A stretch of 64,000 nt of DNA. Origin: an uncultured Gammaproteobacteria bacterium (lineage in GTDB: Bacteria; Patescibacteriota; Patescibacteriia; Magasanikbacterales; UBA922). How positions within the stretch are numbered: the stretch's first letter is position 1; each line of letters starts with the position of its first letter. Shown here piece after piece: positions 1 through 64,000 of this stretch. The position numbers were made by a program, and so were the translations under genes. The stretch covers positions 81,934 through 145,933 of the forward strand of contig CAZMHV010000002.1 in assembly GCA_964566225.1 (NCBI GenBank), read 5' to 3'. The notes below the pieces were generated by a model. That model did not search any database, was not told the origin of the DNA, and saw nothing but the letters and a program-made list of their open reading frames with translations.

Positions 1-2
1 TT

Positions 3-956
3 CGTTTTATTTGTGGCACAGAGTCGCAGCACAAAGTTTTGGAACAAAAAGTGAGTGAGTTTCTTGGTACCGAAGATACCATTTTGTATTCATCATGTTT
101 TGATGCCAATGGGGGATTGTTTGAAACCTTGCTTGGTGAAGAAGATGCTATTATTTCGGATAGTCTGAATCATGCGTCTATTATTGATGGAATTCGTTTG
201 TGCAAAGCAGAACGTCATCGTTATGCAAATAGTGACATGAATGAACTCGAAGAAATTTTGAAAAAAACACAAGAAAAAAGATTTCGCATGATTGCCACCG
301 ATGGTGTGTTCAGTATGGATGGCTCTGTTGCAAAGCTCAAAGAAATTTGTGATTTGGCGGACAAGTATGATGCACTGGTGATGGTAGATGATTCACATGC
401 CTCAGGATTCTTGGGTGAACACGGTCGCGGAAGTGTAGAATACTGTGGAGTAGAAGGACGAGTGGATGTGATTACTTCTACCTTTGGAAAAGCACTGGGC
501 GGTGCGAGTGGTGGATTTACGAGTGGCAAAAAACAAATTATTGATTTTTTGCGTCAACGTTCAAGACCGTACTTATTTTCGAATAGTCTCGCACCAGTCA
601 TTGTTGGAACCACGATTGCTATTTTTGACTCGCTTGCTGCCTCACCAGAAAAAATTACGAGTCTCCAAGAAAATGCAAAATATTTTCGTGAAAAAATGAA
701 ATCACTTGGTTTTGAACTGCGTGGTGTTGATCACCCAATTTCACCCGTGATGCTCTATGACGCAAAAGTGGCAGGAGAAATGGCAGCAAAACTTCTCGAA
801 GAAGGAATTTATGTGATTGGTTTTAGTTATCCTGTGGTGCCCCAGGGGCAAGCTCGAATTCGTGTGCAAATTTCGGCAGCGCATTCACGAGAAGATTTAG
901 ATAAATGTATTGGTGCCTTTGAAAAAATTGGAAGAGAGTTAAAAATAATACAATAA
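3..956 (+). CDS. kbl: 2-amino-3-ketobutyrate CoA ligase / 8-amino-7-oxononanoate synthase family (PLP class II aminotransferase), 5' partial
   Basis: Frame is open from the window edge. Translation (…[10 protein letters not shown]…[16 protein letters not shown]…MVDDSHASG…) resembles the Kbl/BioF family. Confidence 0.8.
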
Positions 957-960
957 TTTT

Positions 961-1620
961 ATGTCTTTGAAAGCTGTTATCTTTGATATGGATGGGGTAC
1001 TTATTGATACGGAGCCTGCTTGGCGAGAAGTTGGAGCCAGAATTTATAGTTCTTATGGGGTTCCAATTGTCGCTGAAGATTGTAAACAGACTACAGGTAT
1101 GAGATTGGACGAAGAAGTTTTATATTGGTATAAAAAATTTCCTTGGCAAGGAAAGAATCTTGTAGACGTGGTACAAGAAGTTCAGAATGCCATGATAGAA
1201 GAGATCACCTATAATTCAAAATCTTTGCCCGGAGCTATGCAGGCACTCGATCAAATAAAGAATATGGGGCTTAAAGTTGGTTTGGCATCTTCTTCTGCAG
1301 AGGTTGTAATTAACACAGTATTAAAAAAGTTACAAAGAGAAAATTTTTTTGACGTGGTTTACTCTGCTGAGTTTGAACCTTATGGGAAGCCTCACCCCGC
1401 AGTATATTTAACTACTGCCCAAAAGTTGGGTGTGGATCCCGAGGACTGTATTGCCATCGAAGATTCGCTGAATGGCACAATAGCAGCAAAAGCTGCGAGG
1501 ATGAAGTGTATTACCGTACCAGATGCAGAGAGACGAAATCGAAAAGAATTCGGTATTGCAGATATGGTATTGGATTCACTGGAAGAGTTCAACCAAAATG
1601 TAATAGATGCACTCACTTAA
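961..1620 (+). CDS. HAD-superfamily hydrolase (beta-phosphoglucomutase-like, subfamily IA)
   Basis: N-terminal DMDGVLIDTE motif I and the typical HAD core. Confidence 0.75.
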   Translation: MSLKAVIFDMDGVLIDTEPAWREVGARIYSSYGVPIVAEDCKQTTGMRLDEEVLYWYKKFPWQGKNLVDVVQEVQNAMIEEITYNSKSLPGAMQALDQIKNMGLKVGLASSSAEVVINTVLKKLQRENFFDVVYSAEFEPYGKPHPAVYLTTAQKLGVDPEDCIAIEDSLNGTIAAKAARMKCITVPDAERRNRKEFGIADMVLDSLEEFNQNVIDALT

Positions 1621-1645
1621 TAAATAAATTTTTGACTTTAATTAT

Positions 1646-3466
1646 ATGTGTGGAATTGTTGGTTACATCGGACAAAAAATGGCAACACCTGTTCTTGTGC
1701 AGGGTCTTCGACGACTTGAGTATCGTGGATATGACAGTGCTGGAGTTGCACTTTTGGAAGAAGGTAATTTGCTTCGTATACGATCGGTTGGAAAGATTGA
1801 TGCTCTTTCAGAAAAAATGAAAGGACAAGAATTTAAATCAACGATTGGAATTGCACACACTCGCTGGGCAACGCACGGAGGAGTCACCGAAGAAAATGCA
1901 CATCCACATGTGGCACTCGATGGCAAACTTGTTTTGGTTCACAATGGAATTGTTGAAAATTACCGTGAGCTTCGTGATCAAATGAAACATATTACTTTTG
2001 TTTCACAAACAGATACCGAAGTACTTGCACATTTGGTTGGGGAACATTATAAAGGGAATTTGCGTGAGGCCGTAGAGGCAGCGCTTGCACATGTGCGTGG
2101 GACTTATGGAATTGTGGTGATGCACATGGATGAACCAAATCATTTGGTAGCTGCACGTATGGGGAGTCCAATTGTGGTTGGAGTCGGTGAAAATGAAAAT
2201 TATATTGCGTCAGATGCAACACCAATTTTGGCATACACCAAAAAAGTTATTTTTCTTGATGACGGAGAAATTGCGGATGTGAGTCGTGATGGAGTTGAAA
2301 TTTTTACTCTCAGTGATGTACATGTAGAAAAACTTGTAGAAGAAATTCAATGGGATGAAGGACAAGCACAATTACAAGGATTTCCACATTTCATGCTCAA
2401 AGAAATTTTTGATCAGCCAACCGTATTCAAAGATGCTATTCGTGGAAGATACAATATTGAAGAAAGTACTGCACACCTTGGTGGTCTCAATATGACGGAG
2501 GAAGAAATGCGTCGTGTGAGTCGTGTTATTTTTATTGCGTGTGGAACTGCTTCGTATGCGGGGATGATTGGTAAATATGCATTTGAAAAACTTGCGGGTA
2601 TTCCTGCAGAACTTGATGTTGCGAGTGAGTTTCGATATCGCGACCCAATTATTGACGAAAATACTTTGGTATTTGCTATTTCACAATCTGGTGAAACAGC
2701 AGATACTCTGGCTGCGGTACGTGAGGCCAAACGCAAAGGTGCGTTTGTACGTGGTATTGTGAATGTGGTTGGTTCAACGATTGCTCGTGAAACAGACGGT
2801 GGCACGTATATTCATGCAGGACCAGAGCTTGCTGTGGCTTCTACCAAGGCATATACAAATATGGTCGCCGTAGCAACACTCTATGCACTGCAATTTGGAC
2901 GTGTGCGAAAATTGTCGGCTGCATCGGGCGAAAAAATTGTGAATGCACTTCGTGAAATTTCAGAAAAAATGGAAGCCGTTTTGAAACAAAATGATGCTAT
3001 TAAAGAGTTAGTACAAAAATACAAAGGATGTTCTGATATGTTGTTTTTGGGTCGTGGTATCAATTATCCTGTGGCTCTTGAAGGATCACTCAAACTCAAA
3101 GAAATTTCATATATCCATGCCGAAGCGTATCCAGGTGGAGAAATGAAGCATGGTCCTATTGCCCTGCTTTCACCAGAATTTCCTGTGTTTGCGGTTATGA
3201 CCAAAAACTCTTTGTATGATAAAATGCGTAGTAATATTGAAGAAGTTCGAGCGCGTGGAGCCAAAGTAATTTTGCTTGCTACTGAAGGAGATGACAAGGC
3301 AAAAGAATTGGCCGAAGATGTGATTTATGTTCCCGAAACCATTGAAGTGCTTGAACCATTGGTAAATACTTTGCCACTTCAAATGTTTGCTTATCACATG
3401 GCAGTTGCACTTGGCAAAGATGTGGATAGACCACGAAATTTGGCCAAGAGTGTGACGGTTGAATAA
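1646..3466 (+). CDS. glmS: glutamine--fructose-6-phosphate aminotransferase
   Basis: MCGIVGY N-terminal nucleophile; two SIS domains; 606 aa. Confidence 0.95.
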   Translation: MCGIVGYIGQKMATPVLVQGLRRLEYRGYDSAGVALLEEGNLLRIRSVGKIDALSEKMKGQEFKSTIGIAHTRWATHGGVTEENAHPHVALDGKLVLVHNGIVENYRELRDQMKHITFVSQTDTEVLAHLVGEHYKGNLREAVEAALAHVRGTYGIVVMHMDEPNHLVAARMGSPIVVGVGENENYIASDATPILAYTKKVIFLDDGEIADVSRDGVEIFTLSDVHVEKLVEEIQWDEGQAQLQGFPHFMLKEIFDQPTVFKDAIRGRYNIEESTAHLGGLNMTEEEMRRVSRVIFIACGTASYAGMIGKYAFEKLAGIPAELDVASEFRYRDPIIDENTLVFAISQSGETADTLAAVREAKRKGAFVRGIVNVVGSTIARETDGGTYIHAGPELAVASTKAYTNMVAVATLYALQFGRVRKLSAASGEKIVNALREISEKMEAVLKQNDAIKELVQKYKGCSDMLFLGRGINYPVALEGSLKLKEISYIHAEAYPGGEMKHGPIALLSPEFPVFAVMTKNSLYDKMRSNIEEVRARGAKVILLATEGDDKAKELAEDVIYVPETIEVLEPLVNTLPLQMFAYHMAVALGKDVDRPRNLAKSVTVE

Positions 3467-3499
3467 TCCTTTTGTTATCGCGGTAAAACTTTTTTTAGT

Positions 3500-4468
3500 A
3501 TGAAAAAAATAGTCACAATTGGTGGAGGTGGAGGACACAGCGCTATTGTCCAAGCTTTGAAAGATTTACCCATTGATCTGACTGTTTTGTGTAATACGGT
3601 TGATGATGGAGGTGGAAGTGGAATTTTGGTGCATCAATATGGTGTTCATTCACCTGGAGATTTTCGTCGTGTGGTGACAAGCCTGGCACAAAAAAATGCC
3701 GATGGGTTGAATTATAGATTTGACTCTGGCGTCAATCAAGGTCAGACCGTATTCAATTTGATGCTTGCAGGTCTTGAACTTTCAACTGGTTCTGTGCAGG
3801 GAGCAATTGATACCGTGCGTGATTGGTTTGGAATTGTGCCAATGATTGCGCCTATTACCGAGGGTGTTCCTGTACTCCATGCCAAAACAGTTTCCGGCAA
3901 AGAAATTGTCGGACAATCGAATGTCGTAAAGCATGTGTGGTCACAGCAAGATCCAATTGAACAAATTTTTCTTGAACCCAAAGAAATAAAATTGAGTGAT
4001 GTTGCTCGCACTGCTTTGCATGAAGCAGATTATATTGTTGTATGTATGGGAGATTTGTATAGTAGCATTGCACCTTTTTTTGCCATTGAAGAAGTCAAAC
4101 AAATGTGGTCGAAACTAAGTGCCAAGGTTATTTGGCTTCCAAACGTGGCAGTAACTCCAGGACATGTGCATTATAAAAGTACCTCCCGTGCTCTCAAGTT
4201 TTTGCAATCACTGTCTCCACTTTTTATTCCTGATATGGTTGTAACACATGCCGGTGAAATTTCTGCAGATATAAAAAATGCATTGCAACAAAAAGGGTAT
4301 GGAGTTTCTGAACAAGATATTGTTTCAACTGAACAAACACAGGTTGTTGCAGAACCTTTGATAGAGTCACAAGGTATTGTAAATTCACATGCGGACAACA
4401 TTGAACGCAGCCCAATTTTATATAATATTTCACTCCTGAAAAATATTTTTGAAAAAATAATTGTATGA
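3500..4468 (+). CDS. CofD/YvcK (UPF0052) family protein, gluconeogenesis factor-like
   Basis: KIVTIGGGGGHS glycine-rich N-terminus and DDGGGSG motif typical of the YvcK/CofD family. Confidence 0.6.
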   Translation: MKKIVTIGGGGGHSAIVQALKDLPIDLTVLCNTVDDGGGSGILVHQYGVHSPGDFRRVVTSLAQKNADGLNYRFDSGVNQGQTVFNLMLAGLELSTGSVQGAIDTVRDWFGIVPMIAPITEGVPVLHAKTVSGKEIVGQSNVVKHVWSQQDPIEQIFLEPKEIKLSDVARTALHEADYIVVCMGDLYSSIAPFFAIEEVKQMWSKLSAKVIWLPNVAVTPGHVHYKSTSRALKFLQSLSPLFIPDMVVTHAGEISADIKNALQQKGYGVSEQDIVSTEQTQVVAEPLIESQGIVNSHADNIERSPILYNISLLKNIFEKIIV

Positions 4469-4950
4469 TAAGACGAGCTACGTCACAAGATATTCAAGCT
4501 ATTGCTGACCTCGATAGACTCGGATTTAGTGGTAATCGTCCACCCGGTGTTGCCGAAAAGTGGATTGGCACAAATTTTGCACGAGGTGATCAGTACCAGT
4601 ACTTTGTGTTTGAAAAGGATGGTATGATAGCAGGGTTTATTGCCTGGGAAATAAAAAATGGTTTTGCCCGTGAAGTCCCAATTATTGAACTTGAAAAATT
4701 TGCGGTACATCCAGATTTTCGCGGGCAGGGCATTGGCACAGCGCTCATTGATGAAACTTTTCCTGTCATGAAAGAGTGGATTCACACTTTTTTACCAGAG
4801 GCCAAAGAAATGAGAGTCATTGTCTGGTGTTTGAAAGGAAATGACAAGGCTCTTGAACTGTATAAAAAGATCTGTGGTGATGGTGTGAAAGGTGAAAGAA
4901 GTATTTTTTCAAGTGATGAAGTACTGCTTCGTGGGACATATACTTTATAA
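4465..4950 (+). CDS. GNAT family N-acetyltransferase
   Basis: FAVHPDFRGQGIGTALI acetyl-CoA-binding motif; start overlaps upstream stop (ATGA). Confidence 0.7.
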   Translation: MIRRATSQDIQAIADLDRLGFSGNRPPGVAEKWIGTNFARGDQYQYFVFEKDGMIAGFIAWEIKNGFAREVPIIELEKFAVHPDFRGQGIGTALIDETFPVMKEWIHTFLPEAKEMRVIVWCLKGNDKALELYKKICGDGVKGERSIFSSDEVLLRGTYTL

Positions 4951-4984
4951 CAAAAATTGATTATACTAGAGAAATAAATTTTGA

Positions 4985-5875
4985 GTGTTTTTTATGGAAT
5001 TAAAAATTGTCGCAACGCATCCATCTTTAGATTACGAACTCATTGATTCTGGTGATGGAGAAAAACTTGAACGATACGGAAAATATACATTTCGTCGTCC
5101 AGACCCACAAGCACTGTGGGCAAAAAATGTATCAGCCAAACAATGGAATGAGGCACATTTTTCTTTTCGTCGAGATGGTAAAAAAGGTGATTGGATTGTA
5201 GCGTCTGGTGTAGAAGAACGTTGGCAAATTGCTTTTGGAACATTGAAATTTTGGATTCGTCCAACAGCTTTTAAACATACTGGATTATTTCCTGAACAGT
5301 TGCCAAATTGGGAATGGATGCAAAACGTTATTCGTGCCTCAGACAAAAAAGAAATAAAAGTATTAAATTTGTTTGGTTACACCGGTGGAGCTTCACTTGC
5401 GTGTGCTCAGGCAGGAGCCTCTGTGGTGCATGTGGATGGTTCCAAGGTTGCTATTGGTTGGGGTAAGGACAATGCCGCACTTTCTGGTCTTTCAGAAAAA
5501 CCAATTCGTTGGATACTCGATGATGCTCGTGAATTTGTGCGACGTGAAATTAAACGGGGCAATAAATATGATGGCATTATTCTTGATCCACCAGCTTTTG
5601 GTCATGGGCCAAATAAAGAATTGTGGAAAATTGAAGAACATCTCCCAGAGCTCTTAAAAATGTGTGGTGAAATTTTGTCCGATCAACCTTTGTTTTTTTT
5701 GATTAACGGATACGCCTCTGGATATTCTGCAATTGCTTATGAAAATAATCTTACACCAATGCTTACCAAATTTGGTGGTGATTTTGAAAAAGGTGAACTG
5801 ACTATTGAAGAATCACAAACAGGTAGACTCTTACCATGTGGAATTTTTGCACGATGGAGTAATTCAACTCTATAA
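4985..5875 (+). CDS. class I SAM-dependent methyltransferase (RlmI/Methyltrans_SAM-like, no PUA domain)
   Basis: LNLFGYTGG…VDGS… and DPPAFG motifs resemble the RlmI/RlmK-type rRNA MTase C-terminal domain. Confidence 0.55.
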   Translation: MFFMELKIVATHPSLDYELIDSGDGEKLERYGKYTFRRPDPQALWAKNVSAKQWNEAHFSFRRDGKKGDWIVASGVEERWQIAFGTLKFWIRPTAFKHTGLFPEQLPNWEWMQNVIRASDKKEIKVLNLFGYTGGASLACAQAGASVVHVDGSKVAIGWGKDNAALSGLSEKPIRWILDDAREFVRREIKRGNKYDGIILDPPAFGHGPNKELWKIEEHLPELLKMCGEILSDQPLFFLINGYASGYSAIAYENNLTPMLTKFGGDFEKGELTIEESQTGRLLPCGIFARWSNSTL

Positions 5876-5909
5876 TTATTTTTTATACATAAAGTATAAG
5901 TGTGCTCTT

Positions 5910-6473
5910 ATGAAGAAATCTTTATTGGTTTTGGGTGTTGGAACAATTTTTTTGACAGGTTGTTCCTCGGTAACTCCTATAAAAGAAGTCTCAATGCCAG
6001 TTCAACCACCACAAGAACAAAAACGTATTGAACAAAAAGTAATAACGACAAATTCTATGGAAAATAATATTCAAAATATTGATGCACTCGTTGCTGCAAA
6101 AGAGTTGTATACATACGAGCTTCCTATTGCCAATAGTGTTATCACCAAACGTGAAGTTTCTGGATATCTTGATGCAGAAAAAACTGGAAAAATTTCTAAA
6201 GTTGAAATTGGTATGGGTGAAGTAAAAGATGAATACTATTTTGAAAAAGGTACTTTGGTTTTTCTCCGTACTACTACACAATTTACGGTAGATGGAAAAG
6301 CTGATACTCAAATTCGTGAGATGAGTTTTGAAAATGGAAAAATGGTAAAGCATATGAAAAATGCTCAGGTAGTTACCGATACAAGTAATAACGCATCACT
6401 CGAAGAACAAAGTATTACCGATGCTGCAACACTCTTTGAAGAATTTGAAATGAAAAAAGAATTGAATGGTTAA
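5910..6473 (+). CDS. hypothetical lipoprotein
   Basis: MKKSLLVLGVGTIFLTGCSS signal peptide plus lipobox. The track ORF starts at 5805 but overlaps the upstream gene; the internal ATG at 5910 is in frame. Confidence 0.6.
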   Translation: MKKSLLVLGVGTIFLTGCSSVTPIKEVSMPVQPPQEQKRIEQKVITTNSMENNIQNIDALVAAKELYTYELPIANSVITKREVSGYLDAEKTGKISKVEIGMGEVKDEYYFEKGTLVFLRTTTQFTVDGKADTQIREMSFENGKMVKHMKNAQVVTDTSNNASLEEQSITDAATLFEEFEMKKELNG

Positions 6474-7152
6474 TATGGATTTGCGAGTACTCTACGAAGA
6501 TAATCATATTATTGCTGTGTATAAACCCTCTGGCATGCTCGTGCAGGGGGATCATTCTGGCGACTCAACACTTATGGATGAGGTGAAGTATTATCTCAAA
6601 CAAAAGTATGACAAGCCAGGCAATGTATTTCTCGGCATGGTACACCGCCTTGATCGTCCGGTCAGTGGTATTGTTTTGTTTGCCAAGACGAGCAAGGGGG
6701 CATCGAGACTCTCAGAACAGTTTCGCACACACAGCATTCAAAAAATCTATCATGCACTGGTTTTGGGTACTCCAAAATTGCCCACAGGAACCCTCATAAA
6801 TTACCTCAAAAAGGATGCTGACAAAAATTTTGTACGGGTGTATGATACTCCTACTCCAGATGCGCTCCGGGCTGAGCTGGATTATGAAGTGGTTTCGTCT
6901 CATGGTGGTAGATCGATCTTGAAAGTTGTTCTCAAAACTGGTCGTCCTCACCAAATTCGTTCGCAGCTTGCCCATATTGGGTGTCCTATTGTGGGTGACG
7001 TAAAATATGGTGCTCCAGAAGAACGGGAAGTAACATCACATGGTGAAAAGCATAGTAGTATTTCACTGTGTGCTACCTCGGTTATGTTTAAATTGGCTAC
7101 CCAAGAAGAATATAAATGTATTGAAATTCCCATTCCATCGGAGTGGGGCTAA
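6466..7152 (+). CDS. RluA-family pseudouridine synthase (no S4 domain)
   Basis: HRLDRPVSGIVLFAKT catalytic Asp motif. Confidence 0.8.
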   Translation: MVNMDLRVLYEDNHIIAVYKPSGMLVQGDHSGDSTLMDEVKYYLKQKYDKPGNVFLGMVHRLDRPVSGIVLFAKTSKGASRLSEQFRTHSIQKIYHALVLGTPKLPTGTLINYLKKDADKNFVRVYDTPTPDALRAELDYEVVSSHGGRSILKVVLKTGRPHQIRSQLAHIGCPIVGDVKYGAPEEREVTSHGEKHSSISLCATSVMFKLATQEEYKCIEIPIPSEWG

Positions 7153-7167
7153 CAATTATAGGAGAGT

Positions 7168-7641
7168 ATGTATGTTTCCTCAAAGTTGCGTTTGATGGAA
7201 GAGAATGGTTTTCGTTCTTTAATCTCAGACGGAATTTTTGAATCAAATGAAATAATTTTGAATTTTGAACGAAATTTTGTTGCTGTTCCAGATACTGTGA
7301 CCTTACAAATTGGTGAGAATATGCACCAATTGAGTAGAGATAAAAATGCTTTTGAAAATTTTGTGAATCATAGTTGTGAGCCTACGGCATATATTGATTT
7401 TCAGAATCTTTCTTTGAAAGCCTTCCGAAAAATTGAAATCGGTGAGGTGATAACTTATAATTATTTTACGACAGATTATCATTCAAAAGACATTTTTAAC
7501 TGCAACTGTAGGTCAAAAAAATGTAAAAAAGTTATTAATGGTTTTATGAATCTATCGTATCAAGAAATGCAAGCACTCGAACCATATCTTTCTCCTTTTT
7601 TGAAACAAAAAATGAAAGAGTTGGTATATGCACGAGTATAA
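7168..7641 (+). CDS. SET-domain protein (putative protein-lysine methyltransferase)
   Basis: NHSCEPT signature, an EVITYNY-type Tyr motif and a post-SET Cys cluster CNCRSKKC. Confidence 0.7.
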   Translation: MYVSSKLRLMEENGFRSLISDGIFESNEIILNFERNFVAVPDTVTLQIGENMHQLSRDKNAFENFVNHSCEPTAYIDFQNLSLKAFRKIEIGEVITYNYFTTDYHSKDIFNCNCRSKKCKKVINGFMNLSYQEMQALEPYLSPFLKQKMKELVYARV

Positions 7642-7671
7642 AATTCTATTTTGTAATTGTATTGACATGTT

Positions 7672-8862
7672 ATGAACTTGTACGAATTTGAAGGAAAAAA
7701 TATTTTTGAAAAATATGGAATAAAAATTCCACGTGGTGTGGTGGTGCGCCGCGATGATAATTTTATTGCCAAATATAGTGAACTTGGACTCACTGATGTT
7801 GTTGTGAAAGCACAAGTTCTTTCTGGAAAGCGTGGCAAGGGCGGGGGAATTAAGTTTGCTTCATCAGACGAAGAAGTACAAAAGGCCTGTGCTGAAATTT
7901 TTGCCATGGAAATTCGAGGGCAGTATGTGGCGGCTATTCGTATTGAAGAAAAATTATCAATTGCGGAAGAACACTATCTTTCTATTACGTACGATACAAA
8001 TCGTAAACAGCCAGTTTTGATTTACAGTCGTGATGGGGGAATGGATATTGAAGATGTCCCTGAAGAAAAAATTGTAAAACAAAATTTGGATATTCAAAAA
8101 GAAATGATTGAAAGTGAAATTCCTTTTGCACAAAATTTGTGGAATTGTTTTTTGAAAGAAGATACACGGGTGGTGGAAATTAATCCACTCGTGAAAACAA
8201 CTTCGGGTGAGTGGATCGCCGCAGATGCCAAAATTGCGATCGATGATGATGCATTTTACAGGCATGAAGACTGGAAAGCTTTGGAGCCTCGTACTATGAT
8301 GGGACGACTCCCAACTGATCGTGAAAATGATGCCAAAAAAATTGATGAAGGGGAAGCGTATTATCGTGGAACCGCAGGAAAATATATTGAAATGGATGGC
8401 AATATCGCTATTCTCTTTTCTGGTGGTGGTGCGAGTATTGCCAATATGGATGCCCTCATGAAAGCCGGTCTTACCCCTGCCAATTACACAGAATATTCAG
8501 GAAATCCTCCTCGTGAAAAAGTCCATGCACTTGCCAAGGTGGTTCTGAGTAAACCAGGTCTTCAGGGCCTGTGGATTGCCGGAGGTGTGGCAAATTTTAC
8601 CAATGTATCAGAAACCTTTCATGGAATTGTTGATGCACTTGATGAATTGAAACCAACCTATCCAATTGTGGTGCGACGTGCAGGACCATTTGAAAAAGAG
8701 GGAATGGAATTGATGAAAGAATGTGCAAAAAGAAATAATTTACACATGAAATTTTTTGGGAAAGAAACGTCAATGAGTGATACTGCTGAAATTTTGGCAA
8801 AAGCAGTAAAAGAAAGTATTCCTTTTGAACAATCCGATGAATGGCCTATTTATTGGCCATAA
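7672..8862 (+). CDS. sucC: succinyl-CoA synthetase beta-subunit-like ATP-grasp protein (alternatively AclB / citryl-CoA synthetase large subunit)
   Basis: MNLYEFEGKNIFEKYGI N-terminus; ATP-grasp plus CoA-ligase domain; 396 aa. Confidence 0.75.
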   Translation: MNLYEFEGKNIFEKYGIKIPRGVVVRRDDNFIAKYSELGLTDVVVKAQVLSGKRGKGGGIKFASSDEEVQKACAEIFAMEIRGQYVAAIRIEEKLSIAEEHYLSITYDTNRKQPVLIYSRDGGMDIEDVPEEKIVKQNLDIQKEMIESEIPFAQNLWNCFLKEDTRVVEINPLVKTTSGEWIAADAKIAIDDDAFYRHEDWKALEPRTMMGRLPTDRENDAKKIDEGEAYYRGTAGKYIEMDGNIAILFSGGGASIANMDALMKAGLTPANYTEYSGNPPREKVHALAKVVLSKPGLQGLWIAGGVANFTNVSETFHGIVDALDELKPTYPIVVRRAGPFEKEGMELMKECAKRNNLHMKFFGKETSMSDTAEILAKAVKESIPFEQSDEWPIYWP

Positions 8863-8880
8863 TTGTAATAAATTTGTTGT

Positions 8881-9396
8881 ATGAAAAAATATTTTCTTAT
8901 TCTTTTGTTTTTTGTGGGAGTGACACTGAGTATATTTTTTGGTGTTCGTTTTCAAAAAGAAAATGCTGTTACACGCGTAGAAAATCAAGAACTCTTTGAA
9001 CAAATTTTGATGAATCCTTTTGCCGGAGGAGTAAGTGATATTCAAGGATTTAAAAACCAAAAAGGAAAGTCTGATACATATTTTAAATTTCGTGTTACGA
9101 ATGAACAAAAAGAAGTATTGTTGAAGCTGCATGAATATAAAAAAATCGACTGTACCAATGAAGCCGTGTTGTCAAAGTTGCTTGCACCAGAAAAAACAAA
9201 AAACATTGTAGAAGGATCAACTTCTTTTTGGAATGTAAGTGAAGTTGAAAATAAAGTTTGTTATGCAACTTTTTTGTTCACTGCATCTGGAATTGAAGGA
9301 AGGTTGTATTCAAATAATTTGAGACAACGCGCACAAAGTGAGATGGTAATTGACGAAAAAAATAACGTGGTGTATTTTCATGAATCAGGAATATAA
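8881..9396 (+). CDS. hypothetical membrane-anchored protein
   Basis: N-terminal TM helix; no recognisable motif; sits between the sucC-like and sucD-like genes. Confidence 0.4.
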   Translation: MKKYFLILLFFVGVTLSIFFGVRFQKENAVTRVENQELFEQILMNPFAGGVSDIQGFKNQKGKSDTYFKFRVTNEQKEVLLKLHEYKKIDCTNEAVLSKLLAPEKTKNIVEGSTSFWNVSEVENKVCYATFLFTASGIEGRLYSNNLRQRAQSEMVIDEKNNVVYFHESGI

Positions 9397-9405
9397 AAAT
9401 TTTGT

Positions 9406-10302
9406 ATGTCTATTTTGCTCCAACCCAATACACAAGTACTTATCCAGGGGATGACTGGTAAAGAAGGTCAAAAAGCAGCGAAAGCTATGCTGGATTATGG
9501 CACACAAGTAGTATGTGGTGTCACTCCCAATAAAGGTGGACAAGAAGTCGAAGGAAGGCCTATTTTTAACTCTGTGGGTGAGGCAAAAGCTCAATTTCCA
9601 GAATTATCTGTGTCTGCCGTATATGTGCCTCCCTTTGCTGCCAAGGCTGCAATTTTGGAAGCCATTGAAAATGATATAAAACTTATCAATATTATTGTTG
9701 AGCGGATTCCTATCCAAGATACGGCGTACTGTTTGGCGGCGGCACGTGAACGTGGTGTACAAATTTTAGGACCAAGTTCACTTGGGTTTATGATTCCGGG
9801 GGTAGGCCGCATTGGTGTCGTCGGTGGACCACTTGAATTGGCCAATCAAGTATTTCAATCTGGGAGCATTGGTGTCATTTCTCGCTCTGGTGGCATGACC
9901 AATGAAATTTCTTGGCAAATTCGCAAAGCAGGCATGGGCCAAAGTGCTGCCGTGCATGTGGGAGGGGACTTACTCATGGGAACCACTTATGCAGATTTAC
10001 TTCGTTTATTTGAAAAAGATGATGCCACGAAAGGTGTTGTGCTTTTTGGTGAACATGGGGGAAGTTATGAATTTGAAATTGTAGAAGCGATTCAAAAGAA
10101 AGAATATACGAAGCCACTTGCGATTTATATTGGTGGCAAGTTTGCCAACTCTTTGCCCGAGGGTATGAATATTGGTCATGCTGGAGCGATTGTGGAGCGG
10201 GGCAAGGGTGCTGCAGAAAAAGAGAAGGCGCTCAGTGATGTTGGTGTTATGATTGCAGAGCGATATGAAGATTTAGTTACTTTAATTCAACCCTTTGCTT
10301 AA
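9406..10302 (+). CDS. sucD: succinyl-CoA synthetase alpha-subunit-like CoA-binding protein
   Basis: CoA-binding Rossmann N-terminus (LIQGMTGKEGQ) and a His-loop region. Confidence 0.75.
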   Translation: MSILLQPNTQVLIQGMTGKEGQKAAKAMLDYGTQVVCGVTPNKGGQEVEGRPIFNSVGEAKAQFPELSVSAVYVPPFAAKAAILEAIENDIKLINIIVERIPIQDTAYCLAAARERGVQILGPSSLGFMIPGVGRIGVVGGPLELANQVFQSGSIGVISRSGGMTNEISWQIRKAGMGQSAAVHVGGDLLMGTTYADLLRLFEKDDATKGVVLFGEHGGSYEFEIVEAIQKKEYTKPLAIYIGGKFANSLPEGMNIGHAGAIVERGKGAAEKEKALSDVGVMIAERYEDLVTLIQPFA

Positions 10303-11041
10303 TTGTATGCATTTTAAAACCGCAATCACTCACATCACTGATGATGGAAAGGAAATTATTCGTGGAAATAATTTTGATGAGCTCATTGAACACAAAACAT
10401 TTTCAGAAGTAATTTTTTTATTGCTGATGGGAAAACTACCGAATGAAAAAGAATTGAACATGATAAATGCATTTTTGGTTGCAGCCATTGATCATGGTCC
10501 TGGCACTGCTTCTGCGCTCACGGCTCGCATATCTGCATCGAGTAAAAATAGCATGCATACTTCACTCGCTGCAGGCCTTCTCGGGTTGGGTGAACGTCAT
10601 GGACTTGCCATCGAAGGAGCCATGAAATTTTTTCAAGAAAATATTGGTGCAGCTGATCTTGCATCACTCCTCAAACAAATGAAAGAACAAAAAAAGTATG
10701 CACCTGGATTTGGACACAGAATTTTATCGGTTGATAATCGAGCAAATACATTACTCGATATTGCCAAGAAAAATAATTTTTTTGGAAAACACTGTGAGTT
10801 TGCTCTGCAGGTACGTGACGAACTCAACAAAATTTCTTCAAAACCACTTCCCATAAATATTGATGGGGCTATGGGGGCGATTTTGTGCGACATGGGTGTG
10901 GATTCACGTTTGTCCAAGGGGATCTTTATGATTTCTCGTGTGCCAGGCTTGGTGGCACAAATTTACGAAGAAATGTGTAGTGACGAGGGACTCAGACGAC
11001 TCGAAAGTGATGAGATTGAATATATCGGTAAAGGACTGTAA
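10295..11041 (+). CDS. citrate synthase-like domain protein (citryl-CoA lyase / ATP-citrate-lyase C-terminal-domain-like)
   Basis: GFGHRIL (the GFGHRVY counterpart), LGERHG, and NIDGAMGAIL…SRVPGLVAQ match the catalytic C-terminal half of citrate synthase. Confidence 0.65.
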   Translation: MLNCMHFKTAITHITDDGKEIIRGNNFDELIEHKTFSEVIFLLLMGKLPNEKELNMINAFLVAAIDHGPGTASALTARISASSKNSMHTSLAAGLLGLGERHGLAIEGAMKFFQENIGAADLASLLKQMKEQKKYAPGFGHRILSVDNRANTLLDIAKKNNFFGKHCEFALQVRDELNKISSKPLPINIDGAMGAILCDMGVDSRLSKGIFMISRVPGLVAQIYEEMCSDEGLRRLESDEIEYIGKGL

Positions 11042-11052
11042 AATACATATAT

Positions 11053-11571
11053 ATGGATATTCTTTCACATGGCCTGTGGGGTGGCGCAGCCTTTGGTCGC
11101 AAAACAAAAAAGAGTTTTTGGCTGGCCTTTGGATTTGGTGTGGCACCAGATCTATTTTCGTTTGGGATTTTTACAGCCATGAATGTGCTTGGTTTTGTGT
11201 CTGGCCCAGATTGGTCAAATGGCCCACCGAGTAATGAAAGTATCCCTGCATACGTCCATAGTCTGTATAATGTCACTCACAGTTTGGTCATTTTTTCTAT
11301 AATTTTTCTCGTTGTGTGGCTACTACGCAAAAAGCCATTGTACGAAATGCTTGCGTGGCCACTCCATATATTGTTGGACATTCCTACTCACTCTACTCGT
11401 TTTTTTGCCACACCATTTTTGTGGCCCATCACGAGTTATAAAATAGATGGGGTACCTTGGTCAAATCCTTGGATTTTTTTTCCTGATTGGATATTGCTTT
11501 TTGTAGTCTATGGGTATTTGTGGTACCAAAAGAAAAAGCGAATGCAGTCTAAAAAGGAAAAAACTTCGTAA
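11053..11571 (+). CDS. membrane-bound metal-dependent hydrolase-like protein (YdjM/DUF457-like)
   Basis: MDILSHGLWGGA… start and polytopic hydrophobic profile. Confidence 0.45.
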   Translation: MDILSHGLWGGAAFGRKTKKSFWLAFGFGVAPDLFSFGIFTAMNVLGFVSGPDWSNGPPSNESIPAYVHSLYNVTHSLVIFSIIFLVVWLLRKKPLYEMLAWPLHILLDIPTHSTRFFATPFLWPITSYKIDGVPWSNPWIFFPDWILLFVVYGYLWYQKKKRMQSKKEKTS

Positions 11572-11715
11572 GATTGACATTTTCAGGATTTTGTGATATT
11601 TCTACTTGTGCGTGTGGGGAAATATTTGGTATTTTTTCCCATACACTCTCTGTGCAAATCGGTCAGCAACACAAGTTTGCGGCCGATTCTTTTTTCTCTC
11701 GTTTTTTGAATATAT

Positions 11716-12963
11716 ATGAACCAAAAACCATTTGAAGTCATGTCTCCCGCAGGGTCATGGGAAACGCTCAATGCTGCCATCAAAGGTGGCGCTGATTCAG
11801 TGTACTTTGGCATTGAACAGCTCAACATGCGTGCTCGCGCAGCCAACAATTTTAAAATTTCTGAACTTGGTGAAATTGTACGTCACTGTAGTGATCACAA
11901 TGTCAAAACGTATCTTACTCTCAACACCATTTTATATGATCACGATATTCCTCTCATGAAAAAAATTTGTGACGAGGCCAAAAAGGCTGGTGTGACCGCA
12001 GCGATTACCTGTGATCTCGCTGGAATTATGTATGCGCATTCGATTGGTCTTGAAGTACATATTTCTACACAGCAAAATATTAGTAACATTGAACAAGTAA
12101 AATTTTTTGCACAGTATGCAGATGTTGTGGTGCTCGCGCGTGAACTCACACTCAAACAAATTCAGTATATTTGTGACGAAATTAAAAAACAAGACATTCG
12201 CGGACCAAAAGGAAATTTGGTAGAAGTAGAAATTTTTGTACATGGTGCTTTGTGTGTTGCCATCTCGGGTAAATGTCACATGAGTTTAGCCACACAAAAT
12301 GCCTCGGCCAATCGTGGTGCCTGCATTCAAAATTGTCGTCGTGCATATCGTGTGATTGACGAAGAAACCGGTGATGAACTCGTGCTTGAAAATAAATATG
12401 TCATGTCTCCAAAAGATTTGTGTACGGTTGGATTTCTGGATCAACTCTTGAAAGCGGGAGTGCGAGTACTCAAAATTGAAGGCCGGGGCAAATCTGCTGA
12501 TTATGTGTATACCGTTACAAAAGTATACAAAGAAGCAGGAGAGGCAGTTTTGAACGGAACTTTTACCAAAGAAAAAGTAGATGAATGGATGACACTTTTG
12601 GGCACGGTGCACAACCGTGGTTTTTGGGAAGGTGGATATTATCTTGGCAAAAAACTTGGTGAATGGAGTGGAAATTATGGTTCACAAGCCACCAAAGAAA
12701 AAATTTGTATTGGTGTTGGTCAAGGATATTTTGAAAAAACAAAAATTGGAGAGTTCCGCATGGACAGTGGCGAACTCAAACGTGGTGATGAAATTTGGAT
12801 TACGGGCAAGACTACAGGAATTATTCAAACCACAGTCAAAGACTTGTATGTTGATGGTGTTCCAGCAGAAAAAGCCATGAAGGGAGACATTATCACCATG
12901 CCAATTGATGAAAAAATTCGTAAGAGTGATAAATTATTTTTAGTGGTATCAAAACATGCCTAA
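11716..12963 (+). CDS. peptidase U32 family protein (collagenase-like)
   Basis: EIFVHGALCVAISGKCHMS U32 signature. Confidence 0.85.
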   Translation: MNQKPFEVMSPAGSWETLNAAIKGGADSVYFGIEQLNMRARAANNFKISELGEIVRHCSDHNVKTYLTLNTILYDHDIPLMKKICDEAKKAGVTAAITCDLAGIMYAHSIGLEVHISTQQNISNIEQVKFFAQYADVVVLARELTLKQIQYICDEIKKQDIRGPKGNLVEVEIFVHGALCVAISGKCHMSLATQNASANRGACIQNCRRAYRVIDEETGDELVLENKYVMSPKDLCTVGFLDQLLKAGVRVLKIEGRGKSADYVYTVTKVYKEAGEAVLNGTFTKEKVDEWMTLLGTVHNRGFWEGGYYLGKKLGEWSGNYGSQATKEKICIGVGQGYFEKTKIGEFRMDSGELKRGDEIWITGKTTGIIQTTVKDLYVDGVPAEKAMKGDIITMPIDEKIRKSDKLFLVVSKHA

Positions 12964-13198
12964 GATTATTCACCAAAAAGAAGATTGTATTGGCTGCAAC
13001 TCATGTGTGGAGTATGCTTGTGCGTATTGGAAAATGATGGAAGATGGAAAGTCTGAACTGATTGGTGGCGTCAAAAAAGGGGATGTGTATATAAAAGAGA
13101 TTGCAGATATTGAAGTCGAACAAAATGAAATGGCTGCCATTTCGTGCCCCATGCATATTATCAAAATTGTAGATGATTCGGGCAAGGAAATTATTTAA
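12956..13198 (+). CDS. small ferredoxin-like Cys-cluster protein
   Basis: CIGCNSC…C and a C-terminal CP motif; 80 aa; overlaps the U32 gene stop. Confidence 0.5.
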   Translation: MPKIIHQKEDCIGCNSCVEYACAYWKMMEDGKSELIGGVKKGDVYIKEIADIEVEQNEMAAISCPMHIIKIVDDSGKEII

Positions 13199-13286
13199 AA
13201 GTGAATAGAAAAAGACTGTCTTCCAAAGGATTGTCTTTTTTTTTATATACGAGTACACTTGATACGTAAATACCTAATATGTTTTT

Positions 13287-13571
13287 ATGTATTATCCTCC
13301 TCGTGATGGCTGGAAAAATTTAGAACAAGCCCATCGTATGGGTGTATCTTGGGGTCAAATTTGGTCTATTATTGGAGCGGTAGCTCTTATGGCAGTCATA
13401 GGTTTTGGGATTTCTGTTTTTGTTGGAAGACAAAATGCCAAAATGATAGAACAAAAAATAAATGAGGCCACCTCACAGGCTGAAGTGAATCAAAATGATG
13501 TTCAAAAACAAATTCAAAATAGTGTTGATCAAAAACTTCGTGAAGCTGGAATTGATCCAGTGCAAAAATAA
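13287..13571 (+). CDS. hypothetical small membrane-anchored coiled-coil protein
   Basis: One TM helix followed by a Gln/Lys-rich helix; no homology recognised. Confidence 0.35.
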   Translation: MYYPPRDGWKNLEQAHRMGVSWGQIWSIIGAVALMAVIGFGISVFVGRQNAKMIEQKINEATSQAEVNQNDVQKQIQNSVDQKLREAGIDPVQK

Positions 13572-13576
13572 CGTCT

Positions 13577-14848
13577 ATGCAAAAAATCCTTGATCTTCAT
13601 ATTCATTCTCGTTACTCACGTGCTTGTTCACAGTCTCTGAACTTGCAGAACATTGCTGCAGCATGTGAATTGCGAGGCATCGACATCGTCACCACCGGGG
13701 ATTTTACGCATCCAAAGTGGTTTGAAAGCATTCACAATGAATTGGTTGAAGATACGGCAGGAATATATAAGTTAAAGAATAATTCGAGTAAAACACGATT
13801 TCTTATTGGCACTGAAGTTGCGTCCATCAAAAAACATAAAGACAAAACACGTCGTGTCCATCATTTGCTTTTTGCACCAACTATTGATGTTGCTCAAAAA
13901 TTCAATGCATATCTCACAAATAGGGGATGTAACTTGAAAGCAGACGGTCGTCCCATACTCGGACTCACGTCCAAAGAGATTCTCGAAGTCATGCTGAGCA
14001 TCGACGAACGCATGGTAATGATCCCTGCACATGCGTGGACGCCCTGGTTTGGTATTTTTGGTTCCAAAGGTGGCTACAACACGCTTGAAGAAGCCTACGA
14101 TGAATTGACACCTTACATTAACGCAATTGAAACAGGACTCTCGAGTGATCCACTCATGAATTGGCGATTGTCGCAGCTCGACAACATTACACTTATTTCC
14201 AATTCAGATGCACACAGTCCACAAAAACTCGGACGCGAGGCCAATATATTGCAATTTGAAAATGAAAAAGAAATAACATATGCCGAGATTATGCGTGTGA
14301 TTCGTGAAGGAGACAAAAAGAAATTTGTTTCGACCATTGAATTTTATCCCGAAGAAGGCAAGTATCATGTTGATGGTCATGCCCTGTGTAATTTTTGGTG
14401 CACACCAGAAGAAACAAAAAAACACAAAGGTATTTGCCCTGTGTGCAAAAAACAGCTCGTCATTGGAGTTATGAATCGTGTGGCAGAGTTGGCAGATAGA
14501 ACAGAGCTGCATGCACGTCAAGCTGCGCGTATTCCATACCAAAGTATTGTGCCACTGCCCGAGATTATTGCAGATGTACTTGGTGTTGGTGTGGCAAGTA
14601 AGGCCGTGCAAAAACAGTATGCACAACTTTTGCAAACACTTGGCAATGAATTTCATATTTTACTTGAAGTTTCACCCAAAGAAATTGAAAAGGCGAGTAC
14701 ACCACAGATTGCTGAGGCGGTGCAGCGTGTGCGCAGTGGAAATATTTATATTCGGCCAGGGTACGATGGTGTATTTGGTGTGGTAAAAGTATTTCAAGAT
14801 GATGAAGAACGTAAAAAACAAAAACAACTTGGGATTGAACTTGAATAA
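13577..14848 (+). CDS. PHP-domain nuclease-like protein (TIGR00375 / endonuclease Q-like) with C-terminal Zn-ribbon
   Basis: LDLHIHSRYSRA PHP metal-binding N-terminus; C-x2-C…C-x2-C (CNFWC…CPVC). Confidence 0.5.
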   Translation: MQKILDLHIHSRYSRACSQSLNLQNIAAACELRGIDIVTTGDFTHPKWFESIHNELVEDTAGIYKLKNNSSKTRFLIGTEVASIKKHKDKTRRVHHLLFAPTIDVAQKFNAYLTNRGCNLKADGRPILGLTSKEILEVMLSIDERMVMIPAHAWTPWFGIFGSKGGYNTLEEAYDELTPYINAIETGLSSDPLMNWRLSQLDNITLISNSDAHSPQKLGREANILQFENEKEITYAEIMRVIREGDKKKFVSTIEFYPEEGKYHVDGHALCNFWCTPEETKKHKGICPVCKKQLVIGVMNRVAELADRTELHARQAARIPYQSIVPLPEIIADVLGVGVASKAVQKQYAQLLQTLGNEFHILLEVSPKEIEKASTPQIAEAVQRVRSGNIYIRPGYDGVFGVVKVFQDDEERKKQKQLGIELE

Positions 14849-14851
14849 AAA

Positions 14852-14882
14852 CAAAAAATCCCCAGTGAAGGGGATTTTTTTA
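14852..14882. terminator. rho-independent terminator (bidirectional)
   Basis: aaaaaatcccc-agtgaa-ggggattttttt hairpin between convergent genes. Confidence 0.8.
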
Positions 14883-14898
14883 TTGCTTTAAGAAAGTA

Positions 14899-15036
14899 TT
14901 ATTTTCTTTTAGCAGCCTTGCGAGCGGCCTTGCGCTTTGGAGCAGCCTTGCGAGCTGGTCTCTTAGCAGCAGCTTTGCGCTTTGGAGCAGCCTTGCGAGC
15001 TGGTCTTTTAGCAGCAGCTTTTCTTTTTGCTGGCAT
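14899..15036 (-). CDS. histone H1-like Lys/Ala-rich DNA-binding protein
   Basis: MPAKRKAAAKRPARKAAPKRKAAAKRPARKAAPKRKAARKAAKRK. The track ORF extends to 15102; the internal ATG at 15036 gives the basic 45-aa protein. Confidence 0.55.
   Translation of the reverse strand: MPAKRKAAAKRPARKAAPKRKAAAKRPARKAAPKRKAARKAAKRK
14929..15018. repeat. 2 x 45-bp tandem direct repeat inside the histone-like gene
   Basis: gcgctttggagcagccttgcgagctggtct occurs twice, 45 bp apart; encodes the AAKRPARKAAPKRKA repeats. Confidence 0.8.
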
Positions 15037-15270
15037 AATAGTGTGTATTATGTTTGAATAATTGCGCGATGTAACTTTTGATATTACCATGGTGCATACC
15101 AAATGGCGTTACATTCACGTGAAGAAAATATTTTTACATGACAAGCATGGATGTAAAAAATTTTTCTTTCGAAATGTTTATGAAAAACATTTTGTTCCGA
15201 CCTTTATAAGTAGTATAAACTTTTTTTCAATATTTTGAAATAGATCGTCAACAAAAACTGTGGATATGTT

Positions 15271-15723
15271 TTGTTTGTAAAAAATAAATTTGTAAGATAT
15301 GATGATAAAAAATATATTTTTATGAGTGAATACAAAAGAAAAATTCATAATGACATTGAAAATTCCACACAAAAAGAAATTGCACGACTGGAACAATGTA
15401 TTATTGCATCAAACAATTCTGGACTTTGGATTGAAATGAAAATTATTGATCCAAAAAATCAAGAAAATTTTTTTCGAGAGATTTTTTCGTTCAAAAGAAA
15501 AAGGTTGATATCTATTGCAACTGAGAGTTTAAAATTTTTTCAGGATGAAAATTTAAGAAGAGAATCCTCTGACGTGGTTTTGTATATTTGTCCAAACTTT
15601 GGTGATACAACATTATTTCCTATACAAAAACAACCCATTTCATTATTGGCACGATTACTGCTTACCTGTAAGGAAGTCAAAATTGTTCGTAATAGTGATA
15701 TAAAAAACAAAAATACGCCTTGA
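15271..15723 (+). CDS. hypothetical protein
   Basis: ORF only; AT-rich and Lys-rich; no motif. Confidence 0.3.
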   Translation: MFVKNKFVRYDDKKYIFMSEYKRKIHNDIENSTQKEIARLEQCIIASNNSGLWIEMKIIDPKNQENFFREIFSFKRKRLISIATESLKFFQDENLRRESSDVVLYICPNFGDTTLFPIQKQPISLLARLLLTCKEVKIVRNSDIKNKNTP

Positions 15724-15738
15724 AGCGTAATATATATG

Positions 15739-15810
15739 TCCTCTCGGGCGGAATCGAACCGTCATCGTAGGTTCCGGAAACCTATGTTCTATCCATTGAA
15801 CTACGAGAGG
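15739..15810 (-). tRNA. tRNA-Arg (anticodon CCG)
   Basis: Reverse complement folds as a cloverleaf: acceptor CCTCTCG/CGAGAGG, D-stem GTTC/GAAC, anticodon loop TTCCGGA, T-loop TTCGATT. Confidence 0.8.
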
Positions 15811-16549
15811 CTTGTGTCAGCTTGTCTGAAATTTCTGCCAGTTGTTTTTGAACGCGTTTTAATATTTTTTCACCTTCTTCAATACTTTGTTCAATCCATT
15901 GAAGGCCAAAAGTTTGTTTGTGCCACTCAAATGTATTCATATCATTCACCCATACTAAAAACTCTTGCATACTTTGTTCAAAAAAAAGTTTTGCTTTTTC
16001 TGTTCGAAAGTGAAGTTCTTTGGAGTGCAAAAACCACCAAATAGCTATTTTGTATTTATATTGATTGAGTTTGGACTCATGTGCAAAAGCGTACAGAAAA
16101 TTCAGTCTTTCTATACAAAGTGTATCAAGTGTGTCAGAGTCTTTTAAAATTGAAAGGAGTATTCGATGTTTTTTATGAAGTAAAAGGTGAACAAAAATTT
16201 TTCCTGTTCCAATATTACTGCACATAATAATTCTTATTGCCAAACTTATCGTTGTACTAAATTCCTTTACTTTGAGAGATTCTTTCCATAAAAGAAAGGC
16301 TGAAATCATGTCATCGACCAGTCTCATCCATATAATAGAGGGTTTTTTTATAACTGTTCGTCCTGTATCGTGCCACCACGCAGCCAAAATAAGTGCATCA
16401 CGTTCTTTTTGGTTCAAATCAAAAGTACGGCTAATTTGTTCAGCATTTTCAGCGACTCTTCGTGCATGACTCATATCATGGTAGGCATCACCAGATTGCA
16501 GCATTCTTTTTTCAGCTACCTCAATAAGTTGTCGAATTCTTTTTTGCAT
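15782..16549 (-). CDS. HD-domain phosphohydrolase
   Basis: WWHDTGR HD motif. Start trimmed to the internal Met because the track ORF 5' end overlaps tRNA-Ile; the last 9 codons and stop lie inside the tRNA-Arg sequence. Confidence 0.55.
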   Translation of the reverse strand: MQKRIRQLIEVAEKRMLQSGDAYHDMSHARRVAENAEQISRTFDLNQKERDALILAAWWHDTGRTVIKKPSIIWMRLVDDMISAFLLWKESLKVKEFSTTISLAIRIIMCSNIGTGKIFVHLLLHKKHRILLSILKDSDTLDTLCIERLNFLYAFAHESKLNQYKYKIAIWWFLHSKELHFRTEKAKLFFEQSMQEFLVWVNDMNTFEWHKQTFGLQWIEQSIEEGEKILKRVQKQLAEISDKLTQASRSSMDRT

Positions 16550-16558
16550 AAAAAATTG

Positions 16559-16631
16559 TGCGCCCAGATGGCTTCGAACCATCGACCCCAACGTTATAAG
16601 CGTTATGCTCTAACCCCTGAGCTATGGGCGC
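16559..16631 (-). tRNA. tRNA-Ile (anticodon UAU)
   Basis: Reverse complement GCGCCCATAGCTCAGGGGTTAGAGCATAACGCTTATAACGTTGGGGTCGATGGTTCGAAGCCATCTGGGCGCA: 7-bp acceptor, D-loop with GG, anticodon loop CTTATAA, T-loop TTCGAAG. Confidence 0.75.
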
Positions 16632-16736
16632 ATAGAAGGCTTGCTTCTTCAAAACAGAAGAATTATACCAGAAGCCCCTTGATTTTTCAAGGCTTTTGCG
16701 CTATACTTGGCTTTATACTCAAATATAAGCCATTCC

Positions 16737-17708
16737 ATGAAAAATATTGACCAAGAACTGATAATTTCACCCGAAGACGTGGGTAAGCGCATTGATGCGC
16801 TCCTGGCGCAGATTTTGGGTATCAGCCGTGTTCAAACCGCTATACTTATTGAAAAAGCACGTGTGAAAATGGGTGATCGTGTCATTCGTAAATCATCAGA
16901 AAGACTCAAAGCTGGGCAAAATCTCGTTTTACTCGCTCCAGAACAAGACGAAGTTGAAACCGCCCACATTGTCCAAAAGGTGGTTTTCCCAGAAATTGAA
17001 ATTCTCAAGGAAACCGATGACTATATTGTCTTCAATAAACCCTCTGGCCTTTTGGTACATGAAACCGAAGCACATGAACCGGTAACTCTTGCGGCCTGGC
17101 TTCTTCATCACTATCCACAAATGCAGGGGATTGGTGAAAATCCAACTCGTCCTGGTATTGTGCATCGTCTTGATAAAGACGCTTCAGGTGTGCTTGTGGT
17201 AGCCAAAACTCAGGCTATGTTTGATGCTCTCAAGGCACAGTTTAAAGAACGTACTATTGAAAAAGAATATCGTGTCTTGGTACAAGGTGTGGTAGAAAAA
17301 GATGAAGGGAAAATTGACTTCGCCATTGATCGTGGAAGCGATGGTAGAATGGTTGCTCGACCACGTACTGAAAAGGTCTCTTTGAAAAATGTTGCCAAAC
17401 TTCAAGAAGGCAAAGAAGCCCTGACTGAATTTACCGTATTGCAGCGATTTATCAATTATACAATGCTGGCTGTTCGCATTCATACTGGCCGTACTCACCA
17501 AATTCGTGTGCACATGTTTGCCTACAATCATCCAGTGGTAGGGGACACTTTATATTTTCAAAAAAAGCTTGAAAAATTTAACAAAGGCATTGGTCGGCTT
17601 TTTCTGCATTCTTACCGAATCGGCTTTACGAATCTGACAGGAGAAAAAGTCGAAGTTATTGCACCACTCCCAGAGAAACTTGAAGAATTTTTGAAAAAAA
17701 TTAAGTAA
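16737..17708 (+). CDS. RluD/RluC-type pseudouridine synthase with N-terminal S4 domain
   Basis: S4-like N-terminus and HRLDKDASGVLVVAKT catalytic motif. Confidence 0.8.
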   Translation: MKNIDQELIISPEDVGKRIDALLAQILGISRVQTAILIEKARVKMGDRVIRKSSERLKAGQNLVLLAPEQDEVETAHIVQKVVFPEIEILKETDDYIVFNKPSGLLVHETEAHEPVTLAAWLLHHYPQMQGIGENPTRPGIVHRLDKDASGVLVVAKTQAMFDALKAQFKERTIEKEYRVLVQGVVEKDEGKIDFAIDRGSDGRMVARPRTEKVSLKNVAKLQEGKEALTEFTVLQRFINYTMLAVRIHTGRTHQIRVHMFAYNHPVVGDTLYFQKKLEKFNKGIGRLFLHSYRIGFTNLTGEKVEVIAPLPEKLEEFLKKIK

Positions 17709-17709
17709 T

Positions 17710-18267
17710 ATGGGAACACTTGTTGTCATATCATCACCTTCTGGAGCTGGCAAAAACTCTGTTATTCGCCGTCTTTTGGAAATTTTCCCAAGCAGTGCCC
17801 GGTTTGTAACAACTACAACTCGCAGCCCTCGACCTGGTGAACAAGAGGGAAAAGACTATTTTTTTGTATCACGAGAAAATTTTGAAGCCATGGTTGGGGA
17901 AGATAAATTCATCGAACACAATGTGTATGCAGATGAATATTATGGTTCAGAAAAAGAAAAGCTTGAGGCTGTGCTTCAAAAATATGACTACGTTTTTGTG
18001 GCGATGGATGTCAACGGCAAACACTCACTTGATACTTTGGGCATTCCTCATGTATCAATTTTTCTCCTTCCCGAAGATATGAGTGTTCTCGAACAGCGTA
18101 TTGAAGTGCGTGGGGGAGTCACAGAACAAGAAGTCCAAAAACGCTTGGCTACCGCCCGTGAAGAACTCAAGGCTGCCAATGACTATGACCGTAAGGTGGT
18201 GAATCCAGAAGGCAAAATGGAAGAGGCCGTCCAAGAAATCGTGGAATTTTTGCACAGTAGAGTCTAA
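17710..18267 (+). CDS. gmk: guanylate kinase
   Basis: SSPSGAGKNS P-loop; TTTRSPRPGEQEGKDYFFVSRENFE. Confidence 0.9.
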   Translation: MGTLVVISSPSGAGKNSVIRRLLEIFPSSARFVTTTTRSPRPGEQEGKDYFFVSRENFEAMVGEDKFIEHNVYADEYYGSEKEKLEAVLQKYDYVFVAMDVNGKHSLDTLGIPHVSIFLLPEDMSVLEQRIEVRGGVTEQEVQKRLATAREELKAANDYDRKVVNPEGKMEEAVQEIVEFLHSRV

Positions 18268-18287
18268 AAATACACCTTTTGACCCTC

Positions 18288-18316
18288 TTGACAAAAATCC
18301 TCCTTTCGGGTATAGT
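18288..18316 (+). promoter_or_regulatory. sigma70-like promoter upstream of rplS
   Basis: TTGACA - 17 nt - TATAGT. Confidence 0.45.
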
Positions 18317-18386
18317 ACTGCCACTATAACTTATATCCTCACGTTGGGAGAACTCAAACTCAACCTCTGAATTTAATCATTTTTTT

Positions 18387-18743
18387 ATGTCAGAAGACAT
18401 CCGCATGAGTATTGCCCCTGGTATGATCGTGAAGGTCCATCAGAAAATTAAAGAAACTGATGCCAAGGGACAAGAAAAAGAACGTATTCAGATTTTTGAA
18501 GGAATGGTCCTTGCTACCAAGCATGGTCATGAAGTGGGCGCAACATTCACTGTTCGCAAAGTTTCAGACGGCGTTGGCGTGGAAAGAATTTTCCCAATCA
18601 ACTCCCCAGTGGTAGACAAAGTAGAACTCGTTCGCCAAATGCGCGTTCGCCGTTCAAAACTCTACTTCCTCCGCGATTACTCAAAGAAGCTCAAAGAAGT
18701 AAAGAAACCAAAGAAAGCAGTAAAGGCAGAAGTAACAGCGTAA
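18387..18743 (+). CDS. rplS: 50S ribosomal protein L19
   Basis: …[31 protein letters not shown]… L19 core. Confidence 0.9.
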
Positions 18744-18753
18744 TACAAATATT

Positions 18754-18785
18754 AAAAAAATCCCGTCGAAACGGGATTTTTTTTC
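18754..18785. terminator. bidirectional rho-independent terminator
   Basis: aaaaaaatcccgt-cgaa-acgggattttttt between convergent rplS and uvrA. Confidence 0.8.
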
Positions 18786-18792
18786 ATGTAAA

Positions 18793-21624
18793 CTACTTGA
18801 GCAAATCCTTCAAATACCCACCGGTCACACTCTTCTTATTTTTCATCACTTCTTTTGGATTTCCTTGTGCTACCAATTCTCCACCACGAATACCACCCTC
18901 TGGTCCAAGATCAATCACCCAGTCAGCACATTTAATGACATCAAGGTTGTGTTCAATGGTCAACACAGTGTTGCCTTTGTCAACAAGCTGGTTCATCACA
19001 TGCAGCAAACGTTTGATATCTTCAAAGTGCAAACCAGTGGTCGGTTCGTCGAGAATGTATAATGTATTTCCAGTTGAGCGGCGAGAAAGCTCTGTGGCCA
19101 GTTTAATACGTTGCGCTTCACCACCAGAAAGAGTGGTGGCTGCTTGACCCAGTTGCACATATCCAAGACCGACGTCACGAATCACACGAAGTTTATCTGC
19201 AATCGCAGGTACATCATTAAAGAATCGATACGCATCTTCCACCGTGAGTTTCAACACATCAGCAATGGTTTTGCCACGATAGTGAATTTCCAGTGCATCG
19301 CGATTGTAGCGATCTCCACGACATTCTCCACATTCCACAAACACGTCAGGCATAAATTGCATTTGAATCGTGCGGTACCCGTCTCCGGCACAGGCTTCAC
19401 ATCGTCCACCACCCTTTACATTGAAACTAAACATACCGGCATCATAGCCACGCATTTTGGCTTCTGGTACATTGGTGAACAAATCACGAATAGAAGTAAA
19501 TACACCGGTGTACGTCGCAGGGTTGCTACGAGGTGTGCGTCCAATTGGAGTTTGGTCAATAGTAATAACTTTATCAATATTGTTGATACCATTAATTTTT
19601 TTGTGTGCACCAGGTTCTTCTTTGGCGCGATAAAATTGTTTGGCCAAAGCTTTTCCAAGAATATCAATGATCAATGAAGATTTTCCTGAACCAGAAACAC
19701 CGGTGACCGATACAAACATTCCAAGTGGAATTTTCACATCCAAATTTTTTAAGTTGCAGGCCGTTGCACCAATAATTTCGATTGATTTACCATTGCCTTT
19801 ACGATAACTCTTTGGTACATCGATATCGTCTTTGCCTGCGAGGTAGCGTCCAGTAATTGATTTTTGATTTTTAATCAGTTGGGCAGGAGTTCCTTCACCA
19901 ATAATTTCTCCTCCATAAGCACCAGCACCAGGACCTACATCTACTACATAGTCAGCCGCTTCAATAATGGCACGGTCATGTTCTACCACAATTACTGTGT
20001 TGCCAATATCACGCAAATGCTGCATGGTATCAATAAGTTTTACTGTATCCTTGGTATGTAGTCCAATAGAAGGTTCGTCGAGAATATAAATAACGTCAGT
20101 AAGCCCAGTAGAGAGCTGTGTCGAAAGACGAACACGCTGTGCTTCACCACCAGAGAGTGTGGTCATAGAGCGATCAAGCGTTACGTAGGGGAGGCCTGCT
20201 TCAATCAAATATTTGAGACGCAGTCCAATTTCTTTCAAAATAGGTTCAGAAAGTACACGAACATTTTCTGGAAGTTGTTTGTACATGGAACCTTCTTCTT
20301 TTTTGTTTACAAAGAGTGGGAGCACTTCTTCAATAGTGAGTTCCACAATATCAGAAATTGAATATTCTCCGAGACGGATTGAAAGTGACTCTGCACGCAA
20401 ACGTTTTCCTTTACATACAGGACAAAGTGTTTCACGCATGTAGGCTTCAATTTCTTTGCGCACGTAGTCTGAGTCTGTCTCTGTATGTCGTTGTACCAAA
20501 TGCGGTACCACTCCTTCAAAATGAACTTGTTTGCCATCGATGGTATATTTTTGACCATCAGTACCATAGAGAATAATATCCATGGCTGCCTTGTTTAATT
20601 CTTGGACAGGAGTATGCAAAGAAAAATTATGGTGTTTACTTACTTCTTGAAGTACTTTTTGATAATACGCTTGGCTCCCTACAATACGAGTCCATGGTTG
20701 AATAGCACCTTCGGCCAGAGTCAAACGTGGGTTTGGAATCACGAGTTCTGGATCAACATCAAGTGTATACCCAAGACCAGTACATCGTTGACATGCACCA
20801 TAGGGACTGTTGAAACTAAAACTTTTTGGTTCAATACTGGTAAAGATTTTACCTGTTTTAGCAGAGTAGGCAACCGTAGAAACCAATTTTTCGTCTCCTG
20901 TTTCTTCGTCTACCATGAGCACAAATCCATTTGATAAGTCGAGTGTTTTTTCAACAATTTCATCAATATTTTTACTTCCTTTTTTACCATCATAAGTAAC
21001 AATACAAATTTCGTGTGTATCTTTATCGTCAAATAATCTGTCTGGAACATTTTGTAATTTCATGAGTACTCCGTCAATGCGTACGGTGTCATACCCAGAT
21101 TGTTCAATGAGGGTAAAAGCATCTTTCATTTTGACGGCACCCTGAATAGTAAGTGGTGCCAAAACAATGGTTCCTTTTTTCTTTTTAAATTCCTTACGGA
21201 GTTCTTCCATGATCTCACCTGGGGTATATGAACGGATCGCTTGGTTAGTTTCTGGATCAAATTGTGTCCCAAAACGAGAAAAAAGTATACGTAAATAATC
21301 GTATACTTCTGTTGCTGTGCCCACAGTAGAACGTGGGTTGTTGGTTTGGTTTTTTTGTTCAATCGCAATAGTAGGTGAGAGTCCTTTGATATCTTCAACA
21401 TCTGGTCTGTCTTGCACTTCCATAAATTGGCGTGCATAGGCTGACAAACTTTCGGCATATCGTCTTTGGCCTTCGGCATAAATAGTATCAAATGCCAAAG
21501 AAGATTTACCACTTCCCGAAAGACCAGTAATTACGGTGAGTTTATTTTTGGGAATATCGAGTGAAACGTTTTTGAGATTGTGAACTCGTGCGTTCACTAC
21601 AGAGATTTGTTTCATATGCGCCAA
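18793..21624 (-). CDS. uvrA: excinuclease ABC subunit A
   Basis: 943 aa; two ABC ATPase modules ([26 protein letters not shown]); Zn fingers. Confidence 0.95.
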
Positions 21625-21702
21625 ATGATTGGTTGAAGATGAAGAATAAGAGACCTCAACTTTGGGAAAGAAGTATACCCCACAATCACGAAAAAGTCAA
21701 GG

Positions 21703-21745
21703 AAAAGACAAAGAACCCGTTTGGGGGTTCTTTGTCTTTTGTCGT
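21703..21745. terminator. rho-independent terminator downstream of the Cys-rich protein gene
   Basis: aaaagacaaagaaccc-gtttg-ggggttctttgtctttt. Confidence 0.7.
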
Positions 21746-21750
21746 TTTAA

Positions 21751-23193
21751 CTATTGATACAAATTTTGATAATATTTTATTGACTCAGTACCTTCATCTC
21801 CATTATGTATTTGGCCTACATCAATATCTAGGATAAGACCATTCATAAGTTGTTCTGAAGTAATAAGAAATGAGTCAATTTTTGCCTTTGAAAGATTTTC
21901 TGAAATTGTTTTTTTATCGCCAATATCTACTGCCGTGCCATTTTTATATCCCAAAAAATGAGTTTCTACATTTGCTCTATGTGGAAATACTTCATGTACT
22001 CCTACTTCAAGCATAAATCCTTTGAGTCCACCACTATCTGCACAATTTGATTCTGCCTCAACGATTGCATTTTGAACGTTTGAAAGAGGTATAATATATC
22101 GTTGTTCTTTCTTTTGATTGTTACTTTGGAGTTCACTTTCTCTTGTGCTTGCAATTGTATTATAATAACTTTCGTCTACTTTGTTACAAACTCTGTCAAG
22201 TTCTATCGCTTGTTTTGTGCCCCCATACCCATCGACAATCCAACCTTCTGTTTCAATTACCCAGCCACTTTCCCATGTCCAGGTACCAAGAAGTGAGCCT
22301 ATTCCAGCTAGGTGATCTTGAGGATTACTATTATAAATTTTCCCAGCAATTACTCCAGGTTTACACTCACCTGCTGTTGTATCACATACCTGTCCTTTGC
22401 CATATCCACAAGAAGTTCCGAGACAACTGAGTCCCATTTGATCTTGTACAAAATATGACTTATTGCATTCTGCATCTTTGGATTCTTTGTCAAATACTGC
22501 CTGGCCATATTTTTCGTCACGAACTTTATCAACTACTGGGTTACTATGTGCAACATCTTCTATAAACATGGCAAGTTTTTTTTCTTTTATGGACTCTTTG
22601 GTACAGTATTTTCCAATTTCTTCAATAGTATTGATCATCCAAATAGAGGGGAGTCGAAAATTTACCAAATTTGGGTTTACGAAGTACAAAACACTATAGG
22701 AGAGTATAGCAACCGTGAGTCCCATCAGTGCCCCACTAATTCGTTTTTTGGCTCCTTCAATAATACTTGAATTTCCACCAGAGACAGACCATTGAAAACC
22801 TGCCAAAATAATCATGAGTACAGAAATAATACCTGCCGCCATAATAGAGTAGCGGTACATGTAGCGTATAAAGTCACCCACGTCAGAAAATTTTCTTTTG
22901 CCTCCAAACGAAATTTTGGTTTCTGTTGATCCTACGGGCAAACAAAAGCCAACTTCGACTGGTTTTCCATTGAGATCTGTTTTTGTTTTGCCACAGGCTT
23001 TGAGGGTTTCTCCATTTTGCACAAAACCATCTTCTGGACGTTGATCTTGAAAGTGCATGGTATTTGATCTTTTTTCAATACATTTTGGTTTTTCCCAACA
23101 ACGTTGGTCAAGTGCAAACGTTGGGGTTGGAAAAATAAGCACACCCAAAGTCAAAACAGTTCCGAGGAAAAGAATTTTTTTCATACGATTCAA
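21751..23193 (-). CDS. hypothetical secreted/membrane Cys-rich protein
   Basis: Signal peptide, internal TM segment (MAAGIISVLMIILAGFQW), Cys-rich C-terminal region. Confidence 0.45.
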   Translation of the reverse strand: MNRMKKILFLGTVLTLGVLIFPTPTFALDQRCWEKPKCIEKRSNTMHFQDQRPEDGFVQNGETLKACGKTKTDLNGKPVEVGFCLPVGSTETKISFGGKRKFSDVGDFIRYMYRYSIMAAGIISVLMIILAGFQWSVSGGNSSIIEGAKKRISGALMGLTVAILSYSVLYFVNPNLVNFRLPSIWMINTIEEIGKYCTKESIKEKKLAMFIEDVAHSNPVVDKVRDEKYGQAVFDKESKDAECNKSYFVQDQMGLSCLGTSCGYGKGQVCDTTAGECKPGVIAGKIYNSNPQDHLAGIGSLLGTWTWESGWVIETEGWIVDGYGGTKQAIELDRVCNKVDESYYNTIASTRESELQSNNQKKEQRYIIPLSNVQNAIVEAESNCADSGGLKGFMLEVGVHEVFPHRANVETHFLGYKNGTAVDIGDKKTISENLSKAKIDSFLITSEQLMNGLILDIDVGQIHNGDEGTESIKYYQNLYQ

Positions 23194-23201
23194 ACATCAA
23201 A

Positions 23202-24044
23202 TTATTTTTTGGGGAGTGCATTTACTATGACTCGTTCCCAAAGTTGTGTATCAATGACTCCTTCAAATTTTTTATCTCCAACAACAAATGTTGGTGTTCC
23301 GCGTACGCCAACATCTGCACCATCTTGCATATCTTCTTGGATATCGTTCAAGTATTTTTCATTTTGAATACAGGTTTGAAATTTTTGTGTATCAAGTCCA
23401 AGTATGGCGCCATTGGAGAGCAGTGATTCTGTATCAAGTATTTTTTTGGTAAATAAAATATCATAATAAGGCCAAAATTTTCCTTGTTCTTGGGCACAGG
23501 CTGCAGCATTGGCAGCCCCAAGAGCATTGGGGTGAAGGGATCCAAGAGGAAAGTGCTTGAAAATTACTTGAATAACATCCCCATATTGTTCCTGCATTTG
23601 TTTAAAAATAGGGTAGGACTGTTGACTGTAAGGGCACTCAAAGTCAATAAATGCAATAATTTTAACCGGTGCATCTGTTCGTCCCAAAGTTGGATTATGT
23701 TTACGGATAAGTTTTTGAGCTTCAATTTTACTTGATGCCCCACGTCTTTTGAGAGCTTGTTCTGGGGAAAGGGTAAAGGAAGGGTTCACTTTTTCACTTA
23801 GGGCTTGTTTTTGGGATTCTGTGCCATAGCGTATGGTCCATACTGCGCTTATAAGCTTTACAACAAACAAAAGTACAAAAAGAATCACTAAAATAAGCAA
23901 AATAATGACAAAAGATTTTTTGCCACGAGATCCTTGCGGAGTGTGCAATATAAAGTCGTCAGGCATTTGAGGTGGGTTTGGTCTGTTTTGGTTATTCTGG
24001 CCTTTAGTATAGCATATTTTTATAAATTCGTGAAAGCTTGACAT
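23202..24044 (-). CDS. DsbA-family thioredoxin-fold protein, membrane-anchored (active site reads CPYS)
   Basis: N-terminal TM; DsbA-like fold with FIDFECPYSQQ motif and a cis-Pro region (RGTPTFVV). Confidence 0.6.
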   Translation of the reverse strand: MSSFHEFIKICYTKGQNNQNRPNPPQMPDDFILHTPQGSRGKKSFVIILLILVILFVLLFVVKLISAVWTIRYGTESQKQALSEKVNPSFTLSPEQALKRRGASSKIEAQKLIRKHNPTLGRTDAPVKIIAFIDFECPYSQQSYPIFKQMQEQYGDVIQVIFKHFPLGSLHPNALGAANAAACAQEQGKFWPYYDILFTKKILDTESLLSNGAILGLDTQKFQTCIQNEKYLNDIQEDMQDGADVGVRGTPTFVVGDKKFEGVIDTQLWERVIVNALPKK

Positions 24045-24156
24045 TTTTCTGTTTCTATATTATAATTTCGCCATTATTTATCCCTCATTTTTCACATCTA
24101 TTCCTCTGCCTGACCACTCGGGCGGCCGTGAAAAAGAGGTAAAAGGAATAAAATAT

Positions 24157-24870
24157 ATGAATATACCAAGTCTCGAAGAGATGCTCAAGGCTGGTGCCCA
24201 CTTTGGACACAAAAAGTCACGTTGGCATCCAAAAATGGAACAATACATTTTTGGTGACCGCCATGGCATTCACATCCTCAATTTGGAGGAAACCCAAAAA
24301 CAACTTGAAACCGTACTCGGACAAGTAAAACAAATGGCAAAAGAAGGCAAAACTATTTTGTTTGTGTCTACCAAGCCTCAAGCTCGTGAAATCGTGAAAG
24401 CAGCCGCACTTGATTGTGATGCGCCATATCTCACTGATCGTTGGCTCGGCGGAATGCTTACCAACTTTACTGAAATGAAACGCCTGATCAAAAAGTATCT
24501 TCGTCTCAAAGAAGAACAAGCAACTGGCGAACTTGAAAAATATACCAAAAAAGAACGTTTGGAAATTGGTAAAGAAATTGAAAAAATGGATGGTTATCTT
24601 GGCGGTCTCGGCTCACTTGAAAAAATGCCAGACGCACTCTTTTTGCCTTCTGTTCAACAAGAAAAAACAGCCATGAAAGAAGCTCGTGCTATGGAAGTAC
24701 CAGTGATTGGTGTTTGTGATAGTAATGCCAACCCACGTTTTGTAGAATACGTTATTCCTGCAAACGACGATGCTGTAAAATCAATTACGCTCATTGTAAA
24801 CCTCATGTCTGCTGCTATTAAAGAAGGTAAAGCAGAACGTGAAAAAGAAGCAAAAGAAGCTGGAAAATAA
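24157..24870 (+). CDS. rpsB: 30S ribosomal protein S2
   Basis: MLKAGAHFGHKKSRWHPKM. Confidence 0.95.
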   Translation: MNIPSLEEMLKAGAHFGHKKSRWHPKMEQYIFGDRHGIHILNLEETQKQLETVLGQVKQMAKEGKTILFVSTKPQAREIVKAAALDCDAPYLTDRWLGGMLTNFTEMKRLIKKYLRLKEEQATGELEKYTKKERLEIGKEIEKMDGYLGGLGSLEKMPDALFLPSVQQEKTAMKEARAMEVPVIGVCDSNANPRFVEYVIPANDDAVKSITLIVNLMSAAIKEGKAEREKEAKEAGK

Positions 24871-24882
24871 AATTTTTGAAAA

Positions 24883-24962
24883 GCGAGAAGTGAAATGCAT
24901 GCATGTGGTTGAATCGATTGTATTTTCGTTCTCACTTCTGCATAAAAACTTCTCGTTTTTTT
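24883..24962 (+). terminator. putative rpsB-tsf intergenic stem-loop / terminator
   Basis: gcgagaagt…acttctcgttttttt long-range stem followed by a T-run. Confidence 0.35.
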
Positions 24963-24998
24963 ATTCAATCTTTTAACTTACCACTAATTTTAAATTGT

Positions 24999-25649
24999 AT
25001 GGCAATTACTGCTCAAGATATTGCAAAACTTCGCGCTCAAACTGGCTGTGGCATGATGGACTGTAAAAAGGCACTTGAAGAAGCCAATGGAAATATGGAT
25101 GCTGCGGTGGATTTGCTCCGTACCAAAGGAATGATGAAAGCTGCTAAACGCGCAGACAAAGTAGCCGCCGAAGGAACGGTAATCAGTTATATTCATGGTG
25201 GTGGAAAAGTTGGTGTACTCGTAGAAGTAAACTGTGAAACTGACTTTGTGGCCAAGACTGATGGATTCAAAGCACTTGCTACCGATATTGCACTCCACAT
25301 TGCTGGAATCGCTCCAAAGTATGTATCACGTGACGAAGTTCCTGCAGACATGGTAGAACACGAAAAAGGAATTTACCGTGAACAACTCATGGCCGAAGGA
25401 AAACCTGCAGAAATTGTAGAAAAAATTCTCACTGGAAAAATCGACAAATATTTTAGTGAAATTTGTTTGCTCGAACAACCATTTATCAAGGACGAAGAAA
25501 AAACTATCCAACAACTTCTTACTGAAAAGACTGCAGAAACTGGAGAAAAAATGTCTGTTCGACGTTTTGTCCGTTTTGCACTCGGTGAAGGAATTGAAAA
25601 GAAAGAAGTTGACTTTGTGGCTGAGGTGAATGCACAAGCGGGGATGTAA
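24999..25649 (+). CDS. tsf: elongation factor Ts
   Basis: MAITAQDIAKLRAQTGCGMMDCKKALEEANGNMDAAVDLLR UBA-like N-terminus. The track ORF start at 24903 is probably an upstream extension. Confidence 0.9.
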   Translation: MAITAQDIAKLRAQTGCGMMDCKKALEEANGNMDAAVDLLRTKGMMKAAKRADKVAAEGTVISYIHGGGKVGVLVEVNCETDFVAKTDGFKALATDIALHIAGIAPKYVSRDEVPADMVEHEKGIYREQLMAEGKPAEIVEKILTGKIDKYFSEICLLEQPFIKDEEKTIQQLLTEKTAETGEKMSVRRFVRFALGEGIEKKEVDFVAEVNAQAGM

Positions 25650-25663
25650 TTTTGTATAAAAAG

Positions 25664-25694
25664 AAAGAGACCTTTGAAAAGGGTCTCTTTTTTG
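25664..25694 (+). terminator. rho-independent terminator
   Basis: aaagagacc-tttgaaaa-gggtctcttttttg. Confidence 0.8.
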
Positions 25695-25722
25695 CTATAC
25701 TCTTTCTAGAAATAATATTTTT

Positions 25723-26010
25723 ATGAATCGAATTGCCTTTTCTCTGCTTTTTATTCTTGGGATTTCTCTCCCAAATTTTGTGTTTGCAACAGCGGGTCCA
25801 ATGTGGCCGCTGCCTCTTCAGTTTTTGGTGTTGATGGTTTCATTTTCACTCCTTTTTTTACCATTTGCTGGGATTTGCTTTTTTCTTGCATATTTTTTTG
25901 AAAAAAAGAAAAAATCAAAAAATGTAAAGATGATGTTTTTCCTGTTAGGAGTATTTTTTTCTATTCTCACAATTTTTTTTACTATAAAGAATACATTTTT
26001 TTATAAATAA
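25723..26010 (+). CDS. hypothetical small membrane protein
   Basis: Signal/TM-rich 95-aa ORF. Confidence 0.35.
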   Translation: MNRIAFSLLFILGISLPNFVFATAGPMWPLPLQFLVLMVSFSLLFLPFAGICFFLAYFFEKKKKSKNVKMMFFLLGVFFSILTIFFTIKNTFFYK

Positions 26011-26020
26011 TTCATTCTGT

Positions 26021-27025
26021 ATGCCCGCAAAAATTAAAGTTGCCATTAACGGTTTTGGTCGCATTGGACGCCATGCGTTTAAAGTCATGTCAAAAAAGAA
26101 AAATATGGAAGTGGTCGCGGTCAATGATTTGACGGATACCCGAACTTTGGCACATCTTTTAAAATACGATACTGCCTACCCAGACTTTGAAGCAAAAGTT
26201 TCTTTTGATGAAAAAAATATTATTGTCGCTGGGAAAAAGATTGTGGTGTGCGCAGAAAAAGATCCAGCCATGCTGCCTTGGAAAAAACTTGATATTGATG
26301 TCGTGATTGAATCAACCGGAAGATTTACTGATGCCGAAGCTGCCAAAGCGCATATTAAAGCTGGTGCCAAAAAAGTAGTTATTTCTGCTCCAGGAAAAGG
26401 GGATTTAAAAACATTTGTGCGTGGAGTGAATGACAGTGAGTATAAAGGTGAACAGGTGATTGACAATGCTTCTTGCACGACAAACTGTGCGGCGCCAATG
26501 ATGTTGGTACTTGAAAAAGAATTTGGTATTGAAAAAGCTATGCTTACCACCGTGCATTCATATACTGCATCACAAGTGTTGCAAGATGGCCCTTCCAAGG
26601 ATTTGCGTGAGGCGCGAGCAGCCGCTGCAAATATGGTGCCAACCAAAACGGGTGCGGCTGTTGCGGTTACAAGAACTATTCCACAGCTTGCTGGAAAGTT
26701 TGATGGGCTCTCGGTGCGTGTGCCAACCATTACGGTTTCACTTACTGACCTTACGGTACTTGTGAAAAAGACAGTGACAGTTGAGCAGCTCAATAAAGCA
26801 TATATCAAAGCATCAAAAACGTATTTGAAAGATATTTTGGGAGTTTCTGCCGAGCCATTGGTTTCGAGTGATTACATTGGAAATAAAAATTCTGTGACGA
26901 TTGATCTCGAGCTCACACGTGTTGTTGATGGAAATTTAGTGAAAGTGGTTGGCTGGTATGACAACGAATGGGGATATGCAAATCGTTTGGTGGAGATGGT
27001 TGAGGTGGTTACGAAAAAGAAATAA
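26021..27025 (+). CDS. gap: glyceraldehyde-3-phosphate dehydrogenase
   Basis: INGFGRIGR NAD motif; SCTTNC active site. Confidence 0.95.
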   Translation: MPAKIKVAINGFGRIGRHAFKVMSKKKNMEVVAVNDLTDTRTLAHLLKYDTAYPDFEAKVSFDEKNIIVAGKKIVVCAEKDPAMLPWKKLDIDVVIESTGRFTDAEAAKAHIKAGAKKVVISAPGKGDLKTFVRGVNDSEYKGEQVIDNASCTTNCAAPMMLVLEKEFGIEKAMLTTVHSYTASQVLQDGPSKDLREARAAAANMVPTKTGAAVAVTRTIPQLAGKFDGLSVRVPTITVSLTDLTVLVKKTVTVEQLNKAYIKASKTYLKDILGVSAEPLVSSDYIGNKNSVTIDLELTRVVDGNLVKVVGWYDNEWGYANRLVEMVEVVTKKK

Positions 27026-27056
27026 AAAAATCAGAGAGTCTTGTGACTCTCTGAAC
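27021..27056. terminator. hairpin terminator between convergent gap and the small minus-strand gene
   Basis: cagagagtc-ttgt-gactctctg; the T-run follows on the minus-strand reading, an A-run precedes on plus. Confidence 0.6.
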
Positions 27057-27074
27057 AAAAGATTGAGGACGGCA

Positions 27075-27395
27075 CTACACTATGATCCCCAAATCATCGT
27101 GTGGTGCCTGTACCTTGATGGGCACGGGGTGAGCGTGAATGATGAAGCCGCCAATGGCGGCAACGAGTGCTGTGATAGCGAGGAACGCCAAGAACGACTT
27201 GATTGCTCGCGGCCATGGCATCTCTGTGGCCATGAGTGTCAGAGCAAAGGTGATCAGTCCTGATGGTGGAGACTCATAGCTATTGGTATAGACGTTCATG
27301 GTCAGAATGACCACATATCCTGACGTCAGAGCCAGGACCGCCGCAACCAAGATGCCGGTCACAAAATCATTTTTCATCAAAATGGTTCCCTTCAA
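27075..27395 (-). CDS. small hydrophobic membrane protein, atypical high-GC3 codon usage
   Basis: Three predicted TM helices. Codons are mostly C/G-ending (acc, ggc, atc, gtc, ctg), unlike the neighbours. Likely start at the second Met (27377). Confidence 0.45.
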   Translation of the reverse strand: MKGTILMKNDFVTGILVAAVLALTSGYVVILTMNVYTNSYESPPSGLITFALTLMATEMPWPRAIKSFLAFLAITALVAAIGGFIIHAHPVPIKVQAPHDDLGIIV

Positions 27396-27463
27396 AGTTG
27401 GTCACTATTAACTCATATAATACTAAAAAAGTCAATGGCATATTCTCTTTTTTTCATCTTTTT

Positions 27464-28657
27464 ATGGTAATTTCTTCTTTGAAACAATTAAAAAATATAA
27501 AAGGAAAAAGAGTACTGGTCCGCGTAGATTTTAACGTTCCACTCAAAAATAAAAAAATTACTGATAATTCTCGCATCAAATCAAGTGGTCTGACTTTAAA
27601 CTACCTTCGAAAAATGGGTGCCAAAGTTATTGTCGTCACTCATTTGGGGAGGCCTGAGGGAAAGGTTGTTCCAGAGTTTTCTCTCAAACCTCTTGTCAAA
27701 GAGCTCTCAAAAATTTTGACTGGTATGAAAGAAAAACCAATCAAAATCAAACTCGTTGAATTGAATACAAAAACATCTGGAGTTGTTGAAAAAATGAAAG
27801 CAGGAGATATGGTCATGCTCGAAAATATTCGCTTTCATCAGGGTGAAGAAAAAAATGATCCTGCCTTTGCCAAAGAGCTTGCCTCACTGGCTGACCTATT
27901 TGTGCTTGATGGCTTTGCTGTAGCACATCGCAGTGCTGCCTCTGTCTCTGGTGTTGCCCGCTACCTTCCTGCATATGCCGGATTTTTGCTCTCACAAGAA
28001 ATTAATCAGCTTGACAAACTTCTTGATAAACCCAAAAAACCTTTTGTGGCTATTATTGGTGGAGCCAAAATTGAAACCAAACTTCCTGTGGTAAAAAATA
28101 TTTTAAAAAAGGCAAGTACGGTTCTTTTGGGAGGTGCCATTGTCAATACCTATTGGCAAACCAAAGGATATGGTGTTGGAAGTTCTCTTGTTGACCAAGG
28201 GGTTGAAAAAAAATCATTGACTGCACTCACCCAAAAACAAGTTATTCTTCCGCTTGACGTTATTGTTGGAGACATTCTTGGAAAAAAAATTCGTGTTGTC
28301 GATATACAAAAAAAGCCCCACGCCATTTGTTCTGCCGGAGAAGCAATTTTGGATATTGGACCTGCAACGGTTGAATTGTTTACCAAATATATTACAAAGG
28401 CCAAGACGGTTGTGTGGAACGGTGCTATGGGATACTTTGAAGTGTCTGCTTTTGCTACAGGAACTTTTGAAGTGGCACGAGCGGTGGCGGGTCAAAGACG
28501 TCTGTTTACTCTCGTTGGTGGGGGTGAAACACTGCTTGTCATGGATACACTCAAACAACCCTCTCAAAATTATATTACTTCTACTGGTGGGGGAGCTATG
28601 CTCGAATATTTGTCTGGAGTCAAACTTCCTGGTGTTGTTGTGTGTCAAAAAAAATAA
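27464..28657 (+). CDS. pgk: phosphoglycerate kinase
   Basis: GKRVLVRVDFNVP N-terminus. The track ORF start at 27398 is likely an extension. Confidence 0.95.
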   Translation: MVISSLKQLKNIKGKRVLVRVDFNVPLKNKKITDNSRIKSSGLTLNYLRKMGAKVIVVTHLGRPEGKVVPEFSLKPLVKELSKILTGMKEKPIKIKLVELNTKTSGVVEKMKAGDMVMLENIRFHQGEEKNDPAFAKELASLADLFVLDGFAVAHRSAASVSGVARYLPAYAGFLLSQEINQLDKLLDKPKKPFVAIIGGAKIETKLPVVKNILKKASTVLLGGAIVNTYWQTKGYGVGSSLVDQGVEKKSLTALTQKQVILPLDVIVGDILGKKIRVVDIQKKPHAICSAGEAILDIGPATVELFTKYITKAKTVVWNGAMGYFEVSAFATGTFEVARAVAGQRRLFTLVGGGETLLVMDTLKQPSQNYITSTGGGAMLEYLSGVKLPGVVVCQKK

Positions 28658-28686
28658 AAAGTGTTATACTACACTTATGTCATGAC

Positions 28687-29826
28687 ATGCACGAGTGTAT
28701 GAATTTATTGTCTTCAGTGGAACACGCTGTACCGACTGGTACCAAAATGTACAACTCACAAACTCTTCTTGTAGGTGTTCCGACGGTTTTTCCCCAACCA
28801 GAGCACGAGTATCGCATCCACGATGCTCATTTTTTTGTTTATAAAGTAAAGGATTCGAGCCAAAATTTTTTTCCTGATACCAATCTGCAAACTATTGTAA
28901 AAGAATCTCGTAAATCATACCTCCGTTATGGGGACATACCACTTCTTGATCAGTATGATTTGAAATCTTCTCTCTATCTTACACGTGTTGTGTACCCACA
29001 GAATATTGAGGGAATATCTGTTTTGGTCGAAGAATGGGTTTCCGTTCGATTTGTCCCAACCAGTGGTACTCCAAACAGTACAGAAGATCTGGATGCCTGT
29101 ATCTATCGTGGAAAGCCTCTGTCGACAACGGTAACAGAGCTCAGCACCAGTATATCTATTTCACGTATTTGTCGAGTTCCTCCCAAAGTAGCTCTGGGAC
29201 AGGATCACTTTTCAGGTATATTTTTGCCACATAAAAATAAATATACCTCGCTTGCTTTTGTTTTCATGAATCATCAGTTTTTGCAAGAAAAAAAAGACCA
29301 CGATACGTATCAACTCTGGTTTACGGCTCTTGCGAAGCCTGAACTCTTTAGTAAAGTACTCTGTTTATCAGATGAACAAAAGTCGTTTGATTTTCCATTT
29401 ACTCCTGTACTCCAAAAATTAATTTCGTCTCACCTAAATCAATTTCGTATACAACGAACAGTTTTGTCATATCGTCATCCAGGTTATTTTTTAGATTTAT
29501 ATACATTACTTCGTTTGTTGAGAAAACTTATTGATTTTGGACGTTTGAGTGAAAAAACTTGGCAAAAATATTTCGATACGTCACTTGGCATTGCTGAATT
29601 TCAAGAAAATTTTGATCACTACTCATATCAGGATATGTTGCCTCACTTTTTAGGTTTGGCAGAGTTACTTCTCTCACCAGGTTGGATTGAAAACAGTCGT
29701 ATGCATGGTACTGAGTTACGAAGTCTTGTGGATATTTGTGTCCCTGACGCTGTAGAGTTATCAGTGTGTCCTTACGACAAATGGAAGGATCATATTCAAA
29801 ATATTGTAAATTATTATACAGAGTAA
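28687..29826 (+). CDS. hypothetical protein (first gene of the E1-like cassette)
   Basis: 379 codons from the first in-frame ATG after pgk; no recognisable motif. Confidence 0.4.
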   Translation: MHECMNLLSSVEHAVPTGTKMYNSQTLLVGVPTVFPQPEHEYRIHDAHFFVYKVKDSSQNFFPDTNLQTIVKESRKSYLRYGDIPLLDQYDLKSSLYLTRVVYPQNIEGISVLVEEWVSVRFVPTSGTPNSTEDLDACIYRGKPLSTTVTELSTSISISRICRVPPKVALGQDHFSGIFLPHKNKYTSLAFVFMNHQFLQEKKDHDTYQLWFTALAKPELFSKVLCLSDEQKSFDFPFTPVLQKLISSHLNQFRIQRTVLSYRHPGYFLDLYTLLRLLRKLIDFGRLSEKTWQKYFDTSLGIAEFQENFDHYSYQDMLPHFLGLAELLLSPGWIENSRMHGTELRSLVDICVPDAVELSVCPYDKWKDHIQNIVNYYTE

Positions 29827-29832
29827 AAACAT

Positions 29833-31080
29833 ATGTCTTCTGCTCCTTTTTGTATAGAAGCAAAAATTGCTCATGAAAAGAAACAAATCTGGTTCGATAG
29901 TGAACAAAATGCACACCTTATTTGGGAAGGTGAAGAGAAAGTTATTTCAAAAGCACATCAATATAATTTGATTGAATGTACACTTTTTGGTCTCAATGAA
30001 AGATTGACACTCTCATCAACTTCACCGGTTATGGACGACCAGGGGACAACCCTTCGTGATTTATTTAATGAAGAGTGGGAAAAGTATAATGACGCTATTA
30101 CTAATGCTCTCGGAATTCAAGTGGATTATGGTTACTATGCCTATTACCCTGAAAAATGTGATTTGGTGTGGTATGCACCACCTTTTTGGCACAAAGTTGT
30201 TTCCGTAGCAAGTAGTTCAAAGCTTCTCGCAGATAAAGAAAAAAAATTATCTTGGAAGCAAATACGAAAAATTTTAGAAGAAACCACTATCGCCGTAGCT
30301 GGTTGTAGTGTTGGAAGTAATGTGGCTCATATGGTTGTCATGGATATGCGTCCTAACCATATAAAATTGGCTGACAAAAGTCTCTATAAAATGGAAAACA
30401 TCAACCGTGTTCGTTTACAGTATAATGAAATTGTCAAAAGTAATGCGCAAAGAGGGGATTCACTGAGTCTCCCATTTCAAAACAAAGCCGAGACCGTAGC
30501 TCGTCAGCTTTGGGCGATTGATCCATATATTTTTATTGATGTTTTTGCTCAAGGGGTTCACGAAGGAAACGTCAATGAATTTCTTACCAAAAATGATGGA
30601 GTTTCTCCAATTGATTTTTTGGTAGAAGAAGTTGACGACCCAAAGGTAAAGATTTTTTTGAGGCAAGAAGCTCGGAAACGAAAAATTCCACTTCTCATGG
30701 TCACAGATATTGGTTCTTGTGTCCAAATGGATATTCTCCGTTTTGACCTTGATGAAAATACTTCGTATACCTATGCAGCGAGTGATGAGGCACTCCTCTT
30801 AGCAAATGAGGCGGTGATCAGAGAATCTGGTAATAAAAAAGTTTTTTTTGAATTTGTGGATACGCTTATTGGCAGAGATTATGACTGCGACGAACTTTCG
30901 GATATTTTGCATGGGCGCTCAGAAGTTCCTACTTCTACGATTATTCCACAGCTTGGTTCCACCGCAGCTATGGCTGGTGCCATTGCTGCCGAAGCTATTG
31001 CTCGTATTCGTCTCGGTGAGGTGTATCCACCTCGTATGATTATCAATAAAAAGACGTTTGAAGTGAAAATATATCACTAA
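29833..31080 (+). CDS. ThiF/MoeB/E1-like adenylyltransferase-fold protein
   Basis: TIAVAGCSVGSNVAHMVV (GxGxxG Rossmann) followed by D…L…NxNR spacing as in E1-like enzymes; C-terminal GSTAAMAGAIAAEAI. Confidence 0.55.
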   Translation: MSSAPFCIEAKIAHEKKQIWFDSEQNAHLIWEGEEKVISKAHQYNLIECTLFGLNERLTLSSTSPVMDDQGTTLRDLFNEEWEKYNDAITNALGIQVDYGYYAYYPEKCDLVWYAPPFWHKVVSVASSSKLLADKEKKLSWKQIRKILEETTIAVAGCSVGSNVAHMVVMDMRPNHIKLADKSLYKMENINRVRLQYNEIVKSNAQRGDSLSLPFQNKAETVARQLWAIDPYIFIDVFAQGVHEGNVNEFLTKNDGVSPIDFLVEEVDDPKVKIFLRQEARKRKIPLLMVTDIGSCVQMDILRFDLDENTSYTYAASDEALLLANEAVIRESGNKKVFFEFVDTLIGRDYDCDELSDILHGRSEVPTSTIIPQLGSTAAMAGAIAAEAIARIRLGEVYPPRMIINKKTFEVKIYH

Positions 31081-32186
31081 ATTTTTGAGGGTAAGAGAAC
31101 TTCCTCAACGGGGACTCTTGGAGTATGTGGCCTTTGTAAATCTTTTTGGTCTTTAATATACCCCATTCGAAAAACGGCGGTAATTCGTTTACTGGTGCCA
31201 AGTGTCGCTGCAAAAATTCTGTTGACCAAAGCGACTTCTACAATTCCAGCATGAACGGCTGTACAAATTTCAAACTGTGTACATGTCAAAAAAATGCGTT
31301 CCAGAGTTTGTCCTGCGGCTATCCAATGTTGGGGATCATCTTTTTCTGCGGTCAAAAATCCAATAAAGGGTGATTTCTCCATAGCAATTTTTCCAGCCAG
31401 GGCAAATTTCAGTCCATCTTCTGGTTGCAGAGACTCTTCTCCTCGGAGTGCTTGGTGGAGACGTAGGGCTTCGTCATCTTGAAGTCCAAATCCTATTCCT
31501 GGCATGCCAAGTAATGACATACTTTCATTTGGCAGTAACCAATCACCAAGTTCTCGACTAAATTTTTTGGAGTTGATTACATACGAATCAGCTTGTCCTT
31601 GAAATTCTGCCATGGCCTGTCGGCGTATGGGATCTCCAATAAGGTGAAGTTCTATACCAGTGTGTTTTCCGGCTTCTTGAATTTTTTGTAAAATTGTTTC
31701 ATCAATAATTTTTTCCCGATCATATTCAGCCCGCATAACTTTTCTATTTGAAATTGCTTTGAGCAGTTGATTGTCTGTCGGGAGGCTTTCTTCAAAGGTG
31801 AGTTCTGCTATGGGAGTATATCGTAAAGTATCTTCAAGTGAGGTGGGGGTGTATTTGTCTTTTTCATTTTCAAATATATGCAAAGAACACTTTTTTCTAT
31901 ATGCTGCGGCAGCGACGACGATGTTTTCTAGAGCACAACCAATGCTAATGACGGACTGTCTTCCTTCTTTGTCAGAGGCAGGGAGAACGCGACTTCTGTC
32001 GAGGTATATTGTTATTTCATAAGATTTTTCTGAAATAAAAAATGCCCAAGGTTGGACGTTATGTGTATTTGGTGCAAGGGTTGCCAATTGTATGAAGTAA
32101 CGAAGTTGTTCAAAATTTGAAAGTAAAGCAAACTCTTGTTCTGAAAAAATTTTTGTACTCGAAATTGAAATATTTTCAACAGACAT
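31077..32186 (-). CDS. nitroreductase-family protein (tandem nitroreductase-like fold, SagB/McbC-type dehydrogenase-like)
   Basis: NVQPWAF motif and the second half GMPGIGFG…; 369 aa. Confidence 0.55.
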   Translation of the reverse strand: MSVENISISSTKIFSEQEFALLSNFEQLRYFIQLATLAPNTHNVQPWAFFISEKSYEITIYLDRSRVLPASDKEGRQSVISIGCALENIVVAAAAYRKKCSLHIFENEKDKYTPTSLEDTLRYTPIAELTFEESLPTDNQLLKAISNRKVMRAEYDREKIIDETILQKIQEAGKHTGIELHLIGDPIRRQAMAEFQGQADSYVINSKKFSRELGDWLLPNESMSLLGMPGIGFGLQDDEALRLHQALRGEESLQPEDGLKFALAGKIAMEKSPFIGFLTAEKDDPQHWIAAGQTLERIFLTCTQFEICTAVHAGIVEVALVNRIFAATLGTSKRITAVFRMGYIKDQKDLQRPHTPRVPVEEVLLPSKI

Positions 32187-32258
32187 ATTTTGTGAAGTTT
32201 GTTAAAATGAGATATACTGTAGAGAGAAAATAAAATTATTTTCGTTGTTACTATTTTT

Positions 32259-33908
32259 ATGAACTTGGTTATCACTCAAGATATTGAAATTGTACTCGGT
32301 ATTCTTACATTTATTGCATCAACTTCACTTGGGTTTCTAGTATATAAGAATAATAAAAAGAGTGCAACCAATAAATTATTTCTTTTTTTAGCACTGTTTA
32401 TTGATTTGTACATTTTTGTCAACTATGTCTCACTGCATCCACCAAGCACTGATCCACAAGTACAGTTGTTTTGGATCCGAATTGTCATGATGGTGTGTTC
32501 CTTTCTCGGCCCTATCCTCATTTTGTTGGTGCATACGTTCCCAAGAGAAAAAATCACTCTCAGGTTGCGATATATTGTTTCACTTGGGATACTCATGCTC
32601 AGTTCTGCGGTTGCATCTATTACTCCTCTTGTTTTTTCGTCTATAAACTTTCCCGAAGGTAAGCCCGTACCAGTTCCAGGTCCAGGAATTCCTATTTTTT
32701 TTCTTGATTTTATTGGTCTTTTCTTACTCAGTTTTATTATATTGATTGTCAAATATCGCAGAGCAAAGGGTGAAGAAAAACAAAAACTTTTTTCATTTCT
32801 CTTGGGTGTAATTATTTCTTTTTCACTGATGGGTATTTCCACAGTAACGTTTGTGGTTATCTTAAAAACGTCTGCTGCTGTTTTTTTGGGTCCAATTTTT
32901 CCAGTCATCCTCATGACGTGTATTGCTTATGCTATTGTGAAGCATAAAATATTTAACGTTCAAGTTTTTTCGACACAGGCACTCATGGCAACAATTTATA
33001 TTGTTCTTTTTTCCAAAATATTTTTTTCGCAAACACTCATTGCACGAGTAGTTGATGCGGTTCTTTTTTTGATTGTGACTGTGGTCGGAATTTTACTTGT
33101 TGGAAGTGTACGTCGTGAAATTGAGCAACGCGATCAACTTGCCGCTCTTGCTAATTCCTTGGAGAGAGCCAATCTACGTCTCAAAGAACTTGATCAACAA
33201 AAAACAGAGTTTCTTTCTATTGCCTCACACCAATTACGTACACCGTTATCTATTATTAAGGGGTATATTGAACTTATTGAAGACGGTGTCTATGGCAAAC
33301 TTCCGAAGAAGGCTGAACCCGTACTTGTTGACATGAATGAAAGTAATGAACGTCTTGTAAAGCTTGTGGATGAATTTTTGGATATTACTCGTATTGAACA
33401 AGAACGAACCAAATTTAACTTTGAAAAATTGGACTTAAAAGATACTATTGCGAGTGTTCTCAAAGAACTTTCTCAAAAATCCAAGAGTAAACGTCTGGTT
33501 GTCCAAACAGACATTCTTCCCAAAGATACTGTGGTTGATATGGACGAAGAAAAAATTCGTCATGTAGTGTTTAATTTTGTGGATAACGCTATTAAATATA
33601 GTGACAAAGGGACTATCAAAGTCTCTGTAAACGAAGAAGATTCAGGATTTTGTCTTCGTGTAAAAGACCAGGGTTTTGGTTTTGAAAAAGAAGATGAAGT
33701 GAATTTTTTCCAAAAATTTTATCGTGGCAAAAATGTTGTTGGAACCAATGTAAATGGTACTGGACTTGGTATTTATGTTTGCAAAAAATTTATTGAAGCG
33801 CATGGTGGCAAAGTATGGGCCAAGAGTCCAGGGCTTGGTAAGGGAAGTGAATTTGGATTTTGGATTCCCAAAATACATCAACCGTTGGCAAAATCAAACA
33901 ATGAATAA
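32259..33908 (+). CDS. membrane sensor histidine kinase
   Basis: About 7 N-terminal TM helices, HisKA (SIASHQLRTPLS) and HATPase_c (GTGLGIYVCKKFIEAHGG). Confidence 0.85.
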   Translation: MNLVITQDIEIVLGILTFIASTSLGFLVYKNNKKSATNKLFLFLALFIDLYIFVNYVSLHPPSTDPQVQLFWIRIVMMVCSFLGPILILLVHTFPREKITLRLRYIVSLGILMLSSAVASITPLVFSSINFPEGKPVPVPGPGIPIFFLDFIGLFLLSFIILIVKYRRAKGEEKQKLFSFLLGVIISFSLMGISTVTFVVILKTSAAVFLGPIFPVILMTCIAYAIVKHKIFNVQVFSTQALMATIYIVLFSKIFFSQTLIARVVDAVLFLIVTVVGILLVGSVRREIEQRDQLAALANSLERANLRLKELDQQKTEFLSIASHQLRTPLSIIKGYIELIEDGVYGKLPKKAEPVLVDMNESNERLVKLVDEFLDITRIEQERTKFNFEKLDLKDTIASVLKELSQKSKSKRLVVQTDILPKDTVVDMDEEKIRHVVFNFVDNAIKYSDKGTIKVSVNEEDSGFCLRVKDQGFGFEKEDEVNFFQKFYRGKNVVGTNVNGTGLGIYVCKKFIEAHGGKVWAKSPGLGKGSEFGFWIPKIHQPLAKSNNE

Positions 33909-34002
33909 TTTTAGTATACAGTCATTGTTTTTTCTTTGAATTTTTTGTATACTTATCTGATATAAGTTTTGTAACTTACTTGTTAATATCTATTTCTTTT
34001 TT

Positions 34003-34488
34003 ATGTTTCAAAAACCTTCTCCACAAATTGCACTCAGTCAAGTTGAAGAACCTTCGTATAGTCATCAGCCAAGTCCTCGTGCTGATGAAGTTGAAACCGT
34101 CGTGGGGCCTTCTGTGCAGGTAGAAGGAGATTTTTCGTCAGAAGGAAATATTATTGTAAAAGGAACCGTATCTGGAAGTGTAAAGACAAGTAAATTACTT
34201 TCGGTTGAAAATGGGGCTCGTATTTTGGCCAATGTTCGTGCTGGAAATGCAAGTATCGCGGGTCAAGTAAAAGGAAATATTATGGTTGATGATCGTGTTG
34301 AGCTCATGTCAACTGCTGAAATTTTTGGAGACATCCACTGCTTGACCTTGGTTGTGGCTCCTGGAGCCGTGCTCCAAGGCAAGGTAAATATGCGTCCAGA
34401 TGAAGAAAAATCTGAGAGAAAAGTGAAACTTCCTCTCCGTTCAAAATCAAGAACTTTTGAAGATACTGGTTCACTGCAGAGCGAATAA
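34003..34488 (+). CDS. bactofilin-family cytoskeletal protein
   Basis: Repetitive beta-helix pattern V-G-x-V-x-G-x-I characteristic of bactofilin/DUF583. Confidence 0.65.
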   Translation: MFQKPSPQIALSQVEEPSYSHQPSPRADEVETVVGPSVQVEGDFSSEGNIIVKGTVSGSVKTSKLLSVENGARILANVRAGNASIAGQVKGNIMVDDRVELMSTAEIFGDIHCLTLVVAPGAVLQGKVNMRPDEEKSERKVKLPLRSKSRTFEDTGSLQSE

Positions 34489-34508
34489 GCGGTTAATAGG
34501 GACACTTT

Positions 34509-35273
34509 ATGTACCTGTATCTCTATGACGACGCCCTCAAAAACAAGAAGTATAGTTCAACCCTCAAGGCTATAGAAACCAGGTTGACAGATCTTGGAAT
34601 TGCTGGTAAAATAGTCCGGCTTGCGCATTTTAGCAATGCTCAGGCCGTGATTGAAGAAGAGTTCAAAAGAGGGTATACCACGGTAGTTATCGTGGGCAAT
34701 GACACTACTTTTGGCAATATTCTCTCTCGCGCGGCAACCTGCCGGGTCGTCTTTGGCTTTTTGCCAATTGGACCAAACAATACGATTGCTGAAGTACTGG
34801 GTATTCCACTTGGTGTAGATGCCTGTGATGTACTCTCTCGCCGGCGCAAGGTTCTCCTTGACGCTGGGTGGGTCAACAATCGGTACTTTGTTTCTCGTCT
34901 TGAAGTATTTCCCCATGATATCATGGTGCAGTATGATGGACTGTTTTCTGTGTCTTCCAAAAATCAAAAAATGGAGCTGGTGGTCTGCAATTTGCAACCA
35001 TATTTTTGGAAGGACAATAAAAATCAAAACAAAGTAATTCGTCCCCAAGATGGAAAACTGGAAGCCTTTCTTCACCCAGTCAAAAAGCGCAAACTTTTTG
35101 GTGGGTATGAGTACGAGGATCCAAGTATTTTCCCTTTTGAAGAAATGGAAGTTTCGAGTAAAACTCCGTTTGTCGTAGAAGCCGATGGAAAACGCTCCAA
35201 AGAAGTAAAAATAACAATCAAACTTGCCAAAGGTCAAATTGAAATGATTGTTGGTAAGCAGAGAAAATTTTAA
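34509..35273 (+). CDS. diacylglycerol-kinase catalytic-domain lipid kinase (YegS/DagK family)
   Basis: VVIVGNDTTFGNIL…LPIGPNNTIAEVLGIP matches the DAGK_cat GGDGT…P.GTGND motifs. Confidence 0.6.
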   Translation: MYLYLYDDALKNKKYSSTLKAIETRLTDLGIAGKIVRLAHFSNAQAVIEEEFKRGYTTVVIVGNDTTFGNILSRAATCRVVFGFLPIGPNNTIAEVLGIPLGVDACDVLSRRRKVLLDAGWVNNRYFVSRLEVFPHDIMVQYDGLFSVSSKNQKMELVVCNLQPYFWKDNKNQNKVIRPQDGKLEAFLHPVKKRKLFGGYEYEDPSIFPFEEMEVSSKTPFVVEADGKRSKEVKITIKLAKGQIEMIVGKQRKF

Positions 35274-35275
35274 AC

Positions 35276-35359
35276 GCTCAGGTGGCGAAATTGGTAGACG
35301 CACTACCTTGAGGTGGTAGCGCTCGCAAGGGCATGGAGGTTCGAGTCCTCTCCTGAGCA
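35276..35359 (+). tRNA. tRNA-Leu (anticodon GAG)
   Basis: GCTCAGG acceptor, 3-bp D-stem, anticodon loop TTGAGGT, long variable arm, T-loop TTCGAGT, 3' CCTGAGCA. Confidence 0.8.
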
Positions 35360-35363
35360 CGAA

Positions 35364-35403
35364 ATAAAGAAGTACCTTTTGGTGCTTCTTTATTTTGTTT
35401 TTT
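35364..35403 (+). terminator. rho-independent terminator after tRNA-Leu
   Basis: aataaagaag…cttctttatt stem then ttgttttttg. Confidence 0.6.
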
Positions 35404-35509
35404 GTGATGAGGGTTCGAACTTGGGAAGGGTGAAACCGAGAGGTTTCACTTGCTGAGGAGGGGGTTTGGGGAACCCGAAGGTTCCCCAAAGAGCCCGCAG
35501 GGCGAGTGA

Positions 35510-35527
35510 GAGTCCTCTCCTGAGCAC
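35510..35527 (+). repeat. 18-bp exact direct repeat of the tRNA-Leu 3' end (att-like)
   Basis: gagtcctctcctgagcac at 35343-35360 (inside the tRNA) recurs at 35510-35527. Confidence 0.8.
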
Positions 35528-35701
35528 AGTAAAAAAATTGCTAGAAATAGCAATTTTTTTTATTTTGTAGACTTATTTGACTTGACAGAAGCATAAAGCT
35601 GTGATATTTTCTGTTATTGCTTTGGTTTGTACCTATGCATGACCAATGGTGGCCGTGCATAGTGCGAACGAAACGCGATAACTGCTGAGTGAGGTAATCA
35701 G

Positions 35702-36415
35702 ATGCTTCAGGAATTTTTGAAGAATGTCGAACTGTTGTTCATGGGGCGTGTCCCCATGGTCCTGGTCTACTACCTGTGCCCCCTGCAGGCCTATGACGCC
35801 AAGAAGGCCGAATGGCTCTGCTCTGAGCGGGGCTACAAGTCGGACTTCGGCCCGAACGCCAAGCTCATCACGGTGCTCCAGGGTTTCAACGTCTTCCTGT
35901 ACGTCACCAATCCGGGACGTCTCATCACGCAGCTGCGCGGGTTCCCCCTCGTGGCCGCGTCGGATCTCAACAAGCAGGGGCGCCCCGTGAGCATGGTGAA
36001 GTTTGGCCAGCACATCGAGGTCGGCGTTCGCCCGTTGATTCCTGCATCCGCAGCAGAGATCAGCGCCGACGTCGAGGCTGCCTTCGACTCCACCCATGAG
36101 CCGCCCCATGAGTTGTCTCTCGATGAACTCTTTGACGTCGACGATGGTGGTGATCCTCCGTCCTTGGCAGACCACCCGATCGACACCACCCTCGGTGGGA
36201 TGGGGGAGCTCAGTGACATCACCAGTGTGCGACGCACCCTGGGTCAGGACTTCTCCGGGGGCGACGAAATCTCGGCCTTCGACAATCCCCCGGGCACTCA
36301 GCCCGTCATCGACTTGTCGGCGATCGGGGTGTCCCACGAGGATCCCGCCGCTTCGGTGGAGGTCGAGCTCGAGTCTCTGGTCGGAGAGAATGGGGGTTCC
36401 CGTCCAGGGGACTGA
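35702..36415 (+). CDS. hypothetical protein (high-GC island gene 1)
   Basis: Plus-frame GC3 ~80% identifies this as the coding frame, not the overlapping 35633..36484 minus ORF; acidic disordered C-terminus. Confidence 0.5.
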   Translation: MLQEFLKNVELLFMGRVPMVLVYYLCPLQAYDAKKAEWLCSERGYKSDFGPNAKLITVLQGFNVFLYVTNPGRLITQLRGFPLVAASDLNKQGRPVSMVKFGQHIEVGVRPLIPASAAEISADVEAAFDSTHEPPHELSLDELFDVDDGGDPPSLADHPIDTTLGGMGELSDITSVRRTLGQDFSGGDEISAFDNPPGTQPVIDLSAIGVSHEDPAASVEVELESLVGENGGSRPGD

Positions 36416-36483
36416 CCTGTTCACGACCTCTCCGAGGTCACCAGTGAGCCGCGCCTCAATAAGAGAGGTCGCACGCACGCTCA

Positions 36484-36547
36484 CCCAATGCCGTCCGCAC
36501 TGTGTATTGTTACTAAGAATATACAGTAAGGAGGTTTCGGCATTGGG
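36484..36547. repeat. nested inverted repeat (palindromic element)
   Basis: cccaatgccg…cggcattggg, a 10-bp perfect inverted repeat enclosing actgtgtat…atatacagt. Confidence 0.6.
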
Positions 36548-36552
36548 TGAAA

Positions 36553-36589
36553 ACAGGGAATGATACTTGTGTCATTCCCTGTTTTTTTA
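36553..36589 (+). terminator. rho-independent terminator
   Basis: acagggaatga-tacttgtg-tcattccctgt-ttttttt. Confidence 0.8.
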
Positions 36590-36675
36590 TCTTGACAAAG
36601 CAAAATTTTTATGATATACACACAACGCATCCAAATTCTGGATGAGTCTTTTTACCACTGGTCATATCAAAGGCG

Positions 36676-38139
36676 GTGATTCGCATGAACTCGTTCGCTC
36701 GTGTTGTGTCGCGGATTTCTTTTGTCGTCGGCATTCTCTATCTCGGCTATCTGGCCGTGGATGAGTGGTTCGTCCCGAGCTCGAAAAAGGCGGAGGTCAT
36801 CAAGGACCTGAAACTTGATCAGGAAGACCTCTGTTTTGCCTTGGCAAAGGCCGCTGGCAAAACCCTCAATTCGAACAAGGGAACTTCGATCTCTGTGAGC
36901 CGGTTTGGTGGGGTTCAGACGGACTCCCTGGTCTTTTTGGCCAAGAAGTGGACTGCTTTTTCGGCGGCTGACTGGGTTGCTTGGGACTATGTTCCGGGCA
37001 AGGGGTGCGCCATCAGCTATGTGATGGGGAAGGTGGGTACCCCACTTGAACCTGAAGACGTGGTCATTCGTATTGAAGGACCTCTCGATACTGTGTGGGA
37101 CGAGTTCGCCTCGGTCTCAGGCCATTCCGCCCTTCCTACCTTGGCCAATTCTCAGTTCATGCTCTTGGCAACTGGTGGGGAATGGACCCCTGATGTGTTT
37201 GCTCAGGCGGCACGCCAGAACTACACTGGTGTGATCGAGGCACTTTCCCTGGTTGAGAATGATGCCATCTTCAATCGTCGGGTCACGTTGTACAACAACG
37301 CGCTCCAAGTGATTGATGAATGGGTGCATGCCTGGCGTTCGTATCAGATGAACCATCGAGCGCAACAGGTGGGGATTCTCTTGCTGGCGTTGCTTGTCGA
37401 ATTCATCTGGTTCTACTTCCGTGTTCGGGCGTATTCGCAGGGCATTGTCTGGCTGGTGGTCCACTTTTTTTCGGGCTGTGAAGCCTCAAGCAAGAATCAA
37501 GTGGTCAAGCTGTCCAAGAAAGATGTCCCTGCCCCTGCTGTGCAGGAGGTTCTTCCTTCTGGCCCCAAGCCCTTGACTCTGTCCGATTTGCTCTCGCGGG
37601 CATCTTCGGTCGGAGGAGAAGTGCTTCGCGGTCTCGTTGCTGCATCGTTGGGATCGTCTCCTACGGCAGACTCCCTTCGTGTGGCCAACGACAAAGTCTC
37701 GGCGGTTCAGGGTCATGGCGATTTGCTCACCTCGGCTCGTCGTTTCGGCGAGGATACCGTTGCCGAGTGCATGGACTATCTGTTTGAGGGCCAACTGGGC
37801 TCTGCACAGCAGCTCATCCGTCAGAAAGAGTACCAGCGCATCAGCGGGGATCTTCGGACGGCTTCGTTCCAGCTCGGTGTCGAGGCTCAGGTGGATGAAC
37901 TTCTCTATCAAGGATCGATTGAGGAGGCTCGCAAGGTCATTGAGTCAGCCCGAGCTCGAATCGGGTTTCAGGCTCAAATCCAGAACCTTCGAGCCTGGGT
38001 GAAAGACCACTCTCGCGATCTGGATCCTCATCTGCTCATTCGAGTGGCGTCGTTCGATCCGAAGGCTCCCGGGGCTCACAAAGAGTTGAATCGTCTCGAG
38101 CGAGAGGTTCAGGCCGTCAAGACCCGATTGGGTCTCTGA
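36676..38139 (+). CDS. hypothetical membrane protein (high-GC island gene 2)
   Basis: 487 aa; N-terminal TM and a central double TM; GC-rich codon usage (tcg/ctc/gcc). Confidence 0.5.
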   Translation: MIRMNSFARVVSRISFVVGILYLGYLAVDEWFVPSSKKAEVIKDLKLDQEDLCFALAKAAGKTLNSNKGTSISVSRFGGVQTDSLVFLAKKWTAFSAADWVAWDYVPGKGCAISYVMGKVGTPLEPEDVVIRIEGPLDTVWDEFASVSGHSALPTLANSQFMLLATGGEWTPDVFAQAARQNYTGVIEALSLVENDAIFNRRVTLYNNALQVIDEWVHAWRSYQMNHRAQQVGILLLALLVEFIWFYFRVRAYSQGIVWLVVHFFSGCEASSKNQVVKLSKKDVPAPAVQEVLPSGPKPLTLSDLLSRASSVGGEVLRGLVAASLGSSPTADSLRVANDKVSAVQGHGDLLTSARRFGEDTVAECMDYLFEGQLGSAQQLIRQKEYQRISGDLRTASFQLGVEAQVDELLYQGSIEEARKVIESARARIGFQAQIQNLRAWVKDHSRDLDPHLLIRVASFDPKAPGAHKELNRLEREVQAVKTRLGL

Positions 38140-38207
38140 AGTCTCGCACTGTTTTCAACTCCAACCATTTTTAACAACAACAAACAAGGAGGGAAAGGGA
38201 GGGGAAA

Positions 38208-38240
38208 CAAAAACAGTCCAGAGTATGGACTGTTTTTGTT
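38208..38240. terminator. bidirectional hairpin terminator
   Basis: acagtcc-agagtat-ggactgt flanked by an A-run on one side and a T-run on the other; serves the island gene (+) and rnpB (-). Confidence 0.7.
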
Positions 38241-38660
38241 TGTCTTTTCTTGCTATAAGCCGAATTTTGTGTCCCTTGCGGGCGACGATCATTTCTCTTG
38301 ATCACACATTGCTGGGTGATTCTAGCGAGCGAACTTTTCGCATTTCTCCGCTTCGGTGCGCTGGCTAACAAGTGTTCGCCAAGCGTAACGAAGTGAAGTC
38401 GCGCTGCTCTTTCTCCAAGTAGGGCTTACCACGATTGCACATTTCTGTGCAACGAGTAGAGTAGCCTTGCGACTTCTCTACACTTTTCACCTTTCACCAC
38501 CTTGCGGTGGCTAGTATTGTCTCTGTGGTGCTATCCCGCTCACAAACTTCACAGTTTGGAGGGTGGGCGTTACCCACTACTTTTTTTCCCGGCTTGCACC
38601 AGGGGAGTTCGGACTTTCCTCATTCTGGCAAGCCAGAAAGCGATCATCTACAAGAAAAGA
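38241..38660 (-). ncRNA. rnpB: RNase P RNA (bacterial type A-like)
   Basis: Minus strand shows GAGGAAAGUCCGAACUCC (P4 5' strand), GGGUAACGCCC, ACAGAGACAA, GGUGAAAGGUGAAAAG and ACAAAAUUCGGCUUAU (P4 3' strand, compensatory with the 5' strand). The ends form P1: UCUUUUCUUG / CAAGAAAAGA. Confidence 0.8.
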
Positions 38661-38799
38661 CCGCCCCAGAGTACCATTTTTTGGCCTTTTTGTCAAGTTG
38701 ACTTTTTGGCTTTTTTCAGATAATATTTATGGTATCTGAATATTTATTCAGAACACCCACTTGTAAAATTCAAGTCTGGGTAAAAATGCCTGTCACCGT

Positions 38800-40218
38800 A
38801 TGAAACGATTTGAAATCTTTTTCATGGTTTTTCAAGTACCACTTGATATCCTCATGCTTTTGTTTGCAGGAGTTTCTGGATACTTGCTTCGTTTTTCAGG
38901 TTGGGCGGTCGCGCTCAAGCCAGTTGCCTTTGGTCTTACTTTTTCAGAGTACATCTCTCTTGTTTTGTTTGTTATTCCGGTGTGGCTTGTCACATTTTCT
39001 TTGCTTGGACTCTATACACCAGATGTGAACAGAAAGTTTGTAGCAGAGGTTACAAAAATTTTTTTGGCATCGCTCGCAAGTTTGTCCGTAATTGCTCTTT
39101 ACATTTTGTTTACTCAGCAACTTTTTGATTCTCGATTTTTGGTATTGGCCAGTTTTTCTTTTGCTTGTCTTTATATTTCTCTTGGTAGAATGTTTATGCG
39201 TGGACTGCGTGTACTTTTTTACCGTTCAGGTATTGGACGTCGCCGGGTCGTACTTATTGGAGAAGGTGAAATTGCCGATTCTATTGAAAATATTTTAACC
39301 AGTCGTTCAGCACTTGGGTATGAAGTCATTGAACGAGTAAAGCATTTTTCTGACTCCCTAAAAAATAAAATTAGCAGACAAAAACCCGATGAAATTATTT
39401 TTGCAAACCCTCGTTCACATGAACAAGAAACACTGCAAGCCATTGACTTTGCCAATGAAAAACACATTGTATTCAAATATTCAGCTGATTTATTTTCAAC
39501 CTATTCTACCAATGTAAACATGTATCCACTTGGTGGAATTCCTATTATTGAACTCAAACGAACACCACTTGATGGGTGGGGAAGAGTTGTCAAACGAGTG
39601 TTTGATATTGTGGTTGGACTCATAATGATTGTTGTTTTGAGTCCAATTATGATACTTGCTGCCCTGCTTATTTTTATTGAAACTGGGAGTCCTATTATTT
39701 ATAAAAATGAACGAGTGGGACTTCGTGGACAAAAATTTTTTACGCTTAAATTTCGTTCCATGTATCAAAAAGATTCCACAGGAAGTCAGTTTGGTGAAAA
39801 TGGAAAAAAAGCGCAGCAAAAAGAAAAACAACTTATCAAAAAGCAAAGTATCAAAGCTGGACCTATTTATAAAATTGCCAATGATCCTCGTGTGACACCT
39901 TTTGGCAGTTTTATTCGTCGTTTCAGTATTGATGAAATGCCACAATTTTTCAATGTCATTGTCGGTGACATGAGTATTGTTGGCCCACGTCCACACCAAC
40001 CACGAGAAGTAGCTCGTTACGAAAAAGAACACAAAAAAGTATTTACTCTCAAACCTGGTATTACTGGTTTGGCACAAATTTCTGGACGATCAGACTTGAG
40101 TTTTGAAGAAGAACATCGGCTCGATGTTTTCTATATTGAAAAATGGACTCTCCTTCTCGATATCGTCATTTTTCTCAAAACTCCATTTGTCCTTTTTAAA
40201 AAACGAAAGGCATTATAA
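38800..40218 (+). CDS. polyprenyl-phosphate sugar phosphotransferase (WbaP/bacterial sugar transferase family)
   Basis: N-terminal TM helices and conserved C-terminal catalytic domain (…PGITGLAQISGRSDLSFEEEHRLDVFYIEKWTLLLD…). Confidence 0.85.
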   Translation: MKRFEIFFMVFQVPLDILMLLFAGVSGYLLRFSGWAVALKPVAFGLTFSEYISLVLFVIPVWLVTFSLLGLYTPDVNRKFVAEVTKIFLASLASLSVIALYILFTQQLFDSRFLVLASFSFACLYISLGRMFMRGLRVLFYRSGIGRRRVVLIGEGEIADSIENILTSRSALGYEVIERVKHFSDSLKNKISRQKPDEIIFANPRSHEQETLQAIDFANEKHIVFKYSADLFSTYSTNVNMYPLGGIPIIELKRTPLDGWGRVVKRVFDIVVGLIMIVVLSPIMILAALLIFIETGSPIIYKNERVGLRGQKFFTLKFRSMYQKDSTGSQFGENGKKAQQKEKQLIKKQSIKAGPIYKIANDPRVTPFGSFIRRFSIDEMPQFFNVIVGDMSIVGPRPHQPREVARYEKEHKKVFTLKPGITGLAQISGRSDLSFEEEHRLDVFYIEKWTLLLDIVIFLKTPFVLFKKRKAL

Positions 40219-40283
40219 AAAATAAAATACAAAAAAGTGAAAACACCTTGCAGAAAATATTTGAGTTGATGACCTAGTGAAGT

Positions 40284-41396
40284 ATGAAGATTGCACTTGT
40301 CCATGATTATCTTGCTCAAGACGGGGGAGCAGAAAGAGTTTTAAAAGCGTTTCATGAAATCTGGCCCGAAGCGCCAATTTTTGTTTTATTTCACCAAAAG
40401 GGGAGTGTTGCTGGTTTTGATACCGCAACCATACACGAGTCATTTTTTCGTTTTTTACCATTTGGTCGAACTCACTACCAGTGGTATTTACCATGGATGC
40501 CCTTGGCTACCGAACGTCATAATTTGCATGAATTTGATGTGGTACTTTCTTCTACCAGTGCTTTTGCCAAAGGTGTGCTTACTCGTCCGAACACTTTGCA
40601 TATTTCGTATTGTCATACACCCACCCGATACTTGTGGACGGATACGCATGAATATATTGCAGAGCTTCGATATAATGGTCTTATAAAATCGTTGTTACCT
40701 CCTGTATTACACCGCTTGCGTATTTGGGATAAGGCAAGTGTTGACAGAGTCGATCACTTTATTGCCAACTCCAAAACAGTAGGCAAACGTATTTCCAAAT
40801 ACTATCGTGCACCCAGTGATGTTATCTATCCACCGGTAGATACTCATAATTTTTTTGTGAGTGAAACAGTTGAAGATTATTTTTTGACTGGTGGACGTAT
40901 TGTTCCATACAAACGATTTGATCTTGTGATTGAAGTTTTCAACCGTTTAGGTAAGCCTCTCAAAATTTTTGGCACAGGTCCAGATTTGGATCGACTTCAA
41001 AAACATGCGAAGCCAAATATTGAGTTTTTGGGCAGAGTGAGTGATGAACAAAAAGCATCTCTTATGAGTAAAGCTCAGGCATTTGTTCATCCTCAAATAG
41101 AAGATTTGGGTATAACTCCCCTCGAATCTATGGCCTCAGGTCGTCCAGTGATTGCTTACGGTGTTGGTGGCGTAACCGAAACTGTCGTGCCTCACAAAAC
41201 AGGTATTTTTTTTCAACATCAAACCTGGGAGTCATTGCTGGAGGCTATTTTGGATTTTGACAAAACCAAGTGGGATACCCATGCTATTCGTGAACATTCA
41301 ATCTTGTTTAGTGCTTCTACTTTTAAAAAAAGAATTCGTGATTATGTTGAAAGTAGGTATGATGAATTTAACGAAACAATGGACTATTTGAACTGA
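40284..41396 (+). CDS. glycosyltransferase family 4
   Basis: GT4 fold; E…GITPLESMASGRPVIA motif. Confidence 0.8.
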   Translation: MKIALVHDYLAQDGGAERVLKAFHEIWPEAPIFVLFHQKGSVAGFDTATIHESFFRFLPFGRTHYQWYLPWMPLATERHNLHEFDVVLSSTSAFAKGVLTRPNTLHISYCHTPTRYLWTDTHEYIAELRYNGLIKSLLPPVLHRLRIWDKASVDRVDHFIANSKTVGKRISKYYRAPSDVIYPPVDTHNFFVSETVEDYFLTGGRIVPYKRFDLVIEVFNRLGKPLKIFGTGPDLDRLQKHAKPNIEFLGRVSDEQKASLMSKAQAFVHPQIEDLGITPLESMASGRPVIAYGVGGVTETVVPHKTGIFFQHQTWESLLEAILDFDKTKWDTHAIREHSILFSASTFKKRIRDYVESRYDEFNETMDYLN

Positions 41397-41478
41397 TATT
41401 GGGAACATTTCTCAAACTCTAAAAAATTATTTATAAAGAAATTGAGCACGTTTAATTTTTTTGCTCAGTCACTTACTT

Positions 41479-42648
41479 ATGAATATTGGCATTGATATCA
41501 ATCCACTTCTCACTTCACCCCGGACGGGAGTTGGTGAATATACCTTTGAACTGCTCAATGCTTTGTTTACCCTTGATAAAAAAAATCAATATTTTCTTTT
41601 TTCCAACTCATTTTCCAAAAAACACGACGACCAAATTTGGAGTCAAAAAAATGTTCACTGTATTCATACTCGTGTCCCAAATAAAATTTTTCATCTGGTG
41701 ATGCAACTTACCAAACGACCCTACATCGATGAGCTTTTGGTAAAACAATATGAAAAAAAGAATAAAATAAAAATTGGTCACCTGGATGTGTTTTTTTCTC
41801 CTAATATTGGTTTTTCTTCACTTTCCAAAAAATGTAAAAAAATTCTTACGGTGCATGATGTTTCATTTGAATTATTTCCTAAGTGTTTTTCTTTCAAAAT
41901 GCGTCTGTGGCATAAAATTTTAGATCCCAAAAAACAGTGTGAACAAGCACAGAATATCTTTGTCCCATCAGAGAATACCAAACAAGATCTCATGCTCTTG
42001 TATAATATTTCTCCAGAAAAAATTTCTGTGAGTCCGCTTGGTCTCAGTTCGTGTTTTGCCTCGGTTGATGTTTTTGATCCTGAACACTTACGTCTGGTGA
42101 AAGACAAATACCATCTCCCGAGCAAGTATATTTTCTTTTTAGGCACGGTAGAACCACGTAAAAATATTTTATTTTTACTCCAGGCTTTTGCTTTATTTCA
42201 AAAACAATTTCCGGTACAAGCAAGTGAATATACCTTGGTTATCGCAGGTAACAATGGTTGGAAATACAAACCAATACAAAAGAGTATTGCAGCGACTCCA
42301 CAGGTTCAATATATTGGATATGTAGAAGAACGTGATAAACCTCTTTTGTATCACGGTGCCAGCATGTTTGTGTATCCAAGTTTGTACGAAGGATTTGGAC
42401 TCCCAGTACTCGAAGCTATGGCCAGTGGTGTACCCGTTATTACGAGCAATCGTTCCTCGCTTCCTGAAATAACAAGTGGGGCTGCGTATTTGATTGATCC
42501 ACGCAATATTCAAACTCTCGTAACCGCTTTTGTACGGCTCAGCGATTCTGAGTCGCTAAGGCATGCGCATGTATCCAAAGGACTCAACGAAGCACAAAAA
42601 TTTTCGTGGCAAAAATCAGCAGAACAGTTTTTGAAAAATATTTATTAA
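41479..42648 (+). CDS. glycosyltransferase family 4
   Basis: EGFGLPVLEAMASGVPVITS. Confidence 0.8.
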   Translation: MNIGIDINPLLTSPRTGVGEYTFELLNALFTLDKKNQYFLFSNSFSKKHDDQIWSQKNVHCIHTRVPNKIFHLVMQLTKRPYIDELLVKQYEKKNKIKIGHLDVFFSPNIGFSSLSKKCKKILTVHDVSFELFPKCFSFKMRLWHKILDPKKQCEQAQNIFVPSENTKQDLMLLYNISPEKISVSPLGLSSCFASVDVFDPEHLRLVKDKYHLPSKYIFFLGTVEPRKNILFLLQAFALFQKQFPVQASEYTLVIAGNNGWKYKPIQKSIAATPQVQYIGYVEERDKPLLYHGASMFVYPSLYEGFGLPVLEAMASGVPVITSNRSSLPEITSGAAYLIDPRNIQTLVTAFVRLSDSESLRHAHVSKGLNEAQKFSWQKSAEQFLKNIY

Positions 42649-42654
42649 AATACT

Positions 42655-43779
42655 ATGCGTATTGGTATTGACGCACGCATGATGGGTAAAGGATTTGGAC
42701 TGGCTCGGTACACCGAGCAACTTATTGTGCATTCTTTACAAGTTGATACGGTCAACGAATTTGTTTTGTTTTTACGCAAAGAAAATTGGGATCAGATTCC
42801 AGATACCACACCTCGAGTCAAAAAAGTACTTGCAGATATTCCCTGGTATAGCCTACAAGAACAGTTGCAACTGATTGGCATTATCAAAAAAGAAAAGGTC
42901 GATCTCATGCATTTTCCACATTGGAATATTCCATATTTTTATCGCCAGCCGTATGTGGTCACCATTCATGATCTTATCATGTTTCACTTTCCACGGGCAC
43001 AGGCTACCACACTTGGGCCTGTGAAATTTTGGGTCAAAGATATGGCGCATCGGCTGCTTTTGCGTACAATATCCAAAAGTGCCAAACATATTTTTGCTAC
43101 GAGTGAATTTACCAAGAGTGATATCCACGCAACATTACATGTGCCTTTAGAAAAAATGACGGTCACGTATCAGGCACCGTTTGAGGTCATTCAAAACATG
43201 GACGACATAAACCATGAATCCCTTCTCGCCAAATATAATATTACCAAGCCATATATACTCTATGTTGGTGCAGCCTATCCACACAAAAATCTCAGAGGTC
43301 TGATTGATGCATGGAAATTGTATGAACAAAAATATGGTTCAACCCATCAGTTGGTGTTGGTTGGTAAAGAAAATTATTTTTATTCGGAAATAAAAAAGTA
43401 TCAGCAAGCAGTGGCACCAGAGAGTCATGTTTTGTTTACAGGTTTTGTTCCTGACGAAGAACTTTCGGTACTGTATGAACATGCTTCTTTGTACGTATTT
43501 CCGAGTCTCTACGAAGGTTTTGGTCTTCCTCCCCTGGAAGCCATGGTACATGGCGTACCAGTTGTCTCATCAAATCAGAGTTGTCTTCCTGAAGTCCTGG
43601 GCAATGCAGCACTGTATTTTGATCCCCAAAACAGAGATGAGATGGTTGAAAAAATTCACTCTGGTCTCACCGATATATTACTTCAAGAAAATTTGAAAAT
43701 ACATTCAAAAAAAATTCTGCAAAAATACTCCTGGGAAACACTTGCCAGACAGACGATAAATGTCTACCTCTGCCCTTGA
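42655..43779 (+). CDS. glycosyltransferase family 4
   Basis: EGFGLPPLEAMVHGVPVVSS. Confidence 0.8.
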   Translation: MRIGIDARMMGKGFGLARYTEQLIVHSLQVDTVNEFVLFLRKENWDQIPDTTPRVKKVLADIPWYSLQEQLQLIGIIKKEKVDLMHFPHWNIPYFYRQPYVVTIHDLIMFHFPRAQATTLGPVKFWVKDMAHRLLLRTISKSAKHIFATSEFTKSDIHATLHVPLEKMTVTYQAPFEVIQNMDDINHESLLAKYNITKPYILYVGAAYPHKNLRGLIDAWKLYEQKYGSTHQLVLVGKENYFYSEIKKYQQAVAPESHVLFTGFVPDEELSVLYEHASLYVFPSLYEGFGLPPLEAMVHGVPVVSSNQSCLPEVLGNAALYFDPQNRDEMVEKIHSGLTDILLQENLKIHSKKILQKYSWETLARQTINVYLCP

Positions 43780-43832
43780 TTTTTTCTGCGTTTAGTGATA
43801 CAATAGCCTCCACTTAACTTCTTTTATTCTCT

Positions 43833-44561
43833 ATGTCTGGAATTTTTCAAACCGTTCTCTATCAGCCAATTTTCAATGGTTTTGTAGCATTGTATAACCT
43901 TATACCAGATGTTGGTATTGTTATTTTGATTGTCACCATACTCTTAAAGGTGGTAACCTATCCTTTGACTGACAAATCTATCAAAGCACAAAGGTCACTC
44001 AGTGCTCTGCAACCCAAAATGGAAGATTTGAAAAAAAAGTACAAAGACGATCAGCAAACTTTGGCGCAAGAAACCATGAAGTTGTACAAGGAACATAAAG
44101 TAAATCCACTTGGCTCGTGTCTGCCTTTGCTCATTCAGCTTCCTATTTTTATTGCACTGTACCAAGTTTTACAAAATGGACTTACGGCTAATGACTTTCA
44201 ATTGCTCTATTCATTTGTGCCGAGCCCAGGAAGTATCAATACCATAACACTTGGATTTTTTGACCTAGTAAAACCAAACGTTGTCTTGGCAGTACTTGCT
44301 GGTGCGTCTCAGTTTATGCAAGCCAAAACTATGATGCGCAAACACCCACCAAAAGCCGCAGGCGAAGGTGGTAAAGACGAAGATATGGCAGCTATGATGA
44401 ATAAACAAATGCTCTATGTCATGCCGGTGCTTACGGTGATTATTGGTCTCAAGCTTCCTGGTGGTTTGTCACTCTACTGGTTTTTGTCGACTATTTTAAC
44501 GGCAGCGCAACAATATTGGGTTGCCAAAAAAGAAAAACAGACTGATGTTGTAGTGTTATAA
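43833..44561 (+). CDS. yidC: membrane protein insertase YidC (short form)
   Basis: …VTYPLTDKSIKAQRSLSALQPKMEDLKKKYKDDQQ…HKVNPLGSCLPLLIQLPIFIALY. Confidence 0.85.
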   Translation: MSGIFQTVLYQPIFNGFVALYNLIPDVGIVILIVTILLKVVTYPLTDKSIKAQRSLSALQPKMEDLKKKYKDDQQTLAQETMKLYKEHKVNPLGSCLPLLIQLPIFIALYQVLQNGLTANDFQLLYSFVPSPGSINTITLGFFDLVKPNVVLAVLAGASQFMQAKTMMRKHPPKAAGEGGKDEDMAAMMNKQMLYVMPVLTVIIGLKLPGGLSLYWFLSTILTAAQQYWVAKKEKQTDVVVL

Positions 44562-44566
44562 TCAAT

Positions 44567-44866
44567 ATGCGTATTGCTTTCAAACAGCTCAAAAAAATGA
44601 AAGTGGAAACGCTTTCTGGTACCAACCTTGGCAAAGTGCATGATATTATTTTCGATACAGAAGGTCAAAATATTATTCAGTATATAGTAAAACTCGGGAC
44701 TCTTGCTACCGAAGAAAATTTAATCAGTCGTGATCAGATTGTTCGATTTGAAGACAAAAAAGTGATTGTTTATGATACGGCTGTAAAGAAAAAAGACCGT
44801 GATATGGAAAAAATCATTCCTTTAGTTCCACAGGTTGACTCCAACCTTGCCATGCGACAAGAGTAA
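44567..44866 (+). CDS. PRC-barrel domain protein (YlmC/YmxH-like)
   Basis: LSGTNLGKVHDIIFDTEGQNIIQYIV… PRC-barrel pattern. Confidence 0.5.
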   Translation: MRIAFKQLKKMKVETLSGTNLGKVHDIIFDTEGQNIIQYIVKLGTLATEENLISRDQIVRFEDKKVIVYDTAVKKKDRDMEKIIPLVPQVDSNLAMRQE

Positions 44867-44871
44867 AAACA

Positions 44872-44906
44872 AAAAAGAAGATCCTTCATGGACCTTCTTT
44901 TATTTT
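44872..44906 (+). terminator. rho-independent terminator
   Basis: agaagatcc-ttcatg-gaccttctt-ttatttt. Confidence 0.6.
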
Positions 44907-44935
44907 ACGTCAAAATACGTTACACTTGAACCTAT

Positions 44936-45871
44936 ATGGACATGTTTCACATTTCTCTCAAAAAAACCTTGGCCTACTTTGATTTATTTTCTTGCCCCAT
45001 TACCAAGGAAGAGTTATATACATATCTTTTCTCTCCACAAGAAGAAATTTCTTTTGATACGTTTGTGCGTCGTCTTCATACCCTTGAGGCTTCCAAAGAA
45101 AAGTGTTTTGAAACCTCGTGTGGGTATTATTTTTTACCAGCGAAACAAGAAACTGTGACCATGCGTGAACGTCGTGTTTGGTATATTGAAAAAAAATTAA
45201 AAATTGCCAAACGAGCGGCTCGGCTTTTACGTTATATTCCATTTGTCAAAGCCTTTTTTGTATGCAATCAAATACAAATTGGTGTGACTCAAAAAAGTGA
45301 TATTGATGTGCTTATTGTGGTAAAGCAGGGGAGAATGTTTTTTACTCGATTGTGCATTACATTTTTGCTTGGTCTTTTTCGCCTTCGTCGTGGAAAGAAA
45401 AAAGTAACCGATCGGATCTGTTTGAGTTTTTATGTCACAGACAATGCGTTAGATTTTTCTTCTCTCCAAATAGGGGAGCCTGATATTTATTTTACCTATT
45501 GGCTCGCAACACTCATTCCAGTCTATGATCCAGAGGACTCCTTGCAAAAAATATTTTCAAACAACATTTGGGCAACAAAAAATTTACCACATGCCTTTGA
45601 GAGCGTACCCCTTGGCAGTGATTGGAAAGTAACAAATAATATGTTTAGTCTTTTTATAAAACAGTGGCTTGAAAAAATACTGCAGGGCAAGTGGGGGGAC
45701 AAGCTTGAAGCTGCCACCAAAAAATTTCAGCTCAAACATATGCAGGGCAATAAGTCGAGTGTCCAAAATCAAGACTCTCGCGTTGTTATCTCAGACACTT
45801 TATTAAAATTTCACGAAAACGACCGCCGAGACCTGTTTCGACAAGAGTGGGAAAAGCGGTGGAAGATATAA
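44936..45871 (+). CDS. hypothetical protein (possible nucleotidyltransferase fold)
   Basis: …QKSDIDVLIVV… resembles the Pol-beta-type NTase hG[GS]/DxD region; otherwise unrecognised. Confidence 0.35.
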   Translation: MDMFHISLKKTLAYFDLFSCPITKEELYTYLFSPQEEISFDTFVRRLHTLEASKEKCFETSCGYYFLPAKQETVTMRERRVWYIEKKLKIAKRAARLLRYIPFVKAFFVCNQIQIGVTQKSDIDVLIVVKQGRMFFTRLCITFLLGLFRLRRGKKKVTDRICLSFYVTDNALDFSSLQIGEPDIYFTYWLATLIPVYDPEDSLQKIFSNNIWATKNLPHAFESVPLGSDWKVTNNMFSLFIKQWLEKILQGKWGDKLEAATKKFQLKHMQGNKSSVQNQDSRVVISDTLLKFHENDRRDLFRQEWEKRWKI

Positions 45872-45880
45872 AAAATATTC

Positions 45881-47185
45881 ATGAACAGTATCTTTGATAA
45901 AAAAAAATTACCTCAAAAGTTACATTTTTTTCTCAGTGCACTTTTGTTTCTCCTCCCATGGCAAACCATTCTCATCCTTCAAAAATGGGAACTCGGCACC
46001 ATTGGTATTTTTGGATTTGAAATTTTATTTTGGATTGTTGCCGCAGTATTTTTTGTCTGGTATTTTCAAAGTAAAAAACAACCGACAAAAATGAGTTGGC
46101 TCTTCGTAACTTCTTTTGTTTTTTTGGGCTTTTGTTTTCTCTCTATTCTTTGGTCACCTGAGCCAATGGTTGCTTTTTTTCAAAGCCTTCGAATCACTGA
46201 GGGTTTTTTACTTTTATATATATTCACGGTTGTTCCGTTTGATACATACAAGGCCGCAGGTTGGTTTATTGCAGGATCAACGGTGCAAGCACTCCTTGGA
46301 ATCTATCAATTTCTCACTCAGTCCACAGTGAGTTTCAAATGGCTTGGACTTGTTTCCCATCCAGTGCTGGAGACAGGGACGTCGGTTATTCAAAGTCTTG
46401 AAGTAGGCAGGTGGCTCCGCGCATATGGTGCATTTCCACACCCCAATGTACTTGGTGGATACCTCGTTGTTGGAATTATGTGTACAACACTTTTTCTTTT
46501 CTCAAAAAATATTCAAAATAAAAAAATAATTTTTTTGAGTCTGTTCATTCAAACTGCAGCACTTTTTTTCACCTTTAGTCGTTCGGCGTGGATTGCTACG
46601 GTACTTTGGTTTGGTGGACTCGTTGCATACTCTGTGGTGAAAAAATACAAAAAACAAAACTCTCTCTTAATCAAAAATATTCCTCACATTGTCTTTTCTT
46701 TTTTTCTATTCATCAGTATTGTATCCCTGTTCTATTTTCCTCTTGTCAAAACTCGTATTAGAGGCGAATCCTATCATGAAGTTCGTTCCATTGAAGAACG
46801 CATTGGTGGCCCTAAGTTTGCTTTGAATCTTTGGAAAACCTCGCCCCTCATAGGAGTAGGAGTAGGCAACTATGTTCCAGCCATGTCTGAAGTTTCTCCA
46901 AATCAAGAACGGTGGGTATACGAACCAGTCCATGTTGTCCCGCTTTTAATGCTCACGGAGCTTGGAATTTTCGGCTTCAGTGTATTTCTCCTTGTTGGTT
47001 TTTTCTTTGCAAAGAATATTCCTTTGGGTGGTATTTTTATGCTGGTAGGCTTTTCTGTGCTTCCATTGTTTATGCTCGATCACTATTTATATTCACTCCC
47101 AGGAGGGCTATTTCTCTCGGGGGTTATTCTTGGGCTTTTTCCAAAATTTTTCCACACTTTGTCCCCACCTCAGGAACAAAACTAG
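45881..47185 (+). CDS. O-antigen ligase/polymerase family membrane protein (Wzy_C-like)
   Basis: About 10 TM helices; conserved …FSRSAWIA… loop region. Confidence 0.65.
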   Translation: MNSIFDKKKLPQKLHFFLSALLFLLPWQTILILQKWELGTIGIFGFEILFWIVAAVFFVWYFQSKKQPTKMSWLFVTSFVFLGFCFLSILWSPEPMVAFFQSLRITEGFLLLYIFTVVPFDTYKAAGWFIAGSTVQALLGIYQFLTQSTVSFKWLGLVSHPVLETGTSVIQSLEVGRWLRAYGAFPHPNVLGGYLVVGIMCTTLFLFSKNIQNKKIIFLSLFIQTAALFFTFSRSAWIATVLWFGGLVAYSVVKKYKKQNSLLIKNIPHIVFSFFLFISIVSLFYFPLVKTRIRGESYHEVRSIEERIGGPKFALNLWKTSPLIGVGVGNYVPAMSEVSPNQERWVYEPVHVVPLLMLTELGIFGFSVFLLVGFFFAKNIPLGGIFMLVGFSVLPLFMLDHYLYSLPGGLFLSGVILGLFPKFFHTLSPPQEQN

Positions 47186-47409
47186 TTTTTTGGCCAGTTT
47201 TTGACCTTTTTTTCGAGTCTTTGAAATCATTGACAAATACCCCCAAAAGTGCGACAATACGAGTCCAGAAGGCAAAAGAAAGGTCTCCGGCCCAGGCGTT
47301 CGCTCAACGATTTCGTGTCATGACAGGCATCACGATATCTCCATGAGACGGCGCCTTGAGCTGGGTACCTTTTTGAGGCTTTCTTGTGGAAAAAGAAGGG
47401 ATATTCCTC

Positions 47410-47439
47410 TTGACAATTTGACCCTAGAAATGGTATAAA
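47410..47439 (+). promoter_or_regulatory. sigma70-like promoter of groES-groEL
   Basis: TTGACA - 18 nt - TATAAA, immediately 5' of the CIRCE-like inverted repeat. Confidence 0.55.
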
Positions 47440-47440
47440 A

Positions 47441-47467
47441 TTATCACTCTCAATATGGGAGTGATAA
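47441..47467 (+). promoter_or_regulatory. CIRCE-like HrcA operator (variant)
   Basis: TTATCACTC-N9-GAGTGATAA versus consensus TTAGCACTC-N9-GAGTGCTAA; upstream of groES. Confidence 0.7.
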
Positions 47468-47607
47468 TTTATTTTATCTCAGTAAAAATAAAGCTATATT
47501 ATATATAATTTATTTTTACTTCGATAGTATCTTCGTGTAAACATTTCACGAAAAAAGAAAATGTCTACACGAATCATAAGTTTTTAATTCATATAATTTT
47601 TATTCAT

Positions 47608-47895
47608 ATGAACATCAAACCACTTGGAAATAGAGTTCTTGTTGAACTCAAGAAAAAAGAATCAACCACTGCTTCTGGCATCGTGCTTCCTGAAAGTGGA
47701 GACAAACAAAAAGCCGAAGGTGTTGTGGTAGCCGTAGGACCAGGCAAAATACTTGAAAATGGTGAACGTACCAAGATAGAAGTTACTGTTGGTCAAACCG
47801 TGCTTGTGAAATCATGGGGCGGAGACGAAGTCAAAATGAATGAAAAAGAGTATAAAATTTTTGATGCCGAAGATATTTTGGGCATTGTTGAATAA
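47608..47895 (+). CDS. groS: co-chaperonin GroES
   Basis: MNIKPLGNRVLV…; 95 aa. Confidence 0.95.
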   Translation: MNIKPLGNRVLVELKKKESTTASGIVLPESGDKQKAEGVVVAVGPGKILENGERTKIEVTVGQTVLVKSWGGDEVKMNEKEYKIFDAEDILGIVE

Positions 47896-47949
47896 CAAAC
47901 CATTGCTTTTCCTCGTTTTCACTTTACCTCAACTCATAAATAAATATAA

Positions 47950-49599
<1,650 letters not shown>

Positions 49600-49611
49600 A
49601 CAAATCAAAAA

Positions 49612-49648
49612 CAAAAAAGCAGTGACTCTTCACTGCTTTTTGTTTTAT
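49612..49648 (+). terminator. rho-independent terminator after groEL
   Basis: agcagtga-ctct-tcactgct-ttttt. Confidence 0.8.
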
Positions 49649-49691
49649 TCTTAAAAATTTGATATACTTTAATTTCAAGATTATTTAGTAT

Positions 49692-52025
49692 TTGTGTATG
49701 AAAAATTTTTCTTATGCAAAACAGTCACTTGCTGTACTTTTAGGTATTGTCCTTTTTGTTGTCTATTTTAGTTTTGGGTCTGTTGCCAAAGCTACGGTAC
49801 TCACGGGTGCAGACAGTGATGTAGGTATATTTTGGTATGTTTTTGGTGGACCAGCCAATGATACCACAGACGCAAATGATAGCGATAGTATGGGAGATGT
49901 TTCTTGGCCAGCGGGCAATCAAGATTCCAGAAATATTTATATTGGTCACCTTACATCCAAATTTACTAAAGTAGTAGTAGATGTTTCTTCGGCAACAACT
50001 GATACTGGCCAAGATCTGGATATGCAATATTGGAATGGTTCTGCGTGGACAGCTCTCACCCTCACTGCACAAACACATCCGTTTGATACGGTCGGAGTAA
50101 ATAGTTTTTCTTTTTCTGCTCCTTCTGATTGGGTAACCACCAGTGTTGGAGGAACGAGTGCTTATTATATACGTACTCCGATAGCGGTTGGGACTCTTAA
50201 TGAAAAAGGTTATGTAAATGCACAAGTGAGTCAGATCTCTTTGCAACTTGTTGCACCTCCGGGGATTACTCTAACAGAATCTGGTATTGGTGGTACTTCT
50301 CTCACCGAATCTGGAGCAACAGATGGTTATACTATTGTACTCAATGCTCAGCCAACTTCAAACGTGACTATCGCGGTTACTCCGGATAGTAATTCCAGTG
50401 TATCTACCAGTAGTATTGTTTTTACTACAAGTAATTGGGATACTCCAGTCAATGTCACCGTCACTGCGGTAGATGACTCTATCGCAGAAGGATCGCATTC
50501 TTCTACCCTTACGCATAGTGCTACATCAGATGACTCAAATTATAATGGTATCAGTATTAATTCTATTATAGCAAGTGTTGGAGACAATGACACCGCTGCA
50601 ATTACTCTTAGCGATTCAAGTGCCCAAACTGCGGTAACAGAAGGAGGCGCAACAGGTTACCTCACAGCTGTTTTGACGAGTCGTCCTACCAGTACAGTTA
50701 CACTTACCTTGACACCTTCGAGTCAGATTACGCTTTCTACCACTACTATTGAATTTTCTTCCGTCAACTGGAATATTCCTGTAACTTCAACTATTACCGC
50801 TGTAAATGATTCTGCTGTGGAGGGAACCCACACAGGGACTATTACATACTCGGTTGCAAGTTCTAACTGGAACTATTCAGGCTTGGTATTGACGAATACC
50901 TCTGTTTCTATTACCGATAATGATACTGAATCTACCCCTACAGTCACTTCCAACAGCAATGCTCCTTCAGCTACTCCTCCTACTCCTCCAGCATTGCCAA
51001 CTTCACAAAATGATGAAAATACTGCTATTTTTGTGCCTGTTCCTCAAGAAGTTGTATTAGAGAAAGATGTGTCAATTCCTCTCATCCTCGGCGGAGAAAA
51101 CCACAGCCTTACTCAAGTAGGAACCGCTACTGAGAGTCAAATTACCGTTATTTTGCGGTCAGAACCTATTATCGTAACCTTAACAAAAAGTGAAATTCAA
51201 GAAATTGATTTCAATAAAGATGGCAAACAAGATATTCGTCTGCAATATAAAGGGTTTAAAAATAGTAAACCTCAACTCGAAATCACCCCACTTATAGAAG
51301 TAGGTGAAGGCAGTAAAGCTCTTTCTATCAACCTTGGCGCAACATCAACTCTTTCACGAAGTGTGACATTGACACTGCGTGCGTACAATGCGAGTTGGAT
51401 GGCCATTTCTGAGGATCCAAAATTTCAAAATGTCTCATTTGTAGCGTATCAAAAAAGTTATCCCTTTACTCTTTCAGAGGGAACCGGTGAAAAAACAGTA
51501 TATGTTCGTTTTCGTGGTGACAACGGTGGAACGGTCGACTCAAGTGATCGTATTCTTTTAGAAAAAATAACTACCTGTCCACTCACCCCAGGGAAGCCTT
51601 ATAAATCTCCACAAAATCCTGCTGTATATTTGGTACTTGATGCCCAAAGTCAAGAAGTAGCCGCTACCGATGCTCCTTGTGTAAAACGCCTCTTCAAAGA
51701 TCCCTCTACATACTTTACTTATTTCTCATCCTATAAAAGTATTATCGGTACGACTGAACAGATACTTTCATCGATACCCGACGACCCTATATCTTTTATT
51801 CCACTTGGACCCAACGCAAAACTTGATGAAAAAGGTCTTGTCAAACAGGTTTTAACTCCCAATGTGTATATTGTTCTCTCCAATAAGTTACACTGGGTAA
51901 AAACAGAACAAGTTTTCAAAAAAATGGGGTTGGTATGGAACTCTATTCAAGATATTTCACATGTTCTTTTTCGTAACTTCAGTGAGGGGGCACCGATTGA
52001 AACAGAATCAGATATACAAAAATAA
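49692..52025 (+). CDS. secreted surface protein with tandem ~110-aa Calx-beta-like repeats
   Basis: Signal peptide; repeats …TESGATDGYTIVLNAQPTSNVTIAVTP…VNVTVTAVDDSIAEGSHS… and …TEGGATGYLTAVLTSRPTSTVTLTLTP…TITAVNDSAVEGTHTG…; Pro/Thr linker PTPPALPTS. Confidence 0.6.
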   Translation: MCMKNFSYAKQSLAVLLGIVLFVVYFSFGSVAKATVLTGADSDVGIFWYVFGGPANDTTDANDSDSMGDVSWPAGNQDSRNIYIGHLTSKFTKVVVDVSSATTDTGQDLDMQYWNGSAWTALTLTAQTHPFDTVGVNSFSFSAPSDWVTTSVGGTSAYYIRTPIAVGTLNEKGYVNAQVSQISLQLVAPPGITLTESGIGGTSLTESGATDGYTIVLNAQPTSNVTIAVTPDSNSSVSTSSIVFTTSNWDTPVNVTVTAVDDSIAEGSHSSTLTHSATSDDSNYNGISINSIIASVGDNDTAAITLSDSSAQTAVTEGGATGYLTAVLTSRPTSTVTLTLTPSSQITLSTTTIEFSSVNWNIPVTSTITAVNDSAVEGTHTGTITYSVASSNWNYSGLVLTNTSVSITDNDTESTPTVTSNSNAPSATPPTPPALPTSQNDENTAIFVPVPQEVVLEKDVSIPLILGGENHSLTQVGTATESQITVILRSEPIIVTLTKSEIQEIDFNKDGKQDIRLQYKGFKNSKPQLEITPLIEVGEGSKALSINLGATSTLSRSVTLTLRAYNASWMAISEDPKFQNVSFVAYQKSYPFTLSEGTGEKTVYVRFRGDNGGTVDSSDRILLEKITTCPLTPGKPYKSPQNPAVYLVLDAQSQEVAATDAPCVKRLFKDPSTYFTYFSSYKSIIGTTEQILSSIPDDPISFIPLGPNAKLDEKGLVKQVLTPNVYIVLSNKLHWVKTEQVFKKMGLVWNSIQDISHVLFRNFSEGAPIETESDIQK
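50260..50940 (+). repeat. two tandem protein-coding repeats (~340 bp each) inside the surface-protein gene
   Basis: The two repeat units are parallel at protein level (see the CDS entry for 49692..52025). Confidence 0.55.
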
Positions 52026-52084
52026 TAGAGATTTGACTGAAAAAAGCTGTACACAGATACCTGTGTACGCTTTTCTTTATACGT

Positions 52085-53023
52085 ATGCATATACTTCCTC
52101 TCCTCAAAAAAATATTTTCAGAAAAAAAATATTGGCAGGTCAAAAGTCTTGTACTTCGATTTTTTTCGTTTTTGTGTATTTTTTTTCTTGTTGATTTTAC
52201 CCATGAAACCTATACTCAAAAATATTTTGGGTATGCGGTACGCACCAGTGACGGATTTATCAATTATTTGCCATATCTTTTTTTGGGTGCATTTTTTGTA
52301 CTGAGGCTTCCATCATTTTTTACTGGCCCCCAAAATAATCATACCAAAATTTTATCATCTGTATATACATATCTCGCTCTGTTCTTTTTTTTGATGCCGG
52401 TTCCAAGGAGTATTTTTGAGTCAAATCTCTCACTTATTTTTGTTCAGTCAATTTTCATGCTTTTGGGCTATATAAGTTTATTTGTAGCCATACTCGGAAA
52501 GAATTTTATAAAAAAATTTTCTGTAGACCTTTCCGTTATTATACTTCTTATTATTCCGTCACATTTGGCTCCACTCCTCATCGATCACTTTTGGCAGTAT
52601 TCATCACGGGTTACGTTAGCAGGTCTTTCACTTTTATTTTCACTTTTGCATATTGATGGAGTTATTATACCAAGTGAATTTGCTGTTCGTATGAAAGACT
52701 TTTCTGTGATTGTCGGTCCTTCGTGTGCAGGTATTCATTCCCTCACAGCTTTTACCGTATTGTACGGTGCCATACTACTTCTTGCCTCCAAAGATGTCGC
52801 TTTCAAGGGATATTATGCTGCTTTGTTTTATGCCATTGGTCTTTTTGCTGTATTTTTGCTCAATAGTATTCGTGTTTTCTTGATTATTTTGGTGGGAGTT
52901 TATTATTCCAAAGATTTTGCTATCCACTTGTTCCATGAGACTATTGGTTCAGTGCTCCTTCTCAGTTTTTTCATTTTGTATACTTCTTTTATTCTTCCCA
53001 AAATTCTGAGAAGAGCATCTTGA
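52085..53023 (+). CDS. exosortase/archaeosortase-family transmembrane protein (EpsH-like)
   Basis: Polytopic; VIVGPSCAGIHSL matches the exosortase catalytic Cys region (C-x-G…); a conserved Arg region follows. Confidence 0.5.
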   Translation: MHILPLLKKIFSEKKYWQVKSLVLRFFSFLCIFFLVDFTHETYTQKYFGYAVRTSDGFINYLPYLFLGAFFVLRLPSFFTGPQNNHTKILSSVYTYLALFFFLMPVPRSIFESNLSLIFVQSIFMLLGYISLFVAILGKNFIKKFSVDLSVIILLIIPSHLAPLLIDHFWQYSSRVTLAGLSLLFSLLHIDGVIIPSEFAVRMKDFSVIVGPSCAGIHSLTAFTVLYGAILLLASKDVAFKGYYAALFYAIGLFAVFLLNSIRVFLIILVGVYYSKDFAIHLFHETIGSVLLLSFFILYTSFILPKILRRAS

Positions 53024-53077
53024 TTTTTTTCTCTTTTTCCGCTATTATCAAGGCCACTGAGTCACAAAACTGCCCTT

Positions 53078-54208
53078 ATGCAAGAAGAAAAAAAACAGCT
53101 TCAAGCCCTCGAACAAAAAATTGAATCAACTTGGAAATTACTTCGTATTGATGACTTAATTGCCGAAAAATCAGACCTCCAAAAAAAAATGGAGGATCCT
53201 ACTTTTTGGTCACACCAAGAAGATGCTACCAAAGTGAGTAAACGGGTGAGTGAACTTTCTGAAGAAATACAAACTTGGCAGACCATGAAATACCAAACCC
53301 AACAGCTTTTAGAACTTGCTTCCGACGTCGAACAAAATCCAGACAGTGGATTAGAACAAGAAATACACAATAACTTAACCGAGTTGCAAAATAAATTTTT
53401 ACACCTCGAATTTTATTTATTGTTTTCTGGTAAAAATGACCAAAAAAATGCAATTGTATCTATTTATGCGGGCAGTGGGGGAACCGAAGCCCAGGACTGG
53501 GCTGAGATGCTACGACGTATGGTTTTTCGATACTGTGAGAAAAAAAACTGGAGAGTAAGTATCCTTGATGAATCTCTAGGACAAGAAGCCGGTCTCAAAT
53601 CATGTACATTTCGAGTGGAAGGTCGTCTTGCCTATGGTTATTTACAGTCAGAGCATGGCACGCATCGTCTGGTGAGACTCTCGCCATTCAATGCTGACGC
53701 ACTGCGACAAACATCATTTGCTCAAATTGAAGTCATTCCAGAAATGGAATTGAGTGATGCTTTGCATATTGATCCCAAAGATCTTCGCATTGATACGTTT
53801 ATGTCTGGTGGCAAAGGTGGTCAGAGTGTCAATACAACCTATAGTGCGGTACGCATTGTGCACCTTCCTACCGGTATTACCGTACAGTGTCAAAATGAAC
53901 GCAGTCAACTCCAAAATAGAGAGAGCGCTATGAAAGTTCTTTTTTCTAAATTGCAAAAAGTACAAGAAGAAAAAGAAGAAAAAGAACGTCTCGAACTCCG
54001 CGGAGAATACAAAAGTGCTGAGTGGGGGAATCAAATTCGTTCGTATGTGCTTCACCCCTACAAAATGGTCAAAGATATACGTACTCGATATGAAACCAAA
54101 GACCCTGAAGATGTATTGTCTGGTCATTTGGACCCTTTTATTGAAGAATATTTACGGTGGAAAAAAGATGGTATGCCAAATAGAAAAAATACTGATGAGA
54201 GTGAATAA
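53078..54208 (+). CDS. prfB: peptide chain release factor 2 (uninterrupted, no +1 frameshift site)
   Basis: SPF tripeptide (RLSPFNA) and GGQ (SGGKGGQSVNTT); single continuous 376-codon frame. Confidence 0.9.
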   Translation: MQEEKKQLQALEQKIESTWKLLRIDDLIAEKSDLQKKMEDPTFWSHQEDATKVSKRVSELSEEIQTWQTMKYQTQQLLELASDVEQNPDSGLEQEIHNNLTELQNKFLHLEFYLLFSGKNDQKNAIVSIYAGSGGTEAQDWAEMLRRMVFRYCEKKNWRVSILDESLGQEAGLKSCTFRVEGRLAYGYLQSEHGTHRLVRLSPFNADALRQTSFAQIEVIPEMELSDALHIDPKDLRIDTFMSGGKGGQSVNTTYSAVRIVHLPTGITVQCQNERSQLQNRESAMKVLFSKLQKVQEEKEEKERLELRGEYKSAEWGNQIRSYVLHPYKMVKDIRTRYETKDPEDVLSGHLDPFIEEYLRWKKDGMPNRKNTDESE

Positions 54209-54211
54209 ACT

Positions 54212-54823
54212 ATGCAACATATTTTTTTGGAAGACTGCAATCTTGAAGTACTCGTTGACCTATTGACACAAGGCAAGACTTTGGTGTATCCAACCGAAAC
54301 CTGCTATGGCCTCGGCTGTGACCCCTCAAATTCACTCGCAGTAGAAAAAATTTTTCATATCAAAAAACGGCCAGAAAATAAACCTATGCTCTTGGTGTTT
54401 CCAAATATTGAAATGCTCAAAAAGTATATTGTTTGGGATACGACACTTGAAAAACTTTCAAGCTACTGGCCAGGACCGTTGACTGTAGTCGCACAAGTCT
54501 TAGCAGGAGCACCTCTCGCTCCTGCATTGACACAAATAAATCATACGGTAGCCGTACGGGTTTCTTCGTATCCATTTGTAGCAGAACTCACGGCTCTGTT
54601 TGGTGGTCCTCTTGTATCAACCTCAGCAAATATTGCAGGTGAACCAAATCCTTATACAGCCACAGAAATTGTTGACCGATTCAACAAAGAAAAAATTTTT
54701 CCTGATATCATTATTGATGCAGGAACACTGCCTCCCAACCCACCAAGTACGCTTATTCAAGTTGACCATGGCACGGTTACGGTTCTTCGTCAGGGAAGTA
54801 TTCAGGTTATCCACCCCATATAA
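54212..54823 (+). CDS. tsaC: L-threonylcarbamoyladenylate synthase (YrdC/TsaC)
   Basis: LVYPTETCYGLGCD…; YrdC domain only (~200 aa). Confidence 0.85.
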   Translation: MQHIFLEDCNLEVLVDLLTQGKTLVYPTETCYGLGCDPSNSLAVEKIFHIKKRPENKPMLLVFPNIEMLKKYIVWDTTLEKLSSYWPGPLTVVAQVLAGAPLAPALTQINHTVAVRVSSYPFVAELTALFGGPLVSTSANIAGEPNPYTATEIVDRFNKEKIFPDIIIDAGTLPPNPPSTLIQVDHGTVTVLRQGSIQVIHPI

Positions 54824-54894
54824 ATTGTGAACTCAACAAAATTTTGTTATAATAGACTGGATAAAAAACTTTTTCACATCCAGTCTTTTTTTGT

Positions 54895-55614
54895 ATGGAT
54901 GGAATGGATACGAACAATAAATTGACTCGTGAACAAAAAGTGGGCGTCACGCTACTTTTTATTTTTACCTTACTCACCGTTGGTCTTGCTTTTTTGCAAA
55001 TGCGTAACACTTTGTTTACGCCTTTTGTGTTAAACCCAACTGATGTTGTGGATACCCAAAAATCACTTCAAGATTTGCAGGTTGACCTCCAAAAAATCGA
55101 TACAGACAAAGACGGACTCAATGACTTTGAAGAACAAGAATACTATGCTACCAGTCGATACCTGCCAGATACGGACTCTGATGGTGTTTCTGATAAAGTC
55201 GAAATTGATGCGGGTACCAATCCGTTATGTGTTGAAGGAAAATTTTGTGAATTTGGCCAAGCCAATCCTCAAGCAGTCTCTACTACTCAAGCCATTACAG
55301 CGCTTCCTGTAGGGAGTACAGCCCTTTCACCAGTTGCTGGGATTGCCCAAGATCAAGAAACTGCAGCAGCTCAGTTGCAGGCACTCATCAATGATCCAGA
55401 ACAAATTCGTCAAATGCTTCGTCAAACTGGTTCTATCCCCGAAGAACAGCTCAAAAAACTTGATAATGCAACACTTATTAGTTTGTTGAAGCAAATCATC
55501 TCTCAGCAAGGTCAGCCTCAAACCCCACCTGTCCCCGATGCTTCTGGAGTCTCTACTTCTACCAAAAATTCTGTTACAACAACTTCAACTTCTCAATTTG
55601 AAACAGAACCCTAA
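54895..55614 (+). CDS. hypothetical membrane-anchored protein with Asp-rich Ca-binding-like repeats
   Basis: N-terminal TM; DTDKDGLNDFEE…DTDSDGVSDKVE (thrombospondin-type-3/EF-like Asp motifs); Gln/Pro-rich C-terminus. Confidence 0.45.
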   Translation: MDGMDTNNKLTREQKVGVTLLFIFTLLTVGLAFLQMRNTLFTPFVLNPTDVVDTQKSLQDLQVDLQKIDTDKDGLNDFEEQEYYATSRYLPDTDSDGVSDKVEIDAGTNPLCVEGKFCEFGQANPQAVSTTQAITALPVGSTALSPVAGIAQDQETAAAQLQALINDPEQIRQMLRQTGSIPEEQLKKLDNATLISLLKQIISQQGQPQTPPVPDASGVSTSTKNSVTTTSTSQFETEP

Positions 55615-55622
55615 TTTTTTCT

Positions 55623-58600
55623 ATGCTAGAGTTTTTTTCACCCAAAAGGAAATTTGTCAAAGTCACTCTGTTTGTCGTTGGCATGCTTCAAGTTTTTAGT
55701 TTTCTTTTGGTCGCTCCGGTTTTTGCACAAGCGGGTCAGCCTGTATCTGACTATACGACAGAGTTAAATACCTATGTTACAGCCAATGTTTTGCTTGCTG
55801 ATAAGGCCAAAAAAGAAGTTGACCAAGGACTTTTGGCTACTGGAGTTGCCTCTATCATCCATGCTTTTTCCTATTTCATGGACAAAATCGCCTATGACAC
55901 TGCTCAGTACGTAGCCAATGGTGGCAAAGGCCAAAGTGCTTTGGTATTTAGAAAGGGTTTCAAGAGCTATATTGAAGACACGGCTCTTGATGCTGCCGGA
56001 GATTTTATTGAAAATTTTAGTACCAATGCACTCGGTATTAACCTCTGTCAAATTCCAGATCCACACCTGGCTATATTTTTGACACTTGGTTTCAAGAGTA
56101 TTTATGGCAAAGGTGGTCCTCAATCAAGTTGTTCTTGGCAACAATTTCGTAATAACTGGAGTCGAGAAGCGTTTGAACAACGCTATGGCCCAGGTGGAAG
56201 TCGTTTTTTGGCAGAAACTTTTAGTGCAAATTTAAAAGTAAGTAATACTGACTTCGGTGTAGGGTTATCTGCTATTGCCAAGCTTGACAAAGTTACGGCT
56301 CAAGCCAAAACCGCTGCTGCTGATGACCGCAAAGAAGGACAGGGGTACAAAGCGGTAACGGCTATGATTACGGGAAATATTTTGACTCCATCACAGGTTG
56401 TCCAAAAAGAAACTGATGTTGCTACCAATCATTACAAAGTTGAAGCCAATAACCAGCAGCTGGCGGGTATTTTGGCCAGTGGTGCCAATCAAGTTTTTTG
56501 GCATGCAGGTTCTGTATTTTTGAATACACTGACTTCAGAGATGATCAATAAATTGCTCACCCAAGGAATGTTTCCTGATATTGGAGACGATGGGAGTGCG
56601 GTAGAGGGTGGCTTTTATAACAGTCCACAAAATCGTTTGAATGGTGCAGCAAATCCCTATGCTCAGTTGCTTACGGCTCGACCTTCTACTCAAGTCAATA
56701 ATTATAATATCATTTCAGAGTTTGCTACCTGTCCAGACGCTCCAGGTATGAACAATTGTGTCATCGATACCGACTTCCAAAGAGCGCTCGACATTGGTAA
56801 CAGTGATAAACCACTTACTATCCAAGAGGCACTTGATAAAGGTTTGCTCCACGGCAATTGGCCTCTTATTTCTCCTAAACGTGAAGCTGACAATGCCAGT
56901 CCAAATCATGATTGTTACCAGGGAAAATATTGCTATTCCAATATCCAAAAACTTCGTAAAGTAAATATCTTGCCACTTGGTTTTGAAATTGCCGCTCTTC
57001 GTTCTGATCCAGATCAACCTTGGACACTTGAAACGGTCGTGAGAAACTTTGAAACCTGTTATCGTGTCAATGGACAAGGAAATCCTGATCCAAATGGTAC
57101 TATTATTCGAGAAAATGCTGCGTTTCCATTTTGTCATCTTATTAATCCAAACTGGATTATTCGTGTACCAGCGCTCCAATGTATGGGCAAGGTGATTACC
57201 GATTCACTGCTTAGTCCCGATTCTGCGCAGCGTCGTGAAGAATGTCTTGATGTCAAAACATGTATTAACGAAGGTGAAAATGGAAGTTGTGGTGGTACTT
57301 ACGCGTACTGTACTCAAGAAAAAAATATTTGGAGAATTCCAGGACAATCTTGTCCTGCTGAGTATAATACCTGTACCACGTACATGAACAATTCTACCCG
57401 CCAGGCAGCTTCATATTTGGCGCGTACGGTTGACTACGGTGAATGTAGTATTGATACAGTAGGGTGTCGTGCGTATGCTATCCAAAAATACGGTGCGGGT
57501 AACTGGCTTGGTTCCGGTGATGTTGATGATAGTGACAACCACAAAACATTTCGTGCTCTTCATGACACCACAGATATTATATACTTTGACAATGCTATAA
57601 AAGCACAAAGTACGGTTTGTCGTCCTGGCAATAATGGATGTACATTATTTTATGGTGCAGTCCAAGATACCACTACCGGTCAGTACCAAAAAACATCAAA
57701 CAACAAATTTATTGAAGACAAAAATGTTCAAATTCATCTCAAAAAAGCTCCCGATTATTTGAAATGTTATGATAGTAATCAGGCAAGTCCAGATATTGAT
57801 TGGCCAACTACTTTGGCTGACGTAGAAACCAATGTTTCTCAAAGCGAACAGTGTAATGCTTTTGCTTCAGTATGTTTAGAAAGTGAAATTGGTTGTGAGG
57901 CTTATACTCCGCTTGATGCCAAACAAGTGGCTCTTGCGGGTGTACCTCAAATTCCAGGTATGATTGGGGCACAAAATGTATGTAGTAGTGATTGTGTGGG
58001 ATATGCTACTTTCAAACAAGAAGCTGATAAATTTTCCAATGAAAAATTTCCATTGTATTTTATTCCTCAAAATGGCAAGAGTTGTGATGCCAAGTACACT
58101 GGCTGTTCAGAATTTACCAATATTGATACACGTGCTCAAGGTGGAGAAAAGAAAGAGTATTATACAGATCTCAAATACTGTGAAAAACCTTTGGCAGACC
58201 AAAGTAATATAAAAACATTCTATACTTGGGAAGGCAGTATCAACCAAGGTCTTTCTCTCAAAACTGTCAAAATATTACCAGTGAGTGCTGAAGAAAATAC
58301 ATATTTAAATGCAGTTCTTGCAGACGAAGATGCCAAATACATTGATCAATTTCCTGTTGGTTCACCTGCGTATGGAGATGATAGTAAAATTGCACTTATG
58401 GGTGCGGTTACCCAATGTAACAAAGAAAACTATTTGATTCGTCAAAACAATCCATACGATGTTGATGCTGCGGTACCAGATTGTAAAGCATACTATGACG
58501 ACGCTGGAAATATTTTTTACAGAGTCTCAGGAGATGACTCCAAATCTCTCAATAAATTAGTAACTATTTCACCGGCATGTCATCCTTTGCGCAAAACCAA

Positions 58601-61600
58601 TCCTGAATTTTTTGCAGACATTGCACTCCAGGGCAATAGTGATGCATGTTTACGCAAGGGAGGTAACTATGACCCTGCCCAAGGAACCTGTCAGCGTTGT
58701 ATGAATGGTGGACGTTTTGAAAACAACAGCTGTGTCTATCAAACTATTTCTGCTCCAGGACAATCAACTTCTTGTCCAGCTGTGGCCAATGGATGCCGTT
58801 CATATACTGGAAGTACTGCCAACAACGTAAATGAAATATTCAATGACGACTTTGAGGGAGCTACTGACGAAGAAGTAGCGCAAATGGTTGCTCCATGGAA
58901 ACCTGCTCGAAATGTTCGTATCTCTGTTGAGGCTGCACAGGCTGGTGCGCACTCACTTGAAGTGAGCGGTCCTGCCAATCAAGTAGTGAATCGTCAAATA
59001 GAACCAGGATCATTCAAGAGTGATTCTTGGTATGAGGTAACATTCTGGGCCAAAGGTTCTGGCCGAAATGTTTCAGTAGCACTTTCTCAAACCGAAAACA
59101 ATGCTCGCGTGGTGAAAGCAGATTTTTCTCTTGACCCACTCACTGGTGAGCATGTGGCTGCCTCTATTGATCAAGATTGGCATGCATATCACCTTGGACC
59201 AGTTCAATTTATTGGCGCCACCAGTACTCCGCTCATGCTTGATTTTGTACTCGAGGGGAACAACAATCTGCCTGTGTATATTGACCATGTTCGTTTTACC
59301 CAGGTTCGTGACCATATTCCTCTTATCAAAGATTCATGGAAAACTTCTGAGGGGTATGATGCTCCACTTTCTTGTGATTCAGATCCTCTCGATGCACTCC
59401 CTGGTGAAAGACTTGGTTGTTCTGCCTACAAAGATAGTAATAACAAAATTCGTTTTGCCACAGGTTTTGAAAAACTCTGTCGTGAAAAAGCGGTGGGTTG
59501 TCAACCACTCTGGGATACCTTCAATACTGTCGAAGGTGATGATGCTGATAAAAAATTGGTTTACAACGTTTTGTGTCAGGTAAATCCTCAGGCGGCAAAC
59601 ATGGCCAAAGTTGAAAATGGTAAATGTACCCTGTATCGTGCTGGAAATCTCAACAAACCAGCAGGGGAGTGTGCTATCAAAAATCAGTTTGAACCATACT
59701 GTTACGTTTCCAAAGTTGTCTTGGAAGCAGATGAAAATTTTAGTATCAGTTTTGGTAATAACGCACTCACCCGATCAACCGTCATTGTTCCTGCAGACAC
59801 GGCCAGTAGTACTCCAATATTTTTGGCCAACCGCAAAGATTTTCGTTGTAGTGAAACAGAACGTGGTTGTATGGCTGTAGGACTTGAAAATCAGCTTATT
59901 TCAACTGCAACCGTTTCTACTTCTTATAAATATACTGACATGATGGTCAAAAATGACCCTGCCTTGTACGATAAAACGTTGTGTCGAAGTGATTTGGTTG
60001 GTTGTGACGAATTTAAAAACAATAACAATGTAACCTACTTCAAAGATCCAAAAATTATTGGTAACAAAACCTGTGTGTACAAAGAAAAAGGCAACACAGA
60101 TACATTTGGTTGGTTTCAGGACGGTGTTGGTCGTTGTACGGCCAACTCAGACCGTTTGTGTCGTACCAATGATGACTGTGACCGAGGAGATACTTGTAAC
60201 TCTGCAACTTTGAATACGGTTGCCTGCTATGAAGATTACCAACGCGAAGGTGGCATGTATGATTTGTGGAGTAATAATACCCAGCAGTACGATGGTTTTG
60301 TAGGTTCTTGTCCAAATAACTATAACCTGTGTACAGAACTTATTGATCCAGCCGATACTTCATCGGTGCATCCTGCTGGTCAAGCATACTATGTTATTTT
60401 CAATAATCAGGTGACTTCACAGGTTTCAAAATGTGATGGCAAAGTAAGTTTGAGTGAAGGTTGTGTTCTCTTCAACAAAACCGATCAACCAAATAAATTG
60501 TACGATAGTGTCGCTACCTATACCAATTCAGAAAATGCAAATCCCAAATATTCGCCAGTAGCACCTGTTTCAACTGGTCGAAGTCTCAATACCAACTTAA
60601 TCTTGAAAGTGAACCGTGACCGTATGTGTAGTCGATGGCTTGATTGTGCTACCAGTATTCGTCAAACCGATGCTTCGGGCAAGCCAGTTGACCTCTGTTA
60701 TGCATTTCGTGAATGTGAACAACAAGAAGGTGGCGTCTGTACCAAGTGGGTAGACAACTTTGCCAATAATAGTACGGTACAACAAGCTGCTACTCGTATT
60801 ACCTATGGCAACTATATCAAGCGTGGTACTTCATGGTATGACAATGAATTTACGGGGTATTCACTGTACAACAAATTCCGTATTGACAACATGATCTATG
60901 TTTCATTTGATAACGACGTTTTGAAATCAACCTATAAACTCTTAGAAGGGGATGTAGAAAAAATGGTGGACAGACAGTATCTTGCCTATGAAATGGATGG
61001 TCAATTTTTTACTGGTGAAAGTCGTGGCAAAGGGTGTTTCCCAGATCCTGCAAATCCAAATGTCAGTACAGACATGAAAATTTGTGGATATGACAATGGT
61101 GGTCGTTGTTACAAAAATAAATGTATATATCCTATCACTGGTGTGTTTCCAGCAGGTATTGACCCTGTCAGTGCTGTAGACGCAACTCGTCGCAGTAGTA
61201 TGATCACACTGTTGAATGCACTTACCTCCAACAGTTGTAAAGGTCACCCAGAAATTACCGGACCATTTGAAATTCAGACCGTGCTTGATAAAGACGCAAA
61301 TCCTGTTAAAAAATACCTGTTCGATGGGGATGGTTTCAATGCAGGCTTATTCCGTTTAGAAGTACGAAACCCTCGCAGTGGATTTTCCAATGCCAATTAC
61401 TGTCAAGACGAAGAGTGTTCCTGTGGTTACAAAAAAATATATTACAATGGAAATTCTCTTCCAGACTATGTTGACTTACAAAAACCTGTAAATAGTCGTG
61501 GTGTTTGTATTAGTGGAGATATTCCTGTTCGAAATGATGATGGAACTGTGAATAATCAAAGAACGCAAAGTGCTGTTGGTTCATACTGTCAAAATGACAA

Positions 61601-64000
61601 TGATTGTAATATGCCAGGTCTTCCACCCGAACAACGAACTGGCAAATGTAGTTTGGTATCCAAAATTGAAAACCACATTGGTTTCAAAGGTTTCTGTTTG
61701 GAGCCTGATTATAGTCGCCCAACATTTCTCAAAAATCAGCCATACGAATGTTTGACTTGGCTGCCAATTCAAGTTTCTGCTTCCAATGTGGACGTATATA
61801 ACGCACATACCAGTGCTGGATATGATTTGTCGAGAGATGCAGGGAGTGGCAATGCTGGTCAGGTGTATTGTAGTGTTGCAACGGATGTAGGACACTATCT
61901 TGGCGATGCTCGATATGATGTTTCGTTCAATGGTTTACCTCCTGAATATCAAGATGACTTTAATGGGATTTATAAAAATAATGGTTCTTTGAACCTTGTA
62001 GAGGGAGACGATTATGATCGTGATACTGATATACATCATAACTCAGAGTGGAATGATTATGCTAGAAATATAGTAAGTCAAGAGTTAAAACGTATATATA
62101 CGGTTGTAAATTCTCACTGGAGAAATATAAATGGTAAAAGAAATGACAACCAGCACGTCTTACGTATTGAATACAACTCATCATGTCGTGATTGTGGAAA
62201 TATCGAAAACAACGAAGGTTGGGAAGATTTTGGATCATTTTGGCTCGACCCAAATGACCATGGTGAAAGTGTTCTTCGTGCAGGTTCCACTGGTGCTGTA
62301 TATGCATTTGTCCCTCGTCAGACATTTGACCACGTAGGTTTGTATGAGTTTGGCACCATCATGCATCCTCCCCGTATTTGGGACAATGACCAGTTTGAAA
62401 ACTTACTCACAAATGATCCCCGATCTTTTTCTGTCGCACCTCAAGATGTAATGAATCCACATATTCCTGCGTTTCAATCTCGACTGGCAACCTTTTTTAT
62501 GAGTCCAGAAGCAAGTAATCATCACTTAACCAATGCAGCAGAACGTCCAAATGGTCGGTCAAGTATTTGGAACATGATTGACGATAGAGTCTATATTTCA
62601 CCATTAGAAAAGCATTTGAGAGAAGCTGATATAGAGAGTATTAATCTTGTTCCATTAGCATTTCCTAAGAATCCATCAAATAATGACGAAGTCCCTGCTC
62701 TTATGAGTTCAGAATTGGTTATTGACTTCAATGCACTTCGTAGACTTCCCGAAGGTGGTCAAGCTCAGGTAAAAGTTGTACTCGAAGCACAGGCAGATAA
62801 CAATAATGGAAACTTCTTACCAGCCAAAGCTGAACCAGACTCTGTACTGTGGACATATCGTCTTAACAATGTTTCTGGATCCACATTTAATTTCAAAAAT
62901 TATAATCATTTCACCGAAATGGATGACGCGATAAAAAATAATCCACGAAATCAAATTGCAACGAGATATGTCATGGTATACACTGATTCTTTGCAAGATA
63001 CCAATAGACTCCCTTCTTTTATCCAGTCACATGTTGCTTCAAACGGTCAAATAAATGCCAACAATATTGCGAGTCCTCCAAGTAATTCTGACTCAGATCC
63101 TTTTTCTGTTCCTTGTACCGAAGATACTGATGGGTTCAACAAAGATTGGATCGCGGTAGGACTTGATTTCAATGCAGATGGTGAATTTTTAGGATACATT
63201 TCTCGGTACTGCAATAGGTTCAATGCTGCGGTAGAAATGGCAGTGGTGGCCAAAATAAATGACTCATGTAGTGAGTTTATGCAGGTGTATAATGATCAAG
63301 AAAACATTGTGAGTGGTCAAACCAACAAAGCCTGGACCCAAAAGGTATGGACTGGTGCAAAGATGTGGGTTCAAAATCAGCTTGTGGAAAGTAAAATTAA
63401 ATCATCTATCACTCGGAGTCTTTCATATGGACCTTTTGGTTCATTGTACTTGGCTGGGTCAGATGTAGCCACGGTCGCTGGTCTGGTCAATGGTGAAAAT
63501 GCTTTTGTGTATAACAATCAACGAGTTGAAGAGAACCAAAAAATTGCTATCAACAAGTTAAGAAATTATACATTTAGTGGAAGACCAGTAGAGAGTCTTC
63601 CGGCCAATCAGTATTCAGGGGTACCATACTCATGTACTTCTCGATGGTTTGGTATTGATCGTGATGCAGATATAAATCAAGCTATTGCACCAGACTTTGC
63701 ATTTTTGAAGTTTCGGTCAAATGTTGGTGACCATGATTGTTTTGGGGTAAATCCTTATATTGAAAATGGTTCCGAAGATATTGTTCAAAATTTACGGAGT
63801 CATATGAATGATACCGATCCAAATACAGAGATTTTAGGTCTGTTTGCAAAATCCTTTGCTACCCTTGAGTTCAATGTGTTAAATAATCAGAGTAGAACGC
63901 TTCAACTGAGAAAGGTAGTCGATCAATCATTCTTGGATAAATCATATCGCAGCAATGAATATACTGAAAATGGTGTGAACATTAAGTTGCTTCCACCACA
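55623..64000 (+). CDS. giant Cys-rich secreted/surface protein, 3' partial (>2,790 aa within the window)
   Basis: In-frame ATG at 55623 with a signal/TM segment (VTLFVVGMLQVFSFLLVAPVFAQA). My reading in this frame found no stop to the window end. Only short ORFs appear on other frames and strands here. Many spaced Cys pairs. Confidence 0.6.
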   Translation, partial: MLEFFSPKRKFVKVTLFVVGMLQVFSFLLVAPVFAQAGQPVSDYTTELNTYVTANVLLADKAKKEVDQGLLATGVASIIHAFSYFMDKIAYDTAQYVANGGKGQSALVFRKGFKSYIEDTALDAAGDFIENFSTNALGINLCQIPDPHLAIFLTLGFKSIYGKGGPQSSCSWQQFRNNWSREAFEQRYGPGGSRFLAETFSANLKVSNTDFGVGLSAIAKLDKVTAQAKTAAADDRKEGQGYKAVTAMITGNILTPSQVVQKETDVATNHYKVEANNQQLAGILASGANQVFWHAGSVFLNTLTSEMINKLLTQGMFPDIGDDGSAVEGGFYNSPQNRLNGAANPYAQLLTARPSTQVNNYNIISEFATCPDAPGMNNCVIDTDFQRALDIGNSDKPLTIQEALDKGLLHGNWPLISPKREADNASPNHDCYQGKYCYSNIQKLRKVNILPLGFEIAALRSDPDQPWTLETVVRNFETCYRVNGQGNPDPNGTIIRENAAFPFCHLINPNWIIRVPALQCMGKVITDSLLSPDSAQRREECLDVKTCINEGENGSCGGTYAYCTQEKNIWRIPGQSCPAEYNTCTTYMNNSTRQAASYLARTVDYGECSIDTVGCRAYAIQKYGAGNWLGSGDVDDSDNHKTFRALHDTTDIIYFDNAIKAQSTVCRPGNNGCTLFYGAVQDTTTGQYQKTSNNKFIEDKNVQIHLKKAPDYLKCYDSNQASPDIDWPTTLADVETNVSQSEQCNAFASVCLESEIGCEAYTPLDAKQVALAGVPQIPGMIGAQNVCSSDCVGYATFKQEADKFSNEKFPLYFIPQNGKSCDAKYTGCSEFTNIDTRAQGGEKKEYYTDLKYCEKPLADQSNIKTFYTWEGSINQGLSLKTVKILPVSAEENTYLNAVLADEDAKYIDQFPVGSPAYGDDSKIALMGAVTQCNKENYLIRQNNPYDVDAAVPDCKAYYDDAGNIFYRVSGDDSKSLNKLVTISPACHPLRKTNPEFFADIALQGNSDACLRKGGNYDPAQGTCQRCMNGGRFENNSCVYQTISAPGQSTSCPAVANGCRSYTGSTANNVNEIFNDDFEGATDEEVAQMVAPWKPARNVRISVEAAQAGAHSLEVSGPANQVVNRQIEPGSFKSDSWYEVTFWAKGSGRNVSVALSQTENNARVVKADFSLDPLTGEHVAASIDQDWHAYHLGPVQFIGATSTPLMLDFVLEGNNNLPVYIDHVRFTQVRDHIPLIKDSWKTSEGYDAPLSCDSDPLDALPGERLGCSAYKDSNNKIRFATGFEKLCREKAVGCQPLWDTFNTVEGDDADKKLVYNVLCQVNPQAANMAKVENGKCTLYRAGNLNKPAGECAIKNQFEPYCYVSKVVLEADENFSISFGNNALTRSTVIVPADTASSTPIFLANRKDFRCSETERGCMAVGLENQLISTATVSTSYKYTDMMVKNDPALYDKTLCRSDLVGCDEFKNNNNVTYFKDPKIIGNKTCVYKEKGNTDTFGWFQDGVGRCTANSDRLCRTNDDCDRGDTCNSATLNTVACYEDYQREGGMYDLWSNNTQQYDGFVGSCPNNYNLCTELIDPADTSSVHPAGQAYYVIFNNQVTSQVSKCDGKVSLSEGCVLFNKTDQPNKLYDSVATYTNSENANPKYSPVAPVSTGRSLNTNLILKVNRDRMCSRWLDCATSIRQTDASGKPVDLCYAFRECEQQEGGVCTKWVDNFANNSTVQQAATRITYGNYIKRGTSWYDNEFTGYSLYNKFRIDNMIYVSFDNDVLKSTYKLLEGDVEKMVDRQYLAYEMDGQFFTGESRGKGCFPDPANPNVSTDMKICGYDNGGRCYKNKCIYPITGVFPAGIDPVSAVDATRRSSMITLLNALTSNSCKGHPEITGPFEIQTVLDKDANPVKKYLFDGDGFNAGLFRLEVRNPRSGFSNANYCQDEECSCGYKKIYYNGNSLPDYVDLQKPVNSRGVCISGDIPVRNDDGTVNNQRTQSAVGSYCQNDNDCNMPGLPPEQRTGKCSLVSKIENHIGFKGFCLEPDYSRPTFLKNQPYECLTWLPIQVSASNVDVYNAHTSAGYDLSRDAGSGNAGQVYCSVATDVGHYLGDARYDVSFNGLPPEYQDDFNGIYKNNGSLNLVEGDDYDRDTDIHHNSEWNDYARNIVSQELKRIYTVVNSHWRNINGKRNDNQHVLRIEYNSSCRDCGNIENNEGWEDFGSFWLDPNDHGESVLRAGSTGAVYAFVPRQTFDHVGLYEFGTIMHPPRIWDNDQFENLLTNDPRSFSVAPQDVMNPHIPAFQSRLATFFMSPEASNHHLTNAAERPNGRSSIWNMIDDRVYISPLEKHLREADIESINLVPLAFPKNPSNNDEVPALMSSELVIDFNALRRLPEGGQAQVKVVLEAQADNNNGNFLPAKAEPDSVLWTYRLNNVSGSTFNFKNYNHFTEMDDAIKNNPRNQIATRYVMVYTDSLQDTNRLPSFIQSHVASNGQINANNIASPPSNSDSDPFSVPCTEDTDGFNKDWIAVGLDFNADGEFLGYISRYCNRFNAAVEMAVVAKINDSCSEFMQVYNDQENIVSGQTNKAWTQKVWTGAKMWVQNQLVESKIKSSITRSLSYGPFGSLYLAGSDVATVAGLVNGENAFVYNNQRVEENQKIAINKLRNYTFSGRPVESLPANQYSGVPYSCTSRWFGIDRDADINQAIAPDFAFLKFRSNVGDHDCFGVNPYIENGSEDIVQNLRSHMNDTDPNTEILGLFAKSFATLEFNVLNNQSRTLQLRKVVDQSFLDKSYRSNEYTENGVNIKLLPP

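Follow-up and report, generated by a model that had tools for sequence, protein, structure and literature searches.

The giant gene and its upstream partner

The window, as we call the whole 64,000-nucleotide stretch of DNA analysed here, ends within a giant gene preceded by a small partner gene on the same strand (Table 1). The organism is a Patescibacterium whose relatives are Cand. Magasanikbacteria, in agreement with the reduced-genome bacterium anticipated by a sequence-only reading of the same DNA. Translation of 55623-64000 (+) in frame +1 gives 2,792 codons with 0 stops to the window end, a run expected by chance with a probability of about 8e-82 as computed from base composition, and the in-frame stop preceding the ATG at 55623 ends at 55601. 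The other ORFs overlapping 55.6-64 kb, in all frames and on both strands, reach at most 154 aa. The sequence-only reading had described a single giant frame among short ORFs, which these results bear out, and had suggested looking for its true 3' end. That end was located through the full-length protein on record (P0001, 3,134 aa), which is encoded on another, independent contig, is 100 % identical across the window part and has its stop codon 342 codons past the window end.

A small membrane protein of Ca-binding type had also been noticed ahead of the giant gene, and its 239-aa product indeed contains one TM helix at residues 16-36, followed by a juxtamembrane motif LQxRNTxxxPF (from conservation and a TM scan), two thrombospondin-type-3 Ca-binding-type repeats (DTDxDGL... 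and DTDSDG...), a CxxxxxC pair and a variable Ser/Thr-rich tail. It matches the Pfam family TSP3_bac (PF18884) at 27.6 bits against a cut-off of 25 (2.5e-6). The two DTDxDG repeats are conserved over 72 partner homologs, and Ca binding is predicted. Homologs of 220-240 aa lie directly 5' of the giant gene in 67 of 71 loci with a median gap of 9 nt, and the partner family is restricted to Magasanikbacteria/Patescibacteria. An exosortase-like (sortase-like) gene is present 2.6 kb upstream; the possibility that P0001 is an exosortase/archaeosortase substrate was rejected because the protein lacks a C-terminal hydrophobic segment (PEP/PGF-type motif, TM, basic tail) and because synteny with this gene is not seen in other loci.

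Table 1. Positions in the window of the features at the giant-gene locus
Feature	Position	Strand	Remarks
Promoter-like site TTGTGA-17-TATAAT	54825..54853	+	10/12, TG-extended; consensus scan only; 5' of partner gene
8-bp hairpin + T7 run	54855-54892	+	putative, read from sequence; between promoter-like site and partner ATG
Partner gene, single-pass (N-in) membrane protein	54895..55614	+	239 aa; 8-nt gap to giant gene
Signal peptide, Sec-type	55623..55727	+	residues 1-35; KRK, hydrophobic core, VFA/QA
Conserved Cys-poor N-terminal region	55728..56717	+	residues 36-365; predicted long helices
Cys-rich block I	56718..58817	+	residues 366-1065; ~35 Cys, nearly all invariant
Cys-free beta-jelly-roll, CBM4/CBM16/CBM22 (CBM_4_9)-like	58818..59372	+	residues 1066-1250
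Cys-rich block II, beta-rich	59373..61907	+	residues 1251-2095; ~42 Cys, nearly all invariant
Hypervariable region 1	61908..63062	+	residues 2096-2480; start of strain-exchangeable cassette
Semi-conserved island within cassette	63063..63422	+	residues 2481-2600; DPFxxxC...GMDFNxDGEFLGYxSRxC...NKAWTxxVW
Hypervariable region 2	63423..63998	+	residues 2601-2792; up to window end

Architecture and fold of the giant protein

The N-terminal signal/TM segment that had been noted was recovered as a Sec-type signal: residues ~10-35 form the only hydrophobic segment (Kyte-Doolittle maximum elsewhere 1.2), and the Ala at the AxA site (A35) is nearly invariant across the family. The window part contains 86 Cys (3.1 %) and the whole protein 104, with 13 C-x6-C motifs, and Asn is the commonest residue (8.7 %), accompanied by Asp at 7.2 % and Gly at 7.0 %. 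Thus, the Cys-rich and Asn/Asp/Gly-rich character claimed before was confirmed. By contrast, the regular Cys spacing did not hold in the sense of repeats, as the suggested check for internal repeats, made by self-BLAST, found none, and self-BLAST and Pfam repeat domains gave no tandem Ig-like, cadherin or BIg repeats. About 95 of the 104 Cys remain invariant in homologs down to 30 % identity, and conservation is nearly confined to C/G/P/W/Y, a pattern more in keeping with a structural or binding protein than with an enzyme.

Conservation and AF2 modelling were then read along the chain (mean pLDDT ~69, a moderate confidence that is low for the N-terminal 300 aa). Residues 36-365 carry the motifs AYDTAxYxAxGGKGQ, DFGIALGA and SVFLNTLTSxLL with a mean pairwise identity of 0.37; AF2 model 1 shows only helices in this stretch, with low confidence (pLDDT 30-60), and a PDB profile search of this region gave no match. 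Block I shows several [ST]C-x5-GC-xx-[YF] hairpin-like motifs and reaches pLDDT 80-93 at residues ~360-560 and ~800-1065, with no credible PDB fold match, and no known structural analogue was found for block II. In the AF2 model, at least 850 residues have a fair-confidence fold without a PDB analogue. Hypervariable region 1 ranges from 46 to 597 aa in length across the family, with a mean pairwise identity of 0.21. Past the window lies a conserved Cys-containing C-terminal domain (FFAFADDNRMPxRxVxVDWxDG ... DNWGWCNG ... IIVxP). The extreme C-terminus (~115 aa) is conserved and the variable part lies inside the chain; the 30-aa C-terminal tail of P0001 is unique to it. The C-terminus (...IIIPPP and a Cys tail) contains no LPXTG, TM segment or T1SS signal, and the protein as a whole shows neither a recognised adhesin domain nor a wall anchor or sorting signal.

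The sole fold match of the protein is the jelly roll between the two Cys-rich blocks, which was confirmed by two fold searches and is superimposable on solved CBMs. It shares the beta-jelly-roll fold of CBM_4_9 (CBM4/16/22) with no attached glycoside hydrolase; carbohydrate binding is predicted. This module sits in the conserved, not the variable, part of the protein. At the sequence level, CBM_4_9 (PF02018) stays below the gathering score in the giant protein, 0 Pfam families are reached at E<=0.1 with the window protein, and PF02018 is on record in 3 homologs only. The PDB profile match to the xylanase CBM4-2 is marginal (E 0.07). Nothing beyond marginal CBM matches came from a single-sequence PDB search, and marginal CBM matches at most from PDB profile searches with residues 51-1060, an alignment centred on 1251-2100 and residues 2481-3104. 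Pfam, NCBIfam, PHROGs and PADLOC returned zero matches to the giant protein, and 17 C-terminal segments scanned against Pfam yielded stray single-member matches only (Dickkopf_N, FG-GAP). Among the modules that the sequence-only reading had suggested, EGF-like, DUF11, Calx-beta and CARDB are absent, and the lectin-like CBM jelly roll is the one fold match.

Family, neighbourhood and strain exchange

The giant proteins form a closed, unannotated family of 2,500-3,300 aa with about 1,200-1,500 cluster representatives, occurring in 373 GTDB species representatives, almost all of them Cand. Magasanikbacteria/Patescibacteria. Full-text literature searching found no paper describing it. The gene lies in a conserved housekeeping neighbourhood. 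Directly 3' of it is a small, fast-evolving gene; grouping of the downstream lipoproteins into one family was rejected, as phmmer and HMM clustering left mostly singletons. A monoderm-type T4SS-like cluster follows the giant gene in 24 of the 48 loci with enough downstream sequence and does so in both deep clades. These loci have a same-strand ~1,000-aa membrane protein (TrbL_3, weak) with conserved neighbours after the giant gene, and in L003 the downstream genes extend into PrgI (1.6e-7) and a VirB4-type ATPase (P-loop_TraG 2.5e-27). The other half of the loci, the studied genome included, have other genes downstream (AspRS in 14), and in the studied genome neither the 64-kb window nor the 10 kb downstream yielded T4SS homologs. 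The spacing from the giant gene to the T4SS-like genes has a median of ~1.1 kb with unrelated small ORFs between, indicating that they are not one operon.

Between near-identical strains, a 3-4.5 kb segment corresponding to residues ~2,100-2,990 is wholly replaced. Eight close pairs show 86-100 % identity over residues 1-2,095 versus 38-72 % in the variable regions. At the DNA level, L085 and L054 share 99-100 % identity across the flanks and over the initial ~6 kb of the gene, fall to 41-69 % or become unalignable over ~3-4.5 kb, and return to 98-100 % afterwards, while the identity break between L086 and L042 is sharp at codon 2054. In the main clade, alignability to the P0001 cassette is largely independent of scaffold identity. 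A strain pair with swapped cassettes retains a partner that is 100 % identical, so the partner is uninformative on specificity. Such replacement of the C-terminal third among near-identical strains is as expected of a cell-surface recognition protein. Orphan C-terminal gene fragments occur downstream of the giant gene in 5 of 63 loci, some of them adjoining HEPN/nucleotidyltransferase pairs; the studied genome has no orphan cassettes in the window or 10 kb downstream.

Candidate roles of the giant protein

We favour, at roughly even confidence, a model in which the giant protein of this Magasanikbacteria-type Patescibacterium is secreted, disulfide-stabilised and surface-displayed, with a rigid conserved scaffold and an exchangeable recognition module, and serves either as a host adhesin or as an exposed coat protein. 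It would be co-expressed with the small upstream membrane protein across the 8-nt gap, exported by Sec through its cleavable signal peptide, and folded oxidatively into about 50 disulfides, a step needing MdbA/VKOR-type machinery, which is enriched in CPR (PMC6744442). Given that the giant protein has no anchor of its own, the partner is proposed as membrane holder: its extracellular Ca-binding TSP3 segment would tether the giant protein at the membrane, a surface retention that we infer from strict synteny, that is, from gene order only. The N-terminal two-thirds, consisting of the helical region, two Cys-rich blocks and one CBM-type lectin module, could then present the C-terminal third outward, where the observed exchange by recombination in conserved flanks may alter binding or antigenic specificity. 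The ligand is most likely a glycan or protein in the envelope of a host or of a partner cell, making the giant protein an adhesin or host-range determinant. An episymbiotic lifestyle of the organism is assumed here, and the host-attachment role draws indirect support from the replacement of the C-terminal third and the frequent T4SS-like adjacency.

A bolder proposal, which we regard as tentative and rather doubtful, is that this family sets the host range of Magasanikbacteria. Its members would then be giant receptor-binding proteins of a new, non-repetitive class with ~50 disulfides and a Ca-binding TM partner as anchor; strains would exchange the recognition module through cassette recombination, and the family would fill the contact gap of the Patescibacteria T4SS-like systems. 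If true, how CPR bacteria choose and hold hosts would become testable from sequence by comparing cassette type with host. For Patescibacteria outside the cultivated Saccharibacteria, whose surface proteins are essentially unannotated, the family offers a concrete lineage-wide candidate for partner recognition. Its anatomy is clear: the scaffold is conserved, there is one lectin-type module, a membrane protein is dedicated to it as partner, and the exchangeable segment has sharp boundaries. This segment gives population genomics a handle, through comparison of cassette type with co-occurring hosts or phages, and lends itself to the expression of binding modules.

Phage receptor-binding proteins and tail fibres resemble the giant protein in their mosaic with a sharp identity break, lectin-like jelly roll and change of specificity by module exchange. 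However, the giant gene is chromosomal and in housekeeping context, its product is Sec-secreted and cysteine-knotted, and no relative pointing to a phage origin was found in IMG/VR or PHROGs. The giants of Omnitrophota (bioRxiv 10.1101/2023.11.21.568195) and Vampirococcus/Absconditabacteria are likewise very large, mostly unannotated extracellular proteins of host-dependent lineages, with a proposed role in host or prey interaction. Those giants are modular, with many TM segments, repeats, enzyme domains and widely varying length, whereas members of the present family share a fixed, repeat-free architecture of ~3,000 aa with a single signal peptide and ~50 conserved disulfides. It also differs from repetitive giant adhesins of the Bap/RTX/SiiE/LapA type in having no tandem repeats, an N-terminal Sec signal and no T1SS/LPXTG.

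The data that agree with host attachment are equally compatible with an exposed coat or S-layer-like protein, and cassette replacement between strains is just as typical of S-layer/coat proteins and of phage receptors. The protein would then be the main coat or an envelope scaffold, its lattice held by Ca2+ and the TSP3 partner, with the exposed part varying under phage or grazer pressure and not for host binding. We consider this unlikely, although the near-universal, apparently single-copy and vertically inherited gene in its housekeeping neighbourhood, the extremely conserved disulfide-rigid scaffold, the Ca-binding type of the partner and the cassette-wise replacement of the exposed part all agree with it. 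Cassette-type replacement is a known pattern of S-layer loci (C. difficile slpA cassettes, C. fetus sap). Like slpA and the Campylobacter fetus sapA homologs, the giant gene pairs a conserved anchoring/assembly part with a recombination-swapped exposed part, has partial silent copies nearby in some genomes and plausibly involves Ca2+. S-layer proteins assemble into a 2-D lattice and rank among the most abundant proteins of a cell. By contrast, 3,000 aa is far above typical S-layer protein size, many times larger than these proteins, and Pfam and NCBIfam gave no SLH, CWB2 or other domain for S-layer anchoring. The variable part is internal, with the conserved ~115-aa C-terminus behind it.

That the giant protein is instead an accessory of the Patescibacteria T4SS-like apparatus, either the missing contact or adhesion factor (functionally analogous to PrgB) or a component that spans the wall and brings the channel to the target cell, appears quite improbable. 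The same-strand adjacency in 24 of 48 loci of both deep clades agrees with it, as does a published survey of Patescibacteria T4SS loci, which reported no adhesin of PrgB type (PMC12102498). Similar to PrgB/aggregation substance and other Gram-positive (MPF_FATA) T4SS adhesins, it is a large secreted surface protein heading a monoderm-type T4SS cluster in half of the loci, with presumed cell-cell contact for a pilus-less T4SS. However, the other half of the loci, the studied genome among them, lack this linkage, the spacing argues against one operon and the adjacency could be inherited synteny. Moreover, the giant protein is 2-3 times larger, disulfide-rich and provided with a dedicated TM partner, and has no LPXTG wall anchor, sequence similarity to PrgB-type adhesins, or PrgB or antigen I/II adhesin domains (Pfam, NCBIfam, PDB).

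A polymorphic toxin, secreted effector or lytic enzyme with the variable segment as exchangeable toxic domain is highly unlikely. It would explain a conserved N-terminal bulk with a variable C-terminal part, and the orphan fragments, some beside HEPN/nucleotidyltransferase pairs, and the small fast-evolving 3' gene could be read in its favour. However, the variable domain of Rhs, CdiA and MafB type toxins is at the extreme C-terminus, behind a conserved demarcation motif, and here the last ~115 aa are conserved. The downstream gene remains 98-100 % identical despite swapped cassettes, with no immunity-like co-variation; Pfam, NCBIfam and C-terminal segment scans detected no domain of the Rhs/YD, FHA, toxin or hydrolase kind; none of the conserved residues stands out as catalytic in type; and the protein is exported through a Sec signal instead of a T5/T6/T7 route.

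Finally, an artefact, whether a pseudogene, an assembly chimera or a misread stack of smaller genes, as an overlooked stop or frameshift in the sequence-only reading might have concealed, is refuted by the continuous frame, the identical product of the independent contig, intact ORFs in 71 of 71 inspected orthologs and end-to-end conservation with invariant cysteines, and deserves virtually no credence; nothing was found to support it, and the homolog L021 comes in two parts of 2,260 + 783 aa.

The giant gene, its product and its family

The giant gene is intact. As had been claimed from the sequence alone, a single frame without stops runs from the ATG at 55623 to 64000 (+; 2,792 codons), with the nearest in-frame stop 5' of the ATG ending at 55601, and a stop-free run of this length has a random expectation of ~1e-81 under the window base composition. 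All other ORFs overlapping this region are indeed short (at most 154 aa), and extending the contig, a check proposed earlier, located the stop 342 codons past the window end on an independent Logan contig (L001). A database record of the product (P0001; 3,134 aa) is 100 % identical across the window part. An artefactual origin of the gene was excluded.

The anticipated N-terminal signal/TM segment was recovered as the sole hydrophobic stretch of the protein (residues ~10-35, with VFA|QA at its end), and the composition showed Asn, Asp and Gly all to be abundant, as described before. The protein is also Cys-rich (86 Cys in the window part, 104 in full), but the regular spacing put forward by the sequence-only reading does not take the form of sequence repeats, since self-BLAST, the suggested search for internal repeats, found none. 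In the family alignment, ~95 of the 104 Cys are invariant even at 30 % identity and the other invariant residues are nearly all G, P, W or Y, a pattern that fits a disulfide-stapled structural or binding protein rather than an enzyme. The protein contains one CBM-type fold.

Segments of the giant protein (residues of P0001) and genes 3' of the giant gene in L003, a related locus, and L001
Feature	Position	Description
Signal peptide	1-35	
Conserved Cys-poor region	36-365	long helices predicted, low confidence
Cys-rich block I	366-1065	~35 Cys
Cys-free jelly roll	1066-1250	
Cys-rich block II	1251-2095	~42 Cys
Variable region 1	2096-2480	family length 46-597 aa; pairwise identity 0.21
Semi-conserved island	2481-2600	GMDFNxDGEFLGY
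Variable region 2	2601-2790	family length 4-204 aa
Conserved C-terminal domain	2791-3104	Cys-containing; end = ...DNWGWCNG...IIVxP
30-aa tail	3105-3134	found in P0001 only
T4SS-like cluster	L003 20695-28850	directly 3' of giant gene; TrbL_3-weak ~1,000 aa, conserved ~330-aa proteins, PrgI, split VirB4 (TraC-like + P-loop_TraG)
Small convergent gene	L001 11148-11783 (-)	signal peptide + lipobox-like motif, acidic or Gly-rich linker

A word-indexed search returned 143 relatives. Among the 120 relatives listed, nearly all are 2,500-3,350 aa in length (a few records are partial), any name supplied by a source is 'hypothetical protein', and where an organism is given it is Cand. Magasanikbacteria or Patescibacteria; the Gammaproteobacteria in many 'binchicken' MAG titles is taken to be a submission default. 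A relative was present in 373 species when one genome per GTDB species was scanned, and the giant ORF was intact in all 71 loci inspected. When 1.84 billion cluster representatives were queried with a profile built on residues 51-1060, 1,563 matches passed E<=1e-3 and 1,221 of these passed E<=1e-30; the top matches all begin at target residue ~30-70. Judged from these comparisons, the family is lineage-wide and closed, with a fixed architecture and nearly without a penumbra of remote relatives. The protein had no match in Pfam, NCBIfam, PHROGs, PADLOC, PDB sequences or IMG/VR, and our literature search found no paper on the family.

Replacement of the C-terminal third between strains

Across residues 1-2,095 (the scaffold), eight pairs of close relatives are 86-100 % identical, but over both variable regions and the island between them (the cassette) they are 38-72 % identical. 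At the DNA level, two loci from different samples (L085 and L054) share 99-100 % identity over a stretch that starts at rsmA, takes in the partner gene and extends ~6 kb into the giant gene, beyond which identity falls to 78-86 % and then to 41-69 % or unalignable sequence over ~3 kb, before returning to 98-100 % across the final ~115 codons and the downstream genes. Similarly, L086 and L042 are 95.8 % identical to codon 2054, and 66-81 % or unalignable beyond it. Such sharp breaks are not producible by uniform point mutation; alleles have been replaced through recombination within the conserved flanks, and these alignments show that the C-terminal third is exchanged between strains. Within the main clade, how closely the scaffold of a homolog matches P0001 says little about whether its cassette aligns with that of P0001: the homolog P0021 has a scaffold identity of 42 % with a cassette coverage of 0 %, and P0080 has 34.5 % with 79 %. 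In 5 of 63 loci (L015, L016, L043, L057 and L070) the giant gene is followed just downstream by orphan copies of its C-terminal part that match it at 53-100 % identity, some in repeated units with paralogous lipoprotein genes (L057, L016) and some adjoining HEPN/nucleotidyltransferase pairs (L015, L070); none was found in the window or the 10 kb downstream in this genome.

The giant protein would be exported by Sec and probably folded oxidatively by an MdbA/VKOR-type system, which is enriched in CPR (PMC6744442). Held at the cell surface via its TSP3 partner, it would present an exchangeable recognition module. Ranked first is a surface adhesin or host-range determinant, a reading we consider an even call. 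The second-ranked reading, a doubtful one, is a coat or S-layer-like protein; it is considered because exposed coat proteins vary by cassette in the same way.

Gene neighbourhood

The small Ca-binding-like membrane protein reported upstream was borne out as a 239-aa ORF with an 8-nt gap, one TM helix and Pfam TSP3_bac above threshold. This TM/TSP3 partner is strictly syntenic with the giant gene, being immediately 5' of it in 67 of 71 loci (median gap 9 nt), and its protein family is limited to the same lineage. RsmA (RrnaAD) lies between Sua5 and the partner gene in 65 related loci, and Sua5, RF1 and GroES/EL are found farther upstream; the neighbourhood is a core region, inherited vertically. 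At 54823-54895 of the window rsmA is absent and a promoter-like site directly follows Sua5. A hairpin (8-bp stem, 15-nt loop) followed by a T7 run occupies 54855-54892 and ends 2 nt 5' of the partner ATG; it might serve as a leader or an attenuator, or else terminate Sua5.

On the 3' side, 24 of the 48 loci with sufficient downstream sequence, drawn from both deep clades, have a gene for a ~1,000-aa protein with a weak TrbL_3 match, accompanied by conserved neighbours. In L003 they run on into PrgI and a VirB4-type ATPase, and this is the monoderm-type T4SS-like cluster reported for Patescibacteria, in which 'no adhesins such as PrgB were detected' (PMC12102498). In 14 loci AspRS, not T4SS-like genes, lies downstream; in this genome neither follows (L001), and no T4SS homologs were found within the 64-kb window. 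Across the family, the T4SS-like cluster is often adjacent, and a dedicated T4SS accessory, ranked third, is an improbable reading of the protein.

A small convergent lipobox-like gene begins ~100-350 nt past the giant-gene stop in at least 33 of 50 loci, plus L001. It is fast-evolving, and despite the conserved position its proteins form no single sequence family; it may be a third component. A polymorphic toxin is very unlikely, because the extreme C-terminus of the giant protein is conserved, the cassette and the downstream gene do not co-vary, and toxin or Rhs features are lacking. In this genome, the convergent lipoprotein gene is followed by two more very large genes less than 10 kb away (L001 12308-21003), encoding a 1,555-aa transglutaminase-core protein (core match 5.2e-6) and a >1,747-aa CBM_4_9 protein; these genes and the giant gene are clustered, all encoding giant secreted proteins.

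Giant extracellular proteins of host-dependent ultra-small bacteria are an already known kind. Compared with those described, the Magasanikbacteria family is non-repetitive and fixed in length, with ~50 conserved predicted disulfides, a dedicated membrane partner and an exchangeable segment with sharp bounds, and most of the protein is without detectable sequence or fold relatives. For a large uncultivated lineage, the locus offers a concrete, testable way into the study of interactions with hosts or phages.

Other features of the window

Upstream of the partner gene, 49692-53023 holds the gene for a secreted protein of 777 aa that carries Calx-beta-like repeats but no obvious C-terminal sorting signal, followed by an exosortase/archaeosortase-family gene (52085-53023; TIGR04178 signature, 40 bits); the pair is not syntenic in three other loci compared. 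A GC-rich island (~35700-38100; 55-62 % GC against a ~39 % background) is flanked by tRNA-Leu(GAG) (35276-35360) and RNase P RNA (38240-38659, -). Neither of the ORFs in the island (35633-36484, -; 36676-38139, +) matches Pfam, and the island has no Rfam match with the threshold relaxed to E<=0.1; it could represent acquired DNA or a structured RNA not described before. A polysaccharide-synthesis cluster (38800-47185) comprises a sugar transferase, three GT4 glycosyltransferases and a Wzy-type ligase, and 7672-8862 encodes an ATP-grasp_2 + Citrate_bind protein (succinyl-CoA-synthetase / ATP-citrate-lyase beta-like). Finally, a tRNA-Ile with anticodon UAU (16558-16631, -; ARAGORN; Rfam tRNA 65 bits) is unusual, because AUA in bacteria is usually read by a lysidine-modified CAU tRNA.
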